From: Arcobacteraceae bacterium
GTDB taxonomy: Bacteria > Campylobacterota > Campylobacteria > Campylobacterales > Arcobacteraceae
Length of the DNA: 64,000 bases
Direction of reading: 5' to 3'
NCBI GenBank assembly: GCA_963662945.1
Contig: OY759974.1
Location: 1,760,001 to 1,824,000, forward strand
In this document: one piece after another, positions 1-64,000 of the stretch
Numbering within the stretch: the stretch's first letter is position 1
How the letters are laid out: each line of letters starts with the position of its first letter
Made by a program: the position numbers and the translations under genes
Notes under the pieces: generated by a model
What the model was told of the DNA's origin: nothing
Seen by the model: only the letters and a program-made list of their open reading frames with translations
Database searches by the model: none

Positions 1-2
1 AT

Positions 3-974
3 CTTAATGACAAAGATCTTGATTTTAAAACAACATTTTTTTTAGCTATCAATGCAATCAAACATAAAAAAGAGAAAATAGCACTTAAGTATTTGGAATC
101 TGCGTATACTAAAGCATACTATAAAATGGAAAAAGACAATATCATTTTTTGGCAATATCAACTTACACATGATAAAAAATATTTGGAAGATTTGGTAAAT
201 AGTTGGGATGTAAATATTTACACATTATATGCAAATAATTTATTAAAAAAAGAGCAAAAAAATATTATATATACTATTGAACAACAAAAAAGATCTCAAA
301 ATAAATATGATATTTTAAATCCATTTCAGTGGCTGAGAGTTCTTGGTGATACAAAAACGATAGATGATAAAACTTTACAGAAATATCAAAATACTTTTAC
401 TTCAGAGGAAACTTTGGGGCATTTGGCTTTTGTAAATGAAAGATACTATAGATATAAAAATTCCTATTTTGTAATGCCTTATAAAAAACATCTTAATAAA
501 TTGCCAAAAGAAAGACAATCTTTAATCTATGCTATTGGGCGACAAGAGAGTAGATTTATCCCAACCTCTATATCGAGTGCTTATGCTATGGGAACTATGC
601 AAATTATGCCATTTTTAAGTAAAGCAATTGCAAAACAACTCAATGAACCTTATGATATAGATAAACAACTTGAAGTTAAAACAAATTTAAAATATGCAAA
701 TCATCATTTAGATTATCTTACAAAAAAACTAGACAATCCACTTTTTGTAGCTTATGCTTACAATGGTGGTATAGGTTTTACAAAACGTATGTTACAAAAT
801 GGCTTATTTAAAAAAGGAAAATATGAACCATATTTAAGTATGGAATTATTACCTTATGATGAGACTAAAAAATATGGGAAAAAAGTGTTAGCAAACTATT
901 TTATCTATTATAATTATTTAAACAAAAACAAAAAGATAAATTTTCAAACACTTGTTAATGGGATTAAAAATTAA
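3..974 (+). CDS. slt: Soluble lytic murein transglycosylase (Slt family), 5'-truncated by the window edge
   Basis: Catalytic RQESRF motif, GTMQIMP and AYNGG motifs; the frame is open back to the window start. Confidence 0.85.
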   Translation, partial: LNDKDLDFKTTFFLAINAIKHKKEKIALKYLESAYTKAYYKMEKDNIIFWQYQLTHDKKYLEDLVNSWDVNIYTLYANNLLKKEQKNIIYTIEQQKRSQNKYDILNPFQWLRVLGDTKTIDDKTLQKYQNTFTSEETLGHLAFVNERYYRYKNSYFVMPYKKHLNKLPKERQSLIYAIGRQESRFIPTSISSAYAMGTMQIMPFLSKAIAKQLNEPYDIDKQLEVKTNLKYANHHLDYLTKKLDNPLFVAYAYNGGIGFTKRMLQNGLFKKGKYEPYLSMELLPYDETKKYGKKVLANYFIYYNYLNKNKKINFQTLVNGIKN

Positions 975-982
975 TAGAAAAT

Positions 983-1462
983 TTATTCTTTTGTAAAACT
1001 AATAGTTGTGTTGTGTTCTAAAGAATCTTTAAAAACTAGATCGAGTTGTTTCTCTTCTACATCATTAAATGTTGTAATTTGATAACTTGCCCAATTGTTT
1101 TTTAAAGCGATATTTTCAAATATTTTATCGTTTTTTGGTACTTTACTTGTAGATACTTCTTCATTTCCATTCATTGTAAGGGTATAAGTTGTTTCAGTAT
1201 TTTCAGCGATATATGTTCCTACAAGAAAATTTTGTTTTCCATTATCCCAAACTTTACTATCTACTGAATTTAAGTAAGTTATATTTATTAGAGCTTGAAC
1301 ATCTTTATCTACAACTATTTTACCCACTTTTGTATACTGTAAGTTTTGACCAAAAATTGGTTCTTTGTTTAAAACAGATGTTGCTGATTGGTTACAACCT
1401 ATAAATGACAGGGCAAGTGTTGTAAGGCTTAAGATTATTATATGTTTTTTGATACTTTTCAT
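983..1462 (-). CDS. Putative lipoprotein
   Basis: 159 aa; basic N-terminus, hydrophobic stretch, lipobox FIGC. Confidence 0.7.
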   Translation of the reverse strand: MKSIKKHIIILSLTTLALSFIGCNQSATSVLNKEPIFGQNLQYTKVGKIVVDKDVQALINITYLNSVDSKVWDNGKQNFLVGTYIAENTETTYTLTMNGNEEVSTSKVPKNDKIFENIALKNNWASYQITTFNDVEEKQLDLVFKDSLEHNTTISFTKE

Positions 1463-1530
1463 AAGGGTAATTATACTATTAAAATATATATTTTAGCTTT
1501 TGATTTGGTATGATTGGATATTATTGCATT

Positions 1531-1935
1531 ATGAATACAGCTGAAAATCAACTTCAAATTAATGATATAAAAACAATAGTAGAGATTCCTGATTATAGTA
1601 TATATATCTATTATGGTTTAATGCTACTTGCTTTATCTATTTTAGTGGCAATGATTTATTTTGTTTATAATTATTTTAAATCTAGAAAAAATTCTTTAGA
1701 AAAACAGTATGTAATGATTTTAAAAAATATTGATTTAAAAAATCAAAAAGAAAGTGCATATACCATATCTAAATATGGACGTCTTTTAGTAAAAGAGGAA
1801 AGACAACAAAGACTCTTTGAAGAATTACATCACAGTCTAGAAGAGTTTAAATATAAAAAAATAATAGATAAAGAGATACCAAATACTATAAAATTGAAGT
1901 ATGAAACATTTTTGGAGAGCTTAGATGTTCGATAA
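1531..1935 (+). CDS. Single-TM protein, DUF4381-like (Bat/MoxR-associated); start at 1510 or 1531
   Basis: 'LQINDIK..VEIPD' followed by a TM helix; overlaps the downstream vWA gene. Confidence 0.55.
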   Translation: MNTAENQLQINDIKTIVEIPDYSIYIYYGLMLLALSILVAMIYFVYNYFKSRKNSLEKQYVMILKNIDLKNQKESAYTISKYGRLLVKEERQQRLFEELHHSLEEFKYKKIIDKEIPNTIKLKYETFLESLDVR

Positions 1936-2836
1936 TATCACTTTTGAGTATCCATATCTTCTTTTACTTTTTTTTGTATTTGTATTATGTGCTAAATTTT
2001 GTAAGGCAAAAGTTCAGTCTTATTATATGCCTCATCTTAATATTTATCAAAAAGCTACCACTATTAATAGTACTTTGGTTTCACTTTTAAAATGGTTTGC
2101 GATTGCTTTAGCAATTATTGCATTAGCTTCTCCTATAAAAGAATTACATAGTGTGAATACAAAACAAGATGGGATTGATATGGTTTTGTCTCTTGATACA
2201 AGTGGTTCTATGAGACAAATTGGTTTTAATCCAAACATACCTGAACAAAATAGATGGCAAGTTGTACAAGAGATAGTAAATGATTTTATCAATAAACGAA
2301 CAAATGATAATATAGGGCTCGTAGTTTTTGGAAGTTCAGTGATGACAGCTTCTCCCCTTAGTTATGACAAAAAAGCCCAAAATAGGATTATTAATAGTTT
2401 ACGAATAGGGATAGTTGGGGATAAAACTGCATTAATCAATAGTATAGCAACTTCAATTAATATTTTAAAAAATAGAGAAACAAAATCAAAAATAATCATT
2501 GCTATAACAGATGGAGAAGATACAGCAAGTTCAATTCCTCTTGAGGTTGTACTTAAATTAGCAAAAAAATATAATATTAAGATATATACAATAGCAATAG
2601 GTGCAACAAATATATATACTTTACAACAATTCTCGAATAGTACAAATGGAAAAACTTTTAGTGCAGTGAGTAAAGAAGAGTTAGAGAATATTTATAAAAC
2701 AATAGATAATTTGGAAAAAAGTAAAATTGAAAAAAATAAACTTATTTTAAAAGAGTATTATTTCTTTTATCCATTGATGTTTTCCTTTTTATTTTTATTA
2801 TTTTTTATATATTTGAAAAATAAAAGAGAAAACTAA
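1925..2836 (+). CDS. vWA-domain membrane protein (BatA-like)
   Basis: N-terminal FEYP motif, MIDAS DTSGS, TDGED, C-terminal TM. Confidence 0.85.
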   Translation: MFDNITFEYPYLLLLFFVFVLCAKFCKAKVQSYYMPHLNIYQKATTINSTLVSLLKWFAIALAIIALASPIKELHSVNTKQDGIDMVLSLDTSGSMRQIGFNPNIPEQNRWQVVQEIVNDFINKRTNDNIGLVVFGSSVMTASPLSYDKKAQNRIINSLRIGIVGDKTALINSIATSINILKNRETKSKIIIAITDGEDTASSIPLEVVLKLAKKYNIKIYTIAIGATNIYTLQQFSNSTNGKTFSAVSKEELENIYKTIDNLEKSKIEKNKLILKEYYFFYPLMFSFLFLLFFIYLKNKREN

Positions 2837-2843
2837 TAGAGAT

Positions 2844-4127
2844 TTATATTTCGCAGTTTAGTCCGAAAAGATTTTGAGTTGTACCTAGGACGATATCTCC
2901 ATCAATTGATTTTGATACATCTCGAAGTTTGATTGTTGGATGATGTAAAAATTCAGCCATAACAGTTTGACAAAGTTTTTTGATATTTTCTTCATCTTCT
3001 GCTTTGATAAAATGTTTTTTAAGAGCATTTTGGATTTTTTTATTTATGATCTCTTCACTTTTTAGGTGTAAGTCTTTTATTACAGGTTCTACACTGAGTG
3101 TTTGGAGCCATGTAAAAAACTCTTGAGTCATTTTTCCTACAATACTATATGCCTCTTTAGCTTGACTTGCACGTAGTTCCATATTCTCATCAACTATACA
3201 TTGTAGATCATCTACACTATAGATATTGAGATTTTCAAATTCTATATCTTCTATATCTCTAGGAAGTGCTATATCAAACCAATTTCTTGTATATTCAAAC
3301 TCTTTTACCATCTCTTTTTTAATAATAGGATAAGGTGCGCTTGTGGCAGTTATCATAAGTCTCATAGAGTTTAACAAGGTTTCAAGTTCCTCATAAGGTC
3401 TGATTTCTATTTGATCATGTGTGTATTCTTCACCATTTCCATCACTGATAATAGAGTGGGCTAAAATCCTAGCTTTTTTGATATTTCGACTACAAATAAC
3501 AACATTAAAACCATATTTGAGTAAGTGTCTACAGGCAAGTTCACTCATTTCACCTGCACCTATAACTAAAGCTCTTACACCTTTTGTATCTTTATAAAGT
3601 TGTTTTGCTTGAGCTACTGCTGTTGAAGCAACTGAAACAGAACCACTTCCTAGTTGTGTAGCATTTCGTACACGTGCAGCACATTTGAAAGCATAGTGTA
3701 AAACTCGTGAAAGATTTTGACCTGAAAAGTTTTTTTCAATTGCAAATTTAAATGCATCTTTTAATTGTCCAGCAATTTGTGTTTCACCTACTACTAAACT
3801 ATCTAAAGAAGAAGCAACTGTAAAGATATGATGAATTGCACTTTCATTTTCATAAATATCAGCACGGTTATAAAGTTCTTCTATTTCCAAAGTTGAATGA
3901 TTTGAAAAGTTTTCAATACCTACTTTGCTAGCTTCTTTTGAATTAGAGGTATTAATGATTAATTCTATTCTATTACAAGTGGAAAGTAATATTGCTTCAT
4001 TTATAGTTGGTTCTTTGATAATATTTTTTAAGAAAGATTCTTTTTCAATTTCATTATTAAAAGCTAGCTTTTCTCGTGTAGCTATATCTGTATTTTTATG
4101 AGTAAAACTTATTACTATATATTCCAA
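2844..4127 (-). CDS. hemA: Glutamyl-tRNA reductase
   Basis: LSTCNRIE, SLDSLVVGETQI and GAGEM motifs. Confidence 0.97.
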   Translation of the reverse strand: MEYIVISFTHKNTDIATREKLAFNNEIEKESFLKNIIKEPTINEAILLSTCNRIELIINTSNSKEASKVGIENFSNHSTLEIEELYNRADIYENESAIHHIFTVASSLDSLVVGETQIAGQLKDAFKFAIEKNFSGQNLSRVLHYAFKCAARVRNATQLGSGSVSVASTAVAQAKQLYKDTKGVRALVIGAGEMSELACRHLLKYGFNVVICSRNIKKARILAHSIISDGNGEEYTHDQIEIRPYEELETLLNSMRLMITATSAPYPIIKKEMVKEFEYTRNWFDIALPRDIEDIEFENLNIYSVDDLQCIVDENMELRASQAKEAYSIVGKMTQEFFTWLQTLSVEPVIKDLHLKSEEIINKKIQNALKKHFIKAEDEENIKKLCQTVMAEFLHHPTIKLRDVSKSIDGDIVLGTTQNLFGLNCEI

Positions 4128-4205
4128 TGTTTCTAATCCCTTACACTAAATCGTTAGGAGTTATTATACAATTTTATTACTTTAATATTCGACAAAGGGT
4201 AAGTT

Positions 4206-6479
4206 TTAGAAACTTGCCCACTCGTCATCATCATTATTACTTGACTGAATTGGTTCTATTGTTTTTTTTGTAGATGTATTATGTTCAGTTGAAGTTGGGC
4301 TTTTATCTATTTTATGATTTTGTATAATTACATCTTTGATAATTTTTTCTCTTTTCCTTTTTTCTGGACCTTGATAATTTAAATCTGTAGGTTCTTTTCT
4401 TTTGGTCATATCTTTACCAATAAATTCTTTTGTATCAGCATCTTTAACTACTAGTTTAGCAATTGCATCAGTTTCTAAAGCAACATCGTGAGTTTGAGAA
4501 GCTATCATTGCATTTTGTTGTGTTTGTTGGTCTAAAGAGTTAACTGCATCATTAATTTGTTGTATTCCTGTTAACTGCTCTTTACTTGCCATCTCAACAT
4601 CTTTTATTAAATCAATAGTTTTAGTAATATTCTCATTAAGTGCTGTATATCCACTTATCATTTGATCTGATATCTTTTTACCATGATTTGATTTATTTGT
4701 TGCATTTTCCACAAGAGATTTAATCTCATTTGCTGCATCTGCTGAACGAGATGCAAGATTTCTAACCTCTTGAGCAACAACTGCAAATCCTTTTCCTGCT
4801 TCCCCTGCAGTTGCAGCTTCAACTGCTGCATTTAAAGAAAGAATATTTGTTTGGAAAGCAATTTGATCAATTACAGTAATTGCTTCATTGATTGCATTTA
4901 CCTCTTTATCTATCTCATTCATAGCTTGTGTTGTTTGATTTGCTAATGCTTCACCTTTTGAAGCTGATTCTGTTACATTTGAAGCTAATTTAGACATCTC
5001 TACAATGTGATGTGTATTATTAGAAATATTACTTGTAATCTCTTCAATTGCTGCTGCTGTTTCTTCTAGTGCTGCTGCTGCTTCATTTGAGTTTTGGTTT
5101 AGGATATCTACGTTTCTAAGAAGTATATCACTACTATTATCTAGTGTTAAACCATTTGATTTATTTTCTATAAGCATTTTTGTAATAGAGTCACCTAATG
5201 CATTTACACCATTTGCAAGTTTTAATAAATGTTCTTTTATTCCTTCCGTTTTTACTTTATTCATATAATTACTATTTGAATATTGTTCAAGTATATCTAA
5301 AACATTTTCTATGTTGATTTCAAGATGTGCACCCATTTGGTTTAATAGTTTTGTTAATTCTTGTAAAGCTGGGTTGTTACTTTTAGTAGTTACTCTTTGA
5401 TATAAGTCACCTCGTTCAAATTCACTTAATACTGAAATTGTATCATCAATAACTTGTCTATCTTCTTCAATTCCTTGTTGTGTTTTTACAATATTTTCAT
5501 TCACTACTTTTGCCATTGCCCCAAATTCATCTGGCGTACTAGCATCAAGTAGTTCAACTTTTGTACTTTCTCTGTTAACATATTTGAAAAATTGTAAAAT
5601 GCCTGACTGAAAATCGTGTAATTTATGAATAATGTTTTTTATAAGAACAATAGCTAAAATTAAAATAAATATTATAAGTATTAAAGCTAAAATATCAGCA
5701 ATATATTTTAATTTTGTTATATTTTGTGCTATGTCTGTATTGGTCTCTTTAGAGATGTTTTTTAGTAAATCTTCTGTTTTATGAATAGTAGTTCTCATAT
5801 TCCCTTTAATACCTGATTTGCTATTAAGACCAATTATATTTTCTTGTTCTACAAGTGCTAAAAAGTCTTTTTTGTATATTTGCAGGTATTGACTCATTTC
5901 ACTATTTGTTTGACTTATGAGCTTATCTATTTTTGCTTGGAATTTATCAACATATTTCATATCAAATCGCAACATGAAATCTTTTTCTTGTTTTCTTAAA
6001 TCATAGACATTTGCTAAGAGTTTATAATCTTGACTATTTTTTGCATTTTCTTGTACTTTATGTACAGCATTTCTTAAACTTCCATATAAACTATCTTTGG
6101 GATCTAATCCTATTTTTTGTTGTGTGGATACTAATTGCAAAAAATTTGATTCGTATTCATTGATTATATTGATAAACAATTTAAGTTTAGATGTATTGAT
6201 ACTGTATTCGTTAAGATTTTGTTCTAATGCCAATGCATTATTTTTTAAAACTTTAACATTTTTAATAAAACTATCTCGATATTTTAAATCTTTTCTTGCA
6301 ATGAAATCTTTTTCATTTCTTCTTAACATTAACATATCACTGTTAAGTTGTTTGATTGAAGTTTGGGCATTATTTAACTGTGTTGTAGAAGATATTGAAT
6401 AATTTAATAACAATGTTAGAATGATCATTCCAACAATGGAACCTGATGATAGTAGTATAAGCTTTAATTTAACAGACAT
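4206..6479 (-). CDS. Methyl-accepting chemotaxis protein with HBM-like periplasmic sensor
   Basis: Two TMs; repeated [33 protein letters not shown] hairpin; C-terminal EWASF pentapeptide. Confidence 0.95.
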
Positions 6480-6682
6480 AAGAAAACCTTTAATTTTAAC
6501 TAATTAGGAAAAAATTATATCATAAGTTAAATAAATTATAATGATTTGATTTATCTGTAATTAAGGGTAACTTTTATAACTCTTTTTTTGCTGCAGAGCT
6601 TTATTATTAAAATAAAATTTTTGAGATAAGAGTTAATAAATTGTTTGTAGATGTATAAATTAAAGACAATATAAATAGATTT

Positions 6683-6691
6683 TGTTATAAT
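6683..6691 (+). promoter_or_regulatory. Extended -10 promoter for mnmA-folE
   Basis: TGTTATAAT about 25 nt upstream of the mnmA ATG. Confidence 0.6.
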
Positions 6692-6715
6692 CAAAAAAAA
6701 CAATCAAGAAAAAAT

Positions 6716-7768
6716 ATGGTAAATACAAATAAAAAAAAAGTAATCGTTGGATTAAGTGGTGGTGTTGATAGTAGTATGACTGCTTTTCTACTTCAAAAAG
6801 AAGGATATGAAGTTGAAGGTATTTATATGAAACTTCATGAAACTGTAGATGGTTATCATGAAAAAAATATAAAAAATGTTGAACAAGTTGCAAATTTTTT
6901 AGGCATCAAACATCATGTATTAGATTTAAGTAAACAATTTAAACAAGAGATATATGATTATTTTGTACAAAGTTATATAGATGGTATTACACCTAATCCT
7001 TGTGTGAAATGTAACTCTCAAATAAAATTTGGTGAATTGTATGCAGAAGCTATGCGATTGGGTGCTGATTATTTAGCCACTGGACATTATGCAAAAACTG
7101 ATGGAAAATTTATATATAAAGCAGAAGATTTATCAAAAGATCAGAGCTATTTTTTAGGACAAGTTTCTCAAGAAGTATTACCTAAGTTATTATTTCCAAT
7201 GAATAAATATACAAAAGAGTATATTAAAAGTGAAGCTTCTAAAATACCGCAGCTTCAATCAATAGCGACACAAAAAGAGTCTCAAGAGATATGTTTTGTT
7301 GATACAGTATATACAGATATTATTAAAAAATATACAGATATAGATATGCCTGGAGAAACATTAGATACTCAAGGAAATGTTGTAGGACATCATAAAGGTT
7401 ATATGCATTATACGGTTGGGAAAAGAAGAGGTTTTTACGTACATGGAGCTCATGATCCTCATTTTGTAACATCCTTAGATAAACAAAAGAATACAATTAC
7501 AGTAGGTAGAAAAGAAGATTTAGCTATAAATTATGTAATTGCTAATAATTTAAATATGTTTATAGATGATAAAGAAATATCGTGTGATGTTAAACTAAGA
7601 TTTAGAAGTACAACTGTAAAATGCCAAATAATTATTAGGGATAATAAAGCTTTTATAAAATTAGAAGATCCAGTTTATGGTGTTGCCATAGGGCAAACAG
7701 CAGTTTTTTATGACAATGATAAAGTTATAGGAAGTGGCTGGATAGAAAAAACAGATTTTATAAAATAG
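6716..7768 (+). CDS. mnmA: tRNA 2-thiouridine(34) synthase
   Basis: [35 protein letters not shown]. Confidence 0.97.
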
Positions 7769-7779
7769 AGGAAATAAAA

Positions 7780-8334
7780 TTGGAAAATGCTGTTAAACAA
7801 ATATTAGAACATATTGGAGAAGATCCAAATAGAGAAGGTCTTGTAGATACACCAACACGAGTAAGAAAAGCTTGGGAGTTTATGACAAGTGGATATAAAG
7901 AAGATCCAAAAGAGATAATTCAAAAAGCACTTTTTACAAGTAGTAATGATGAGATGGTAGTGGTGAAAGATATTGAATTTTACTCTCATTGTGAACATCA
8001 TATGTTACCAATTATTGGTAAAGCACATGTTGCATATATTCCAAATGGAAAAGTAATTGGATTATCAAAAATTCCTAGAGTTGTTGATGTATTTGCAAGA
8101 AGACTACAAATACAAGAACAACTCACAGAGCAAATTGCTGATGCTATCAATGAAGCAATAAGTCCAAAAGGAGTTGCAGTTGTTATAGATGCAAGACATA
8201 TGTGTATGGAGATGAGAGGTGTACAAAAAATTTGTTCTACTACAGTAACATCTGCACTTAGAGGATTATTTAAAAAAGAGAAAAAAACAAAAGATGAATT
8301 TCTTTCAATAATTGCATCTAGTTTTAATAAATAG
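7780..8334 (+). CDS. folE: GTP cyclohydrolase I
   Basis: [28 protein letters not shown]. Confidence 0.97.
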
Positions 8335-8366
8335 TTTTCTTTCTAACTCACAATATCAAATTTAAT

Positions 8367-8395
8367 AAAAGAGATTTTAAACTAAAATCTTTTTT
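8367..8395 (+). terminator. Putative intrinsic terminator after folE
   Basis: AAAAGAGATTTTA-AAC-TAAAATCTTTTTT inverted repeat ending in a T run. Confidence 0.5.
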
Positions 8396-8548
8396 ATAAT
8401 TTTAAATATTTCAATAAAATTTCAATTTTTTATCATTTATCTTATTAAAATTGTAATTTATAATTATATAAATCTTAGTAAATTAAAATACTTTTCCTTT
8501 TTATAAGGAAGTAAAATTGTTAAAAAAGCTATAAAGACACCTAATTCC

Positions 8549-8585
8549 TTGACATTTAACTACAAAAAAGATATAATCCGCGTCC
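8549..8585 (+). promoter_or_regulatory. Sigma70 promoter of the S10 operon with GC-rich discriminator
   Basis: TTGACA (8549-8554), 17-nt spacer, TATAAT (8572-8577), then CCGCGTCC. Confidence 0.9.
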
Positions 8586-8594
8586 ATACATTGG

Positions 8595-8634
8595 TTAGAG
8601 TAATATAAAACATATAGTTTTGTGTTGGTTCTAA
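8595..8634 (+). promoter_or_regulatory. Hairpin in the rpsJ 5' leader (candidate r-protein leader)
   Basis: 17-bp stem with G-U pairs, one bulge and a 5-nt loop, between promoter and RBS. Confidence 0.5.
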
Positions 8635-8656
8635 TGAGTTCTTTAAAGGAAAAAAA

Positions 8657-8971
8657 ATGGAAAAAATAAGATTAAAGTTAAAAGCTTACGATCACAGAGT
8701 TCTTGATCGTTCAGTTGCTTCAATTATAGAAGCTGTTAAAAGAACAGGTGCTGAGTTGATTGGTCCAATACCAATGCCAACAAAGATTAGAAAATATACT
8801 GTTCTAAAATCACCACATGTTAACAAAGACTCAAGAGAGCAATTTGAGATCAGAGTTCATTCAAGAATGATTGATATTGTATCTGCAACACCAGATACTG
8901 TTGATAGTTTAATGAAACTTGACCTTGCACCTGAAGTTGATGTTGAAGTTAGATCTATGGGTCAAGAGTAG
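8657..8971 (+). CDS. rpsJ: 30S ribosomal protein S10
   Basis: [28 protein letters not shown]. Confidence 0.99.
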
Positions 8972-8980
8972 GAGAGAAAG

Positions 8981-9553
8981 ATGGAATTTATTGTAGAAAA
9001 AATCGGTATGAGCCGAACTGTTACTGTTCCTGCAACTCCTGTTACACTTGTAAAAGTAGTTGATGCTAAGGTATGTGAAGTAAACGATGGTGTAGCTATT
9101 GTTGCTTACAGTGATGGTAAAAAATTTAACAAAGCTATTGAAGGTCAGCAAAAAAAATATAACTTAAGTAAAGAGTTTAATAGATTTGCAACTTTAAATG
9201 TAGCAAACACAGAAGCTGGTGAGATTGATACAACTGCTTTAGTTGAAGGTGTAGTTGTAAAATCTACATTCACAACAAAAGGTAGAGGTTTTTCTGGTGT
9301 TGTAAAAAGACATGGTTTTGCTGGTGGTAGAGGATCGCACGGACATAGAATGGGTAAAAGAACTGGTTCTATTGGTAACTGTGAGTGGCCTGGTAGAGTT
9401 ATGAAAGGTAAGAAAATGCCTGGACAATACGGGAATACAAACGTAACACATAAAAATGATGTAGTTTCTTTTGATGCAACTACAGGTATATTAGTTCTTA
9501 AAGGGAGCGTTGCTGGTGCAAACGGAACTTTAGGTAAGGTAAGGATAGCATAA
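8981..9553 (+). CDS. rplC: 50S ribosomal protein L3
   Basis: [24 protein letters not shown]; operon position. Confidence 0.98.
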
Positions 9554-10155
9554 TGGGTAAATTAGTAGTATTAAATGATAAATTTGAAAACTCTAGCGAA
9601 TTAGCACTAGGTGAAAAATTTGAAGGTATAAACTCTCACAATTTACACTTATATGTTAAATCTTACTTAGCTGGAATTAGAGCTAACACAGCAAGAGTTA
9701 AAAATAGAAGAGAAGTGAGTGGTGGTGGTAAAAAACCTAAAGCTCAAAAAGGTTCTGGAGCTGCTAGATGGGGTTCTAAAAGATCACCATTATTCGTAGG
9801 TGGGGGTCAAGTATTTGGACCAACAAACAGAAACTATAACCAAAAAATAAACAAAAAACAAAAAGTTTTAGCTTTAAGATATGCTATCAATGCGCAAGCA
9901 GAGAGAAATGCAATCTTTGTAGTTGATTCAATTAAAGTTGAATCTGGTAAAACTAAAGATGCTGCGGCAATCTTAAATAAGTTAAACCAAAGAGATACTT
10001 TAATAGTTGTTGAAAATTTTGATGATCAAACATATTTAGCGTTCAGAAACATCAAAAATTGTTATGTGATTGAAAAATCAGAATTAAATGCTTATTTAGT
10101 AGCTGCTTACCACTCAATTTTAATTGAAAAAGCAGTAATTGATAGCTTAGTATAA
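9553..10155 (+). CDS. rplD: 50S ribosomal protein L4
   Basis: [19 protein letters not shown]; operon position. Confidence 0.98.
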
Positions 10156-10166
10156 GAGGTATAAAA

Positions 10167-10448
10167 ATGGCAGATATTACAGATATCAAATCAATTGTTT
10201 ATACAGAAAAAACTATTGAGTTGCAAGAAAACGGTGTTATTGTTGTACAAACAAGCACTAGAATGACTAAAAATAGTTTAAAAGAAGTATTCAAAGAGTA
10301 TTTTGGAGTGACACCTACAAAAGTTAACTCTTTAAGACAAGAAGGTAAAGTTAAAAGATTTAGAGGAAGAGTTGGTGCAAGACCAGATTTCAAAAAATTC
10401 TATGTTACATTACCTGAGGGCGCTGAAATAGCGAACCTTTCAGCATAG
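10167..10448 (+). CDS. rplW: 50S ribosomal protein L23
   Basis: [19 protein letters not shown]. Confidence 0.97.
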
Positions 10449-10463
10449 TAGAGGGAGTAGAAA

Positions 10464-11291
10464 ATGGCAATTAAAAAATTTAGACCAATTACACCTGCAA
10501 GAAGATTTATGTCTGTTATGGATACTTCTGATATTACTTCAAAACCAACAGTTAGGAGTTTACTTGTAAACGTTAAAGCAACTGCTGGTAGAAATAGTAA
10601 CGGTAGAATTACATCAAGACACAGAGAAGCTGGTGCAAAAAAATTATACAGAATTATTGATTTTAAAAGAAATAAATTAAATGTTCCTGGAACAATCGCT
10701 ACTGTTGAGTACGATCCATACAGAAACTGTAGAATTTGTTTAGTGAACTATGCAGATGGTGAAAAAAGATATATCATTCAACCTTCAGGATTAAAAGTTG
10801 GTGCAACTATTGCAGCTGCTGAGTCTGGACTTGATATTTTACCAGGTAATGCAATGAAACTTGGAAGCATGCCAGTTGGTACAATGGTTCATAATATTGA
10901 ACTTAAACCAGGTAAAGGTGGACAAGTTGCAAGATCTGCTGGTGGATATGCGCAAGTTATGGGTAGAGAAGAAAAATATACTATTTTAAGACTTCCAAGT
11001 GGAGAGATGAGAAAAATTCTTTCTGTTTGTATGGCTACTGTTGGTATTGTTGGTAATGAAGATTTCTCAAATATGGTTATTGGTAAAGCTGGTCGACAAA
11101 GACATTTAGGTAAAAGACCACAAACTAGAGGTAGTGCAATGAACCCAATCGATCACCCACATGGTGGAGGTGAAGGTAAAACTAACTCAGGAAGACATCC
11201 AGTTACTCCATGGGGTATGCCAACTAAAGGTTATAAAACTAGAAAGAAAAAAGCTAGTGATAAACTAATCATTTCAAAAAGAAAGAAGTAA
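10464..11291 (+). CDS. rplB: 50S ribosomal protein L2
   Basis: [17 protein letters not shown]. Confidence 0.99.
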
Positions 11292-11301
11292 GGGTTAAGT
11301 A

Positions 11302-11580
11302 ATGGCAAGAAGTATAAAAAAAGGTCCATTTGTTGACGCTCATTTAGCAAAAAAAGTTGCTAAAGCAGTTGAATCAGGTGACAAAAAACCAATAAAAACT
11401 TGGTCAAGAAGAAGTATGGTTTTACCAGATATGATTGGTCTTACATTTAATGTACATAACGGTAGAAACTTTGTACCAGTTACAATTACAGAAAATCATA
11501 TTGGATACAAATTAGGTGAATTCGCACCAACTAGAACTTTTAAAGGTCATAAAGGTTCAGTACAAAGAAAGGTAGGTTAA
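11302..11580 (+). CDS. rpsS: 30S ribosomal protein S19
   Basis: [21 protein letters not shown]. Confidence 0.99.
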
Positions 11581-11586
11581 TAGTAA

Positions 11587-11916
11587 ATGGGTAAAGCTAC
11601 ATTAAAATTTATAAGATTATCTCCTATCAAAGCTAGATTGGTTGCTAGAGAAGTTCAAGGTATGAATGCTGAAGTTGCAATCGCATCTTTAGAATTTACA
11701 CCAAACAAAGCTGCTGGAATCATCTCAAAAGTTATAGCTTCTGCAGTTGCAAACTCAGGTTTAGAGCCAGAAGAAGCAGTTGTAACAAGTTGTAGAGTTG
11801 ATAAAGGTCCAGTGTTAAAGAGATTTACACCAAGAGCAAGAGGTAGTGCTTCTCCAAAACATAAGCCAACAGCGCATATTTATGTTGAAGTAAACGCAAT
11901 TGAAGGAGACAAGTAA
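11587..11916 (+). CDS. rplV: 50S ribosomal protein L22
   Basis: [19 protein letters not shown]. Confidence 0.98.
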
Positions 11917-12617
11917 TGGGTCAAAAAGTAAATCCTATTGGACTAAGATTAGGTATCAATAGAAACTGGGAAAGCAGATGGTTTCCAAACAAAGCTAAGA
12001 TGCCTGAAAATGTTGCAGAAGATAACAAAATAAGAAAGTTCGTTAAAAAAGAACTTTACTATGCTGGAGTTGCACAAACAATTATAGAAAGAACTACTAA
12101 AAAAGTTAGAGTTACTGTTGTTGCTGCAAGACCAGGTATTATCATCGGTAAAAAAGGTGCAGATGTTGAAAAACTAAAAAATAGTTTAAATGCATTAGTT
12201 GGAAAAGATATCGCTGTTAATATTAAAGAAGAAAGAAAACCTTTCCTTTCTGCTCAATTAGCTGCTGAAAACATTGGACAACAACTTGAGAGAAGGGTTG
12301 CATTTAGAAGAGCTATGAAAAGAGTTATGCAAAATGCAATTAAAGCTGGAGCAAAAGGTATTAAAGTATCTGTTTCAGGAAGACTTGGTGGAGCTGAGAT
12401 GGCTAGAACTGAATGGTATTTAGAGGGAAGAGTTCCTTTACATACTTTAAGAGCTAGAATTGATTATGGTTTCGCAGAAGGTCATACAACTTATGGATGT
12501 ATTGGTATTAAAGTTTGGATTTTCAAAGGTGAAGTTCTTGCAAAAGGAATTCCTGTTGAAAAAACTGAAGATGATAGCAATAAATCAAAAAGACCAACAA
12601 AAAGAAGAGGTAAATAA
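11916..12617 (+). CDS. rpsC: 30S ribosomal protein S3
   Basis: [23 protein letters not shown]. Confidence 0.99.
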
Positions 12618-12619
12618 CC

Positions 12620-13045
12620 ATGTTAATGCCTAAAAGAACAAAATACAGAAAAGTAATGAAAGGTCGAAATAGAGGTACTTCTCATAGAGCTAACACTCTT
12701 GCGTACGGTGAATTTGGACTTAAAGCTTTAGAACATAGTAGAATTGATGCAAGACAAATCGAAGCATCGAGAATCTCTATGACAAGAAGAATGAACAGAC
12801 AAGGTAAAGTTTGGATTATGGTATTCCCACACAAACCTTTAACTAAAAGACCACTAGAAGTGAGAATGGGTAAAGGTAAAGGTCCAATTGAAAAGTATGT
12901 TATGAATATCAAACCAGGTAAAATTTGTTTTGAAATTGCTGGTGTACCAGAAGAGACTGCAAGAGCAGCTTTAGCATTAGCTCAAAGTAAACTTCCTTTT
13001 AAAACTAAGATAGTAACAAGAGAGGGTGAAAATGAATTATTCTGA
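12620..13045 (+). CDS. rplP: 50S ribosomal protein L16
   Basis: [18 protein letters not shown]. Confidence 0.99.
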
Positions 13046-13217
13046 TATTAATGGAAAAACTTTACAAGAGTTAAATGATTTATTAAAAGAGAAAAAGGTG
13101 CTACTTTTTGAACTTAAACTTAAGTTAAAAACAATGCAATTAACAAATACAAGTGAATTAAGAGCTGTTAAAAAAGATATAGCTAAAATTCAAACTGCTA
13201 TTACAGCAGCTAAATAA
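13032..13217 (+). CDS. rpmC: 50S ribosomal protein L29
   Basis: [15 protein letters not shown]; operon position; ATG at 13032 preferred over GTG at 13026. Confidence 0.95.
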
Positions 13218-13234
13218 ACTGAAGGATTAAAATT

Positions 13235-13492
13235 ATGAGTACACATAAAAGAGAAATCCAAGGTGTTGTGGTAAAAAGATCTGGAGAAAAAACAGCTTCT
13301 GTTCTTGTAACAAGAAACGTTTTACACCCAAAATACCATAAGACTGTAAAAAGATTTAAAAAATATTTAATTCATGATGAAAGAAACGAATTAAATATTG
13401 GTGATACTGTGATAGCAGTTGAGTGTAGACCTTTATCAAAAACAAAGTCTTACAGATTAAAAACTATAGTATCAACAGGAGTTAACGTATGA
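13235..13492 (+). CDS. rpsQ: 30S ribosomal protein S17
   Basis: [15 protein letters not shown]. Confidence 0.98.
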
Positions 13493-13857
13493 TTCAAAGT
13501 TTTACTAGATTAAATGTTGCTGATAATACTGGTGCTAAAGAGATTATGTGTATCAAAGTTCTTGGTGGAAGCCATAGAAGATACGCAACTGTTGGAGACG
13601 TTATTGTTGCATCAGTTAAAAAAGCATTACCAGTTGGTAAAGTTAAAAGAGGTGCTGTTGTTAAGGCTGTTATCGTTAGAACTCACAAAGAGGTTCAAAG
13701 AGAAAATGGATCTTTAATTAGATTTGATGATAATGCAGCGGTTATTCTTAACGATAAAAGAGAACCAATAGGAACAAGAATCTTTGGACCAGTAGCGAGA
13801 GAAGTTAGATATGCTGGATTTATGAAAATTGTTTCACTAGCTCCGGAGGTATTATAA
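13489..13857 (+). CDS. rplN: 50S ribosomal protein L14
   Basis: [26 protein letters not shown]. Confidence 0.99.
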
Positions 13858-14087
13858 TGGCAATGAAGATTAAAAAAGGTGATACTGTAAAAATTATCGC
13901 TGGTGATGACAAAGGTAAAACTGGTGAAGTTTTAGCTTGTTTCCCAAAAACAGGTAAAGTTATAGTTAAAGATTGTAAAATTGCTAAAAAAACAGTAAAA
14001 CCATCAGAAGAAAATAAAGATGGTGGATTTGTTAACAAAGAGATGCCAATAGATATCTCTAATGTAGCAAAAGTAGAAGGTGAGTAA
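13857..14087 (+). CDS. rplX: 50S ribosomal protein L24
   Basis: [23 protein letters not shown]. Confidence 0.97.
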
Positions 14088-14088
14088 G

Positions 14089-14637
14089 ATGGCAGCTAGA
14101 TTATATGAAAAATATAAAACTGAAGTTAAACCAGTTTTAGAAACTGAGTTTCCTCAGAATAAAACGTTAACTGCAGCAGTAGAGAAAGTAACTATATCTG
14201 TTGGTACAGGTTTTGCTATGAAAGATAGTAAACTTATCCAAAACATTACAGATACTATCTCTTTAATTGCAGGTCAAAAAGCTGTAGTTGTTAAATCTAA
14301 AAAATCTGTTGCTGGATTTAAAGTAAGAGAAGATATGCCTGTTGGTGTAAAAGTAACTTTAAGAAGTGATAGAATGTATGAATTTTTAGATAAATTATGT
14401 ACAATTGCACTTCCAAGAGTTAAAGACTTTAGAGGTCTTGATAAAAATGGTTTTGATGGATCAGGTAACTTTAACTTTGGTTTAGATGAGCAATTAATGT
14501 TCCCAGAAGTTGAGTTTGATAATATTATCCAAACACATGGTATGAATATTTCTATTACAACAACAACAAGTAGTGATGAGCAATCATACAGATTGTTAGA
14601 ATTAATGGGTATACCATTTACTAAAGGGAGAGCGTAA
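14089..14637 (+). CDS. rplE: 50S ribosomal protein L5
   Basis: [24 protein letters not shown]. Confidence 0.98.
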
Positions 14638-14822
14638 TGGCAAAGAAGTCAATGATTGCAAAGCAACAAAGAGCACCTAAGTTTTCTAGTAGAGCTTACA
14701 CAAGATGTTCTGTTTGTGGTAGACCAAAATCTGTTTATAGAGATTTTGGACTTTGTAGAGTATGTTTAAGAAAAATGGCTAATGAAGGTTTAATACCTGG
14801 TATTAGAAAATCTAGCTGGTAA
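14637..14822 (+). CDS. rpsN: 30S ribosomal protein S14 (type Z, Zn-binding)
   Basis: 61 aa; CSVC...CRVC. Confidence 0.98.
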
Positions 14823-14847
14823 GCTAAAAATTTAAGGAAAAAAGCCC

Positions 14848-15246
14848 ATGATGAATGATTTAATCGCAGACGCTTTAACAAGAATCAGAAATGCTGCAAT
14901 GAGAAAGTTAGAAACAACTACTCTTGTACATTCTAATACTGTAGAAGCTGTTTGTAATGTTTTAAAAGAAAAAGAGTATATAGAAGATTACAAAGTAGTT
15001 GATACAGATCCAAAGAAAAAAACTATATCAGTTACATTAAAATATGATGATAATGAAAAAAGTGTTATCAACGAATTAAAAAGAATTTCTAAGTCAGGTA
15101 GAAGAATTTACAAAAATGCTTCTGAACTTAAAAGTTTTAAAAATGGATACGGAACAATTATAGTAAGTACTAACAAAGGTATTATAAGCAATGATGAAGC
15201 TTATAAGCAAAATGTTGGTGGCGAAGTACTTTGTTCGGTTTGGTAA
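14848..15246 (+). CDS. rpsH: 30S ribosomal protein S8
   Basis: [18 protein letters not shown]. Confidence 0.98.
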
Positions 15247-15255
15247 GGAGTAGTT

Positions 15256-15792
15256 ATGTCAAGAATTGGTAAAAAAGCTATAGAGATACCAAAAGGTATA
15301 GAAGTTTCAGTAAATGATACACTTATTACAGTTAAAAAAGGTAACAAATCTATTGATGTAGAAACACACGGTAGAGTTGGTGTTGAAGTAGCTGATAATA
15401 GTATTAATTTTTCACTTAAAGGTGAAGAGTCTCAAGATAAAGCATATTGGGGAACATATAGAGCTTTAACAAACAATGCAGTAATTGGTTTAAATGAAGG
15501 TTTTACAAAAAACTTAGAAATCAATGGTGTTGGTTATAGAGCTGCTGTAAAAGGAAATATTTTAGAATTACAATTAGGATTTTCTCACCCAATTAACTTT
15601 GAAATTCCAAGTGATATTGAAATTGCTGTGGAAAAAAACGTTATCAGTATCAAAGGTAGTAGCAAACAAGAAGTTGGACAAGTTGCTGCAAAAATTAGAG
15701 GTTTTAGACCACCAGAGCCATACAAAGGTAAAGGTGTGAAGTATTCTGACGAGCATATCATCAGAAAAGCCGGTAAAACAGCTAAGAAGTAG
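15256..15792 (+). CDS. rplF: 50S ribosomal protein L6
   Basis: [16 protein letters not shown]. Confidence 0.99.
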
Positions 15793-15804
15793 GGGTATAA
15801 AAAT

Positions 15805-16164
15805 ATGAGTAGAGCAAAAGATTTATTAAGAAGAGATGCCTTAAGATTAAGAAGAAAAAAAAGAGTTAGAGGTAAAGTTAACGGTGACGTTACAAAACCA
15901 AGATTAACTGTTTTTAAATCAAACAAATATTTTTATGCACAAGCTATAGATGATATAGCTGGTACTACATTAGCTTCAGCTGATAGTAGAGCGTTAAAAT
16001 TAACTGTGAGTAGAGAAAGTGTTGTAAAAGTTGCAGCTGCATTAGCTGAAACTTTAAAATCAAAAAATATTGAAACAGTAGTTTTTGATAAAAATGGATA
16101 CCTTTATCATGGTGTTGTAAAAGCTTTTGCTGATGCACTAAGAGATAATGGTATTAAATTATAA
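15805..16164 (+). CDS. rplR: 50S ribosomal protein L18
   Basis: PRLTVFKSN; FDKNGYLYHG. Confidence 0.97.
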   Translation: MSRAKDLLRRDALRLRRKKRVRGKVNGDVTKPRLTVFKSNKYFYAQAIDDIAGTTLASADSRALKLTVSRESVVKVAAALAETLKSKNIETVVFDKNGYLYHGVVKAFADALRDNGIKL

Positions 16165-16170
16165 GGGGCA

Positions 16171-16614
16171 ATGATGGCAATTAATAGAGATGATTTCGAA
16201 GAAGCTATCGTTAAGATTGGTAGAGTTACAAAAGTTGCTAAGGGTGGTAGAAGATTTAGATTTACTGCTTTAGTTGTTGTTGGTGATAAAAAAGGAACAG
16301 TTGGTTTTGGTGTAGGTAAAGCTAAAGAGGTTCCAGACGCTATTAAAAAAGCACTTGATGATGCATTTAAATCATTAGTTAAAGTTAACCTAAATGGTAG
16401 TACAATTAACCATGATATTGAATATAAGTATAATTCAAGTAAAATATTATTAAAACCAGCTAGCGAGGGTACAGGACTTATCGCTGGAGGTGCTGCTAGA
16501 CCAGTTCTAGAACTTGCAGGTGTTACTGATATTATTGCTAAGTCATTAGGTTCAAACAATCCTAACAACCTTGTTCAAGCTACAGTTGAAGCACTAGCTA
16601 AGATAAAAGGATAG
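16171..16614 (+). CDS. rpsE: 30S ribosomal protein S5
   Basis: [22 protein letters not shown]. Confidence 0.98.
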
Positions 16615-16617
16615 AAT

Positions 16618-17019
16618 ATGTCAATTTTACATGATTTACAACCAGCTGATGGTAGTACAAAAAATAGAAAAAGAGTAGGTAGAGGTCAAGGTTCAGGAAT
16701 GGGTAAGACTTCTACAAGAGGTCAAAAAGGTCAAAAGTCTAGATCTGGTTACAAGATTAAAAGACACTTTGAAGGTGGGCAAATGCCACTTCAAAAAAGA
16801 ACACCTAAAATTGGATTTTACTCAAGAGCAAATAAACCTTACTCTATCAATGTTGATAAAGTAAAAAAAGTTGCAAATCTTGAAGAGATCACAATGGAAA
16901 CAATTAGATCTGTTTATAAATTATCTAAAGATGTAACTAAAGTTAAACTTATAGGTTCAACTGTAAGTGAACTTGCATCTAAGATAAAAGATGAAAATGT
17001 AACAACAACTGGTAAATAA
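16618..17019 (+). CDS. rplO: 50S ribosomal protein L15
   Basis: [21 protein letters not shown]. Confidence 0.98.
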
Positions 17020-17024
17020 AACTT

Positions 17025-18287
17025 ATGAATAAAGATTTATTAAATAAAATTTTAATTACATTAGGTTTTATTTTAATATACAGGGTACTGGCTTATGTTC
17101 CAGTACCTGGTGTTGATTTAACTGTTGTAAAAGAATTCTTCGACACAAACTCAAACAATGCACTTGGTCTGGTTAATATGTTCAGTGGTAACGCTGTTGA
17201 AAGACTAAGTATAATCTCACTTGGTATCATGCCATATATTACAGCTTCAATTATTATGGAACTACTTGCAGCAACATTTCCAGCTCTTGGTAAAATGAAA
17301 AAAGAGCGAGATGGTATGCAAAAATATATGCAAATTATTAGATATGCAACAATAGGTATTACATTTGTTCAAGCAATAGGTGTATCTATGGGACTTAATT
17401 CTTTAACAGGAACAGCTGGTCAAAGTGCTATAATGATTGATATGGATACATTTGTTGCAGTTGCTACAATCTCAATGATTGCTGGTACTATGATGTTAAT
17501 GTGGATTGGTGAGCAAATTACACAAAGAGGTATTGGAAACGGTATATCTTTAATTATTTTTGCAGGTATAGTTTCTGCAATCCCAAGTGCAATTGGTGGT
17601 ACAATTGATTTAGTTAATAACGGTCAAATGAGCTTTTTAGTAGTTATAGCAATATTAGTTGTTATTTTAGCTACAGTTGGAGCTATTATCTATGTTGAAT
17701 TAGGTGAGAGAAGAGTACCTGTTTCATATAGTAGAAAAGTTATTATGCAAAATCAAAATAAAAAAATTATGAATTACATTCCTATAAAAGTAAATTTAAG
17801 TGGTGTAATTCCAGTAATTTTTGCAAGTGCTATTTTAATGTTCCCTGCAACAATTTTGCAAGGTACTCAAAATGCAACGTTAATAGCTATTTCTGATTAT
17901 CTAAATCCAAATAGTTATACTTTTAATTTATTAACATTTTTATTTGTTGTATTTTTTGCATATTTCTATGCTTCAATTACATTTAATGCAAAAGACATAT
18001 CAGAAAATTTAAAAAAACAAGGTGGTTTTATTCCAGGTATTAGACCAGGAACAGGAACAGCTGAATTTTTAAATGAAACAGCAAGTAGATTAACTCTTTG
18101 GGGTTCTGTTTATCTAGGTATGATAGCAACTGTACCTTGGCTTATTGTAAAAGCTATGGGTGTTCCATTTTTCTTTGGAGGAACAGCAGTTTTAATTGTT
18201 GTTCAAGTTGCAATTGATACTATGAGAAAAATAGAAGCTCAGCAATATACTAATAAATACAACACTCTTAGTGCTGTCGGTTTATAA
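17025..18287 (+). CDS. secY: Preprotein translocase subunit SecY
   Basis: LGIMPYITASII; GIGNGISL; IPGIRPG. Confidence 0.99.
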   Translation: MNKDLLNKILITLGFILIYRVLAYVPVPGVDLTVVKEFFDTNSNNALGLVNMFSGNAVERLSIISLGIMPYITASIIMELLAATFPALGKMKKERDGMQKYMQIIRYATIGITFVQAIGVSMGLNSLTGTAGQSAIMIDMDTFVAVATISMIAGTMMLMWIGEQITQRGIGNGISLIIFAGIVSAIPSAIGGTIDLVNNGQMSFLVVIAILVVILATVGAIIYVELGERRVPVSYSRKVIMQNQNKKIMNYIPIKVNLSGVIPVIFASAILMFPATILQGTQNATLIAISDYLNPNSYTFNLLTFLFVVFFAYFYASITFNAKDISENLKKQGGFIPGIRPGTGTAEFLNETASRLTLWGSVYLGMIATVPWLIVKAMGVPFFFGGTAVLIVVQVAIDTMRKIEAQQYTNKYNTLSAVGL

Positions 18288-18294
18288 TTAAACA

Positions 18295-19071
18295 ATGGCT
18301 ATTCCATTAAGAAAACCTCATGAAATTGAAAAACTTCGAACCGCAGGTCTTGCGGTTGCGAAGACTCTTAAATATCTTCAAGATAACGTAAAAGCAGGTA
18401 TGACACTATTAGAAGTAGATGCAATGGCTGAAAAGTGTTTAAATGATTTAGGTGCAAGAGCTGCATTTAAAGGTTTATATGGTTTCCCAGGTGCTATATG
18501 TACTTCTCTTAACGAAGTTGTAATTCATGGAATTCCTGATAACACAGTTTTAAAAGATGGAGATATTTTAGGTCTTGATATTGGTAGTGAGATTGATGGT
18601 TGGTATGGTGATGCTGCTATTACTATGCCAATTGGTACAATTAGTAAAGAAGATGAAGATCTAATTGCTTGTAGTAAAGATGCTTTATACTATGCAATTG
18701 ATATTATAAAGCAAGGTATGAGATTCAAAGAGTTAAGTTTGGCACTTGAAGAATTTATTTTAGGGCGTGGATATGTACCTTTAATAAAATTTTGTGGTCA
18801 TGGTATAGGGCGAGAGCCACATTGTGATCCTGAAGTACCAAATTATCTTGATAGTCCAAATGCAAAACAAGGTCCTAAAATAAAAAATGGAATGGTGTTT
18901 TGTATTGAGCCTATGATATGTCAAAAAGATGAAGAGCCAGTTATTGATCCAAAAGATAAATGGTCAGTGAGAAGTAGTGATGGTCTTAGAACAAGTCATT
19001 ATGAACATCAAGTTGCAATAGTAGATGGTAAAGCCCAAATACTTACACAAATAGAAGATAAGATAAATTAA
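18295..19071 (+). CDS. map: Type I methionyl aminopeptidase
   Basis: NEVVIHGIP; GHGIG; IEPM; HYEH. Confidence 0.97.
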   Translation: MAIPLRKPHEIEKLRTAGLAVAKTLKYLQDNVKAGMTLLEVDAMAEKCLNDLGARAAFKGLYGFPGAICTSLNEVVIHGIPDNTVLKDGDILGLDIGSEIDGWYGDAAITMPIGTISKEDEDLIACSKDALYYAIDIIKQGMRFKELSLALEEFILGRGYVPLIKFCGHGIGREPHCDPEVPNYLDSPNAKQGPKIKNGMVFCIEPMICQKDEEPVIDPKDKWSVRSSDGLRTSHYEHQVAIVDGKAQILTQIEDKIN

Positions 19072-19082
19072 AGGAATAATTG

Positions 19083-19301
19083 ATGGCTAAAGATGATGTA
19101 ATTGTTGTTGATGGTAAGGTTATTGAAGTTTTACCAAATGCAACATTTAGAGTTGAATTAGACAATGGTCATGTAGTATTATGTCACATCTCAGGAAAGA
19201 TGAGAATGCACTATATAAAAATACTCTTAGGAGATACAGTAAAAGTTGAGATTACACCTTACTCATTAGATAAAGGTAGAATTACTCATCGATATAAATA
19301 G
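19083..19301 (+). CDS. infA: Translation initiation factor IF-1
   Basis: [21 protein letters not shown]. Confidence 0.98.
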
Positions 19302-19328
19302 TTTTATATAAAATAAAACTATTTATAT
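19292..19328. repeat. Perfect 16-bp inverted repeat overlapping the infA stop
   Basis: ATATAAATAGTTTTAT / ATAAAACTATTTATAT with a 5-nt loop. Confidence 0.75.
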
Positions 19329-19335
19329 AAATTTT

Positions 19336-19364
19336 AAAGTTGTAATCATTACAACTTTTCTTTT
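19336..19364 (+). terminator. Intrinsic terminator of the ribosomal cluster
   Basis: AAAGTTGTAA-TCA-TTACAACTTT followed by TCTTTT, between convergent genes. Confidence 0.65.
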
Positions 19365-19390
19365 CAAATAAACAATCATTTTACAACTTA

Positions 19391-19621
19391 TTACGAAACT
19401 TTTTTCTGTTCTGTACTAATTCGATCTTCAAGTTTTTTCTTTTGATCTATTAAGAACATAATATTTTCTTTCAAAGCCGCTTTATGCTCATACGAATCTA
19501 TAATAAACTCATATAATTTAGGACGATTTTGCTTCCAGTTATGCAATGTTGTTTTATTTACCTCTAGGTCACTTTCTAGTTTTCTCAAACTTGGTCCGGT
19601 TTTTACGTTAGGTGCTGTCAT
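19391..19621 (-). CDS. Small putative HTH DNA-binding protein with C-terminal coiled coil (76 aa)
   Basis: SLRKLESDLEVNKTTLHNWK is HTH-like; AGGA RBS before ATG at 19621. Confidence 0.65.
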   Translation of the reverse strand: MTAPNVKTGPSLRKLESDLEVNKTTLHNWKQNRPKLYEFIIDSYEHKAALKENIMFLIDQKKKLEDRISTEQKKVS

Positions 19622-19650
19622 TTGATTCCTTGTGTTGATTTGTAGATAGA

Positions 19651-19679
19651 AGTGTACCAATTATTGGAACAAATGTCAA
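19651..19679 (-). promoter_or_regulatory. Sigma70 promoter of the HTH gene
   Basis: Minus strand reads TTGACA, 17-nt spacer, TACACT. Confidence 0.75.
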
Positions 19680-19713
19680 GTAAAATTATATAAATGTTCC
19701 AATAATTGGAACA
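19653..19713. promoter_or_regulatory. Two 19-bp palindromic operators
   Basis: TGTACCAATTATTGGAACA (19653-19671) and TGTTCCAATAATTGGAACA (19695-19713). Confidence 0.75.
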
Positions 19714-19758
19714 AAAGTTGATACAAGGGTAACTTTTGTATAATTCCTCGAGGTATTA

Positions 19759-20394
19759 ATGGTTAAAAAAAAGATAGTTCATTATTTAAATTTAAATAAG
19801 TGTTTTGGTATAGAATACTGTGAGCCACTCACATTTGATAAAAAAGTAAATTCTAATAGGGATTTACCAGATACGATAGAATCTCTTAATAATTATGTAG
19901 AATATTGTAATTTATGTGAGTTATCAAAACTTACAAAAAAGAAAACACTTGGATTTGGTAACAGAGATAGCAAGATTTATATTGTAGCTACATCTTGTGA
20001 TTTCCAAAATGAAAATATCTTAAAACTGTTAAAGTCAATTATTGAAAATATTTTAGAGTTAAATATTCAAGATGTTTATCTTACGAATTTAATTAAATGT
20101 GATATTCCATTACAAAACAATATAAATAATAATCATATCGATTTATGTAAAGAGTATTTTATAAAACAAGTTGATATAATTAGACCCAAGTTTATAATAG
20201 CTTTGGGTGATGTGTCTAGTTATTTATTGAAAAATGAAAACAATGTCTCTTATATATATGGTAATAGTTATGATTATAACGGTTTGAACTTTATACCAAT
20301 GCTAGATTTAGAGTATGTTTATAAAAATCCATCTTATCAAGATGAACTCTATAAAGATTTTAAAAAATTCAAAATATTAATGGGGCAAAAATGA
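19759..20394 (+). CDS. Uracil-DNA glycosylase family 4-like protein (degenerate active site)
   Basis: CNLC, YLTNLIKC, C..YF..Q...IRPKFIIALG; lacks GEGPG and HP motifs. Confidence 0.7.
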   Translation: MVKKKIVHYLNLNKCFGIEYCEPLTFDKKVNSNRDLPDTIESLNNYVEYCNLCELSKLTKKKTLGFGNRDSKIYIVATSCDFQNENILKLLKSIIENILELNIQDVYLTNLIKCDIPLQNNINNNHIDLCKEYFIKQVDIIRPKFIIALGDVSSYLLKNENNVSYIYGNSYDYNGLNFIPMLDLEYVYKNPSYQDELYKDFKKFKILMGQK

Positions 20395-21497
20395 AATATT
20401 TAATTTATGTATTTATATATTTATTTGTATTTGTAGGTTGTACACAAAAAACAACGCAAACAGCAACACCACAAAAAAGTTTTAATTCTTCTATAAATAC
20501 AATACAACAAACAAATCAAATTTTACAAACAAAAATCCCATCAAATGAATTGGAAGATATTAGTATTATACAAAATAATATTATTGCAATTGTGTATCCA
20601 TCTGTAAATATTGGTAAATATGCATTAGAAGCTACAAATAGTATTAACACTTATTTACTTTATAAAGGAAAACCTTTTTCAATAGAAACATACGATATGT
20701 TTTTTCAAAATGAACAAAATATTATCAAAACATTCAAGCAAATTGAAGAAAAAAACATTACAAAAGTTATTGCAATGATAACTAAAGAACAACTATTAGT
20801 TTTAAATAGTGTACCAAATATAGATAAAATCAATATCTATTTACCACTTATTAATAAGTATGAAGTATCAGATATAAATAAGTTAAATAATTTACATCTC
20901 ACTTTTGGTGGTATAAGTTATGATGAGCAATTTAAAAAATTATTTGGATACTCTCAAGGGAGACAATTAGTTGAGTTTTATGATAATACTCAAATAGGAA
21001 GTTTTTTACATGGCTTTTTAAAATCACAAAAAGTAGCTTACACAAAAATTATTGATGATAATAATGGCTTATATCAATATTTTTTAAAAGGGAATAGGTA
21101 TGTAAATAATTCAAGTATTATTTTAAATACACCTATCGTAAAAAGTTCAATACTTTTATCATCTATAACAGCCCAAGAGTTATCTCCAGCTATGGTACTA
21201 TCAACACAGTTAAATTACACACCTTTGATTTTTTCCTTAACACAAACAATGGATAGAAAAAATTTAATAGTAGCAAATTCTATAGGAAAAATTCCATTAG
21301 AATTAATAGAATATAGTGAGATATTGGGAAATAGTATTTCGTATAATTGGGTAAATTATTCATCAATTATTGGAGCAGAATTATTATCAACAAATAATAT
21401 AGATTTCTTCGAAGATTTAAAAATAAAGGATAATCAAGTTGTGTATCCTGTAAATCTTTATGAGGTTAATGATAATTCATTTAGCCTCATAAAATAG
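20391..21497 (+). CDS. Conserved hypothetical lipoprotein (possible periplasmic-binding fold)
   Basis: Lipobox FVGC; 368 aa; start overlaps the upstream stop (ATGA). Confidence 0.6.
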   Translation: MKYLIYVFIYLFVFVGCTQKTTQTATPQKSFNSSINTIQQTNQILQTKIPSNELEDISIIQNNIIAIVYPSVNIGKYALEATNSINTYLLYKGKPFSIETYDMFFQNEQNIIKTFKQIEEKNITKVIAMITKEQLLVLNSVPNIDKINIYLPLINKYEVSDINKLNNLHLTFGGISYDEQFKKLFGYSQGRQLVEFYDNTQIGSFLHGFLKSQKVAYTKIIDDNNGLYQYFLKGNRYVNNSSIILNTPIVKSSILLSSITAQELSPAMVLSTQLNYTPLIFSLTQTMDRKNLIVANSIGKIPLELIEYSEILGNSISYNWVNYSSIIGAELLSTNNIDFFEDLKIKDNQVVYPVNLYEVNDNSFSLIK

Positions 21498-21500
21498 TTG

Positions 21501-22124
21501 CTATAAATGAGATAAAATTTGAGTTAAATCTTTTTTATCTATAATAATATTAGCTTCTTTTTTTAATATCTCTTTTGCACAAAAAGCTACTCTTTTATCT
21601 GCAAACTTAAACATACTTCTGTCATTTGCACCATCTCCAACAACAAGTGTATCAGCTCTTCCTACATTAAGAAGTCTTTGGATTCTTTGTATCATTTCCC
21701 CTTTACTATAATCAAACATCATTTCACCACCAACAAGCCCAGTTAATAAACCATCTTTTTGATGTAAAATATTTGAAAAATCAGCATCTAAACCAAGTTT
21801 TTCCTTTGCAGGTTCAGTTCCAACTCTAAATCCACCACTAAAACAAACCACTTTATATCCCATATCTTTGAGTTTTGTCACAGTTTCAAGTGCCCCTGGC
21901 ATTAAAGGTAAATCTCGTCCAATTTTTACAACTTTTTCATACTCTAAACCTTTTAGAAGTTCAACTCTTGTAATTAAACTTTCAAAAAAATCAAGTTCAC
22001 CTCTCATCGCTTTTTCAGTGATAGTTGCAACTTTTTCTTCTAGTCCAAGTTCTGCTGCAAAAAAATCTATTGTTTCTCCATCCATAAGTGTAGAATCAAA
22101 ATCAAATACTGCTAGTTTATTCAA
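21501..22124 (-). CDS. serB: Phosphoserine phosphatase
   Basis: DFDSTL; SGGF; GDGAND. Confidence 0.95.
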   Translation of the reverse strand: MNKLAVFDFDSTLMDGETIDFFAAELGLEEKVATITEKAMRGELDFFESLITRVELLKGLEYEKVVKIGRDLPLMPGALETVTKLKDMGYKVVCFSGGFRVGTEPAKEKLGLDADFSNILHQKDGLLTGLVGGEMMFDYSKGEMIQRIQRLLNVGRADTLVVGDGANDRSMFKFADKRVAFCAKEILKKEANIIIDKKDLTQILSHL

Positions 22125-22203
22125 GTGGGTTCCTTTGGGTAATCATAATTTATTACCTTTATGATATAATTTAGGAATTATACCTAAAAAGGATTAAACA
22201 TAA

Positions 22204-23115
22204 ATGTTTGAAACATTGATTAGAAAGTTACAAGAAGATAAATATATTACATTAGAAACAACACCATCTCATGAACCAAATATAGATAATATAATAAATA
22301 AAATAGAAGAGTACGGATTAGATAAAAAAGTAGATGGATTTAGTACAACAGACAATCCTCTTGCAAAACTAAAATATAATGCTTTATTTGCTGCAATAAA
22401 ATTACAACAAAAATTTAATAAACCAGTTATTGCAACTGTTAGTATGCGAGATAGAAATAAAATAGCACTTCAAAGTGATTTATTAGGAGCAAATGATTTT
22501 GATATACGAGCTATTTTAGCTTTAACTGGTGATCCTGCAAATATGTCAGATCAACCACACACAAAAGGAGTATTTGAAGCAAATTCAAATATGCTTTTAG
22601 AAATTATAAATTCTTTTAACAATGGAATGGATTACGCAGGTCGTCCTTTTAAAAGTGAACCAAAAACAATATATCCTTTTGCAGTTACGAATTCTTATGC
22701 AAAAAATATGAAAAGCTTAGAAAAGAAAATGGCTAAAAAAGTTTTAAATGGTGCCAAAGGAATTATCACTCAACCTGTGTATGATGTAGATAATGCAAAA
22801 GTATTGTTAGATTATTTTACTAATGTTCAAAATGGATTTCAAGATGAGAGACAAAATGCGCAATTAATACTTGGAATTTTTCCTATTACTAGATTACGAA
22901 CTGCACAGTTTTTATCAGCACACGTTCCTGGTATTTATGTACCACAAGATTGGATAGATAAATTAACAGTTGCTAGTAGAATAGGTGAAGATGAAGAGAT
23001 AAAAGTAGGTACCAATTTAAGTAAACAACTTTTAAAAGATCTTCAAAATATACATCCAAAAGTGCATCTTATGACAGCAAATAAATTTGAATTAGCAAAT
23101 GAGTTATTAGATTAA
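22204..23115 (+). CDS. metF: Methylenetetrahydrofolate reductase
   Basis: RDRNKIALQSDLLGA; LALTGDP; IITQPVYD; VPGI. Confidence 0.85.
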   Translation: MFETLIRKLQEDKYITLETTPSHEPNIDNIINKIEEYGLDKKVDGFSTTDNPLAKLKYNALFAAIKLQQKFNKPVIATVSMRDRNKIALQSDLLGANDFDIRAILALTGDPANMSDQPHTKGVFEANSNMLLEIINSFNNGMDYAGRPFKSEPKTIYPFAVTNSYAKNMKSLEKKMAKKVLNGAKGIITQPVYDVDNAKVLLDYFTNVQNGFQDERQNAQLILGIFPITRLRTAQFLSAHVPGIYVPQDWIDKLTVASRIGEDEEIKVGTNLSKQLLKDLQNIHPKVHLMTANKFELANELLD

Positions 23116-23116
23116 A

Positions 23117-23503
23117 ATGTCAAAAAAATATGCTTCAATTGATATAGGACTTAAAAGAATAGGGTGCGCAGTATCTTTGATGTCAGATATAGTAAATCCC
23201 CAAGAAGCAATTTTGCGAAAAAATCGAGAACAAGCTAGTCGTGATGTAGATAAGTTCTTAGAAGATTGGCAGATAGATACACTAATTGTTGGATATCCAG
23301 AATCTAGTGAAGATATGCGTCCAAGAGTTGAACACTTTGTAAAGCTTTTAAAGTTTAGTGGAGAGATAGTATTTCAAAATGAAAACTTAAGTTCACAAGA
23401 AGCGAAAGAACTAACACGTGGTGAGATAAAACATAAAAGAGATGGAAGAATCGACTCTATAGCTGCAAAAATTATATTAGAAAGGTATCTTAGTTCAAAA
23501 TGA
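23117..23503 (+). CDS. ruvX: YqgF/RuvX family nuclease
   Basis: IDIGLKRIG; VGYP; DSIAAKIILERYL. Confidence 0.9.
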   Translation: MSKKYASIDIGLKRIGCAVSLMSDIVNPQEAILRKNREQASRDVDKFLEDWQIDTLIVGYPESSEDMRPRVEHFVKLLKFSGEIVFQNENLSSQEAKELTRGEIKHKRDGRIDSIAAKIILERYLSSK

Positions 23504-23850
23504 TTGGTGTAGATATAGTAGTAATTTCTAGAATTGAAAAGCTTATAGAAAAGTTTGGAAATAAAGCATTAGATAGATTTTTGGATGAAGAGGAACAACA
23601 ACTTATTAAATCAGCTTCAACAGCTGCTGGATTTTGGGCTGCAAAAGAGGCTGCAAGTAAAGCAATAGGCACAGGAATAGGTGTAAATTGTGGATTTCAT
23701 GATATAAAAATATCTAAAGATAAAAATAATGCACCTAAAATCAAATACAAAAAAGATATTCGAAAAAAGTATAAAATAAAAAATTCATCACTAAGTATTA
23801 CTCATGATGGTGGTTTTGCAATTGCAGTTGTAGCCTTGGAGAAAAAATGA
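23500..23850 (+). CDS. acpS: Holo-ACP synthase
   Basis: IGVDIV; FWAAKEAASKA; SITHD. Confidence 0.95.
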   Translation: MIGVDIVVISRIEKLIEKFGNKALDRFLDEEEQQLIKSASTAAGFWAAKEAASKAIGTGIGVNCGFHDIKISKDKNNAPKIKYKKDIRKKYKIKNSSLSITHDGGFAIAVVALEKK

Positions 23851-24806
23851 TTAAAGTTATTGGTAAAAAACTTATTTATATAGGAGTGATGCTTTTTATT
23901 ATTTCTTTAATATCATTTGTTGCAATAAATTTAGCACCTAATAGTTTTTTTGCATCAGGAGATTTAAATCCTAATATTACAGAAGAATCTATTACACATC
24001 TTAAAGAGATATATGGATTAGATAAACCTTTGTATGTGCAATTTTTTTCTTGGGTTATTAATATTACAAGTTTAGATTTTGGAATATCTTTTAGTAGTGG
24101 AATGAATGTAAAAGATGAAATATTAAATCGAATACCAATTACACTTACAATTAATATTATTAGTATGGTAGTTATATTTGTTTTATCTTTATATTTGGGT
24201 ATTAAAGCTGCTTTAAATAAGGATAAGTTCTTTGATAGATTTGTTGGTCAATTATCTCTTTTGAGTTTTTCACTTCCTTCTTTTTATTTAGCTTTACTTT
24301 TAGTACTTGTATTTGCAGTTACTTGGGAAATTGTACCTATTGCTGGACTTCATAGTGGAGGGTTAGAGCAGGGAAGTTTTGAATATTATATGGATACTGC
24401 ATGGCACTTACTTTTGCCCATTGGTATTATTATTTTTGGAGGTATCGGAAGTCTTACTTTATATATACGCTCTTTAACTTTAGAAATTTTAAAAAGTGAT
24501 TATATCTTTTTTGCTCGTGCTCGAGATCTTGATAGTAAAAAAGTACTAAGATATTATATTTTACCAAATCTATATCCACCTGTTATAACACTTCTTGGAC
24601 TAAGTCTTCCTGGGATAATAGGGGGAAGTGTGATACTAGAAACGATATTTTCTATAGATGGGATGGGATTATTGTTTTTTCAATCTGCTTTAAGTAGAGA
24701 TTATCCTGTAATTATGGGAATTCTTATAATTGGTGCATTTTTAACTTTACTTGGAAATATTTTAGCAGATTTAATTTTATTAAAACTCAATCCAAGTATG
24801 AAATGA
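23847..24806 (+). CDS. Peptide/nickel ABC transporter permease (DppB/OppB type)
   Basis: YGLDKPLYVQF; HLLLP; ETIFSIDGMG; RDYP. Confidence 0.9.
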   Translation: MIKVIGKKLIYIGVMLFIISLISFVAINLAPNSFFASGDLNPNITEESITHLKEIYGLDKPLYVQFFSWVINITSLDFGISFSSGMNVKDEILNRIPITLTINIISMVVIFVLSLYLGIKAALNKDKFFDRFVGQLSLLSFSLPSFYLALLLVLVFAVTWEIVPIAGLHSGGLEQGSFEYYMDTAWHLLLPIGIIIFGGIGSLTLYIRSLTLEILKSDYIFFARARDLDSKKVLRYYILPNLYPPVITLLGLSLPGIIGGSVILETIFSIDGMGLLFFQSALSRDYPVIMGILIIGAFLTLLGNILADLILLKLNPSMK

Positions 24807-24832
24807 GTTATTTTATAGTTTGGGAAAACTAA

Positions 24833-25225
24833 CTATTCGTTAGCTTTCCATTGCTTGTATAAAGCCTCATGTTCAGCAATCTCTTCTCTTGAAGGTTTTC
24901 TTCTACAAGATAGATATCCTTTACTTCCATCACAACTCTCAAATGGAAATACTGTTGCAAACACCCAATAGTATCCTCCATCTTTTGTTGCATTCTTTAC
25001 ATATCCTGTCCACACTTCACCTTTTTGCACTGTATCCCACAATGATTTAAATGCTGCTTTTGGCATATCTTTATGTCGTACCATATTATGTGGTTTATCT
25101 ATTAATTCTTCTAAAGAGTATCCTGCTATTTTACAAAAGTCATCATTTGCAAATTTAATTATCCCTTTTGCATCTGTTTCACTTACTAGGAATGCATAAT
25201 CATCTAATACTGTTTCACCTGCCAT
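24833..25225 (-). CDS. Stand-alone PAS protein, CetB/Aer-type
   Basis: SETDAKGII; HNMVRHKDMP; KNATKDGGYYWV; directly downstream of an MCP. Confidence 0.85.
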   Translation of the reverse strand: MAGETVLDDYAFLVSETDAKGIIKFANDDFCKIAGYSLEELIDKPHNMVRHKDMPKAAFKSLWDTVQKGEVWTGYVKNATKDGGYYWVFATVFPFESCDGSKGYLSCRRKPSREEIAEHEALYKQWKANE

Positions 25226-25237
25226 ACTGATTCCTTT

Positions 25238-26638
25238 CTAGTTAAATTTCTTTGTTTGTGCATCTGACACTAGGTCATTTGCCATTTTACTTACATCTTG
25301 TGCTATTGATGCAACTGAGTTTGCTTCACTTGCATTCTCTTGTGTTACTCTATCTAGCATAGTCACTGCATCATTGATTTGTTCTATTCCTGTCATTTGT
25401 TCTTTACTTGCACGACTAACATCTTCGATTAGTTCTATTGTTTGATTAAAGTTCTCATTGAGTGATTCATATCCTTTTATCATATCATCACTTACTTTTT
25501 TACCTTCATTTGCTTTACTTGCTGCATTCTCTACTAATGTTTTTATTTCATTTGCTGCATCTGCACTTCTTGAAGCTAGGTTTCTTACTTCTTGAGCAAC
25601 TACTGCAAATCCTTTTCCAGCTTCACCTGCTGTTGCTGCTTCTACTGCTGCATTAAGTGAGAGAATATTTGTTTGGAATGCTATTTGATCTATTACAGTA
25701 ATAGCTTCATTAATTGCTGTTACTTGAGAGTTTATTTCATCCATTGAAGAAGATGTTTTACTAGCTAATGTCATACCATTAGAAACTTCTGTTTTTACAC
25801 GGCTTCCTAATTCTGACATTTTAGAGGCATTATTTGCATTATTTCTTGTAATACTTGTTATCTCTTCTACTGCTGCTGCTGTTTCTTCCAAGCTAGCTGC
25901 TTGTTGATTTGCTTTATTTGCTAGGTTTGTTACACTTGTTGTCATTGTACTTGAGTTTGTTTGTAGGTGTTCCCCATTTGACAGGTTCTGTTTTGCGCTA
26001 TTTGCTAGGGAGTTCCCTAGGGTGTTTACACTTTGCATTACTGCTAGCATATCGCCTTTGATTTTATGATGAATTTTAATTTTACTTCTAAAGTCATTAT
26101 TTGCATAGAGTTCAACATTTGTTTTTAACTCCTTCATATTTGTTTCTGATTTATTTAAAGTATGGTTTAGAGTCTCTCTTAAAGCTTCAATCATAAAATT
26201 GTGCGATTTTGAATGAATTCTGCATTGATAGATACCTTGAGACATTTTATCAAGTGTAAGAACTATTTCTCCCAATACTTTCATATCCTCTTTTCTCATT
26301 GTATCAAATTGATCAACATAACTATTGAGTTCTGTTAAAATCAGCCCAATCTCATCATGTTTCATGTATTGTGCTTTTTCAATTTTATTTACTCTCATAA
26401 AAGCAAAATCCATAATATCATCCATATATCTTTTGAATCTTTCAATTCCACCACTAATTCTTTGTAATGCAGCATAATTCGTATATGCAATAATAACTGC
26501 AAATATAAGATTTATGATAATAATAGCAGATACTTTTGACTCACTTAAGATTGCAACTATTGAGATTGTTGCAAATCCAATTTGAGCCAAAATCATATTT
26601 ATAAATATTTTCCATTTTGTTGAGACATTTGTAAACAT
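25238..26638 (-). CDS. Methyl-accepting chemotaxis protein, CetA-type (no periplasmic domain)
   Basis: Adjacent N-terminal TM hairpin; MCP signalling motif; paired with the PAS gene. Confidence 0.9.
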
Positions 26639-26681
26639 TTTTTCCCTTTTTTAATAATTTTATTAGATATAATATCACATA

Positions 26682-27929
26682 TTAACTGTTAATTACAACA
26701 TCGTCTAATTTTTTATCTTTTATATTACATAGTACTTCATCTGCTAAATCTATCATCTCTTCTAATGAATTTGAAAAATCTATATTTGCTCCAATACTAA
26801 CAGTGATATTGTATATATTGTCATCTATTTTTAAAGGGGTGTTTTTTATGATACTTTTAATCTCTTCAAAGGTATCTATTATTTCAGCATAAGCTCTATT
26901 TTTAAATAAAATACAAAATTGGTCAGAACCAAATCTTGAGATGATTGAGTCTTGGTTAAGATTTTGATTTAAAATTTTTCCAACATGTTTGATTGCTTCA
27001 TCTCCTATATCATGACCATAAGAATCACACATAACTTCAAAATTATTTATATCTATCATCAATGTAGCTAAAAGTGTTTTTTTAGAAGTGGCTCGTTCGT
27101 AAATATCTCTACCAATTTCTAATAGATATCTCTTATTAAAGAGTCCCGTTAATGGATCTTTTTTTGATTTGTCTTGGGTATAATCAAAAAGTTCTATCAC
27201 CTCTATATTGTTATTTACTCTTGCTATAAACTCTTCATTTGTAAAATCTTTATATAAAAAGTCATTTGCTCCATATTTTAAAAAGTTAGCAACAATCTCT
27301 TTTTCACTAGTGCCAGAAAGTGCAATAATAGCAACTTCATCTTTTTTATAAGTTTTTCTAAGCTCCATAGTAAACTGTAGTCCATCCATCTTTGGCATCA
27401 TATAATCTACTAAAATTACTTTTATATCAGCTCTTTGTTTGATGGTTTCTAAAGCATCTATAGCACTATAGTTTATAGTAGTATTAAGATTATATCTTTT
27501 ACAAAGTGATTCCATTTTTGCTGCAAATGTTTTTGAGTCATCTACTATTAAAATCTCTATTTTTGCATTCAGTATAAATCTTTTTACAACGGCAATAGTA
27601 TAATCTATAGCATAACTTCCATTTTTTAAAACATAATCTATTAAATTATCATTTTTAAAAATATCATCTTTTTTTTCTAACTGTGAACCTGTTAATAAAA
27701 TAGATGGTATTTTAAATTTGTTTATAAAAGATATTATCTCACCATTTTGAGCATCCGGAAGATTATAATCAAGTAATGCCAGGGTAAAATCACCCTTATG
27801 TTTAAGTATCAAGTCTGCACATTCTTTCATGGAAGCGGCAGTGTAAACTTTTAGTCCTAGTTCGTTTTCTATACCTATTTTTAGTCTGTTGAGGATAGTT
27901 TTACTATCATCAACTATTAATATATTCAT
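26682..27929 (-). CDS. REC-REC-GGDEF response regulator, degenerate (GSDQF)
   Basis: Two receiver domains; DPLTGLFN; RFGSDQF. Confidence 0.88.
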   Translation of the reverse strand: MNILIVDDSKTILNRLKIGIENELGLKVYTAASMKECADLILKHKGDFTLALLDYNLPDAQNGEIISFINKFKIPSILLTGSQLEKKDDIFKNDNLIDYVLKNGSYAIDYTIAVVKRFILNAKIEILIVDDSKTFAAKMESLCKRYNLNTTINYSAIDALETIKQRADIKVILVDYMMPKMDGLQFTMELRKTYKKDEVAIIALSGTSEKEIVANFLKYGANDFLYKDFTNEEFIARVNNNIEVIELFDYTQDKSKKDPLTGLFNKRYLLEIGRDIYERATSKKTLLATLMIDINNFEVMCDSYGHDIGDEAIKHVGKILNQNLNQDSIISRFGSDQFCILFKNRAYAEIIDTFEEIKSIIKNTPLKIDDNIYNITVSIGANIDFSNSLEEMIDLADEVLCNIKDKKLDDVVINS

Positions 27930-27937
27930 AATTTTCC

Positions 27938-30139
27938 TTAGTCTTTATATGTTTCTCGTATTTTTAAAAATGCATCTTTATGTTGAAAGAATAGTTCTAC
28001 AAGTTGTGGATCAAATTGTTTTCCTTTTTCCTCTTCAAAAAGTTTGAAAATTCTCTCATCATCCCACGCTTCTTTATAGCATCTTTGACTTCCTAGGGCA
28101 TCAAAGACATCTGCTACTGCTGTAATCCTTCCATAGATATGAATATTTTCACCGCTTAATCCTCTTGGATATCCACTTCCATCCCATTTTTCATGGTGTT
28201 CATGAGATACTATTGAAGCAGCATTGAGAACTTCTCTATTGGAACCTTTTAGGACACTATATCCAATTTCGGCATGAGATTTCATCACTTCAAACTCTTC
28301 ATAAGTAAGTTTTGCAGGTTTTTTTAAGATCTCATCAGGGATACCAACTTTTCCTATATCATGCATAGGGCTAGCTGTAAAAAGTATATTTGCCTCATGT
28401 TCACTTAAGCCGTAACTTAAAGCTAAAAGTTTAGAATACTCAGCAACTCTTTTTACATGATTTCCAGTTTCTTTACTTCTTGTTTCACCTATCTCTCCCA
28501 TTCTGTAAATTACATCTTTTTGTGTATTCTCAATCTCTTCGTGAAGTTCAAATAGTTCAGTTAAATCATGTCTGATTGCCATATATTCTACAATATCATC
28601 TGCTTCATTTTTTATTGGAACAATTGTAGAATTTACCCAATATGTTGTTCCATCTTTTCTTTTATTTTTTAAGATAGCTTGAAATACATTACCTGATTTT
28701 ATTGTATCCCATAAATTTTTTATAATCTCTTTTGGTGTATCTGGATGTTTAAAGATACTATGATTTTTTCCTATAATTTCATCTCTAGAATAGCCAGTGA
28801 TTTCAATAAATTTATCATTGATGTAAGTGATTTTCCCTTTTAAATCGCTTCTTGATAAAATATTTGATTGATTAATAGCATTTTCATACTCTTGTGCTGT
28901 TTGCATTGCAACACTGAGTTTTGCTTCAGTACCTTGAAATTTATCTTGAAAATATGCTTCAATCTCTTTCTTTTGGGTAATATCATTTCGTAGTCCTATA
29001 AACTCTTCTATATTACCATCAGAGTCAACTATAGGTTTTATCATAGCATCTACCCAATAGTATGAGCCATCTTTTTTCCTATTTTTTACTTCACCTCTCC
29101 AAGTTTGTTTAAGTTCTTTGATGGTGTACCACATATTTGTATAGATACCTTTTGGCATATCTGGATGTCTTACAATATTATGATTTTTTCCCAAAAGCTC
29201 TTCTTCTGTATAACCAGAAAGTTCACAAAACTTTTCATTTACATAGGTGATGATTCCAGAGGGATTTGCTTTTGAAACGATAGAACTTTCATCGACCGCA
29301 TTTTTATATTCCTCCAAAATTTTTGTTGAACAAATTATTTCATCTTCTCTTCTTTTATAGTCAATCCATAAATCAGCTTTTAAAACAATCTCTTCTATTA
29401 CATATGGTTTTCGTATGATATCAACTGCACCAGCTTTTAAACCATCTCTTACTATTTCAGCATCTACATTTCCAGAGATAATAATAGTAGCTATTTTTTG
29501 AACATCTACGATTAATTGATGATATTTTTCCAAGAATCTTATACCGTGGGTTTTCCCCAACTGTACATCTAAAAACATCATATCTATTTTTTTATTTTTT
29601 ATAATATCAAGAGCAATATTTTCATCACTTGCAATTTCAATGTTGTAGTATCTATTCGAAAGGATATCTTTAAGTTGCTCTTGTATTACAAAAGAGTCAT
29701 CAACTACAAGTATAGTTTTATTTTTATTTTTTTCTAGTTGTTCTATTGTTTTAGTAACTTGATGAATTTTGTGAAAAAAGCTTTTATCTTTCACAATATA
29801 ATCTATTACACCTCTTTGATAGGAAACTTCTCGAAATTGTTTATCATTTTCACTTGTAAGTACAAATATTTTTTCAGGAGTATTTTCAAGCTTTCTGATA
29901 AGATCATACCCATTTCCGTCAGGAAGGTTAATATCAAGTAATAAATAGTGTATTGTATGTTTTTCTACAGTTTTATAGGCATCTTTAAGTGTTGAAACAC
30001 TAAAGCAGTTAAAACCATCTTTTGTAAACTCTGCTGTTAATATTTTATTGAAAGATGTTGAGTCCTCAATAATAAGTAAATTATAACTTGACGGATTGAA
30101 TTTTTGATGAGAAATTGTATTGCATTGCTCTTGTGACAC
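27938..30139 (-). CDS. REC-REC-PAS-PAS-HD-GYP c-di-GMP phosphodiesterase
   Basis: MHDIGK; HHEKWDGSGYP; two RHPD PAS domains; two REC domains. Confidence 0.92.
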   Translation of the reverse strand: MSQEQCNTISHQKFNPSSYNLLIIEDSTSFNKILTAEFTKDGFNCFSVSTLKDAYKTVEKHTIHYLLLDINLPDGNGYDLIRKLENTPEKIFVLTSENDKQFREVSYQRGVIDYIVKDKSFFHKIHQVTKTIEQLEKNKNKTILVVDDSFVIQEQLKDILSNRYYNIEIASDENIALDIIKNKKIDMMFLDVQLGKTHGIRFLEKYHQLIVDVQKIATIIISGNVDAEIVRDGLKAGAVDIIRKPYVIEEIVLKADLWIDYKRREDEIICSTKILEEYKNAVDESSIVSKANPSGIITYVNEKFCELSGYTEEELLGKNHNIVRHPDMPKGIYTNMWYTIKELKQTWRGEVKNRKKDGSYYWVDAMIKPIVDSDGNIEEFIGLRNDITQKKEIEAYFQDKFQGTEAKLSVAMQTAQEYENAINQSNILSRSDLKGKITYINDKFIEITGYSRDEIIGKNHSIFKHPDTPKEIIKNLWDTIKSGNVFQAILKNKRKDGTTYWVNSTIVPIKNEADDIVEYMAIRHDLTELFELHEEIENTQKDVIYRMGEIGETRSKETGNHVKRVAEYSKLLALSYGLSEHEANILFTASPMHDIGKVGIPDEILKKPAKLTYEEFEVMKSHAEIGYSVLKGSNREVLNAASIVSHEHHEKWDGSGYPRGLSGENIHIYGRITAVADVFDALGSQRCYKEAWDDERIFKLFEEEKGKQFDPQLVELFFQHKDAFLKIRETYKD

Positions 30140-30244
30140 ACGAAACCCTAGTTTTTTTAAAATTGTAAAAGTCTAACGGTATTAAACTTAATTGATGATT
30201 ATAATATTAAAAATAAGTTAAATATATTTTTTAATATTTAACTA

Positions 30245-30736
30245 TTAAAATCGTTTTATATACTTATGACAATAAGGTTGTTTATTGTGTTTGAAGTAAT
30301 AGTCTTGATGGTACTCTTCTGCTTCAAAAAAAGGTGTGTTATGTGTAGAGATAAGTTGCGTAGCTACATCATACCCTTTATTTTTAAGTATATCTATTAA
30401 AGCTTGTGCGATATCTTTTTCCTCTTGATTGTTATAAAATATAGCACTTAGGTATTGATTTCCTATATCTGGTCCTTGGCCATTTTTTTGGGTTGGATCA
30501 TGAATCTCAAAAAAAAGTTCAGCTAGTTCCTCAAAAGTTACAATCTCATTATCATAATCAACCCTTACAACCTCTAGATGCCCAGTTCTTCCCTCACACA
30601 CCTCTTTATAGCTTGGATTGTTTAGATGTCCTCCCATATATCCACTAATGGCAGCTTTAACACCTTCTAGTTGTTCAAAGTAATATTCAACTCCCCAAAA
30701 ACATCCACCTGCAAAATATGCTGATTGTAAATTCAT
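30245..30736 (-). CDS. msrA: Peptide-methionine (S)-S-oxide reductase
   Basis: GGCFWG; AEEYHQDY; PYCH. Confidence 0.96.
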   Translation of the reverse strand: MNLQSAYFAGGCFWGVEYYFEQLEGVKAAISGYMGGHLNNPSYKEVCEGRTGHLEVVRVDYDNEIVTFEELAELFFEIHDPTQKNGQGPDIGNQYLSAIFYNNQEEKDIAQALIDILKNKGYDVATQLISTHNTPFFEAEEYHQDYYFKHNKQPYCHKYIKRF

Positions 30737-30844
30737 ATTGTAACCTTTCTTAAATATAATACCATTATAAAAAAGTAATACTTAATTGGAATTTATTATT
30801 TGTTAATAATTGTTTGTTACAATAGTAAACTTAAGTAAGGAGTT

Positions 30845-31528
30845 ATGGTGATTAGTGCAAAAAAACTTAATAAAGTTTATAAAGTAGGGGAATTAGATTT
30901 AACTGTTATAAATGATTTCTCATTGGATATAAATGAAGGTGAATTTATATCTTTAATTGGACCTAGTGGTAGTGGAAAATCAACTGTCTTAAATATGTTA
31001 GGATGTTTAGATACACCAACTTCTGGAAGTTTAATTATCAATGGTCAAAATATTTCAACTTTAAATAAAACTCAGCAAGCAAATTTTAGAGGAGAACATA
31101 TAGGATTTATTTTTCAAAGTTTCAACCTTATACCTGTTTTAACTGTTTATGAAAATATTGAGTATCCTCTTATTATGATACAAAATCTTCCCGAAGAAGA
31201 AAGAAAAATAAGAATTGAAAAGTTACTCCATGAAGTTGGAATGTATGAACAAAAAGATAAAACTCCTGACAAAATTTCAGGTGGACAGATGCAAAGAGTA
31301 GCAATTGCCAGAGCATTAGTTACAAATCCAAAAATTGTTTTTGCTGATGAACCAACTGCTAATCTTGATAGCTCAACTGCACACAAAATTATTGAGTTAA
31401 TGAAAAAAATACAAAAAGAACACAATACAACATTTGTTTTTGCAACACATGATGAAAAAATAGTTGCAAATGTTGATAGACTTATCACACTTGTTGATGG
31501 AAATATTGTTGAAGATAAAAGAGTTTAA
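30845..31528 (+). CDS. ABC transporter ATP-binding protein (LolD/MacB-like)
   Basis: GPSGSGKS; ISGGQMQRVAIARA; ADEPT. Confidence 0.95.
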   Translation: MVISAKKLNKVYKVGELDLTVINDFSLDINEGEFISLIGPSGSGKSTVLNMLGCLDTPTSGSLIINGQNISTLNKTQQANFRGEHIGFIFQSFNLIPVLTVYENIEYPLIMIQNLPEEERKIRIEKLLHEVGMYEQKDKTPDKISGGQMQRVAIARALVTNPKIVFADEPTANLDSSTAHKIIELMKKIQKEHNTTFVFATHDEKIVANVDRLITLVDGNIVEDKRV

Positions 31529-31529
31529 C

Positions 31530-32765
31530 ATGAAAAATATATTTAAAATAGCATATAGAAATCTTTTAAGAAACCACCGTCGTACACTTTTAACTGCCAG
31601 TTTGATAACACTTGGAGTCATATTTGTACTTGTATATACAGCTCTTTCTGGTAGTTTTAAAAACTATATGATAGGACAGATTACAGATTCATCTATGGGA
31701 CATATACAGATACATAAAAAAGGTTTTGTTGCAAGTGTAGAAAACTTACCTTTGGATAAAAATTTAAATAAAAAAGCATTGGAATATCTAGAACAATTTT
31801 TAAATGAAAGTCCTTATATTGAAAGTTATTCTTATAGAATAAAATTTGGTGGGATGTTTTCAAATTTTACGAGTACTACGAATATTAGACTTAATGCAAT
31901 TGACCCAGACAAAGAGTTTGCTACACTTCCTGCGTTGAAAGAACGACTTAATAATTTTAATGGTACTTTAGAAAAAGGGAGTATTATTGTTCCTGATATT
32001 ATAACAAAAGGGATGGGTGTAAAAACAGGTGATACTGTAGTTCTTGTAGCTAATAATAAAAGTGGAAGTGTAAATGGTATCAATTTGAAAGTTGCAGGTG
32101 AAGTGGCAAGAATTTCAGGACCTGGTGGAAGAGATGGATATATTCATATAGATGATGCGAAAAAAGTGTTACGAATACAAGGTGTTGAAGTTAGCGAGAT
32201 TGTTATACGATTAAAAGATGTAGCAATGTTAGAAGATGCAATGATAGAGTTGAGTCCTATTTTAAAAAAAGTAAATCAAAAAGGAAAACCTGCATTTGAG
32301 ATACATACTTGGGAAAAACTAAGTCCATTTTATAATATAGTAAAAATGTTGGATATTATGAATATTTCAATACAGATAATATTAATATCTATCGTTTTAA
32401 TCTCTATATTAAATGTGATGATAATGAGTGTGTATGAAAGAATAAAAGAGATAGGAACAATTGCTGCAATGGGTACTCCTCCAAAAACAATAGTCAAACT
32501 CTTCTTAATGGAGGGTTTACTACTGGGAATTTTAGGAGCTATATTGGGAGCAATTTTATCAATGTTAATTGTACAAGGACTTGATATGATGCAAATAACT
32601 TATAGTTTTGGGCGAGAAAGTAATTTAATACTTGAACCAGTTTTAGCGCTAAAAGATGTTATAATTGTGAGTATAATTGTTATAGCAATTTCTTTGATTG
32701 CATCAATTAGTCCGGCGTTGAAAGCTTCAAAGCTTGACCCAGTAGAAGCTTTAAGAACAAATTAA
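31530..32765 (+). CDS. ABC transporter permease (FtsX/LolE/MacB family)
   Basis: AYRNLLRN; SVYERIKEIG; PALKASKLDPVEALR; ATG at 31530 preferred. Confidence 0.92.
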   Translation: MKNIFKIAYRNLLRNHRRTLLTASLITLGVIFVLVYTALSGSFKNYMIGQITDSSMGHIQIHKKGFVASVENLPLDKNLNKKALEYLEQFLNESPYIESYSYRIKFGGMFSNFTSTTNIRLNAIDPDKEFATLPALKERLNNFNGTLEKGSIIVPDIITKGMGVKTGDTVVLVANNKSGSVNGINLKVAGEVARISGPGGRDGYIHIDDAKKVLRIQGVEVSEIVIRLKDVAMLEDAMIELSPILKKVNQKGKPAFEIHTWEKLSPFYNIVKMLDIMNISIQIILISIVLISILNVMIMSVYERIKEIGTIAAMGTPPKTIVKLFLMEGLLLGILGAILGAILSMLIVQGLDMMQITYSFGRESNLILEPVLALKDVIIVSIIVIAISLIASISPALKASKLDPVEALRTN

Positions 32766-32781
32766 AAGAAAGGATTTATAA

Positions 32782-33120
32782 ATGAAAAAATTAATTATGA
32801 TGACAACATTAGCTGCTTCACTATTTGCAGTTGATTATAACAGTATGAGTTTAGATGAACTTTCAAATTTAAGAGGAACTGTTCCAGTTCAAGAAAGAGA
32901 ATCTTTTAGAAGTGCATTTCAAGAAAAATTAAAATATCTTACACCAGAAGAACAATCAAAATATATGAGGGGAAATGGTCAAGGTATGCAAAATAAAAAT
33001 ATGAATCAGAACAAAAATATGAATCAACAAAGATTTCAAGATGGTAGCGGTGCTGGAGGTATGTATCAAGGTTCTAGAGGATTTGGCGGTGGTGCTGGTG
33101 GAAAAGGTGGCGGACGATAA
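32782..33120 (+). CDS. DUF1104-like exported protein with Gly/Asn/Gln-rich tail
   Basis: Signal peptide; DYNSMSLDELSNLRG..LTPEE; QNKNMN twice; Gly-rich end. Confidence 0.7.
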   Translation: MKKLIMMTTLAASLFAVDYNSMSLDELSNLRGTVPVQERESFRSAFQEKLKYLTPEEQSKYMRGNGQGMQNKNMNQNKNMNQQRFQDGSGAGGMYQGSRGFGGGAGGKGGGR

Positions 33121-33833
33121 TGTTAAAATTATTTCTTGCTATTTGCTTTACAACTGTTATATTTGCTGATAATTTATTGATGCAAATAGATAAGAAGTTA
33201 TCTCCTGGTAGTAGCGAAAGCTATAAAAAGCTTATTAATATAGAACCAGATGGAACAAAAAAAGAGTTTTTATTATATCAGGCAAAAAAAGATAGTGATA
33301 AAATGGTATCACTATTTTTACAGCCTGAGTCTGAAAAAGGACGAAGTACTTTAAGACTTGGTGAAAATATGTGGTTGTTTCTTCCTGAAGTTGGAAAAGC
33401 TATACGAGTAACATCTATGCAGAGTGTTGTTGGAGGAGTTTTTAACAATAGCGATATTATGAGACTTGATTTTTCTGCTGAATATGATATTGTTTTTCAA
33501 GAAGAGAAAGCTGATGAGATTATTTTAACAGTAAAAGCAAAAAATGATACTGTTGCTTATGATAAATTAATTATGAGTGTTGATAAAACTTCAATAACAC
33601 CCAAAGAGATACAATGTTATAGTTCAACTGATATGCTTATTAAAACTTTGTATTATAAAGATTTAAAAGATTTTGGTCATGGGATTGTCCGTCCTGCTTT
33701 GATAGAAACAAATTCACCTTTATATAAAGGGTATAAATCAATTATGGTATATGGAAAAATTACACCTAAAGATTTTAGTGATGAAGCTTTTACCTTAGAT
33801 AATTTAGGCAAAGTATCAGATTTACGAAGATAA
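33120..33833 (+). CDS. LolA-like outer-membrane lipoprotein-sorting family protein
   Basis: Signal peptide; F..PESEKGRSTL; NMWLFLP; FNNSDI; F...AFT. Confidence 0.8.
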   Translation: MLKLFLAICFTTVIFADNLLMQIDKKLSPGSSESYKKLINIEPDGTKKEFLLYQAKKDSDKMVSLFLQPESEKGRSTLRLGENMWLFLPEVGKAIRVTSMQSVVGGVFNNSDIMRLDFSAEYDIVFQEEKADEIILTVKAKNDTVAYDKLIMSVDKTSITPKEIQCYSSTDMLIKTLYYKDLKDFGHGIVRPALIETNSPLYKGYKSIMVYGKITPKDFSDEAFTLDNLGKVSDLRR

Positions 33834-33836
33834 TTT

Positions 33837-34952
33837 ATGCAAAAGTTATCTCTTCTTTTTTTATGTTATGCAACATTATTAGTTGCAGATGATTATAGTT
33901 TTGATTTTAAAGAACTTGAAAAAATAGAAGTAAAAACCTATGAATATACAGGGTATATAAAAGGGGAGCATAAATATCAAGATCTTAACCAAAATTCACC
34001 TAGTTTTCCATCAAAAAATAAATCAAATATGGAAAGCTATTTTGGAGAGGCTTTTTTAAATTATAAATATTTTTATAATGAATTTACATTTGAAACTGAA
34101 TTTATGGCAAACTATGAAAATATTGATTTCAATGAAGAAGATACTTATACAACAAATCAACTTTTTACAAATTATAAATATAATGATAATCATCAACTAA
34201 ATCTTGGGAAAAAAACAGCAACTTGGGGGAAAGGTTATTTTTTTAATCCCATTGCTTTTATAGATAGAAAAAAAGATCCGACAAATCCTGAAGCAAGCAA
34301 AGAAGGATATACAGTTATTAATTATAAATATAATAAAACTTTTCAAAATGAGCTACAAAATTTGACTTTTGACGCTGTATACTTACGAACAACTTCTCAT
34401 ATAAATGAAGACTTTTATAATCAAAACTCTAATACTTTAGTTTTAAAAACGTATTTGTTGTATCAAGATATTGATATAGATTTTGTTTATCTTTATAATG
34501 ATAAATTACCTAATAAATGGGGAGTAGATTTTTCTACTAATCTTCAAACCAATTTTGAAATTCATGGTGAATATGGAAGAAGTGACGATAGTTTATATTC
34601 TTATTTAATTGGTTTAAAATACCTTACTGATTCTGATTTAACAATAATAAGTGAATATTTTTACCAAAATAAAGAATTATCTAAAACACTGAGTTTTTGG
34701 GATAATAGATATATGATAAATAAATTAACTCAAAAAGAGCCGTTTGATATACTTTATTTTAGTGTTTATTTTAAAAATATGTACAATTTTGATGATAATT
34801 CACAACAAAATAATTTAGGACTTATTTATACAAAAATAAAAAATCTTACTATTGACTTTTCTGTAGGGAAGAACTCGGGAAATAGTAGAAGTGAATTTGG
34901 AACAAAATTAGTGGAAAAATTCACATGGCTACAACTAAAATATAATTTTTAA
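33837..34952 (+). CDS. Putative outer-membrane beta-barrel protein
   Basis: Signal peptide; GKK..TWGKGYFFNP; C-terminal WLQLKYNF beta-signal. Confidence 0.7.
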   Translation: MQKLSLLFLCYATLLVADDYSFDFKELEKIEVKTYEYTGYIKGEHKYQDLNQNSPSFPSKNKSNMESYFGEAFLNYKYFYNEFTFETEFMANYENIDFNEEDTYTTNQLFTNYKYNDNHQLNLGKKTATWGKGYFFNPIAFIDRKKDPTNPEASKEGYTVINYKYNKTFQNELQNLTFDAVYLRTTSHINEDFYNQNSNTLVLKTYLLYQDIDIDFVYLYNDKLPNKWGVDFSTNLQTNFEIHGEYGRSDDSLYSYLIGLKYLTDSDLTIISEYFYQNKELSKTLSFWDNRYMINKLTQKEPFDILYFSVYFKNMYNFDDNSQQNNLGLIYTKIKNLTIDFSVGKNSGNSRSEFGTKLVEKFTWLQLKYNF

Positions 34953-35194
34953 ATCGTTTTTTATTGAGGTGAAATTATTATTTTTTTTGTAAGATTAAGA
35001 TATTCTATAAAACTAGAAAATATACTAAAGACTTTTATGGGACTCTTTTATGTTAAAATACAGGTTTTAAGTAAAGATTATTTGATTAATAGATTTACAA
35101 TAGAACATTAAATTATTATGAAAAGGTTTGGAATGAACAATATAAAAAATTTAGGTGCAACTTCTGAGTTTGTTGTATCACTATAGGATTACTG

Positions 35195-37687
35195 ATGATA
35201 GTTAGAGGTATTTTATTACTAAGTATTTTTTTTATTTTTGCTAACGCAGTTGAAAAAAAAGTATCAATCCAACTTTTATGGAAACATCAATTTGAATTTG
35301 CAGGGTATTATGTAGCAAAAGAAAAAGGTTTTTATAAAGAGGTAGGATTAGATGTAGATATAAAAGAGTATGAATTTGGAGTAAACATCGCTAAAGATGT
35401 GAGTGATGGTAAAAGTGATTTTGGAGTTGATAGTTCGGCTTTAATTTTAGACAAAATTCATGGACTAGATGTTTATTTACTTATGCCTACTTTACAAACG
35501 TCCCCTTTTGTATTATTAGCAAAAAAACGAGATGATTTAAAAACTGTTTCTGATTTAAAAGGTAAACGAGTTATGTTTACTCCAAATCAAGTAACTATGG
35601 CTTCATTGAATGCAATGTTTAAAGTAAATAATCTTTCTAGTAAAGATTTTATCTCTCAAGAACATAGTTTTAATACACAAGATTTAATAGATGGAAAAAC
35701 AGATGCTTTAACAGCTTATATTTCTAATGAACCTTTTTATATGATAGAAAAGAATCAAGACTATACTATTTTTAACCCCTCTGATTATGGTTTTAATTTT
35801 TATGATAATATTCTTTTTACTTCGCAAAAACTTTTTAAAAAAGATCCTCAATTAGTAAAAAATTTTTATGAAGCAACGAAAAAAGGTTGGGAGTATGCAT
35901 TTACTAACGTGGAAGAGAGTGCGAAAATTATACAGCAAAAGTATAATACGCAAAATAAATCATTAAAACATTTGATTTTTGAAGGAAATGAGCTTAAAAA
36001 ATTAAGTCATTTTGGGGCAAATGAGTATCATAAATTTAAGCCAGAAATCATCAGTCAAATTATACAAACATATAATTTATTGGATATTTCTAAATCGACA
36101 GTTGATATAAAAGAATTAATATATCCAGATGCAATGTATGTTGAAAGTAGTATTGATTATACACTTTTATTAGAGATTGTAGGTGCAATTTTAGTTTTAT
36201 TTATAGGATTTTATTATTGGAATAGAAAGTTATCATATCTTAATAAAACGATTCAAAAAAGTAGAAATAAAATTGCAGTATTACTTGATAATGCGGGACA
36301 AGGCTTTTTAACTTTTGATACAAACTTTATTGTTGATGATGAATATTCAACAGAGTGTACTAAAATTTTAGGAAATAATATTGCATCTCAAGATATTGCT
36401 GATTTATTATTTACAGATAGTGCTAAAAAAGAGTTTTTTAAAAATACATTAAAACTGTTATTACAAGAGAAAAATGAAATTAAAAGAAAATCTCTTATAT
36501 CTTTATTACCTCAAATAATTATAATAAATAAAAAAGCTATTAAAATAGAATATAAAGTTTTGGATGAAAGTTACTTTATGTTGATTTTAACAAATATTAC
36601 ATCACAAAAGAAGCTTGAAAACAAAGTCAAAAAAGAGCAAGAAACGTTAAAAATGATTGTAGCTATTGTAAGTGAATCTGAAATGTTTTTTGATTTAAAA
36701 AAAGAGTACATAAATTTTATCCATTCATATTCAACTTTTGTAGACTTAGATAAAACGCCTTTACACAATATAAGTAGTATTTATAGAATGATACATACAT
36801 TTAAAGGGACTTTTTCGCAATTATATATGCAAAATATAGTTGCTTTTTTACATCAATTAGAAAATGAAATATCTCATTTACAAATTAAAAGTAGTAGTTC
36901 TAATGAACAGTTATTAGAACTTTTAGATAATAGTGATTTTAATAAAAGTTTGAATATTACATTTAATATTATTAAAGAGGTTTTAGGTTCAGAGTTTTTA
37001 GAATCAGATAATTTTGTAAAGATAGATTATTTAGATATTGTAGATTTACAAGAAAAAATTGAAAATGTTTTAGGTAAACTCAAAGAAACAACACCTGAGT
37101 GTTATGAATTATTGTGTCAAGTACAAAATCTTTCTAGTACAAAACTCATAACACTATTACATCCATTTATTGCATCTACAAAACAGTTATCATCAAGACT
37201 TGAAAAAGAGATTTACGATTTTGAGATTATTGGAGATAGTAATATTGCTTTACCTGATAAATATAAACCTATGATAAAATCATTAGTTCATATTTTTAGA
37301 AACTGTATTGATCATGGGATTGAAAGTCCAGAAGTAAGATTGGAAAAAAATAAAGATGAAGTTGGTACTATCGCTTGTAACTTTGTTGTTGAAGATAGTA
37401 ATTTAATCATATCAATTTCAGATGATGGGGAAGGAATTAATTTAGATAAATTTAGAACTAAACTTAAAGAAAAAAATATTGATATTACAAATTTATCAGA
37501 AAATGAAATTTATCAATTCATTTTTGATGATAATTTTACAACAAATGAAAAATTATCAGACATCTCAGGAAGAGGAATTGGTATGAGTGCTGTAAAAAAT
37601 GAAGTTGATAAACTCAATGGAGTGATTAATATAAATTCACAAAAAGATAGTGGAACTACTTTTGAAATAGTAGTACCCCTTTCATAA
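35195..37687 (+). CDS. Membrane-anchored CheA-like kinase: NMT1/THI5-type periplasmic binding domain, TM, PAS-like, Hpt, HATPase (no CheW domain)
   Basis: LLWKHQFEFAGYYVAKEKGFY; IHTFKG; HIFRNCIDHGIE; DDGEG; SGRGIGMSAVK. Confidence 0.85.
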   Translation: MIVRGILLLSIFFIFANAVEKKVSIQLLWKHQFEFAGYYVAKEKGFYKEVGLDVDIKEYEFGVNIAKDVSDGKSDFGVDSSALILDKIHGLDVYLLMPTLQTSPFVLLAKKRDDLKTVSDLKGKRVMFTPNQVTMASLNAMFKVNNLSSKDFISQEHSFNTQDLIDGKTDALTAYISNEPFYMIEKNQDYTIFNPSDYGFNFYDNILFTSQKLFKKDPQLVKNFYEATKKGWEYAFTNVEESAKIIQQKYNTQNKSLKHLIFEGNELKKLSHFGANEYHKFKPEIISQIIQTYNLLDISKSTVDIKELIYPDAMYVESSIDYTLLLEIVGAILVLFIGFYYWNRKLSYLNKTIQKSRNKIAVLLDNAGQGFLTFDTNFIVDDEYSTECTKILGNNIASQDIADLLFTDSAKKEFFKNTLKLLLQEKNEIKRKSLISLLPQIIIINKKAIKIEYKVLDESYFMLILTNITSQKKLENKVKKEQETLKMIVAIVSESEMFFDLKKEYINFIHSYSTFVDLDKTPLHNISSIYRMIHTFKGTFSQLYMQNIVAFLHQLENEISHLQIKSSSSNEQLLELLDNSDFNKSLNITFNIIKEVLGSEFLESDNFVKIDYLDIVDLQEKIENVLGKLKETTPECYELLCQVQNLSSTKLITLLHPFIASTKQLSSRLEKEIYDFEIIGDSNIALPDKYKPMIKSLVHIFRNCIDHGIESPEVRLEKNKDEVGTIACNFVVEDSNLIISISDDGEGINLDKFRTKLKEKNIDITNLSENEIYQFIFDDNFTTNEKLSDISGRGIGMSAVKNEVDKLNGVININSQKDSGTTFEIVVPLS

Positions 37688-37707
37688 AACTAGAAAAGGA
37701 AATAAAT

Positions 37708-38181
37708 ATGATATTAGATGCATTAATACTTCAATCAAAACTTTTTTTGTCTGAAGATATGGGAATAGATATAAATAATATAACAATTGATGAACTTAAT
37801 CCAGATAAATTGATTTTAAAAGATTATACTTCAATGATTGGTACTGGTGGAACTCTTAATTTAATGATTATTATTAGTTATGATAGTAATTTATTAAATC
37901 ATTTAGTGACACTTTTTATGGATGGTGAAGAGGTAGCACAAGATGAAATGGTTGAAGTGATTGATAGTGTGTCTGGAGAAACAATTAATACTATTATAGG
38001 GCTTGCTTTACCAACATTTCCAAATAGAGGTAAAGGTGTGACTATTACTCCACCAATTACGATAAATGATGCTTCAAATATTAAAAAATATAAAAACTCT
38101 AAAATAGTAAGTGCCAATATAGTAACACAATATGGTGAATTAAGTATTAGTGCCGTTGGTACAGAAGAATCAATAAAATAA
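37708..38181 (+). CDS. cheX: CheX-like phosphatase
   Basis: GETINTIIG (ExxN); ITPPITI; located between kinase and CheY. Confidence 0.75.
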   Translation: MILDALILQSKLFLSEDMGIDINNITIDELNPDKLILKDYTSMIGTGGTLNLMIIISYDSNLLNHLVTLFMDGEEVAQDEMVEVIDSVSGETINTIIGLALPTFPNRGKGVTITPPITINDASNIKKYKNSKIVSANIVTQYGELSISAVGTEESIK

Positions 38182-38199
38182 GAAAAAAGGATAAAAAAT

Positions 38200-38613
38200 A
38201 TGTTAAAAGTTTTAGTAGTAGATGATTCACTTATTATAAGAAAAAAGATTACAAATTTATTAGAAAAATTAGGTCATGAGGTTGTTTTTAGTGCAACAAA
38301 TGGTCAAGAAGCGATTGATGGATATAATCAAACAAAACCAGATTTAGTAACAATGGATATAACAATGCCAGATATGGATGGTATAACAGCTGTAAAAAAT
38401 ATTATAAAAGATAATGCAGATGCTAAAATAATTATGGTAACATCTCATGGACAAGAAGATATGGTTATTAAATCAATTCAAGCAGGGGCTGTTGGATATA
38501 TGCTAAAACCTATTACTGAAGATAAATTAGCAGCTTCAATTGGTGAAGTTTTTATTGAATATGCTGTTGATGAAGAAGATGAAGATTTAGATATTTTAGA
38601 TGATGAGATTTAG
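38200..38613 (+). CDS. Single-domain response regulator (CheY-like)
   Basis: VVDD; MDITMPDMDG; KP; acidic tail. Confidence 0.92.
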   Translation: MLKVLVVDDSLIIRKKITNLLEKLGHEVVFSATNGQEAIDGYNQTKPDLVTMDITMPDMDGITAVKNIIKDNADAKIIMVTSHGQEDMVIKSIQAGAVGYMLKPITEDKLAASIGEVFIEYAVDEEDEDLDILDDEI

Positions 38614-38623
38614 GATTTAAAGA

Positions 38624-39556
38624 ATGGAAGAAAACAAACTTTTTGAAGCACTTTTAGATGTAATACCCTTTGCTGCATATGCCGTAGATATTGAGACTTA
38701 TGAAGTGGTATACGCAAATAAACTAATGGGAGAAAGTTTGTATGCACCGAGAGAAAACTTTTGTTGGAAAAAAGTTTTTGGACAAAATGAAGTTTGTAGT
38801 TGGTGTACAATTTCAGAGTTAAAGCAAAGAAAAGCTATTTATCATAGTGAAAAACTTGTTACAAACTTTTTTGATGAAGTAACTGACAAATGGCTTCAAA
38901 GTTACGATGAGCTTGTTAGATGGCCTGATGGAAGAACTGTAAAATACTCCATAGCTGTTGATATTACAGAACAAAAAGAGATACAAGCAAATATGATTAA
39001 AACTCATACAAAGCTTGCAATACAAACAAAAGCGTTACGAGAAGCTAATGAAAAGTTAGAATATATGGCTACAAAAGATTACTTAACAGGGATTAATAAT
39101 AGGGGTAGTTTTTTTGAACAAGCGAAAAAAATATGGGAACAGCCACTCAAAACAAATGAAAAAATATATATAGCTATGTTTGATCTTGATAAATTTAAAA
39201 ATATTAATGATACTTATGGACATCAAGTAGGGGATACAGTGCTTAAAGAATTTGCTAAGAGTGTTTCCTCAAATATAGATGAAAATGATATATTCGCTAG
39301 AATTGGTGGCGAAGAATTTGTTTTATTAACTATAAGTGAAGATGAAAAAAAAGTAATAGAAAAACTTGAAAAAATGAGACAAAATGTAGAAAATTTATCT
39401 TTAACTTCTCAAAAGGAGAATTTACAATTGACAGTATCAATTGGACTAAGTTCTAAACTTGATAATCAAACAATAGATCAAACTCTTGATTTCGCAGATA
39501 AAAAACTTTATGAAGCAAAAAATAGTGGAAGAAATAACATAAAGTTTAGATTATAA
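38624..39556 (+). CDS. Cys-PAS diguanylate cyclase
   Basis: PAS with C-x10-C-x2-C; DYLTG; RIGGEEF. Confidence 0.9.
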   Translation: MEENKLFEALLDVIPFAAYAVDIETYEVVYANKLMGESLYAPRENFCWKKVFGQNEVCSWCTISELKQRKAIYHSEKLVTNFFDEVTDKWLQSYDELVRWPDGRTVKYSIAVDITEQKEIQANMIKTHTKLAIQTKALREANEKLEYMATKDYLTGINNRGSFFEQAKKIWEQPLKTNEKIYIAMFDLDKFKNINDTYGHQVGDTVLKEFAKSVSSNIDENDIFARIGGEEFVLLTISEDEKKVIEKLEKMRQNVENLSLTSQKENLQLTVSIGLSSKLDNQTIDQTLDFADKKLYEAKNSGRNNIKFRL

Positions 39557-39570
39557 ATTAGGGATGCAAT

Positions 39571-41781
39571 ATGTTAGAAAATAAATTATTTGAAGCATTA
39601 TTAGATGTTATTCCTTTTGGGGCATATGCTGTAGATGTAGAAACTTATGAAATTGTTTATGCAAATAAAATAGTAAGAGAAAATATGTATGCACCACAAG
39701 AAACATATTGCTGGGAAAAAATATACGGACAAAATGAGATTTGTAGTTGGTGTAGTATTATAAATCTTCAACAACGAGTTCGCGGGGTTAAAAAAGAAAA
39801 ATATACTTGTGAGTTTTTTGATGAAATAGATGATAAATGGATAAAGTCTTATGATGAACTTATATGCTGGCCAGATGGTAGAGATGTAAAATACTCCATT
39901 TTAGTTGATACTACTGATCAAAAAGCAACTCAAGGTTCAATGATACAATCTCATGCAAAATTAGCAGTAAAATCAAAGCAGATTACAAAAACAAATCAAA
40001 ATCTTCAAATAACAAAATTAAAACTTCAAAAAACAGTAAGAGAACTTCAAGAACAAAAAGAAAAAGCAGAAGAAGCAACAAAGTTTAAATCAAATTTTTT
40101 AGCAAATATGAGTCATGAAATCAGAACACCAATGAATGGTATTTTAGGTATGACACATTTAGCACTTCAAACAGATGATATAGTAAAACAAAAAGAGTAC
40201 ATACAAAAAATTGATAGTTCAGCAAAAAACTTATTATATATTATAAATGATATTTTAGATTTTTCTAAAATAGAAGCAGGAAAATTAGAAGTTGAAAAGA
40301 TAAGTTTTGATATGAAAAGTGTTATAACAAATCTTCGAAATATTACTGAACTTAAAGCTGATGAAAAAAATATTTCATATGAAATATTTTATGAAGAGGA
40401 AAATAGTATTTATATAGGTGATCCAATACGACTTGGGCAAATTTTGATAAATTTAGTTAATAATGCAATAAAGTTTACTCACAGTGGAGGAGTTCAAGTT
40501 TATGTTGAAAGCTTAGATAATACTGTTAGATTTATAGTAAAAGACAGTGGAATTGGGATTACAAAAGAACAACAAAAAATATTATTTCAATCTTTTTCTC
40601 AAGCAGATGTTAGTACAACTAGAAAATATGGTGGTACAGGTTTAGGATTGTCCATATCTAAACAACTTGTTGAGATGATGGGTGGTAAAATTGAAATTTA
40701 TAGTGAATTTGGAAAGGGAAGTGAATTTGTATTTGAATTACCTTTACAAAAAGGGTTAGAAGATAGTATTGACACACCAGTTCAGTCATTAAATCAATTA
40801 TTACAACAAATGACATTATTGGATAAAGTGAAAATACTTTTAGTAGAAGACAATGAAACGAATCGATTTTTAATTCAAGGACTTCTTGAGTTTGATTCCA
40901 TCGAGGTTGTAAATGCATATGATGGAAAAATGGCGGTAGATATTTTTCAAAAGTTTTCAAATGATTTTGATTTGATTTTAATGGATATTCAAATGCCTGT
41001 TATGGATGGATACGAAGCTACCAAAATTATAAGAGAACAAAATCAACAAATACCAATTATCGCATTAAGTGCAAATGCGATGGTTCAAGATATTCAAAAT
41101 AGTAAAAATGCGCAGATGAATGAGCATTTAAATAAACCATTAGAAGTTGAATCACTTTATCGATGTATTTTAAAATATTGTACAAAGAAAAAAATAGTAG
41201 TATCTCCAAATAATAGTGAAGATATTATTGTTATCCCAATATTAAAACATATTGATATCAATTATGGGCTGACTATGGTCAATCAGAATAGAAAGTTATA
41301 TGTGAAAATTTTATTAAGTTTTTATGATAATTATTCTAATTTAAATTTAGAATCTTTAAGTAAAGAAGAATTTTTAAGAACTATTCATACATTAAAAGGT
41401 TTGAGTGCAAATATTGGTGCAAAAGATTTTTATGAAATTATAAAACACATTGAAAGTGTAGAAGATAGTTTTTTTATAGAACAGTTTTATAAAGAATTGA
41501 AATTGATTTTAGAAGAAATTAAAGAGTTGAAAAATATAAAATATTCTCAAGATAATAAAGAAAAGTTAGATATTGATGAAAATGAAAAAAACATTTTGTT
41601 TGACAATCTAAAACAAGCACTGATGACAAAAAAACCTAAAAAATGTTATGACGTAATAGAGGTATTAAATAAATATAAATTAAATGAAGAAGATAAAAAA
41701 CTATTTGAAAGTACAAAAAAATTTATAGAAAAATTTAATTTTAACGAAGCCCTAAAATTATTTGAAAGTGTAAATCATTAA
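39571..41781 (+). CDS. Hybrid histidine kinase (Cys-PAS, HisKA, HATPase, REC, Hpt)
   Basis: [32 protein letters not shown]. Confidence 0.93.
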
Positions 41782-42065
41782 AGAACAAGTTTTAATTTTT
41801 TTTGTTCATTATTTTTAAAAATCATTTTTATTTGTTTATCATCTAATAATAGTTGTTTAAGTATTTTTGTTTCAATATTTGTAATTTCTTTTTTCTCAAG
41901 AAAATCATCTATTATCTCTTTTGCTGAATCAATATCAGTATTTTGAGTAAATTCAATAAGTAGTGAGTTATCACTAAGTACAATCTTTTGATTTGATATT
42001 CTAAAATTTTTAAATTTGCCTGTAAGCTTAAAAAACTCTAGTTTATTTCGTCTTGATAAGTACAC
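41778..42065 (-). CDS. Hypothetical protein (may start at ATC 42098)
   Basis: 95-aa ORF filling the gap between convergent genes; upstream AGGAG. Confidence 0.55.
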
Positions 42066-42184
42066 ATAATTTTTTATGTATATAAATTTTTCTTCGATAA
42101 TAAACTCCTAAATAATTACAAAATATCCTTCATATTATTATAAAAATAGACTTAACTTTAGGTTAACTTAATTTTAAACGTATA

Positions 42185-42493
42185 CTAGGAATTACATTTT
42201 TTTTCTAGATCAGGTATTTCCATATTAAGGTAACTAATCTCTTTTAGAATTGACTGCCTAAATTGGTCTAGAGGTTTTCTTACACTATAGTATGCCCATC
42301 TTCCTTTTCTATCAACTTTTAAAAAACCTGCATCTTTAAGTATTTTTAAATGTCGTGATATTCTTGACTGTATCATCCCAAATGAGTTTTCAATGTCACA
42401 AACACATACTTCGCCATTTATATTTATAAAATGAAGTATTTTAATTCTTGTTTCATCATTTAAACTACTGATTGTTTTTAGAAATATCTCCAT
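42185..42493 (-). CDS. arsR: ArsR/SmtB family repressor
   Basis: EVCVCDI; QSRISRHLKILK; RKGRWAYY. Confidence 0.9.
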   Translation of the reverse strand: MEIFLKTISSLNDETRIKILHFININGEVCVCDIENSFGMIQSRISRHLKILKDAGFLKVDRKGRWAYYSVRKPLDQFRQSILKEISYLNMEIPDLEKKCNS

Positions 42494-42502
42494 ACTCTAT
42501 CT

Positions 42503-43804
42503 TTATTTGAATTTTATAATAATCATACCACAAAATTTATTGTCATTATCATAAAACTCAACTCTAAAACTTTTTTGTTCCTTGTCAACAGCAAATCTAT
42601 CGAGAATATCTTTTTTTGAAATAAGAATATTATTTTCATTATCAACATTATCTTTACTAAAACCAATAATATTGACCCTGAAGTTTGTAGAGGCATTAAT
42701 TTTAAAGGTCTTATTTACTTCGATAATATCACCAAATTTAGCAATTTTATTTTCATTGTCAACAACTAATTTTATATCATCTTTTAAATCACAATATTCA
42801 AAGTATTGGGGAATTAAAGTCCCAACTCTTTTGTTTCCTATCATAAAATTATAATTTCCTTTGTATTTTACAATAGCCCCTAGTGGATGTTCAAATTTAA
42901 AAATATTATCACTATTTTTAAGTGGAAAATAGTAGTTTGTAGATTTTATAGTTTCTAAATCAAGGGTAATACGGTCATTGATTTTGACTTTTTTATAGTT
43001 ATTTAAAATAGCTTCTAGTTGTTCAAGGTTATCTAAATCAAAATTTCTTTCATATTCAATTCCCATAATATTCATAAAACTCTCAATGGCTTTGAGTTGA
43101 TATTTTACTTTTTTAACTAAATCAGTAATATTTTTACTAGTTTCTACTGCAAATGCAGGTTTATGATGTGTGATGGCAAAATAGGTAAGGGAAAGTTGCA
43201 TCTGTTCATCTTTCTCTTTTGTTTTTGTATTTTTTATATTAAAAGAGTGATGATTTTCTACCAGTCCATTATTGAGGTCAACACTCACTTGTTTTGCAAT
43301 CTCATCAAGATTTGAAAATTTTATATCTTTATGAATTTTAGTTTGATCTATAATAAAAGCTTGTCCCCAAGCACTAGGATTAAAAATAGAACTTTCCCAT
43401 TTATGTCTATAAAATCCTCTTCCATCGTGCAGATTCAAAATTAAATCCACTTTTTTATCTAAGATAAGTTTTTTTATATTTTGTACAGTTTCATAATCTT
43501 CATCATTTTTTTCTACTTTATTGAATTTTCTATTCATATCTCCGTAGATTCCACGTTGATTTCTGACAATACTATCAAAATTGAGGTTTGGTACTATCCA
43601 AAGAGAGCCTTTTTTGATAGTATAATTTTGAATTAATACAGAAGGAGCAAAATACCCACCAGGCTCATCACCGTGAATTCCACCAATCACTAATAAAGTA
43701 TTTTCCCCTTGAGCCTCTTTTTTGTGTAAATCAAAGTTAAGAATTGCTCCCATTAAAATATTTGTGATTAAAGTCACTAGTAAAAATGGTTTAAAAAGAT
43801 TCAT
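42503..43804 (-). CDS. M99/M14 peptidoglycan carboxypeptidase (Csd4/Pgp1-like)
   Basis: GGIHGDEPGG; GDMNRKF; LNLHDG; signal peptide. Confidence 0.82.
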   Translation of the reverse strand: MNLFKPFLLVTLITNILMGAILNFDLHKKEAQGENTLLVIGGIHGDEPGGYFAPSVLIQNYTIKKGSLWIVPNLNFDSIVRNQRGIYGDMNRKFNKVEKNDEDYETVQNIKKLILDKKVDLILNLHDGRGFYRHKWESSIFNPSAWGQAFIIDQTKIHKDIKFSNLDEIAKQVSVDLNNGLVENHHSFNIKNTKTKEKDEQMQLSLTYFAITHHKPAFAVETSKNITDLVKKVKYQLKAIESFMNIMGIEYERNFDLDNLEQLEAILNNYKKVKINDRITLDLETIKSTNYYFPLKNSDNIFKFEHPLGAIVKYKGNYNFMIGNKRVGTLIPQYFEYCDLKDDIKLVVDNENKIAKFGDIIEVNKTFKINASTNFRVNIIGFSKDNVDNENNILISKKDILDRFAVDKEQKSFRVEFYDNDNKFCGMIIIKFK

Positions 43805-43807
43805 ACT

Positions 43808-45298
43808 TTAATGTCCTCCCATAACTTTTTCTATCTCTTCAGGTTTATCATGGATTCCAAATCTATCTATAATTGTTGCGGTTGCTTCATTTTTTCCAAT
43901 GATTTCCACCTCAATACCAGCTTTTCGTAATTTATATACTGACTTATCAAGTGCAAAAACAGCTGAAACATCCCAAAAATGGGCACGACTTACATCAATA
44001 ACCACTTTTTTTATATTCTCTTTGAAATCAAAAGAGGCGATAAACTTATCACTACTATTGAAAAACACTTGACCTATAAATTTATAAAATTTTGTTTTTC
44101 CCTCATCTTCATAGTGTTCTTCGTGGTAAAAAAAGTGACTAATTTTATTGGCAAAAAAGAGTGAGGCTAATAATACTCCTGTAAGGACTCCCAGTGCTAA
44201 ATTGTGGGTAAATACTGTGACTAATGTGGTTGAAAGCATCACAATATTTGTAGAAAGAGGTAAGGTTTTAAGCCCAGTAATAGATGCCCAATTAAAGGTA
44301 CTAATAGAGACCATAATCATCACGGCAACTAAAGCAGCCATAGGGATGATAGCGACTAAATCACTTAAAAATACTACTAAAATAAGTAAAAATATCCCTG
44401 CTAAAAATGTAGAGAGTCTTCCTCTACCTCCTGATTTCACATTGATAACTGATTGTCCTATCATGGCACATCCAGCCATTCCCCCTAAACAACCAGAAGC
44501 GATATTGGCAATTCCTTGACCTCTTGCTTCTTTATTTTTATCACTTGTAGTATCAGTCATATCATCTAAAATAGTAGCAGTCATAAGTGACTCTAAAAGT
44601 CCCACAATTGCAAGTGAAAAAGAGTATGGAAAAATAATTTGTAAAGTTTCAAAATTTAAAGGGATGTTAGGGAGAAGAAAGATTGGTAAAGTATCAGGCA
44701 ATTCTCCCATATCTCCAACAGTTCGTATATCAATTCCAAAATAAGCCACAACGATTGTTAAAATAATGATAGTCACCAGTGGAGATGGTAAAAGTTTTCC
44801 TATTTTTGGTATATAAGGAAAAAGATAAATGATTCCTAATCCAATAGCAGTCAAAAGATACACATGCCAAGTAACATCAACAAGTTCAGGAAGTTGTGCC
44901 ATAAAAATAAGTATTGCTAGTGCGTTTACAAACCCAATCACCACCGCTCGTGCGACAAAACTCATCAATTTTGCAATACCAATATAGGCTAAAATAATTT
45001 GAAAAATTCCTGTTAAAATTGTAGCGGCTAGAAGGTATTGAAGTCCATGTTCTTTAACTAAAAGTACCATCACTAAAGCCATTGCTCCAGTTGCTGCACT
45101 AATCATAGCGGGTCTTCCACCGACAATTGAAATAACCACAGCGATACAAAAAGAGGCATAGAGACCAACTTTTGGGTCAACCCCAGCGATGATAGAAAAA
45201 GCTATCGCTTCAGGAATCAAGGCAATACCAACTACTAAAGCTGATAAAATATCTCCTCTTATATTTCCAAACCACTCTTTTTTAATATTTGTGTACAT
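43808..45298 (-). CDS. SulP family anion transporter with STAS domain
   Basis: [35 protein letters not shown]-terminal STAS. Confidence 0.93.
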
Positions 45299-45322
45299 TT
45301 AGTTCCTTAAAATATAATAGTG

Positions 45323-45382
45323 TAATTCTATAAATCACGTGTAATTTTTTTGTTAATCCTAAAAAAACTACTTATAGAATTA
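45323..45382 (-). promoter_or_regulatory. Structured 5' UTR of sulP (candidate cis-regulatory RNA)
   Basis: Two stacked 11-bp stems separated by a 7-nt bulge; TACAAT -10 at 45407-45412. Confidence 0.5.
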
Positions 45383-45440
45383 TATTCATAATAATAAAAT
45401 ATCGCGATTGTATCTAAATGTTAATTGGATGTTGGTTAAG

Positions 45441-45677
45441 CTATTTACTTTGAAGTATTTCTATGATTTCATCTACACTTAAAAGTTTTCCTGTACTTTT
45501 TACTGTTCCATCAACTACAAGAGCAGGGGTACTAACAACATTGTATTTCATAATCTCCATTATATCCTCCACTTTTTTTACATCATGAAATCCACCAATT
45601 TTTGTTAAAGCCTCTTTTGTATTAGCTTCTAGTGCTCTACATTTAGCACATCCAGTTCCTAAAATTTCTATTTTCAT
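45441..45677 (-). CDS. Small thioredoxin-family redox protein (MTH895-like)
   Basis: LGTGCAKC; STPALVVDG. Confidence 0.9.
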   Translation of the reverse strand: MKIEILGTGCAKCRALEANTKEALTKIGGFHDVKKVEDIMEIMKYNVVSTPALVVDGTVKSTGKLLSVDEIIEILQSK

Positions 45678-45690
45678 ACCTATCTCCTTT

Positions 45691-46653
45691 TTATAAAATT
45701 ATATTAAACATATACCCAACAAGAAGTATTCCTAAACCTACAATTGCAAAAAATATAGCGATAAGTTTAATATCTAATATTCTTTTTAATATCATAGCTT
45801 CTGGTAAACTTAAAGCTGTAACAGCCATCATAAATGCCAACGCACTTCCAAGTAACATCCCTTTGGCTGTTAATACTTCAACAAGTGGCATAACTCCTGC
45901 TGCGTTTGCATACATTGGTATCCCCATTAAAACAGCAACTGGCACAGCATACCAAGCATCGCCACCTGCATATTTTGCGATAAATTCTGCAGGAATATAT
46001 CCATGAATAAATGCACCAATTCCAACACCAATCATCACATAAAGATATATTTTTTTGAAAATATCGGCTGTATATTCCCAAGCTTCTTTTACTCTTTGTT
46101 GTAATGTAAGTTTAATTTGAACATCTTCAAGTTCTCCCTCAATTGGAGTAACAGGAATCAAAACATATTTTTCTATATTTTTGATTTTCCCTATAAAATA
46201 TCCACCAAATATAGCAACTACTAGTCCAAAACCTATATAGATAGCTGTAATTTTCCATCCAAACAGTCCAAATAACATTGCTATTGCAATTTCATTGTTT
46301 AAAGGAGATGAGATAAGAAAACTAAAAGTTATCCCTATAGGGATTCTTGCTTGCATAAATCCAAGAAATAATGGTATAGCACTACAGCTACAAAAAGGTG
46401 TAATGATACCAAAAAGTGCAGCAAGAATATTTCCACTAAATTCTGATTTTCCTTGTAGATACACACGAACTTTTTCCGTGTTAAAATAGGTTCGTAAAAA
46501 ACTTACTGCAAAAATAATAGTGATAAGTAAAATAAATATTTTTATAGTATCATAGATAAAAAAATGTGTAGCACTTCCTACAGCACTAGTAGATTCTAGT
46601 CCCCAAAAGTTATAAACTAATTTATCAACAATTTTTTCCCACCAATCAAACAT
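45691..46653 (-). CDS. arsP: ArsP-family permease
   Basis: TPFCSCSAIP; ALSLPE; ars context. Confidence 0.85.
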   Translation of the reverse strand: MFDWWEKIVDKLVYNFWGLESTSAVGSATHFFIYDTIKIFILLITIIFAVSFLRTYFNTEKVRVYLQGKSEFSGNILAALFGIITPFCSCSAIPLFLGFMQARIPIGITFSFLISSPLNNEIAIAMLFGLFGWKITAIYIGFGLVVAIFGGYFIGKIKNIEKYVLIPVTPIEGELEDVQIKLTLQQRVKEAWEYTADIFKKIYLYVMIGVGIGAFIHGYIPAEFIAKYAGGDAWYAVPVAVLMGIPMYANAAGVMPLVEVLTAKGMLLGSALAFMMAVTALSLPEAMILKRILDIKLIAIFFAIVGLGILLVGYMFNIIL

Positions 46654-47054
46654 TATAATCCTAAAGCTTTTTGAATTTTAGGAATTAAAATCATTTCAAT
46701 TTCATCGTACGTTTCTTCAAATGCCTCAAAACCTTTTCCATCTGGATCCTCAAATCCCACATGAATTTTAGGAATTGGTTTTGGAAACATTGGACAAGTT
46801 TCATTTGCATGGTCACATACAGTGATAACTAAATCAAAATCTTCATCGATAACTGTATCAAGTGTTTTACTGTGATATTCCTCTTTCCAAATTCCTTTTT
46901 CTTGTAGAAGTTTTTTTGCATTTGGATTCACTTTTCCACTAGCTTTCACTCCACTACTTTGGGCTTTTACTCCATTAAGTTTTGCATTTATAAGTGCTTC
47001 TGCTATGATACTTCTACAGCTATTTCCTGTACATAATACTAATACTTTTTTCAT
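46653..47054 (-). CDS. arsC: Thioredoxin-coupled arsenate reductase
   Basis: CTGNSCRS; CDHANETCP; DP. Confidence 0.93.
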   Translation of the reverse strand: MKKVLVLCTGNSCRSIIAEALINAKLNGVKAQSSGVKASGKVNPNAKKLLQEKGIWKEEYHSKTLDTVIDEDFDLVITVCDHANETCPMFPKPIPKIHVGFEDPDGKGFEAFEETYDEIEMILIPKIQKALGL

Positions 47055-47066
47055 GTTTTTTCCTTT

Positions 47067-48320
47067 TTAAATTAATGTTAATAAAACTATAAATAACACA
47101 GGTGGTGTTACTATCATTCCAAATTTACTGTATTCTTTAAAACTGATTTTTACCCCTTTTTGTGATAATACATGCAACCATAATAGCGTAGCTAAGCTAC
47201 CAAATGGTGTCATTTTCGGTCCTAAATTACATCCAATAATATTTGCATATATCATTGCCTCATTTCCAATGTTTGCTAATGAAATATCCATAATCATAAT
47301 AGTTGGCATATTGTTCATAAAAGCACTTAAAAAAGCTGCGATAAAACCTGTACCAACAACTGCTATAAAATCACTTTGTGTAGCTAAATCTTTGAGTATT
47401 ACCTCTAGATAATCTGTTAGTCCAGCATTTTTAAGTCCATAAACAACTATATAAAGTCCAATACTGAACCACACAACTTGCCAAGGTGCTGTTTTAATAG
47501 TAAGCCATGCACGAGCAGATTTTGTGTAACTGGCAATTGCTAAAAATAAAAGTCCACCACCCAAAGCAAATAAACTTATTGGAAGATTATAAATATCTCC
47601 TATAAAATATCCAACTAAAAGTAGAGCTAAAAAGAACCAACTAAATTTAAAAAGTGCTTTATTTTTTAAAACATCATCTGGATTTTTAAGAAGCGTTATG
47701 TCTATCTCTTTTGGAATATCTTTTCGTAAAACTACCCATAGTACAATTATAGAGATAATTGTACTTACAACATAAGGGATAAACATATTTGATAGATATT
47801 CCACAAAACCTATATGAAAATAATTTGCTGTTACGATGTTTGTAAGATTTGAAAATACAAAAGGGAGTGATGCACTATCACTGATAAATCCACCTGCAAG
47901 TAAAAAAGCAATAATAGTTTTAAAATTGAGTTGTAGTATTCTCATTTTAGCTAAAAGTATTGGAGTGAGTATAAGTGCAGCTCCATCATTTGCAAAAAGT
48001 GCAGATACAAATGAACCTAAAAGTAGAGCATAGATAAACATCAAATGACCATTACCACGTGATAGTTTTGCCATTTTAATAGCACACCATTCAAAAAAAC
48101 CTATCTCATCTAAAACCATAGATAAAATAATAATTCCAATAAAAGCTAATGTAGCATCCCAAACTATATTTGTTACAGTTAATACATCATTAAAACTTAC
48201 AGCTCCAAATAGTAAAGCAGTTATTGCCCCTATAATTGCAGTTGTTCCTATTTGTAAATTTTTTGGTTGCCAAATAACAAACAAAAGGGTGAGTAAAAAT
48301 ATTACACTAGCAGTGAACAT
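47067..48320 (-). CDS. arsB: Arsenite efflux pump
   Basis: VIWQPK; FANDGAALILTP; SNLTN; GSLATLLW. Confidence 0.95.
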   Translation of the reverse strand: MFTASVIFLLTLLFVIWQPKNLQIGTTAIIGAITALLFGAVSFNDVLTVTNIVWDATLAFIGIIILSMVLDEIGFFEWCAIKMAKLSRGNGHLMFIYALLLGSFVSALFANDGAALILTPILLAKMRILQLNFKTIIAFLLAGGFISDSASLPFVFSNLTNIVTANYFHIGFVEYLSNMFIPYVVSTIISIIVLWVVLRKDIPKEIDITLLKNPDDVLKNKALFKFSWFFLALLLVGYFIGDIYNLPISLFALGGGLLFLAIASYTKSARAWLTIKTAPWQVVWFSIGLYIVVYGLKNAGLTDYLEVILKDLATQSDFIAVVGTGFIAAFLSAFMNNMPTIMIMDISLANIGNEAMIYANIIGCNLGPKMTPFGSLATLLWLHVLSQKGVKISFKEYSKFGMIVTPPVLFIVLLTLI

Positions 48321-48334
48321 CTATTTTTCCCATT

Positions 48335-49240
48335 CTAACTGTAGTAGTAATTTTGGATATTGTTATAGTTAAGTTGCTTGTAAAAATTGAGATAATTAAA
48401 CTTATCACTTTTAACAGTTTGTTCTAAATCTAAAGTATCTACTCCATCATCATAGGCTTTTTTTAAATCTTTTCTTAATATTTGAAGATATTCTAAAGAT
48501 GGTTTGTACGAGTCTTTATGGTATTCATTTCCATGACCACCTAAAATATATTTTGCGTTGTATTTACCTAGATTTTCTAAAGCTTCAATCCATCCGTCAA
48601 TATTTGAATTTTTTGTATAATTTAACATTCTACCGTTAAACACGATATTCCCTACAAAAAAGAAACTATCATCTTTGCTATAAATAGCAATGTCACTTTT
48701 CTCTTCTGAAACTGCACTTAATTTGAGTATCTCTAAAGTTTTTTTGCTACCTACTATTTTATATCCATTTTCCACTAAAGTATCAGCTAAAATTACTTTC
48801 GTATTTTCTAAAACATCTGGAGATAAAATCATCTTCATTCTTTCAAACTTCTCTTTATTATCTTTTATATCATCATTGAGATTTTTATATCCTACAATTT
48901 TTGCTCCCTTTTCTTGGAAAAAAGAAGCACCTTGAGTTCTATCATCATGAAAATTTGATAAAATAACATGAGAGATATCTTTTTTTGGATAATCTTTTTT
49001 GATTATTTGATAAAATTCTTGTGCAAATTTATATGTTGGACCTGCATCTAAAACAACTATGCTATTGCCTATATCAACATAGCACATATTAGAAACAAAA
49101 CCATTATTTTCTTTTGTAGGTGGATTGAAATCACCAATAACACAGTGAATATCCTTTGTAATTGTTAAGGGCTTTAGGTTGTATATATTTGCTACTAACA
49201 ATAAACTCAATGATAACAATATTAAAATTATTTTTTTCAT
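48335..49240 (-). CDS. Exported MBL-fold protein (SoxH-like) with degenerate metal site; probable C-terminal frameshift
   Basis: Signal peptide; VLDAGPT; SNFHDDR; GGHG; QLEWEK* in another frame ending at 48321. Confidence 0.75.
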   Translation of the reverse strand: MKKIILILLSLSLLLVANIYNLKPLTITKDIHCVIGDFNPPTKENNGFVSNMCYVDIGNSIVVLDAGPTYKFAQEFYQIIKKDYPKKDISHVILSNFHDDRTQGASFFQEKGAKIVGYKNLNDDIKDNKEKFERMKMILSPDVLENTKVILADTLVENGYKIVGSKKTLEILKLSAVSEEKSDIAIYSKDDSFFFVGNIVFNGRMLNYTKNSNIDGWIEALENLGKYNAKYILGGHGNEYHKDSYKPSLEYLQILRKDLKKAYDDGVDTLDLEQTVKSDKFNYLNFYKQLNYNNIQNYYYS

Positions 49241-49265
49241 AATTTTTTCCTTTTGAATGTTTTGA

Positions 49266-49294
49266 ATTATATCATATATATTTTAATATATCAA
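49266..49294 (-). promoter_or_regulatory. Sigma70 promoter of the ars operon
   Basis: Minus strand reads TTGATA, 17-nt spacer, TATAAT (TGATATAAT extended -10). Confidence 0.75.
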
Positions 49295-49309
49295 GATATA
49301 TTGATATAT
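49286..49309. promoter_or_regulatory. ArsR/SmtB-type operator
   Basis: ATATATCAA-GATATA-TTGATATAT perfect 9-6-9 inverted repeat (ATCAA-N6-TTGAT core) overlapping the -35. Confidence 0.75.
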
Positions 49310-49365
49310 AATGTTTTGAAATTTTATATAAATAGTTATATAATGGTCACATTAAAGGAAGTTAG

Positions 49366-50751
49366 ATGACAAAAATAATTGATTTAAAAGAATTTGCATA
49401 TTTTTTAAGAGTTCATAGAAATGATATTATAACAAATTGGCTTGAAAGAAATGAAGTGAAAAATATTATTCATAAACATTCAATACCAATAGTTGAAAAA
49501 AATATGAATATTTTTTATGGATTTTGTGATTGTTTTATAAGTATTTATCAATGGAATTTTACAATATCAGAATGTCAGGCAAGGATGGATTTTTTACATC
49601 TTCTAAATAAATATAATGTTACGAATAATGAACTTTATACATTGATATTACGATTACAATCAGCAATAGAAAATGCAATTTATAAAGATGGAAATCTTTC
49701 TTATAATATTCAGATGGAATTGGAAACAGTTACCATAAGTATTGCAAATGAACTTACTGATACATATGCGCATTTAAAGGATGAAAATAGTTATAAGCAA
49801 AATGAGCAGAGTAATCTTTTAGCTGAATATAAAAAAGCAGTAGATATTAGTAATATTGTATCAAAAACAAATCCTAAAGGGATTATCACCTATGTAAACG
49901 ATAAGTTTTGTAAAATAAGTGGATATACACAAGAAGAACTTATTGGAAAAGCACATAATATTATACGGCATCCAAGTATGGATAGAGAAGTATTTAAAGA
50001 GTTATGGGATACTGTAAAATCTAAAAAATCTTGGCATGGAATAGTGACTAATATGGCAAAAGATGGAAGTTCTTATGTTGTTGACTCTACTGTGATTCCT
50101 ATACTTGATGTTGATGGTGATATTATAGAATTTATTGCAGTTAGACATGATATAACAGAATTTGAAAAAACAAAAGAACAGTTACAAAATATTAATAAAG
50201 TTATGAGAAATAAAGTTGATGAACTTTATTCAGTTACATCCTCTTTGGAAGAAAAAGCAACAAAAGACGAGTTAACAAGTTTATATAATAGAGCTAAATT
50301 TGAAGAGATTTTTTCATATGAGATTAACAAAGCAAAACATTATAATCACAATTTAAGTGTAATATTATTTGATATAGATCATTTTAAAAATATTAATGAT
50401 ACTTATGGACATCAAGCGGGAGATGTTACATTAAAAGAGCTTTCAAGTTTGATTGCGAAAAATATTAAAACAAGTGATGTATTTGCAAGATGGGGTGGTG
50501 AAGAGTTTATTATACTTTTACCTGATACTGATATTGAAGGCGCTTTACAATTTGCTCAGAAATTAAGAAAATTAATTAAAGCAAATAAATTTACTGAAAT
50601 AGAATTTATGACAGCAAGTTTTGGTGTTGCGCAGTTTGAGGAATATGAAGATAAGCTTACCTTATTTGAAAAAGTTGATAAAGCATTATATATAGCAAAA
50701 AATAATGGTAGAGATAGAGTAGAACAAAGTCTTTTTAATTGTGTGCACTAA
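49366..50751 (+). CDS. Diguanylate cyclase with helical N-terminal domain and PAS
   Basis: RHPSM PAS; DELTSLYNR; RWGGEEF. Confidence 0.9.
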   Translation: MTKIIDLKEFAYFLRVHRNDIITNWLERNEVKNIIHKHSIPIVEKNMNIFYGFCDCFISIYQWNFTISECQARMDFLHLLNKYNVTNNELYTLILRLQSAIENAIYKDGNLSYNIQMELETVTISIANELTDTYAHLKDENSYKQNEQSNLLAEYKKAVDISNIVSKTNPKGIITYVNDKFCKISGYTQEELIGKAHNIIRHPSMDREVFKELWDTVKSKKSWHGIVTNMAKDGSSYVVDSTVIPILDVDGDIIEFIAVRHDITEFEKTKEQLQNINKVMRNKVDELYSVTSSLEEKATKDELTSLYNRAKFEEIFSYEINKAKHYNHNLSVILFDIDHFKNINDTYGHQAGDVTLKELSSLIAKNIKTSDVFARWGGEEFIILLPDTDIEGALQFAQKLRKLIKANKFTEIEFMTASFGVAQFEEYEDKLTLFEKVDKALYIAKNNGRDRVEQSLFNCVH

Positions 50752-50847
50752 AAAAATAATAATAAAAGTATTTAATTTTCACTAAAGTTAAAGAGAGTAA
50801 TATTTTAGTATATAACTTTTTATTATAAAATGTTTTAAAGGATTATT

Positions 50848-52326
50848 ATGAAAAATAATCGAATAGTGTTAAAATATATTTTTGGATTATCATTTATATT
50901 AGCGATAATGTTTCTGTTTAGAGTATATTATGATATGAAACATTATGACAGTATGTTAGATATACAAAAAAATAATTTGACAAATGATATGCTAAGTGTA
51001 TTCAAAACTTCAGAAAAAAACCTTATTGCCAAATATCAGTTACTACATGCAGATTTTATTAATACTAATCAAATTGCAGAATATTTTAAAAATCATGAAA
51101 GAAAAAAATTGTATCAGTTGTTGAAAAAAGATTATGAAGATATAAAAGTAATAGATCCTAATTTTTTTGTAATGCATTTTATAGATAAAGATAATATTAC
51201 CGTTTTAAGAATGCATAAACCAGAATCTTATAATGATGATTTAACAACAAAAAGACCTATAGTTGCATACGCAAATAAAGTTATTAAAAAACAAACAGGT
51301 TTTGAAGTTGGTAAAAATGGTATGGTTTATAGAATAACAATGCCTTTTGTACATAATGGTGAACATATAGGAGTTTTGGAATTTGGTATTAAGCCAAAGT
51401 ATTTTGTTGATTCATTAAATGAAAAATACAAAGTTGAATCGATAATTTTAGTTAAAAAAGAGAAACTTGATGTTTTAACAGTAAAGAAAAATTATCAAGA
51501 ACTTGCTGAGTATGCAATAGTTTCTCAGAGTAAATTTTCAAAAAGATTTATAGAAAAACTAGATTTAACAAAAGCCACACAGGTAATTTTTTTAGAAGAT
51601 AAATATTTTTTAGTTGCAAATGAGTTAAATCTGAATGATTACCAAGGTAATGTAGTGTCAAAAGTTTTAATTATAAAAGATATTACCGAATTCATTTTAG
51701 ACAAAAATGAATCTTTACTTGTGATTAATAGTTTAAATTTGATAGTATTTTTGATAATCATTGTTGTTATCTACATATTGTTTAATAGGTTCAATGAAGA
51801 GATTCAAAAAAATATGAAAACTATAACTAGTTTAAATAAAAAATCTAAATATTTACATACAAAAGCCAATACGGATGAACTCACAAATATTTATAATAAA
51901 AGATATTTTGATACTTATTTAGAAAGTTTTATTCGATATGGTAATAAAGGTTCTATTATATTTTTTGATATTGATCACTTTAAAGAGATTAATGATACTT
52001 ATGGACATCAAATAGGGGATGTTATTCTTAAAAGTATTTCAAAATCAATCCGTAATCATATAAGACAAAATGATACTTTTGCAAGGTGGGGTGGGGAAGA
52101 ATTTGTAATAATCCTTAATAATCTTGATTTAGAGATGGCTGTAAAAAAAGCACAAGAATTTAGAAAATGTATCCAAGAGTATCAATTTGACCAAAACATC
52201 TCAATAACTATCTCTTTAGGGGTTACACAAGTTGACCCAAATGATACGAAAAGTACTCTTATCAAAAGAGTTGATTCTTTATTGTACAAAGCAAAACACA
52301 ATGGTAGAAATCGTGTTGAATCTTAA
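50848..52326 (+). CDS. Membrane diguanylate cyclase with Cache-type periplasmic sensor
   Basis: Two TMs; VLRMHKP; GFEVG; RQND I-site; RWGGEEF. Confidence 0.9.
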   Translation: MKNNRIVLKYIFGLSFILAIMFLFRVYYDMKHYDSMLDIQKNNLTNDMLSVFKTSEKNLIAKYQLLHADFINTNQIAEYFKNHERKKLYQLLKKDYEDIKVIDPNFFVMHFIDKDNITVLRMHKPESYNDDLTTKRPIVAYANKVIKKQTGFEVGKNGMVYRITMPFVHNGEHIGVLEFGIKPKYFVDSLNEKYKVESIILVKKEKLDVLTVKKNYQELAEYAIVSQSKFSKRFIEKLDLTKATQVIFLEDKYFLVANELNLNDYQGNVVSKVLIIKDITEFILDKNESLLVINSLNLIVFLIIIVVIYILFNRFNEEIQKNMKTITSLNKKSKYLHTKANTDELTNIYNKRYFDTYLESFIRYGNKGSIIFFDIDHFKEINDTYGHQIGDVILKSISKSIRNHIRQNDTFARWGGEEFVIILNNLDLEMAVKKAQEFRKCIQEYQFDQNISITISLGVTQVDPNDTKSTLIKRVDSLLYKAKHNGRNRVES

Positions 52327-52330
52327 TATT

Positions 52331-52690
52331 TTATTTTTTACTAAAGTTTAAAGAGATAGAGTTTACACAGTGTCTTGTTGATTTTTGTGTAAATTTTTCC
52401 CCTTTAAATACATGTCCCAAATGTCCACCACAAGTAGCACACACTATTTCAACTCTTCTTCCATCAGCATCTGGTAACTCTTTTACATTTGAAGCAATCA
52501 TATCATCAAAGCTAGGCCAACCTGTACCACTATCAAACTTTGCATCGGAAGAGAAAAGAGGTGTATTACATTGTTTACAGGTATAGATTCCTTTTTCATG
52601 ATTATCCCAATATGCTCCTGTAAAAGCTCTTTCTGTTCCTTTGTTGAGAATTACTCTTTGTTCTTCTTCATTTAATTGATTGTATGACAT
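52331..52690 (-). CDS. msrB: Peptide-methionine (R)-S-oxide reductase
   Basis: GTERAFTG; KFDSGTGWPSF; HLGHVF; RHCVNS. Confidence 0.96.
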   Translation of the reverse strand: MSYNQLNEEEQRVILNKGTERAFTGAYWDNHEKGIYTCKQCNTPLFSSDAKFDSGTGWPSFDDMIASNVKELPDADGRRVEIVCATCGGHLGHVFKGEKFTQKSTRHCVNSISLNFSKK

Positions 52691-52768
52691 AATATTTCCT
52701 TTATAAAAAGTGATTATAAATTAATTGCACTTAATTAAAATTGACTCTATAAATTTAAATATAAATAC

Positions 52769-53539
52769 TCAACTTAGGTATGATAAAAGTTCTTTGTGAA
52801 TCAAACCATTTGTTGCTACGATACATTCTTTACCAAAAATATTATATGTTTCATTGTTCATGTTTGTTACAGTTCCACCTGCTTCTTCTAAAATAATCAT
52901 ACCAGCTGCAACATCCCATGCTTTTAGATTGATTTCATAATATCCATCATAAGTTCCTCTTGCAACCATACAAAGGTCAATAGATGCACTTCCTAACCTT
53001 CTTACATCTTGACATTGTGGCAATACTGATTCTAGGTTTCGTATAACAAAAGCTAAATCATTTTTATTTGTTGCACTTGTATAAGGAAATCCAGTTGCAA
53101 TGAGAGACTCTTTAAATTGTTTATTAGAAGTTACTTTTAAAGGTTCATTATTGCAAAATGCACCACATCCAATTTTTGCTTGATAAAGTTCATCTAAGAT
53201 AGGATTATAAACAATACCAATATAAGGTTTTTTATTCTTATATACACCTACAGAAATAGCACAGTGAGGTACTTGATTGACAAAATTTGTTGTTCCATCA
53301 ATGGGATCAATAATAATGGAATCACAAAATTCCAAATCACTATTATCAGATTCTTCTGCAATGATATTAAACTCTTTAAAAGTAGAAGAAAATTTTTCTT
53401 TTAGAAAATTCTCAACAGCAATATCATATTGGGTTACTAAATCTTTTTTTCCCTTAAAGGTTATTTCTTTATTTGTGTAATACCCTTTTTTTAATATCTC
53501 GCCAGCTTCTTTAATAATTTGAATTAATGTATCTATCAT
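52769..53539 (-). CDS. suhB: Inositol monophosphatase family protein
   Basis: IDPIDGTTNF; RRLGSA; WDVAAG. Confidence 0.9.
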   Translation of the reverse strand: MIDTLIQIIKEAGEILKKGYYTNKEITFKGKKDLVTQYDIAVENFLKEKFSSTFKEFNIIAEESDNSDLEFCDSIIIDPIDGTTNFVNQVPHCAISVGVYKNKKPYIGIVYNPILDELYQAKIGCGAFCNNEPLKVTSNKQFKESLIATGFPYTSATNKNDLAFVIRNLESVLPQCQDVRRLGSASIDLCMVARGTYDGYYEINLKAWDVAAGMIILEEAGGTVTNMNNETYNIFGKECIVATNGLIHKELLSYLS

Positions 53540-53541
53540 TA

Positions 53542-53898
53542 TTAGTTTGATAAAAAAACATTGTTATAATCATTGATTTCATAGCCTACATATAGTTTTT
53601 CTTCACCATTGAGACCATGCTCACAAATAGGTCTTTTTATAAGAGAGTTATTTTCCCATAAAAGTTTTGTTTTTGTTTTAGTATTGAGATTTGTTCCTTT
53701 TAAGTTTAAGTCTCTATATGCTTTACTTCGAGGATTAAATAACTCTTTGGCTTCTGTAAATTGAAGCCAATATTCTATTTTTTCTTGTGAGATAGGATTT
53801 TTATCAATATCTATAAAGTCATAATTGATGTTGTTACTATCGAAGAACTCTTTTGCTTTTTTTACACTTGGACAAGTTTTTATTCCATATACTTTCAT
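53542..53898 (-). CDS. ArsC/Spx/YffB family protein
   Basis: YGIKTCPSVKKA; LIKRP. Confidence 0.85.
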   Translation of the reverse strand: MKVYGIKTCPSVKKAKEFFDSNNINYDFIDIDKNPISQEKIEYWLQFTEAKELFNPRSKAYRDLNLKGTNLNTKTKTKLLWENNSLIKRPICEHGLNGEEKLYVGYEINDYNNVFLSN

Positions 53899-53986
53899 AT
53901 AATACCCCTTTAGAATTATTGAAATATATTATCAAAGGAAAATTTCATTTTAGTGACAATTATCCTTTACCACTTGATTATTTAAA

Positions 53987-55333
53987 TTACAACTTAAGTA
54001 TACCTGTTTCATTCAGCATTATCAATAGAACAGATATGGGAGCAATATACCTAATAAGAATAAGCCATACTTTAAAAAATCTTTCTCCCATAAATGGTAC
54101 AAGAGTATTTCGTATAAGTTGTTTATCCATAATATATCCAACAAATATAGCTAGTAAAATACCACCTAAAGGCATTAGGATTGCAGCGGTTATAAAATCA
54201 AACCAATCAAATAAATTTTTATTTCCAAATGTTAAACTTTCAGAGAAACTATTTGTATTTGAAAGAAGTGCAAAGATACCGATAATATAAAAAATAGATG
54301 ATATTGTGTAAGTAGCTTTTTTTCGAGAGATTTTTTTTCTTTCGACAAGATACATTACAGTAGGTTCTAATACTGAAATAGCAGAGGTGATAGAAGCAAA
54401 AGCTAAAGCAATAAAAAATGCTATAGCCATAATATTTCCAATAGCACCCATTTCATAAAAAATTGCAGGAAGTGTAATAAATACTAATCCTGGACCTTGA
54501 CCAGGTTCTTGACCAGCTGTAAATACAACTGAAAATATGATAATACCCGCAACAATCGCAATAATTGTATCAAGGGAAACAATTGTTATAGAAGCTTTTA
54601 CAATATTGATATTTCTATCTAATGATGCAGAATAAGAAAGAATAGTTGCCATACCAATAGAAAGTGTGAAAAAAGCATGACCAACTGCTATAATAATAGA
54701 ACTTGCATGAAATTTTTCAAAATTTGGATAAAACATAAAATCTAAAGCTTTTGTAAATCCTGAAAGAGAAATACTATAAAAAAACATTATTATAAGAATT
54801 ATAATTAAAGTTGGCATCAATAAGTTATTAAGTTTTTCAATCCCTTTTTTAACACCTTTTGAAATAGTGTAAGCAATTATTAAAAAAGCTAATGTATAGT
54901 AAAAAAGTTGTGTATATATATCATCTTTTAACATTGTGAGAAAGACTGTTTCCGCTTGAGAAGTATTTTGTGGTAGATTAATGACCGCAATAACAATATA
55001 GTTTAGAATCCATCCTACAACAATAGAGTAAAAAGACAATATGATAATACCTGTTAGAAATGTAAATCCAGAATATTTCCAGTATTTTTTTCCAGGAGGA
55101 GATAATGTTTCAAAAGAGGTTACAGAATCTTTATTGGTACTACTTCCCACTAAAACTTCAGCAATAAATATTGATAAACCTATTAAAATTACTGTAAAGA
55201 GATACACAAAGACAAAAATTCCACCACCATTTTCACCTGTAATATAAGGAAACTTCCAAATATTTCCCAATCCAACAGCACTTCCCGCTGCTGCTAAGAT
55301 AAATCCTATTCTTGAAAATCTATTGGTATACAT
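53987..55333 (-). CDS. Sodium-dependent transporter (NSS/SNF family)
   Basis: AAAGSAVGLGNIWKFPY; GPGLVFITLP. Confidence 0.95.
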   Translation of the reverse strand: MYTNRFSRIGFILAAAGSAVGLGNIWKFPYITGENGGGIFVFVYLFTVILIGLSIFIAEVLVGSSTNKDSVTSFETLSPPGKKYWKYSGFTFLTGIIILSFYSIVVGWILNYIVIAVINLPQNTSQAETVFLTMLKDDIYTQLFYYTLAFLIIAYTISKGVKKGIEKLNNLLMPTLIIILIIMFFYSISLSGFTKALDFMFYPNFEKFHASSIIIAVGHAFFTLSIGMATILSYSASLDRNINIVKASITIVSLDTIIAIVAGIIIFSVVFTAGQEPGQGPGLVFITLPAIFYEMGAIGNIMAIAFFIALAFASITSAISVLEPTVMYLVERKKISRKKATYTISSIFYIIGIFALLSNTNSFSESLTFGNKNLFDWFDFITAAILMPLGGILLAIFVGYIMDKQLIRNTLVPFMGERFFKVWLILIRYIAPISVLLIMLNETGILKL

Positions 55334-55348
55334 TTCTATCCTTTTTAG

Positions 55349-56404
55349 TTAGTCAAGCTCATTGTATAAACTATCCCTTTCAATTGGTTCAAAACCACTA
55401 TTTTTAATAAGTTCTATAAATTCTGATTGTTTCATACCATTTGCACTAGCTGCACCTGCAGCACTATTGATAGATTCTTTCTCAATGGTTCCATCTAAAT
55501 CATTTGCTCCAAATTCTTGAGCTACTAATGCTAATTTTATAGATGAAGTTACCCAATATGCTTTTAGACTTGGAATATTATCAAGAATTATTCTAGAAAT
55601 TGCAAATGTTTTAAGTATCTCTTGGGCTGTTGGGAAATCTGTTACTTTTAAAAAGTTATTCTCTTTTTGATATACAAGAGGTATAAATGAGTTAAATCCT
55701 CCTGTAATATCTTGTAAATCTCTTAATCGTAACATATGATCTACTCTATTTTCTCTACTTTCAATATGTCCAAAAAGCATAGTTGCATTTGATTTTCGTC
55801 CTCTTTGATGCCATAGTTTGTGTATTTGTATCCATTGGTCGGAACTTACTTTACCGCCACAAACCCTTTTTCGCACTTGTTCATCAAAAATTTCAGCACC
55901 ACCACCTGGCATAGAATCTACACCGTATTCAATCATCATATCTATAATTTCATCATAAGATTTATTGTACTCTTCACTTAAAAAATGAATCTCTGCTGCT
56001 GTGAGTGCTTTTACATGAAGTTGTGGATATTGTTCTTTTATTTTTTTGAAAATTTCAAGATACCACTCTAACCCTGTATTTGGATTATGGGCTGAAACTA
56101 TATGGACCTCTTTGATGCCATTTTTTACACTATTTTCTACGGTATTCATTATCTCGTCGTGGGTCATAGTATATTGATGTGGATTTTTTCTACTTGCACT
56201 GTAGGCACAAAATTGACAAACATCTTTACAAATGTTAGTTGGATTTATATGTCGATTTACATTATAATAAGTTTTTCTTCCAAATTTGTTTTCTCTAATT
56301 TTTGAAGCTATTTTTCCAAGCTCAAGAAGATCCATATCATAAAGTTTTATAGCATCTTCAAATTGTAATCTTGTGTTATTTTTTAATTTTTCTTCTAATG
56401 TCAT
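55349..56404 (-). CDS. mqnE: Aminofutalosine synthase (radical SAM)
   Basis: NICKDVCQFC; MPGGGAEIF; NATMLFGHIE; KAYW. Confidence 0.9.
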   Translation of the reverse strand: MTLEEKLKNNTRLQFEDAIKLYDMDLLELGKIASKIRENKFGRKTYYNVNRHINPTNICKDVCQFCAYSASRKNPHQYTMTHDEIMNTVENSVKNGIKEVHIVSAHNPNTGLEWYLEIFKKIKEQYPQLHVKALTAAEIHFLSEEYNKSYDEIIDMMIEYGVDSMPGGGAEIFDEQVRKRVCGGKVSSDQWIQIHKLWHQRGRKSNATMLFGHIESRENRVDHMLRLRDLQDITGGFNSFIPLVYQKENNFLKVTDFPTAQEILKTFAISRIILDNIPSLKAYWVTSSIKLALVAQEFGANDLDGTIEKESINSAAGAASANGMKQSEFIELIKNSGFEPIERDSLYNELD

Positions 56405-56406
56405 AG

Positions 56407-56616
56407 TTAATATCTTTTCTCTTTTCTTTTAATTTTATATTTTGGTGCATTGGCAATATCATATACATGTTTAGGTTCTTGTTTGTGTAAGGCTATGATA
56501 TCAATTTGAGTGTCTTTATAAAACCACCCTTCATTTCTATCTTGAAGTATATTATCTTTAAATAAATTTTTTAGTTCATCACTTGTAATAATTATTTCAT
56601 CAATTTCTTCAGCCAT
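56407..56616 (-). CDS. Hypothetical protein
   Basis: 69-aa ORF with AAGGA RBS, tightly packed in the operon. Confidence 0.6.
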   Translation of the reverse strand: MAEEIDEIIITSDELKNLFKDNILQDRNEGWFYKDTQIDIIALHKQEPKHVYDIANAPKYKIKRKEKRY

Positions 56617-56627
56617 GATATTTCCTT

Positions 56628-57497
56628 TTAAAAAGCCATAAGACCACTTGTTTTTGTCGATATATTAGAAATACTCCCTGTGATTATTTTTTCCATGAAT
56701 TTTTCCATTTCATCTTCTTTTGACCATACAGGTTTTTTCACATTGCTTAATTGTACTACTAATTCTTTTGCTCTTGAAATAGGTGCTACTTCATCTACAA
56801 GTTTGACCTCTTTTGCACCAAATGCAGTAAAAATATGCGCATCTGCATACTGTTTATGGTCTTCTTTTTTTAATTTTCTTGCATCTGCTACATAAGAGAC
56901 AAAAAGATTATATGTATTTTGAGTTACTTTTTCTAGTTCTTCTTTTTCCTCTTTTGTCCAGGCTCGTGTTGGTGTTCCAGATTCTTTGTAAACACCAGCT
57001 TTTACAACTTGAGATTTGACACCTATTTTTGCCATTAATTCACTTGCATCAACACTTTGCATAATCACACCAATACTTCCTATCATACTTCCAGGATTTG
57101 CTATAATTGTATTGGCATATAAACTTGCCAAGTAACTTCCGCTAGCCATAATACCACTAGCATAAGCTACTACTGGTTTTATTTCATTTAATTCTTTAAT
57201 AGCATAAGCAATCTCAACAGAAGGAGCAACTGCACCACCTGGAGAATTTACTTTAAATAAGACGCCTTTGATTGAAGGATCGTTTTTTGCTGTTTCAATC
57301 TTATCTAAAACTTCATCTGCAATCATTATTGGACCATTAAGTTCAATAATTTGAAGATTTGGACGTTCTAAATTTTGTTTATCTGTATTTGTTATAACAA
57401 AATAAAGGATAGTTAAAAATAAAACAGTTTTAAAATTGTTTTGTATAAATTGTATTGGTGCTGTAATTGGAAGAAACAGCTTACTTAAGAAGTTCAT
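56628..57497 (-). CDS. sppA: Signal peptide peptidase
   Basis: NSPGG; MASGSY; GSIGV; KAGVYK. Confidence 0.92.
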   Translation of the reverse strand: MNFLSKLFLPITAPIQFIQNNFKTVLFLTILYFVITNTDKQNLERPNLQIIELNGPIMIADEVLDKIETAKNDPSIKGVLFKVNSPGGAVAPSVEIAYAIKELNEIKPVVAYASGIMASGSYLASLYANTIIANPGSMIGSIGVIMQSVDASELMAKIGVKSQVVKAGVYKESGTPTRAWTKEEKEELEKVTQNTYNLFVSYVADARKLKKEDHKQYADAHIFTAFGAKEVKLVDEVAPISRAKELVVQLSNVKKPVWSKEDEMEKFMEKIITGSISNISTKTSGLMAF

Positions 57498-58713
57498 CGA
57501 CCCCTCCTATAAATGTATGATTTGTTTGTGATGTATGGAGAATAATTGCTGTTGCTAAATCATCTCTATCTTCAATAGAATCAGGAAGTGTAAAACTGAT
57601 AATATCTGCATCATATCCTTTTTGCAATATTCCTTTTTGAAGTCCAAGTGCTCGTGCACCACCACTAGTTGCTGCATGTAGAAGCTGTTGTGATAGTTGA
57701 TTTGGTTCAAAGTTAGTGTGGATAAAAATCGCATTTTTTAACTCTTCGAACATATTTAGAGTATGATTTGAACTTAATCCATCTGTCCCCATAGCAAGAG
57801 GAATTTCTTTTATATAACTTAAATTTAATGTTGCATTATTTAAAAGTCGATTTGAATTTGGACAATGAATAATAGAAGCGCCAAGATCATGTATTTGTTG
57901 TAACTCTTGTTCATTTGCTTCTACACAATGAGTAAAACTCAAGTGTTTAATATCTTTAAATTGATATAAAAAATCACTTGGTTTTGTTAATGATTGATGT
58001 TGATCTAACATATCTTTAAAAAAAGAGCTAAACTCTCCATCACTATAATTTAACCAATTGTTTTCAGCAGCACTTTCTTGAAAATGTGCAGAAACTGGCA
58101 TCTCTTTTTCTCGTGCTATTTTTAATACTTCTCTTATTAAAAAAGGGTGTGTTGAGTAAGGAGAATGTATAGCAATTGCTGGTATAAAAGTTTTTGAAGA
58201 GTGACTTTGTGCATTTTGAAGTTTTTCCTTGAAGTCTAGAAAAAGTGTATCTATCATTTCAGGTTTGCTTCCTAAAATTTCCGTAAAATAAATAACATTG
58301 ATAGGGGATTCTACACATGAGTCCATATCAAAACCATACGAACTAATTGCACCAATAGTTGTTGTTCCATTTTGTATCATTTTAGCTAGTTCATTATCGA
58401 TTAGTTGTTTATCTGCTTTTTCTATGAGTTCTTCTCTATTTTTAATAACTGAAAAAAGCCATTGAACAAAGTTTCCATATTTTAAAGTAGTTTTATTTGC
58501 ACTAAATTCTAAATGAACGTGAGTGTTAATAAGACCTGGCATAAGAACTGAGTTTGTTCCTAAATATTCAATTTTTTCATTTGGATATTTAATTTTAAAT
58601 CGTTCGTATGTATCTATATCAAGAATTTTTTCATCAAAACAAATAGCACCATCTTGAATGATAGTAAAGTTATCATCACAAGTAACAAGCCAATCTGCGT
58701 AGAAAAATTTCAT
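57481..58713 (-). CDS. mqnF: Amidohydrolase, aminofutalosine deaminase-like
   Basis: PGLINTHVHLE; HSPY; HCPNSN; GTDG; mqnE nearby. Confidence 0.75.
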   Translation of the reverse strand: MKFFYADWLVTCDDNFTIIQDGAICFDEKILDIDTYERFKIKYPNEKIEYLGTNSVLMPGLINTHVHLEFSANKTTLKYGNFVQWLFSVIKNREELIEKADKQLIDNELAKMIQNGTTTIGAISSYGFDMDSCVESPINVIYFTEILGSKPEMIDTLFLDFKEKLQNAQSHSSKTFIPAIAIHSPYSTHPFLIREVLKIAREKEMPVSAHFQESAAENNWLNYSDGEFSSFFKDMLDQHQSLTKPSDFLYQFKDIKHLSFTHCVEANEQELQQIHDLGASIIHCPNSNRLLNNATLNLSYIKEIPLAMGTDGLSSNHTLNMFEELKNAIFIHTNFEPNQLSQQLLHAATSGGARALGLQKGILQKGYDADIISFTLPDSIEDRDDLATAIILHTSQTNHTFIGGVDELLK

Positions 58714-58788
58714 GATATTATTAACCTCTTATTATATTTTAGATATTATACCAAAAATTTATAATTTACAATTAAAAGGGAAAAAAAT

Positions 58789-59283
58789 ATGAAAATTGCA
58801 GTTATTCAAGGGCCAAATCTAAACATGTTAGGTATTAGAGAGCAAAATATCTATGGACCAATGACATTAGATCAAATTCATCAACAAATGAAAGGAAGTG
58901 CTGAACAAAATGGTGTTGAGTTAGAGTTCTTTCAAAGTAATTTAGAGGGTGAAATTGTTGATAAAATTCAAGAGTGTTTAGGGACAGTTGATGGTATTAT
59001 TATTAATCCAGCTGCATATTCTCATACAAGTATTGCTATTGCAGATGCAATTAGTGCTGTAAATTTACCAGTAGTTGAAGTACATATTTCAAATATATAT
59101 AAAAGAGAAGAATTTAGACAAAAATCTGTAACAGCAACTGCAAGTTTAGGTGTAATTACAGGATTTGGACCATTTGGATACCATATGGGACTTATTGCAT
59201 TAATGCAAATTATTAGTGAAATGCAAGCTGCACATAATGCAAAACTTGCAGCACAAGAAAAACAACAAACAGAAGAAAAATAA
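58789..59283 (+). CDS. aroQ: Type II 3-dehydroquinate dehydratase
   Basis: [28 protein letters not shown]. Confidence 0.97.
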
Positions 59284-59286
59284 TTT

Positions 59287-60309
59287 ATGAAAAACTATAT
59301 TCTTCAAGATGAAAATGCTGTTTATTTTGAATGTGGATATAGTTGTGATAATGTTATTTTTTTAAATATCAGTGATGAAAAATATTTTATCACTGATGCT
59401 CGATATGAAATTGAGGCAAAACTTTTTGCAAAATCTTGTGAAGTGATTGTAACAAATGATTTAGTAAAAGCTACAAGAAAGATCCTGAAAAAATCAAAAA
59501 TCAAAAAACTTACTTTTGATCCAAATGATTTTAAACTTCTTACCTACAACTCTTTAAAAAATAATTTAGATGTAAAGTTTATTGAAAAACCAAATTTTTC
59601 AAAACTCAAAAGAATTATTAAAACAGATGATGAGATACAACTACTTAAAAAAGCTATGAGTCTAGGGAGAGATGGTTTTGAGAGATTTGCTTCATATATT
59701 CAAAAAGAGGGTTTAGGAAAAAGTGAAAAATATCTTTTTTTTAAAGCAAAAGAGTTTATGAGCAATACAGGAGAATTAGATTTAAGTTTTGATCCAATTG
59801 TTGCTATTAATGAAAATAGTGCAAAACCACATGCATTGCCTACTGATAAAATTTTAACTCAAAATGATTTATTGCTTGTAGATGCAGGGATAAAATATCA
59901 AAGATATTGTAGTGATAGAACCTGTACTTCAAGTGTAAACCAAAATATAAGTTTTAAGAGAAAACAAAAATTTCAAACTAAATTAGAGCAAAAAGTTTAT
60001 GATATAGTTTTAAAAGCACAACAAACAGCTATCAGTAAAGCAAAAGTTGGTATGAAAGCAAGTAAAATAGATAAACTAGCAAGAGATATCATAGAAAAAT
60101 CTGGATATGGAAAATATTTTGTTCATAGCACAGGTCATGGAGTGGGGCTTGACATTCATGAATATCCAACAATAAACAGTAGAAGTGATGTAATTATAGA
60201 AAATAATATGGTTTTTACAGTGGAACCAGGTATTTATTTAGGCGAGCAATTTGGTGTACGAATAGAAGATACTGTTGTTATGAAAAATGGTCGTGCTGAG
60301 ATATTATAG
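59287..60309 (+). CDS. Xaa-Pro aminopeptidase (M24)
   Basis: TDARY; HSTGHGVGLDIHE; TVEPG; RIED. Confidence 0.92.
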   Translation: MKNYILQDENAVYFECGYSCDNVIFLNISDEKYFITDARYEIEAKLFAKSCEVIVTNDLVKATRKILKKSKIKKLTFDPNDFKLLTYNSLKNNLDVKFIEKPNFSKLKRIIKTDDEIQLLKKAMSLGRDGFERFASYIQKEGLGKSEKYLFFKAKEFMSNTGELDLSFDPIVAINENSAKPHALPTDKILTQNDLLLVDAGIKYQRYCSDRTCTSSVNQNISFKRKQKFQTKLEQKVYDIVLKAQQTAISKAKVGMKASKIDKLARDIIEKSGYGKYFVHSTGHGVGLDIHEYPTINSRSDVIIENNMVFTVEPGIYLGEQFGVRIEDTVVMKNGRAEIL

Positions 60310-61214
60310 TGTCAAATATTGTTGTTTCATGTGATTTAGGTTCTAACTCATTTCGAGTGTTAGTGTATGATTTTTTAAAAGATGAAGCTATTGGAGATTT
60401 TGAAACAACAGTTGGAACCGCTGATGGTCTAAAACAAAGTGGCAATATTTCAGTAGAAGCTCTAGAAAGAATTATCAAAGCAATCAATCAAAGCATTGAA
60501 AAACTTCATTACAATCCACAAGATGTGATAGCAGTTACAACTTCAGCAATGCGTCAGGCAAAAAACTCCTCTTTTATTATTGAACAAATTCAAAAAAAAA
60601 CGGGTGTTTTATTTAGTATAATTAGTGGAGATAAAGAAGCAGAACTTACACTTTTAGGACTTCAATATAGTCTAAAAAAACAAAATATCAATAGTGAAAA
60701 TATCATTTTAGTAGATATTGGTGGTGGAAGTACAGAAATAGTATTTGTAAAAGATAATACGCCTTTATATAAAAGTTTTGAAGTAGGGATAGTGACTTTA
60801 TCTCAATCCTCAAATAAAGAGGAGATACTCAAAAACTTTCAAAATGAGGTTCAAAGTTATATTAAAACTTTACCTTTTGATATTCAAGTTTTACAACTTG
60901 TAGCAACAGCTGGTACACCTACAACAATTGCAGCACTGAAACATAATCTAAATTATCATACTTATGATAAACAAATTATCAATGGAACTAAAGTTTCTAT
61001 GGATGATTTAGTGTATTATAAAAATTATTTAGAATCAATTCCATTAGAAGAAGCAGAAATTTTAACAGGAACAAATAGAGTACAGTTTATAGGTTCTGGA
61101 ATTGATATATTTAGATTGATTTATGAAATATTAGAGAAAGAGTTTTCTGTAGTTTTTGATGAAGGTTTACGAGAAGGTGTTGCTGTAGAACAATTTTTAA
61201 AATTTAAAAGGTAA
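60309..61214 (+). CDS. Ppx/GppA phosphatase family protein
   Basis: DLGSNS; TSAMR; DIGGGSTE; GLREG. Confidence 0.92.
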   Translation: MSNIVVSCDLGSNSFRVLVYDFLKDEAIGDFETTVGTADGLKQSGNISVEALERIIKAINQSIEKLHYNPQDVIAVTTSAMRQAKNSSFIIEQIQKKTGVLFSIISGDKEAELTLLGLQYSLKKQNINSENIILVDIGGGSTEIVFVKDNTPLYKSFEVGIVTLSQSSNKEEILKNFQNEVQSYIKTLPFDIQVLQLVATAGTPTTIAALKHNLNYHTYDKQIINGTKVSMDDLVYYKNYLESIPLEEAEILTGTNRVQFIGSGIDIFRLIYEILEKEFSVVFDEGLREGVAVEQFLKFKR

Positions 61215-61226
61215 AAGAGAAAAAGA

Positions 61227-63197
61227 TTATTTCTTTTTCTCTTTAATAACTTCCTCAACCTCTTTTTCAAAAAGATCCTCTTGTCTCATTGAAATTCCTT
61301 TCATATGTGAAATAGGTACACAAAATGCAATACCATCACCACTTGTAGTAATATGAAGTTTTTTAATTATTTCTCTTATAATTTTATCCACAATCATAGT
61401 CGGTACAATAAATAACAGCAGCTTATCAGTTTCTTCTGGTTTATGTCTATAAAAGTTATCTAGTTCAGCAAGCCCCATACCTGAAGCATTCAGTATAGTT
61501 ACTCCACTTGCTCCTGCTTCTTTAGCTGCATGAAGGGCATCATCCTCTTTATCTAAAGGAACGATTACAATAACAGCAGAGAAAGCAAGATTCATAGAGT
61601 GTCTTAAGTCTGTAGCATCTAAGTTAATAGTTGAGAGTGTCATATCATCAACACCCTCTAAACTTCCATGCAGTTTTGAAATATGTTCTTTTCTTTCCTC
61701 TTTTGCTATTTCTGTATCACCTTTAATATGAAGTTTTTCAATAATGATTCCATAAGATAAAACTGTAATCATAGGAAATAGTGATGCAAATGCAATAAGA
61801 CCAAATCCATCAATGAGTGGACTTCTTCCATCGATGTTTGTAGCAAGTCCTATACCAAGAGCAGCAACTAAAGGAACAGTTACAGTAGAAGTTGTAACAC
61901 CACCTGAATCATACGCTATAGGAATAATATGTTTTGGTGCTATAAAAGTTAAAAATACTACAACTAAGTATCCAGAAATAATATAGTAATGAATGTGTCC
62001 ACCATCAATAATTCTAAAAGCACCGAGTGCTATACCAAAAGCAACACCAGATGCGACAAAAAGTCTTAATGACATATCATTTATTTTTCCATCACTTATC
62101 TCTTTTGCTTTTTTTGCGATAGCCATAAGAGCTGGTTCAGCCATAGTGGTTGAAAAACCAATAGCAAATGCAAAGGCGTAAATTATCCATACATTTCCAG
62201 CTTGTGTAAGTTGGAATGCCATAGATTCACCAAGAGCAAAAAGTCCCATTTCAAGCCCTAAGATAAATGCATAAAGACCTAGTATAACAAGTATAAAACC
62301 AATAATTACTAATTTTAAATTTTCTATAGATTTTTTTAGAATACCATATTGAAAAAAGAAAATAATTGCAAGAATTGGTAATACATCTCTAATTACTGCT
62401 ATGATTCCATGTGTTACAGATTCTACTGTAATTGTAGTAGATACTTGTGCTTTGGCTTCAATTATGACTGCTGCTACTTCTTTTGCTTCAACAAAGTTAT
62501 ATACAAAGATTCCATATATTTGAACAAATATCATAGGAGTAAGTGAAGCAAATGCAATAAGTCCAAAACCATCTATAATGGGGTTTCTTCCCTTGATTGT
62601 TGAAGCTAAACCAATCCCAAGTGCAGCAACTAAAGGAACTGTTACTGTAGAAGTAGTAACACCCCCTAAGTCATAAGCAAGACCAATAATCTCTTTTGGT
62701 GCAAAAAATGTAACACTAACTACAGCTATATAACCACCAATAATGTAGTAGTGAATAGGGTGACCTTTAATAATCCTATACACACCAAGTAAAATTGCAA
62801 AACCTACAGATAAGGCAACTACATATCGTAAAGTATTTGCATCAATTCTGCCACTACTAATAGCAGCAGCTTTATCTGCAATAACAGAAAGGGCAGGTTC
62901 TGCAATTGTAGTACCAAAACCAATAGCAAAAGCAAAAACCATGATCCACATAGTAGAACCACTTTTTGCAAAATCTCTTGCTAGACCCTCTCCTACTGGG
63001 AATATACCTATTTCTAAACCTTGTAAAAATATAGCAAGTCCAATACCTACTATAATCATACCAACTGTCGTGGGGATCCAATCCTCTGGAATAGTTTGCA
63101 AAATTGCTAACTGAAAAAATAGTATTACTAATACTATAGGGATTAAATCTCTAAAAGACTCTTTTAAAAGTCTTAGAAAAAAATAAAATTGTGTCAT
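61227..63197 (-). CDS. Tandem DUF1538 membrane protein fused to a C-terminal P-II-like domain
   Basis: Twice-repeated TxAEPAL / [15 protein letters not shown] / [11 protein letters not shown]-terminal AGASGVT..GDGIAF. Confidence 0.82.
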
Positions 63198-63240
63198 TAC
63201 ACTTCCTTAACTAAAATAATCAAGGGGATTATAACAAATT

Positions 63241-63945
63241 TTATATTATTTCTGAGATAAGTTTTTTAAACTCACGGAGATCGTGATCATAACCTAACAT
63301 TACAATCGTATCTCCTGCATCAACTTTATGATTAATCCCAGTTGAGAAAAAAATAAATTTATCACTAAGCTCTTTATCTTGAATACCTAAAATAATAATA
63401 TTATTTTTATGTATTTTTTTTAAATCTTCTAAATAAATACCATCAAAAATAGAATTTTTTAGTATGGTGAATTCTGCAATTTCTATATTTGAAGAACTAA
63501 ATAAAATGTTGTCTAAAATATCTTGTATTACAGGTTTATGTAATGAACGAAATATTCTCATAGCTCCTATTTCTGAAGGATTAATAGTTTTATTTGCACC
63601 TGCTAAGAGTAGAGTTTTATTATCTTCTTTTGTTGAAGATAAAGAGATGATTTTTATATTTTGATTAATATTTCGTACACTTAATGTGATAAATAAATTT
63701 GTGTTTTTGTTGCTTCCCAAACAAAAAAATGCTTTAATATCATCTTTATCTAGTCCTGCTTCAATAATATGTTCATCATCCATTAAAGAAAGCTCTTTTG
63801 TTTCAAATCCAAGTTTTTTCGCTTCTAAAACTAATGTTTCATCATCTTCAATAATAATAATATGGTAGTTTTTTTGACGTAATGTAGTTGCTATTTTAGA
63901 AGCTATTTGACTAAAGCTATAAATAATAATTTTGTTTTTATTCAT
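63241..63945 (-). CDS. TrkA-N/TrkA-C (RCK) domain protein
   Basis: EAGLD; NLFITLSVR; AGANKTINP; C-terminal RCK_C GDTIVMLG. Confidence 0.8.
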   Translation of the reverse strand: MNKNKIIIYSFSQIASKIATTLRQKNYHIIIIEDDETLVLEAKKLGFETKELSLMDDEHIIEAGLDKDDIKAFFCLGSNKNTNLFITLSVRNINQNIKIISLSSTKEDNKTLLLAGANKTINPSEIGAMRIFRSLHKPVIQDILDNILFSSSNIEIAEFTILKNSIFDGIYLEDLKKIHKNNIIILGIQDKELSDKFIFFSTGINHKVDAGDTIVMLGYDHDLREFKKLISEII

Positions 63946-63999
63946 TTATTTGTCCTGCTTTGTTTGAGTAGGTAATATTTTTTCAGAGATTTTTTTTCT
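63946..63999 (-). CDS. 3' end of an upstream CDS truncated by the window edge (product unknown)
   Basis: Open frame RKKISEKILPTQTKQDK* whose TAA abuts the ATG of the TrkA gene. Confidence 0.5.
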   Translation of the reverse strand, partial: RKKISEKILPTQTKQDK

Positions 64000-64000
64000 C

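Follow-up and report, generated by a model that had tools for sequence, protein, structure and literature searches.

Class III histidine kinases (HKIII) were reportedly described in silico by Adebali, Petukh, Reznik, Tishkov, Upadhyay, and Zhulin (2017, J Bacteriol 199:e00218-17). They are said to combine sensory domains with an Hpt domain and a CheA-type ATPase, to lack both CheW and a dimerization domain, and to be encoded alongside a single-domain response regulator and CheX; many of their loci reportedly include an odd soluble chemoreceptor, and an output through type IV pili is said to have been proposed. Among other relevant systems, Wsp (WspA-F with WspR) comprises an MCP, CheW, CheR, CheB, and a REC-GGDEF cyclase. 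Periplasmic input reaches BvgS and EvgS through fused Venus-flytrap domains and LuxPQ and TorTS through separate binding proteins, all with HisKA/DHp kinase cores, while clustered PAS cysteines in NreB hold an Fe-S cluster. A one-sentence summary in PMC6501615 cites Adebali et al. 2017 for class III histidine kinases. For canonical CheA, the Berry et al. survey (PMC10542144) gives CheW in 100% of 13,673 CheA sequences and defines CheA without a sensor, and, according to PMC8457831 on Pseudomonas aeruginosa SiaABCD, the SiaD cyclase is activated by SiaC binding its stalk.

Here, we analyzed a 64,000-nt stretch of Arcobacteraceae DNA (the window, meaning the whole stretch), which encodes a sensor kinase that is one member of a large, barely studied signaling family. 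We lean toward reading its locus as a receptor-independent three-protein phosphorylation module built from chemotaxis parts and coupled to a dedicated c-di-GMP output. No experimental characterization of this kinase-CheX-CheY-cyclase type of operon was found in the literature searched.

A five-gene cluster headed by a CheA-type sensor kinase

From the list of open reading frames, positions 35195-41781 contain five genes, likely one operon, with 242 nt upstream of gene 1 and intergenic gaps of 20, 18, 10, and 14 nt. The co-orientation and tight spacing described in an earlier, sequence-only reading were thus confirmed (all + strand, gaps of 10-20 nt):

35195..37687, + strand: sensor kinase (gene 1), 830 aa
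37708..38181, + strand: CheX-type predicted CheY-P phosphatase (gene 2), 157 aa; Pfam CheX E 8e-13
38200..38613, + strand: CheY-like single-domain receiver (gene 3), 137 aa; receiver E 2e-31
38624..39556, + strand: diguanylate cyclase (gene 4), 310 aa; GGDEF E 6e-41; Cys-PAS 1-114 (C47, C58, C61), stalk helix 115-150, GGDEF 150-305
39571..41781, + strand: hybrid histidine kinase (gene 5), 736 aa; Cys-PAS 1-about 120, HisKA 173-237 (H182), HATPase_c 283-393, REC 422-530 (D472), weak Hpt

Pfam matches bore out the proposed downstream series of CheX, CheY, a GGEEF cyclase, and a hybrid kinase with its own Hpt, the last being weak (E 0.006; H606 in IHTLKG, motif at 605). The lack of MCP, CheW, CheR, and CheB noted in that reading likewise held in a Pfam scan of the cluster. 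Extended to all 72 window ORFs, the scan detected neither canonical CheA nor CheW, CheR, or CheB; two MCPs were present, each encoded on the - strand (4206-6479 and 25238-26638). With E. coli CheW and CheA-P5 as queries, phmmer gave zero matches in the six translated frames of the window, and SiaABC was absent from the window.

Gene 1 encodes a signal/anchor, a periplasmic NMT1 domain, a transmembrane (TM) helix, a PAS-like domain, an Hpt domain, a short helical hairpin, and P4, in that order:

Residues 1-20, + strand: signal/anchor, a hydrophobic segment
35291..35917, + strand: NMT1/THI5-like (SsuA-family) solute-binding domain, residues 33-241, predicted periplasmic; Pfam E 4e-47
36146..36223, + strand: TM helix, residues 318-343; Kyte-Doolittle 19-residue windows >1.6
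36299..36595, + strand: cytoplasmic PAS-like domain, residues 369-467, with invariant Cys388; from the structure model and Atlas
36599..36985, + strand: Hpt (P1-like) helical bundle, residues 469-597; predicted phospho-His534, codon 36794-36796
37028..37135, + strand: two short helices between Hpt and P4, residues 612-647; possibly a shortened P3-like dimerization hairpin
37145..37684, + strand: CheA-type catalytic ATPase (P4), residues about 651-829; N, G1, and G2 boxes invariant

The fusion of an NMT1/THI5-like domain and TM helix to an Hpt and a CheA-type ATPase, as first proposed from the letters alone, was recovered by Pfam, PDB, and NCBIfam matches together with hydropathy. The NMT1 domain, bracketed by hydrophobic segments 1-20 and 318-343, matched TIGR01728 SsuA_fam (E 2e-14) in NCBIfam and 4nmy (E 1e-16) and 3ix1 (E 5e-11) in the PDB. 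The PAS-like domain, which gave zero Pfam matches at E<=10, appears in the predicted structure as strands and helices at model positions 25-123 (pLDDT 80-92), with PAS_7 clusters closest in the Atlas (score 0.95) and with alignment columns G, F, L, S, and C invariant. The Hpt match was weak (Pfam E 0.004 at full length, below the Pfam cut-off, and E 2e-4 with a sub-fragment; E 0.02 to CheA P1 1tqg). Helices are predicted at model positions 125-253, and H534, within the IHTFKG motif (residues 533-538), is invariant in 67/67 aligned homologues, as are the Hpt H, T, K, G, and F as a set, which are also invariant in 29/29 sequences of a second alignment.

Residues 658-829 have CheA P4 1i5d/1i58 as top solved relatives (E 1e-31), HATPase_c matched residues 696-829, and NCBIfam CheA models scored 137 and 110 bits vs <=38 bits for every other kinase model; the ATPase motifs are HIFRNCIDHGIE at 699-710 and SGRGIGM at 791-797. 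The protein stops one residue beyond the ATPase, in keeping with the earlier view that it lacks CheW/P5, and neither CheW, HisKA, nor H-kinase_dim was detected by Pfam at E<=0.01. The helices of the possible P3-like hairpin occupy model positions 268-284 and 290-303 (pLDDT 52-64), and in Foldseek the model aligned over 249 columns with 4xiv_A, a T. maritima CheA P3P4 chain of 250 residues. There was no sequence signal for this hairpin: an hhalign comparison with E. coli CheA spanned only residues 327-511, and H-kinase_dim was absent.

CheX carries the motif S87-x3-E91-x2-N94...P116, with E, N, and P kept in 56/58, 57/58, and 57/58 family CheX sequences, respectively. The gene 3 product, for which CheY is the best NCBIfam model, shares 36% identity with E. 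coli CheY; D8, D9, D53, T81, and K103 are invariant in 36/36 sequences, and Y100 occupies the switch aromatic position. Its conserved acidic C-terminal tail, ending ILDDEI, is kept whether or not the locus has a cyclase and is therefore not cyclase-specific.

Conservation of the kinase family and its gene neighborhood

Searched with a profile of the kinase PAS-Hpt part, the family comprised at least 890 protein clusters (E<=1e-30). On one PAS-Hpt core, its members bear over 12 different types of input domain, and many also have a fused CheX. Neither CheW, HisKA, nor H-kinase_dim was present in 29 locus kinases, 46 representatives, or 120 homologues among the matches listed. Sister kinases in related loci have a separate SBP_bac_3 gene as input instead.

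Of 428 loci, we surveyed the 74 closest to the query, and proportions therefore refer to the near family only; loci "with room" are those with enough downstream sequence. CheX was downstream or fused in 61/69 loci with room, CheY was downstream in 57/64, and a Cys-PAS-GGDEF cyclase was downstream in 40/63. Fusion of kinase and CheX occurred in 12/74 loci and in 21/46 sampled family representatives. The Cys-PAS hybrid kinase was found in 17/74 loci, a CheW-like sequence in 1/74, and an MCP in 3/74. The order kinase-CheX-CheY-cyclase is conserved across Campylobacterota, Gammaproteobacteria, and Desulfocapsa loci, and in 9/74 loci SiaA, SiaB, and SiaC genes are followed by kinase-CheX, a pair of CheY genes, and the Cys-PAS cyclase.

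Since the same cyclase lies downstream of the core in 40/63 loci, the c-di-GMP link is more than adjacency; because 23/63 loci with room have no downstream cyclase, c-di-GMP is not a universal family output. In a quick tree, the cyclase is missing from the outermost clades, among them the loci of Bacillota, Cellvibrionales, and Algicola. Each of the 6 dCache-type loci without cyclase had a second family locus in its assembly; five of these second loci have the cyclase and one is truncated before the cyclase position, and an output shared between loci of one assembly is possible. The earlier suggestion of a class II kinase that senses its ligand directly and feeds c-di-GMP or motility output was partly supported: its reading of the architecture and the c-di-GMP link stood, but the cyclase has no receiver, and the design is not singular.

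Cys-PAS domain, candidate signal route, and alternatives

To the sequence-only reading we add the kinase PAS-like domain, the P3-like hairpin, and an unannotated Cys-PAS domain common to cyclase and hybrid kinase (60% identical), which gave zero sequence matches in Pfam and the PDB. Among the matches listed, this domain occurs only in GGDEF proteins of about 310 aa (a set of 223, GGDEF in 118/120 listed) and in HisKA-HATPase-REC proteins of about 735 aa (54/54). C47, C58, and C61 are invariant in 120/120, 55/55, and 36/36 sequences. Their C-x10-C-x2-C motif falls in a low-confidence loop of the model, as is typical of an unmodeled cofactor site, and the three cysteines probably hold a metal or Fe-S center. 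The cyclase has GGEEF at residue 228, and DEND stands where distant orthologues carry RxxD.

In the module that we favor, a small ligand would bind the periplasmic NMT1/SsuA-type domain, and, judging from the model, the signal would pass through one TM helix, the juxtamembrane helix, and the PAS-like domain, whose C-terminal helix continues into the Hpt bundle and could therefore alter access of the CheA-type ATPase to His534. Phosphoryl groups would then move from His534 to Asp53 of the adjoining CheY-like protein and be rapidly removed by CheX, so that the signal would be fast and could be reset. This step is suggested by the intact catalytic residues and by gene linkage that is close to obligate, with CheX fused to the kinase in some loci. 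As CheY~P has no output domain, it must act by target binding. Least certain is the target, which may be the Cys-PAS domain of the stalk-GGDEF cyclase and hybrid kinase, so that ligand status would be turned into c-di-GMP synthesis; a Cys-PAS cofactor would let the same node take a second input from the cytoplasm, either redox or metal. The stalk-GGDEF type and the SiaD precedent speak for activation of the cyclase by a partner protein. Against the mechanism count the 23/63 loci without cyclase, the lack of a natural REC-Cys-PAS fusion among the Cys-PAS matches listed, and the lack of a receiver in the cyclase, by which any phosphoryl control must be indirect.

Those loci without cyclase count in favor of a less probable alternative, that the operon houses two parallel pathways: kinase, CheX, and CheY would control a target encoded elsewhere, for example the flagellar switch or type IV pili (the output reportedly proposed for class III kinases), while cyclase and hybrid kinase would form an independent branch for cytoplasmic redox or metal sensing through a Cys-PAS cofactor. 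The invariant cysteines in their low-confidence loop fit no less well with such a self-standing cofactor sensor than with a docking site, the resemblance to E. coli CheY extends to Y100, and the two window MCP genes indicate that the organism probably performs chemotaxis. Confinement of Cys-PAS to two operon-partner architectures among the matches listed would, however, be odd for a general redox sensor, and loci from Campylobacterota, Gammaproteobacteria, and Desulfocapsa share the gene order.

We consider it unlikely that the locus is instead a branched multistep phosphorelay, in which the hybrid kinase (HisKA-REC-Hpt) trades phosphate with the CheA-type Hpt or with CheY, CheY and CheX serve mainly as a phosphate sink, and the cyclase is set by Cys-PAS heterodimerization with the hybrid kinase. 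That kinase does have its own REC (D472) and Hpt (H606), the two similar Cys-PAS proteins adjoin, and a second Cys-PAS protein (kinase or stand-alone domain) lies beside the cyclase in at least 20 loci; yet the hybrid kinase is found in only 17/74 loci, vs the nearly universal CheX and CheY, and in many loci the Cys-PAS protein stands alone, with no kinase portion. Database names of homologues (CheA at JGI, "ABC transporter substrate-binding protein" at NCBI) would fit a decayed or truncated CheA still reliant on CheW/MCP arrays, or a mere ABC-transporter binding protein. Both are highly improbable and are contradicted by the data: the P4 end point and PAS-Hpt core recur in 890 clusters, every catalytic box is invariant, the P5 needed for array docking is absent, input domains are joined straight to the kinase, and the binding domain is covalently attached to a complete kinase.

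Comparison with known systems

Like BvgS/EvgS, LuxPQ, and TorTS, the kinase uses a periplasmic solute-binding fold as input, but it couples this to an Hpt and CheA-type core rather than HisKA/DHp. The Cys-PAS domain shares clustered cysteines with Cys-ligated PAS sensors such as NreB, although it has three invariant cysteines, not four, and no Pfam or PDB sequence match, while the PAS-coiled coil-GGDEF layout of the cyclase matches that of the LOV-activated 8c05 and of PA0861 (5xgd). As in Wsp, CheA-type phosphorylation chemistry would steer c-di-GMP synthesis, instead of or besides motility, whereas the MCP, CheW, CheR, CheB, and REC-GGDEF cyclase of Wsp are all absent here. The stalk-GGDEF cyclase shares 32% identity with SiaD 7e6g, has SiaD as its best NCBIfam model, and occupies the SiaD slot behind SiaA, SiaB, and SiaC in the 9/74 related loci; however, it scored 162 bits vs the SiaD cut-off of 290, adds an N-terminal Cys-PAS domain, stands in a window without SiaABC, and comes with a kinase, CheX, and CheY module inserted or substituted.

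With canonical CheA (class II, P1-P5), the kinase shares a P1-type Hpt with the HxxKG phospho-His motif, a P4 with 31-38% identity to that of T. maritima CheA and superposition at 2-3 A, CheY as likely substrate, and CheX as likely phosphatase. It differs in lacking P5/CheW and P2, in having at best a stub of P3, and in carrying a periplasmic sensor, a TM helix, and a PAS domain of its own. The kinase/CheX/CheY core presumably belongs with the class III histidine kinases of Adebali et al. 2017, both having input, Hpt, and CheA-type ATPase without CheW, plus a single-domain regulator and CheX. In contrast to HKIII, the model here has a short hairpin, aligned with CheA P3 by Foldseek, an MCP is near only 3/74 loci, and the conserved neighbor is a Cys-PAS diguanylate cyclase. 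Relative to HKIII as reported, what is likely new is the dedicated output through a Cys-PAS cyclase and, in certain lineages, fusion with SiaABC.

The operon and its sensor kinase

ORF calling gave five genes on the + strand, and matches in Pfam, NCBIfam and PDB bore out the sequence-only reading of a CheA-type kinase followed by CheX, CheY, a cyclase and a hybrid kinase:

35195-37687, + strand, sensor kinase (gene 1, 830 aa)
37708-38181, + strand, CheX (gene 2)
38200-38613, + strand, CheY-like receiver (gene 3)
38624-39556, + strand, GGEEF cyclase (gene 4)
39571-41781, + strand, hybrid kinase (gene 5)

The intergenic gaps measure 20, 18, 10 and 14 nt, the starts are preceded by purine-rich stretches, and 242 nt lie free upstream. 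Between 34800 and 42300, consensus matching picked up 48 promoter-like sites versus 52.5 expected and 2 terminator-like sites versus 1.2 expected, counts that carry no information in DNA this rich in AT; no Rfam family matched across the whole window. According to Pfam, and as had been read from the sequence, the operon contains no MCP, CheW, CheR or CheB, and it likewise contains no REC-GGDEF gene. Its 5' neighbours are an unrelated ABC/FtsX/LolA-like export cluster, while a small ORF, ArsR, Peptidase_M99 and SulP lie convergently on the 3' side (Pfam). That small ORF (95 aa, 41778-42065, - strand) overlaps the stop codon of the hybrid kinase by 4 nt, has no Pfam or NCBIfam match and is absent from the same position in the closest related locus, L001; it may be no real gene. 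No pilT-like family was found among the 72 ORFs Pfam-scanned within the 64-kb window.

Further signalling and arsenic-resistance-type genes surround the operon, including a signalling island (24833-30139, - strand) about 5 kb upstream and arsenic-resistance-type genes on the - strand at 42185-48320 and 53542-53898:

24833-25225, - strand, stand-alone PAS protein, adjoining the MCP
25238-26638, - strand, MCP, adjoining the stand-alone PAS protein
26682-27929, - strand, REC-REC-GGDEF protein of the signalling island
27938-30139, - strand, REC-REC-PAS-PAS-HD-GYP protein of the signalling island
42185-42493, - strand, ArsR
45691-46653, - strand, ArsP-type permease
46653-47054, - strand, LMW phosphatase/ArsC-like protein
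47067-48320, - strand, ArsB
49366-50751, + strand, PAS-GGDEF cyclase, adjoining the dCache_3-GGDEF gene
50848-52326, + strand, dCache_3-GGDEF cyclase, adjoining the PAS-GGDEF gene
53542-53898, - strand, further ArsC-family gene

The PAS protein and the MCP resemble bipartite energy-taxis pairs. Counting the two side-by-side cyclases at 49366-52326, at least four GGDEF proteins are encoded in the 64 kb.

Within the kinase, Pfam placed an NMT1/THI5-like domain at residues 33-241 (E 4e-47), and since this domain is flanked by hydrophobic segments (1-20 and 318-343), we assigned it to the periplasm. At the other end, residues 696-829 form HATPase_c, and residues 658-829 matched CheA P4 (ATPase) domains in PDB (E 1e-31). 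The CheA models of NCBIfam scored 137 and 110 bits, versus at most 38 for other kinase models. When the kinase family was aligned to E. coli CheA with hhalign (probability 99.9), the aligned span was CheA residues 327-511, i.e., P4 alone, and P1, P3 and P5 remained unaligned. These sequence comparisons identify a CheA-type ATPase. The Hpt match was weak over the full protein but reached E 2e-4 on a fragment (Pfam); IHTFKG occupies residues 533-538, and the features of a P1-type Hpt are present, namely a phosphorylatable-type His534 motif and a helical bundle in the model. Across the alignment of 67 homologues, H534 (67/67) and the rest of H534-T-x-K-G-F, the N box (H, N, D, H, G), DDGxG and SGRGxG were all invariant.

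The protein stops at residue 830, one residue past P4, and Pfam detected neither CheW/P5 nor HisKA/DHp, in agreement with what had been claimed for gene 1; in gene 5, by contrast, HisKA was found at E 5e-21. H-kinase_dim (P3) gave no Pfam match and no hhalign signal. We also considered a truncated CheA or pseudogene, which was ruled out by an end point that is kept family-wide.

In an AlphaFold model of residues 345-830 (mean pLDDT 83.1), a juxtamembrane helix, a PAS fold (369-467), the His534 helical bundle, two short helices (612-647) and P4 follow one another. The PAS-like segment has no Pfam family at E<=10; in the protein atlas, residues 345-480 lie nearest to PAS_7 clusters (score 0.95). 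The best Foldseek match was the P3P4 chain of T. maritima CheA (4xiv_A; 249 columns on a 250-residue chain, TM 0.68 by target). Because this alignment spans P3P4, the two-helix hairpin at 612-647, which is modelled at low confidence (pLDDT 52-64), may be a shortened P3.

CheX, the receiver and the Cys-PAS proteins

CheX was recognized by Pfam (E 8e-13) and keeps S-x3-E-x2-N...P, the motif of CheC/CheX proteins. Among 58 family sequences, fused forms included, E91 was kept in 56, N94 in 57 and P116 in 57. The CheX of PMC9321776 is a different gene, the F3-class cheX-fliNO gene. For the receiver, CheY was the best NCBIfam model, with 36% identity to E. coli CheY, and D8, D9, D53, T81, K103 and Y100 were all unchanged in 36/36 sequences. 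Its conserved acidic C-terminal tail (residues 120-137) ends in two hydrophobic residues followed by D/E-D/E, reading ILDDEI in the window. Nearly all family CheY sequences carry this tail, in cyclase-bearing and cyclase-free loci alike, which rules it out as a docking motif specific to the cyclase; its docking partner could instead be CheX or the kinase, in which P2 is missing.

The cyclase carries GGEEF at residue 228 (TIGR00254, E 2e-46), and D187, D189, N195, D204, R226 and K299 were unchanged in 36/36 sequences, so that it has the features of an active GGDEF domain (GG(D/E)EF plus conserved substrate and metal residues). Distant orthologues read RESD or RKSD at the inhibitory RxxD site, and the window cyclase reads DEND there (alignment inspected by eye). 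It contains no REC domain. The hybrid kinase is a HisKA-HATPase_c-REC protein with a weak C-terminal Hpt bearing IHTLKG. What went unmentioned in the sequence-only reading is that both proteins begin with the same domain: their first 146 residues are 60% identical (E 8e-66). We refer to this three-cysteine domain as Cys-PAS. PDB held no sequence match to it and Pfam nothing meaningful up to E 10, and it is PAS-like by the protein atlas (PAS_4 clusters, score 0.97). In the cyclase model (mean pLDDT 81.4), the PAS fold leads into a stalk helix of 36 residues and then GGDEF, and the best fold matches were the PAS-GGDEF proteins 5xgd and 8c05, together with SiaD (7e6g, 32% identity).

C47, W48, C58, W60 and C61 were unchanged in 36/36 diverse cyclase orthologues. 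Among the copies listed, C47, C58, W60 and C61 were unchanged in 120 cyclases and 55 hybrid kinases, and W48 in 120 and 54, respectively. Model confidence in the cyclase is lowest in the cysteine loop, as would be expected if a metal or cluster site there were left out of the model. In a search of 5.8 billion clustered proteins, Cys-PAS occurred in two architectures only, composition being judged among the matches listed: GGDEF proteins of about 310 aa (223 matches at E<=0.001; GGDEF present in 118 of the 120 listed, the other two being short) and HisKA-HATPase-REC proteins of about 735 aa (54/54). REC-Cys-PAS fusions were looked for among these matches, and none was found. In the kinase itself, C388 of the PAS-like domain (E-Y-S-x-E-C; residues 387-393, 36353-36373) was unchanged in 67/67 and 29/29 sequences, a hint that the kinase too contains a site that binds a cofactor or responds to redox.

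The kinase family, its neighbourhoods and its inputs

A word-indexed search returned kinase homologues of the same architecture, 39-83% identical and mainly labelled Arcobacteraceae, Sulfurimonas and Campylobacterales, as well as proteins that have only the cytoplasmic 58% of the kinase in common, behind other sensors. A 311-position profile of the family-specific PAS-Hpt part, searched against 1.84 billion representatives, gave 6183 matches at E<=1e-3, 2707 at 1e-10 and 890 at 1e-30; clustered at 50% identity, the family thus numbers 890 or more. The sequence-only interpretation is right in outline but makes the operon more unique than it is. The top profile match, the 4858-aa protein P0244, has 32 matched stretches and looks like one giant repeat, either of the whole PAS-Hpt module or of PAS alone.

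To survey input domains, Pfam scans were made of 29 kinases from related loci and 46 spread representatives. The inputs comprised NMT1, SBP_bac_3, dCache_1, dCache_2, dCache_3, CHASE2, CHASE8-HAMP, NIT, 7TMR-DISM, GAF, PAS, REC, Reg_prop/Y_Y_Y and an [FeFe]-hydrogenase-like module, such that the family supplies over a dozen exchangeable inputs. None of these 29 and 46 kinases showed CheW, HisKA or H-kinase_dim (judged on the best 5 families for 6 of the 46), and CheW was also absent among 120 listed kinase homologues. CheX is fused C-terminally in 21 of the 46 representatives.

Several of these inputs come with features of their own. In Bacillota members (locus L068, 3172-6552; protein P0294), the [FeFe]-hydrogenase-like module (Fe_hyd_lg_C together with 4Fe-4S domains) sits on an Hpt/CheA-type ATPase/CheX core, which suggests a hydrogen or redox input onto the same kinase chassis. 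CHASE8-HAMP kinases (L024, 4450-9461; L039, 4468-9434; L030 and L071) have a TonB-dependent receptor and a periplasmic protein of YfiR/HmsC type encoded ahead of them; this kinase core appears to have taken over the sensor half of the YfiBNR cyclase system. Sister kinases of about 769 aa (L002-L006, L037, L038, L040, L042, L044, L063, L072 and L073), in which no periplasmic Pfam domain was recognisable, have a separate SBP_bac_3 gene upstream. In L002-L006, such a kinase stands in tandem with an NMT1-fused kinase ahead of one CheX-CheY pair, and their close relationship in the tree indicates that a kinase was duplicated and the sensor then exchanged. Overall, seven loci have two tandem kinases ahead of one CheX-CheY pair.

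Conservation of the neighbourhood, which the sequence-only reading had put forward as a check, was then assessed in one genome per species (428 relatives). The analysis used the 74 loci of highest similarity, so that all fractions describe the near family only. Linkage was counted by start-agnostic six-frame phmmer, with loci offering at least 700 nt of room as the denominator for CheX. CheX was fused to the kinase or directly downstream in 61/69 loci with room, CheY was present in 57/64 and Cys-PAS-GGDEF in 40/63; L023, L072 and L073 were scored as misses because their CheX-CheY genes lie upstream or divergent. A CheW-like sequence was found in 1/74 loci and an MCP in 3/74. In a quick ML tree, the window kinase fell among Arcobacteraceae loci, a 69-row clade held mostly cyclase-bearing loci, and the outermost clades, with Bacillota, Cellvibrionales and Algicola loci among them, had no cyclase. 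For all six dCache-type loci without a cyclase, the same assembly holds a second family locus, five of these with a cyclase and one ending short.

In a clade of kinase-CheX fusions, a SpoIIE/HAMP phosphatase, a DUF6272 protein and a SiaC-family phosphoprotein lie directly upstream; behind these Sia genes come kinase-CheX, a pair of CheY genes and then the cyclase with Cys-PAS. By phmmer, SiaC was found in 9/74 loci and a SiaB-like protein in 8/74; the figure for 'SiaA' (38 loci) was inflated by common HAMP/coiled-coil segments and was disregarded in favour of SiaB and SiaC. An eight-gene cluster of this type runs in L046 from 5039 to 11863 (SiaA-like SpoIIE/HAMP protein, SiaB-like DUF6272 protein, SiaC, kinase-CheX, two CheY, Cys-PAS cyclase) and recurs in L048, L049, L050, L052, L053, L057, L058 and L060. 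Its kinase-CheX protein is nearly sensor-less (716-719 aa), and the MAGs that carry the cluster bear labels such as Gammaproteobacteria, Desulfocapsa and Sulfurimonas. The window itself contains no SiaABC. In P. aeruginosa, SiaC binds the SiaD stalk and thereby activates the cyclase (PMC8457831); a small partner protein can therefore switch cyclases of the SiaD-like kind. By analogy, the CheA-type module occupies the same regulatory position as the SiaABC switch.

Proposed signal path and comparison with known systems

Sequence comparison and structural models together show how the domains are ordered, that each of the five proteins has its catalytic residues intact, that P5 and coupling genes are absent, and that the linkage is tight and widely kept. 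We propose that ligand binding to the NMT1 domain would be transmitted through the TM helix to the PAS domain and by a helix into the Hpt bundle, where it would control phosphorylation of His534. The phosphate would pass to D53 of CheY, and CheX would reset the signal. In the weakest step, phosphorylated CheY (CheY~P) would act on the Cys-PAS proteins to set the level of c-di-GMP synthesis, a step we propose because Cys-PAS is limited to this system, the gene order is conserved and SiaC-SiaD offers a precedent.

Two other arrangements remain live. The kinase-CheX-CheY genes and the Cys-PAS proteins could be parallel, independent branches, or the phosphate could run in a branched phosphorelay via the hybrid kinase, whose Cys-PAS form was present in 17/74 loci. 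Returning to CheY~P as the carrier of the signal, Cys-PAS may be a new target domain of single-domain response regulators. The most specific form of this idea, in which CheY~P docks on the Cys-PAS head of the SiaD-like cyclase and hybrid kinase to switch c-di-GMP synthesis and a three-Cys metal or Fe-S site gates the response by redox, is a tentative reading that we regard as rather doubtful. If it were true, Cys-PAS would be a new kind of CheY~P receptor, and a CheA-derived, array-free kinase would report periplasmic ligand occupancy through free CheY. The operon would then be a self-contained 'chemotaxis-to-second-messenger' converter, common in Campylobacterota and, in other phyla, joined to the partner switch formed by SiaABC.

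CheA has usually been studied only within large receptor arrays, and a natural CheA-type core under a fused sensor offers a simpler model for how P1-P4 phosphorylation switches. The system-specific, conserved Cys-PAS cyclase gives this kinase class a concrete, testable output, c-di-GMP. Literature searches, which left most subscription journals and supplements outside, turned up neither an experimental study of a CheW-less CheA-type kinase nor any account of Cys-PAS, of the partnership with the cyclase or of the fusion to SiaABC.

Canonical CheA and gene 1 have the P1 Hpt and P4 in common, but gene 1 has no P5; canonical CheA has no sensor of its own and receives input via MCP and CheW, whereas gene 1 carries fused NMT1, TM helix and PAS. 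In the survey by Berry, Andrianova and Zhulin (PMC10542144), CheW is present in 100% of 13,673 CheA and CheA is without a sensor, and by that definition gene 1 is no CheA. Database names for family members are 'CheA' or 'ABC transporter substrate-binding protein'. The JGI name 'CheA' follows from a rule of the MiST2 type, an older scheme in which any HK_CA:Che protein counts as CheA (PMC2808908). The Campylobacterota signalling census (PMC9239204) took in HisKA+HATPase kinases only and would miss the gene 1 family because HisKA was required. Since the family is skipped by both this HisKA-based census and the CheW-based one (PMC10542144), signalling inventories of Arcobacteraceae, Sulfurimonas and relatives are incomplete.

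Classical HisKA-type kinases have DHp/HisKA before the ATPase, whereas gene 1 has no HisKA. SiaD was the best NCBIfam model for the window cyclase, which scored 162 bits, below the cut-off of 290; it thus has neither the equivalog-level score nor the siaABC context that characterize SiaD. A Wsp-like pathway comprises MCP, CheW, CheR, CheB and a REC-GGDEF output, and the operon has none of these.

Class III histidine kinases (HKIII; Adebali et al. 2017) reportedly have a core of kinase, CheX and single-domain regulator, with a tentative link to type IV pili. They are also said to have no dimerisation domain, to occur with pilT in the genome and often to have a soluble chemoreceptor beside the kinase. 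The 'Class III HK' of 10.1101/2023.11.03.565435 is a different thing, and Adebali et al. 2017 is cited in PMC6501615. The operon belongs to a kind that is already known and experimentally unexplored, of which it is a variant: HKIII, as reported, and gene 1 both join sensory domains to an Hpt and a CheA-type ATPase without CheW, and in both a single-domain response regulator and CheX lie adjacent.

What the first reader, a model, noticed from the sequence alone, without database searches (positions are those of the whole stretch)
48321..49309. Exported MBL-fold protein with non-canonical metal site leads the ArsR-controlled ars operon
Seen: the ars promoter and an ATCAA-N6-TTGAT operator lie directly upstream of this gene, which abuts arsB-arsC-arsP-trx. 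It has a signal peptide. The MBL HxHxDH motif reads NFHDDR, resembling the NxHxDR of subclass B2 beta-lactamases. The next expected His (SAVSEEKSD) and the Asp/Cys ligand (VGNIV) are missing, while GGHG is kept. Inference: a candidate new periplasmic arsenic-resistance component, perhaps binding or processing (thio/organo)arsenicals rather than acting as a standard hydrolase.
Basis: partly seen in the sequence, partly recalled or inferred. Interest (0 to 1): 0.7.

Follow-up and report, generated by a model that had tools for sequence, protein, structure and literature searches.

The report
Sulfur-oxidation hydrolase recruited into arsenic operons
The first gene of this arsenic-resistance operon encodes a predicted exported relative of the sulfur-oxidation protein SoxH, belongs to an unnamed subfamily that sits in arsenic operons or sulfur-oxidation clusters of Campylobacterota bacteria, and likely acts as a one-zinc enzyme that would break arsenic-sulfur bonds outside the cytoplasm.

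Summary
Observation confirmed, with one correction: the assembled ORF (48335-49240) stops early through a one-base assembly error. An independent contig and an identical database protein give 306 aa ending at 48321, directly before arsB.

The ars link is strong. 53 of 68 homologous loci have ars genes within 5 kb or the operator directly upstream. The 28-bp operator covers the -35 box and is the single best site in the genome. 0 of 20 paralog loci are ars-linked.

The same N-x-H-D-D-R / GN / GGHG site is invariant in a sister branch that fills the soxH slot of sox clusters. It also keeps three of the four zinc ligands and His114 of the one-zinc hydrolase Chd (6UXU, Z 31).

Best reading: an ArsR-controlled, periplasmic SoxH-type hydrolase acting on arsenic-sulfur species (0.4). 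Rivals: spare SoxH, inactive arsenic binder, ArsP-coupled organoarsenical enzyme. Not a class B beta-lactamase. No description found in ten literature searches and no earlier scan note on look-alike sequence. Expression and activity are untested.

The parts
49284..49311 (.). 28-bp palindromic operator, inferred ArsR site; its promoter-side half covers the -35 box
   Evidence: Score 38.0, next-best site in the genome 14.3, matrix trained on 27 sites before other ars genes in other genomes; same motif beside arsR/arsB/arsC/arsP in further genomes
49266..49294 (-). Sigma70-type promoter, TTGATA-17-(TG)TATAAT
   Evidence: 11 of 12 consensus matches with extended -10; a consensus match only
48321..49240 (-). 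SoxH-related MBL-fold protein, 306 aa (assembled ORF stops at 48335 through a one-base assembly error near 48340)
   Evidence: model pLDDT 94.2; folds 8D2Z Z 32.8 and 6UXU Z 31.4
49190..49240 (-). Predicted Sec signal peptide, about residues 1-17, no lipobox Cys, no twin-Arg
   Evidence: Hydropathy test; solved structures align from residue 17-21 on; cleavage site inferred from relatives
48938..48955 (-). N96-F-H98-D99-D100-R101 motif
   Evidence: N, H, D, D, R invariant in 53 of 53 clade rows; H98 and D100 align with Chd His114 and Asp116
48704..48706 (-). E179, replaces the third His ligand
   Evidence: E or N in ars-linked rows, Q in sox-linked rows, H in the outgroup; Q in Chd
48647..48649 (-). 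N198, predicted zinc ligand at the Asp/Cys position
   Evidence: Invariant in 60 of 60 ars and 15 of 15 sox rows, Asp in 13 of 13 outgroup rows; aligns with Chd Asn216
48533..48535 (-). H236 (GGHG), predicted zinc ligand
   Evidence: Invariant; aligns with Chd His257
49082..49144 (-). C33 and C53, the only cysteines; probably a structural disulfide
   Evidence: Invariant in the clade and in 13 of 13 canonical outgroup rows; 51 of 53 clade proteins have exactly two Cys; disulfide inferred, distance not measured
47067..48320 (-). arsB arsenite efflux pump
   Evidence: NF011980 585 bits, cutoff 457
46653..47054 (-). arsC-type LMWP reductase
   Evidence: PF01451; NCBIfam arsenate reductase hits below cutoff
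45691..46653 (-). arsP-family permease
   Evidence: PF03773 226 bits
45441..45677 (-). MTH895/ArsE-family small thioredoxin
   Evidence: TIGR00412 103.5 bits, cutoff 62
42503..45298 (-). sulP-family transporter and M99 (Csd4-like) peptidase lying between the ars genes and arsR
   Evidence: 142-nt gap before sulP; same placement in close relatives L032, L036, L041, L049
42185..42493 (-). arsR, only ArsR of this type found in the genome, with a CVC motif and a C-terminal Cys
   Evidence: NF033788; single tblastn hit; CxC motif in 40 of 41 linked ArsR hits

Best explanation
The gene leads an ars operon behind a conserved palindromic operator and encodes a predicted periplasmic, SoxH-family MBL-fold protein that likely binds one zinc and likely hydrolyses arsenic-sulfur bonds when arsenic lifts ArsR repression. 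Steps: (1) shown by sequence and comparison: operon position, operator over the -35 box, SoxH-related subfamily, invariant site residues. (2) Inferred: As(III) releases ArsR and the gene is transcribed with arsB-arsC-arsP-trx. (3) Inferred: Sec export; D100, N198 and H236 hold one Zn and H98 serves as general acid/base, by analogy with Chd Asp116, Asn216, His257 and His114; R101, R134, R204, D37 and Y208 are candidate anion-binding residues (their closeness to the site was not measured). (4) Inferred, least certain: ArsB and ArsP push As(III) and methyl-As(III) into a periplasm rich in sulfide, sulfane sulfur and Sox thiol carriers, where thioarsenic species or As-thiol adducts (for example on SoxY) form; the enzyme would release sulfur from them, protecting the Sox pathway. 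Rough odds: ArsR regulon member 0.9, exported 0.9, one-metal hydrolase 0.65, As-S substrate about 0.4 overall.
For: Linkage: 51 of 68 loci with ars genes within 5 kb, 27 of 33 with full flanks; 146 of 148 ars hits on the same strand, 34 gene orders, operator directly upstream in 16 loci, two of them (L074, L079) with no ars gene within 5 kb; 0 of 20 paralog loci; L047 lies beside arsenite oxidase genes and arrAB-like genes. Sulfur side: best NCBIfam hits are the SoxH-related models; the same site occurs in a branch placed soxB-[gene]-dsrE in 3 genomes and right behind soxB in 16 of 80 metagenome loci, where it is the only family member found in 3 of 3 genomes; the clade occurs in 22 of 35 soxB-positive against 2 of 26 soxB-negative genomes. 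Chemistry: Chd fold match Z 31.4, rmsd 2.3 over 278 residues, ligands per PMC12784990 align residue for residue except His117, which is Arg here. Only two Cys, shared with non-ars paralogs, so no As(III)-binding thiol cluster. Open need: thioarsenate resistance is expected but unverified (PMC6205960), and Sox enzymes were proposed to cleave monothioarsenate (PMC6620896).
Against: No activity, metal-binding or expression data. One of Chd's four zinc ligands is replaced by Arg, so the site may bind metal weakly or not at all. 15 of 68 loci show neither ars genes nor operator, including four with 5 kb or more on both sides (L044, L052, L064, L065). The site residues do not differ between ars and sox branches at the metal positions, so nothing in the site marks an arsenic substrate. 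The soxB co-occurrence is confounded by kinship: most positives are one genus, where 2 of 5 soxB-negative arsP genomes have it too. 21 of 44 arsP genomes lack it, so it is dispensable for the ars core. SoxH itself is called of unknown function (PMC11237559). A related ars operon in Nitratiruptor was induced by Cd and Cu (PMC10092412), so the regulon is not arsenic-only. In PMC6620896 the sox role in thioarsenate oxidation was supported in one strain and contradicted in the other.
Confidence: 0.4

Rival explanations
1. Spare SoxH: the protein does the ordinary SoxH job on a sulfur-only substrate (for example a SoxY-bound sulfur species) and is placed under ArsR to keep sulfur oxidation running under arsenic stress; it never touches arsenic.
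For: Same site fills the soxH slot in one branch; near-confinement to soxB genomes; neighbours include rhodaneses, CcdA/DsbD and periplasmic thioredoxins; precedent of a housekeeping gene (folE) in an ars operon giving resistance (PMC9144182).
Against: No sox gene within the 68 genome loci apart from one soxW-like thioredoxin hit; the host keeps a canonical SoxH in its sox cluster; two soxB-negative genomes carry it (one is 84% complete).
Confidence: 0.24
2. Inactive binder: the degenerate site holds no catalytic metal and the protein sequesters As(OH)3, arsenate or methylarsenite in the periplasm through a polar pocket, limiting re-entry.
For: Four of seven canonical ligand positions are changed (N96, R101, E179, N198); many invariant polar residues; first position in the operon.
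Against: The residues kept are the Chd catalytic set; sox-linked members have no evident use for an arsenic binder; no extra Cys.
Confidence: 0.14
3. ArsP-coupled organoarsenical enzyme: it hydrolyses or otherwise processes methylated or aromatic arsenicals exported by ArsP, Chd-style.
For: arsP is the commonest neighbour (45 of 68); 15 loci have arsP without arsB/arsC against 5 the other way; ArsP exports trivalent organoarsenicals (PMC6205960); 23 of 24 clade genomes have arsP.
Against: arsP is common anyway (44 of 61 genomes); the gene directly precedes arsB in 11 loci, arsP in 8; does not explain the sox branch; hydrolytic C-As cleavage has no precedent known to me (recalled).
Confidence: 0.13
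4. A subclass B2-like beta-lactamase carried in the ars operon.
For: N-x-H-x-D-R motif as in CphA; CphA tops the sequence search with the narrow profile, E 3.6e-13.
Against: B2 model 40 bits against cutoff 240; His196 and Cys221 of CphA absent; extra C-terminal helices shared with 8D2Z and Chd, which outscore all beta-lactamases (Z 32.8 and 31.4 against at most 26.3).
Confidence: 0.02

Closest known systems
SoxH and SoxH-related zinc metallohydrolases (TIGR04558, TIGR04559; PP_2678 type)
   Same: Exported MBL fold of about 300 aa with C-terminal helices and LEWE-type end; 30% identity to the host's own sox-cluster paralog; one branch of the subfamily occupies the soxH position.
   Different: Scores 129 and 126 bits against cutoffs 300 and 280; H-x-H-D-D-H / HT / GD site replaced by N-x-H-D-D-R / E,N,Q / GN; three branches sit in ars operons behind an operator.
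Chlorothalonil dehalogenase Chd (PDB 6UXU)
   Same: Whole-chain fold, Z 31.4, rmsd 2.3, 278 aligned; His114, Asp116, Asn216, His257 equivalents kept, first and third His of the MBL motif lost in both.
   Different: 13% identity; His117 ligand is Arg; the residues of Chd's structural zinc site were not examined; substrate context unrelated.
Subclass B2 metallo-beta-lactamases (CphA, Sfh-I)
   Same: N-x-H-x-D-R motif and GGH.
   Different: No His196 or Cys221 equivalent, longer C-terminus, far below model cutoffs.
Campylobacter jejuni arsP-arsR-arsC-acr3 operon and known ars accessory genes (ArsE/F/G, H, I, J, K, L, M, N, O, U, V, W, FolE)
   Same: ArsR-type repressor, arsC, arsP core (PMC3598800); ArsE-family thioredoxin present.
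   Different: No MBL-fold member is listed: 'lactamase' and 'hydrolase' have 0 occurrences in the main text of PMC6205960, PMC4435449 and PMC9144182. Not found in Campylobacterota families f11 (0 of 158) and f26 (0 of 118).
PDB 8D2Z, Burkholderia cenocepacia MBL-superfamily protein
   Same: Best fold match, Z 32.8, rmsd 2.4, 272 aligned.
   Different: 16% identity, different site (H-x-H-A-V-R, HT, GD); its title gives no function.

Membership tests
MBL-fold superfamily | alpha-beta-beta-alpha MBL fold and Lactamase_B domain | tested here: met
   PF00753 44 bits over cutoff 22.7; fold searches
MBL-fold superfamily, canonical two-metal hydrolase | H-x-H-x-D-H, third His, bridging Asp, C-terminal His | tested here: not met
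   N96, R101, E179, N198 replace four ligands in 53 of 53 clade rows
SoxH-related quinoprotein relay metallohydrolases (TIGR04558/04559) | Score above curated cutoff | tested here: not met
   129.1 < 300 and 125.7 < 280
SoxH (positional sense) | Encoded in a sox cluster | tested here: not met
   This gene is in the ars operon and the host has a separate sox-cluster paralog; met by the sister branch
SoxH (positional sense) | Clear homology to sox-cluster members | tested here: met
   43-52% identity to sox-positioned members; one clade with them, 100/100 against the HxHDDH outgroup
Chd-type mononuclear Zn hydrolase | Zn ligands Asp116, Asn216, His257 and non-ligand His114 | tested here: met
   D100, N198, H236, H98 align; by profile alignment, not by coordinates
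Chd-type mononuclear Zn hydrolase | Fourth ligand His117 | tested here: not met
   R101, invariant
Chd-type mononuclear Zn hydrolase | Homodimer | tested here: inconclusive
   Complex job gave no verdict
Chd-type mononuclear Zn hydrolase | One bound Zn and hydrolytic turnover | not testable with these tools
   Needs purified protein
Subclass B2 metallo-beta-lactamase | N-x-H-x-D-R motif | tested here: met
   NFHDDR against CphA NYHTDR
Subclass B2 metallo-beta-lactamase | Cys221 ligand, His196 (roles recalled) and model cutoff | tested here: not met
   Asn and Glu at these places; 40.1 < 240 bits
ArsR regulon / ars operon gene | Conserved co-location and orientation with ars genes | tested here: met
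   51 of 68 loci; 146 of 148 hits same strand; control 0 of 20
ArsR regulon / ars operon gene | Operator shared with other ars promoters | tested here: met
   that ArsR is the binder is inferred
ArsR regulon / ars operon gene | Induced by arsenic, bound by ArsR, confers resistance | not testable with these tools
   No RNA run listed; needs bench work
Cys-based As(III) binding proteins (ArsD, ArsR type) | Clustered, clade-specific cysteines | tested here: not met
   Only C33 and C53, shared with 13 of 13 canonical outgroup rows

The most novel reading that the evidence does not exclude
A dedicated thioarsenic hydrolase: a new ars gene family, derived from the SoxH family, that strips sulfur from thioarsenates or from arsenic-poisoned thiol carriers in the periplasm of sulfur-oxidising Campylobacterota. 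It would supply the missing thioarsenate-resistance mechanism and, through its sox-linked sister branch, point to the reaction SoxH catalyses.
Probability: 0.35. Interest if true: 0.85.

Novelty: new variant of a known kind. Interest (0 to 1): 0.64.

Why it matters
Thioarsenates are reported from sulfidic waters and hot springs, yet a review states that resistance mechanisms should exist and are unverified (PMC6205960), and a transcriptome study calls the enzymatic route of thioarsenate conversion unknown (PMC6620896). This subfamily gives one cloneable candidate, tied to ars operons across dozens of genomes of sulfur-oxidising Campylobacterota. Its sister branch sits in the soxH position, so one assay panel addresses both an ars gene of unknown role and the unknown function of SoxH. 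It also adds a natural Asp-Asn-His site with Arg121 to the MBL superfamily. If the spare-SoxH rival holds, it still shows that sulfur oxidation is a target of arsenic that cells protect.

Tried and rejected
Premature stop as a real truncation: rejected; runs X1, X3 and X5 did not cover the place. The five-base operator core as evidence: 35 copies in the genome, so replaced by a 28-bp matrix; training sites were picked for having the core, the window's site was not among them. Site as an arsenic-specific adaptation: rejected once sox-linked members appeared. Direction of recruitment: the quick tree nests the sox branch among ars branches (SH-aLRT 94), the careful tree makes the ars rows one side of a branch at 54/0; unresolved. 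Homodimer prediction with zinc: no verdict. Expression: no RNA holder listed. Rfam: no match in the window. ESM Atlas: only generic MBL-fold clusters. Earlier scan notes: none by sequence, two unrelated notes by words and place. Literature: ten full-text searches listed no paper describing an MBL-fold gene in ars operons; the library lacks most subscription journals, and supplements were not read, where such a gene could be listed. The C. jejuni ArsR operator paper and a SoxH genetics paper were not held, so the operator could not be compared with an experimentally mapped one.

Full report
1. What is in the sequence. The window comes from a complete 2.50-Mb, 29% GC genome whose closest homologous loci are labelled Arcobacteraceae. 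On the minus strand lie an MBL-fold gene (49240 on), arsB, arsC, an ArsP_1 permease and an MTH895/ArsE thioredoxin, then after 142 nt sulP, an M99 peptidase and arsR. The assembled ORF ends at 48335 after 301 aa. A contig of run X4 at depth 2571 has one more base behind 48340 (the other three runs laid did not cover the place), and P0012 from another assembly is the same protein with 306 aa. The real stop therefore ends at 48321, directly before the arsB start.

2. Promoter and operator. TTGATA-17-TG-TATAAT at 49294..49266 is an 11-of-12 match. It scores the site at 49284-49311 at 38.0, the next-best site in the genome at 14.3. The site overlaps the -35 box, the layout of a repressor site. In five further genomes, 6 of the 8 loci fetched around the best pattern matches (two of them overlap) carry arsR, arsB, arsC or arsP; the other two are two-mismatch sites. 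The only such ArsR in the genome has a CVC motif, as do 40 of 41 ArsR hits in related loci. That ArsR binds this site is inferred; the paper that mapped the C. jejuni site was not held. PMC3598800 (passages) says the C. jejuni operon is ArsR-regulated and arsenic-inducible.

3. The family and its ars link. A scan of GTDB genomes gave 68 loci at 43-84% identity. 51 of 68 have arsB, arsC, arsP or arsR within 5 kb, 27 of the 33 with 5-kb flanks on both sides. 146 of 148 ars hits are on the gene's strand, and the 51 loci show 34 gene orders, a count inflated by cut contigs. The operator lies directly upstream of the gene in 16 loci; in L074 and L079 there is no ars gene within 5 kb, which brings the total to 53 of 68. 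Neighbour counts within 5 kb: arsP 45, thioredoxin 43, arsC 34, arsR 34, arsB 24. L047 has the gene behind arsP next to arsenite oxidase genes (both over cutoff) and arrAB-like genes (below cutoff, arrA partial). As control, 0 of 20 loci of the other paralogs (chosen, about 5 kb flanks) have ars genes or the operator; 12 of them have sox genes. Against: 15 of 68 loci show no ars sign, four of them with full flanks (L044, L052, L064, L065). The loci overlap and kin are not independent. The clade is uncommon: 10 of 401 genomes of the phylum, none in the two largest families. Among 1.84 billion cluster representatives only the top dozen or so carry the motif.

4. The site. In 53 of 53 clade rows N96, H98, D99, D100, R101, N198 and H236 are invariant, and position 179 is E or N. 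The best NCBIfam hits are the SoxH-related models, well below cutoff; beta-lactamase models score at most 45 bits. The model (pLDDT 94.2) matches 8D2Z (Z 32.8) and chlorothalonil dehalogenase 6UXU (Z 31.4, rmsd 2.3, 278 aligned) over the whole chain, ahead of all beta-lactamases (at most 26.3). PMC12784990 (passages) gives Chd's catalytic zinc ligands as His117, His257, Asp116, Asn216 and water, and marks His114 in the mechanism; its role as general acid/base is recalled. In the profile alignment Chd reads S-Y-H-G-D-H, AQT, GN, PGHG; counting from that alignment puts H98, D100, N198 and H236 on His114, Asp116, Asn216 and His257, and R101 on His117. So Asn at the Asp/Cys position does not mean a dead site. 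The two Cys are shared with canonical paralogs and give no As(III) cluster.

5. The sox branch. A wider search changed the reading. Three genomes of family f23 carry a member with the same site in the order soxD-X-Y-Z-A-B-[gene]-dsrE, and 16 of 80 metagenome loci place it right behind soxB; 38 of those 80 are ars-linked (the query was an alignment of divergent members and many contigs are short). In the three genomes it is the only family member found, so it fills the soxH slot. Trees: 136 of 160 loci passed a length filter and 104 remained after removing near-copies. A careful tree of 40 rows gives three ars branches and one sox branch, each with bootstrap 100, together 100/100 against the HxHDDH outgroup; their order is unresolved. 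Metal positions are the same in 60 ars and 15 sox rows except 179 (E/N against Q). In 61 genomes the clade occurs in 21 of 30 with soxB and arsP, 2 of 14 with arsP only, 1 of 5 with soxB only and 0 of 12 with neither; 28 of the 61 are one genus, so this is a hint.

6. How it most likely works. Arsenic lifts ArsR and the gene is read first. The protein is exported, binds one zinc through D100, N198 and H236 and activates water with H98. Its substrate should suit both an ars operon and a sox cluster, and arsenic-sulfur bonds do: thioarsenates form from As(III) with sulfide, monothioarsenate resembles thiosulfate, and Sox enzymes were proposed to cleave it, with mixed transcript support (PMC6620896, passages). 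SoxH has been proposed to release sulfate from SoxY (PMC10045233, passages) and is also called of unknown function (PMC11237559, passages). I put this at 0.4. A spare SoxH under arsenic control (0.24; folE precedent in PMC9144182, passages), an inactive binder (0.14), an ArsP-coupled organoarsenical enzyme (0.13) and a beta-lactamase (0.02) are the rivals. A related ars operon responded to Cd and Cu (PMC10092412, passages), so the trigger need not be arsenic alone.

7. What is known. Ten searches (listings and abstract starts seen) gave no paper on this gene. 'Lactamase' and 'hydrolase' do not occur in the main text of three papers on ars genes (PMC6205960, PMC4435449, PMC9144182; term counts and passages). 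PMC12997753 (passages) describes the SoxH-like PP_2678 beside SoxYZ-like and rhodanese genes in PQQ clusters. Databases name the relatives only as MBL-fold hydrolase, glyoxylase-like or cyclase. No supplements were read, and subscription papers are missing.

8. Verdict. A real, conserved, apparently undescribed accessory gene of ars operons: a new variant of the SoxH-related MBL hydrolases with a Chd-like one-metal site. The regulatory and genomic case is strong; the substrate is inferred. Interest 0.64.

Noticed in passing
window 42185-45298: arsR is cut off from the ars genes by sulP and an M99 (Csd4-like) peptidase. Four close relatives also have a universal stress protein gene between these two, which the window lacks. 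A second M99 gene lies elsewhere in the genome.
   Followed up: partly
L128-L130; metagenome loci L158, L161, L170, L172, L173, L177, L182-L184, L186, L188, L194, L202, L209, L212, L215: Sox clusters in which the soxH slot is filled by the N-x-H-D-D-R subfamily instead of the HxHDDH type: a likely displacement within the family, useful for working out SoxH function.
   Followed up: yes
L034, L046, L058, L067, L069, L072, L078, L081, L094, L096: A gamma-glutamyl cyclotransferase-like gene (PF06094) recurs inside these ars operons, often between arsR and arsB; possibly another undescribed ars accessory gene, perhaps acting on glutathione conjugates.
   Followed up: no
L031, L059, L077, L079, L087, L093, L098: A DsbD/CcdA membrane protein plus periplasmic thioredoxin pair recurs near the gene; in L079 the operator stands before gene-ccdA-thioredoxin with no ars gene within 5 kb. 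Resemblance to ArsG/ArsF or SoxV/SoxW is recalled, not tested.
   Followed up: partly
L047:1-10915: Arcobacter MAG with arrAB-like genes, a two-component pair, a phosphonate-type binding protein, arsenite oxidase genes, arsP and the MBL gene in one island.
   Followed up: partly
genome C1:1258323-1259627 and L108-L114: Rhodanese-MBL fusion paralog with a degenerate site, behind a second rhodanese gene, conserved in the genus; L098 has a further degenerate MBL gene in its ars region.
   Followed up: no
L038, L040, L054, L056: Record titles say Helicobacter or Desulfosporosinus, but the proteins group among Arcobacteraceae-type rows; the labels or bins are probably wrong.
   Followed up: no
window 49316-50751: Divergent PAS-GGDEF gene with its own 11-of-12 promoter match, not overlapped by the operator.
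   Followed up: no
P0154, P0155, P0156, P0157, P0160, P0161: A further branch of SoxH-like proteins that has lost nearly all metal ligands, several with long extensions; context not examined.
   Followed up: no
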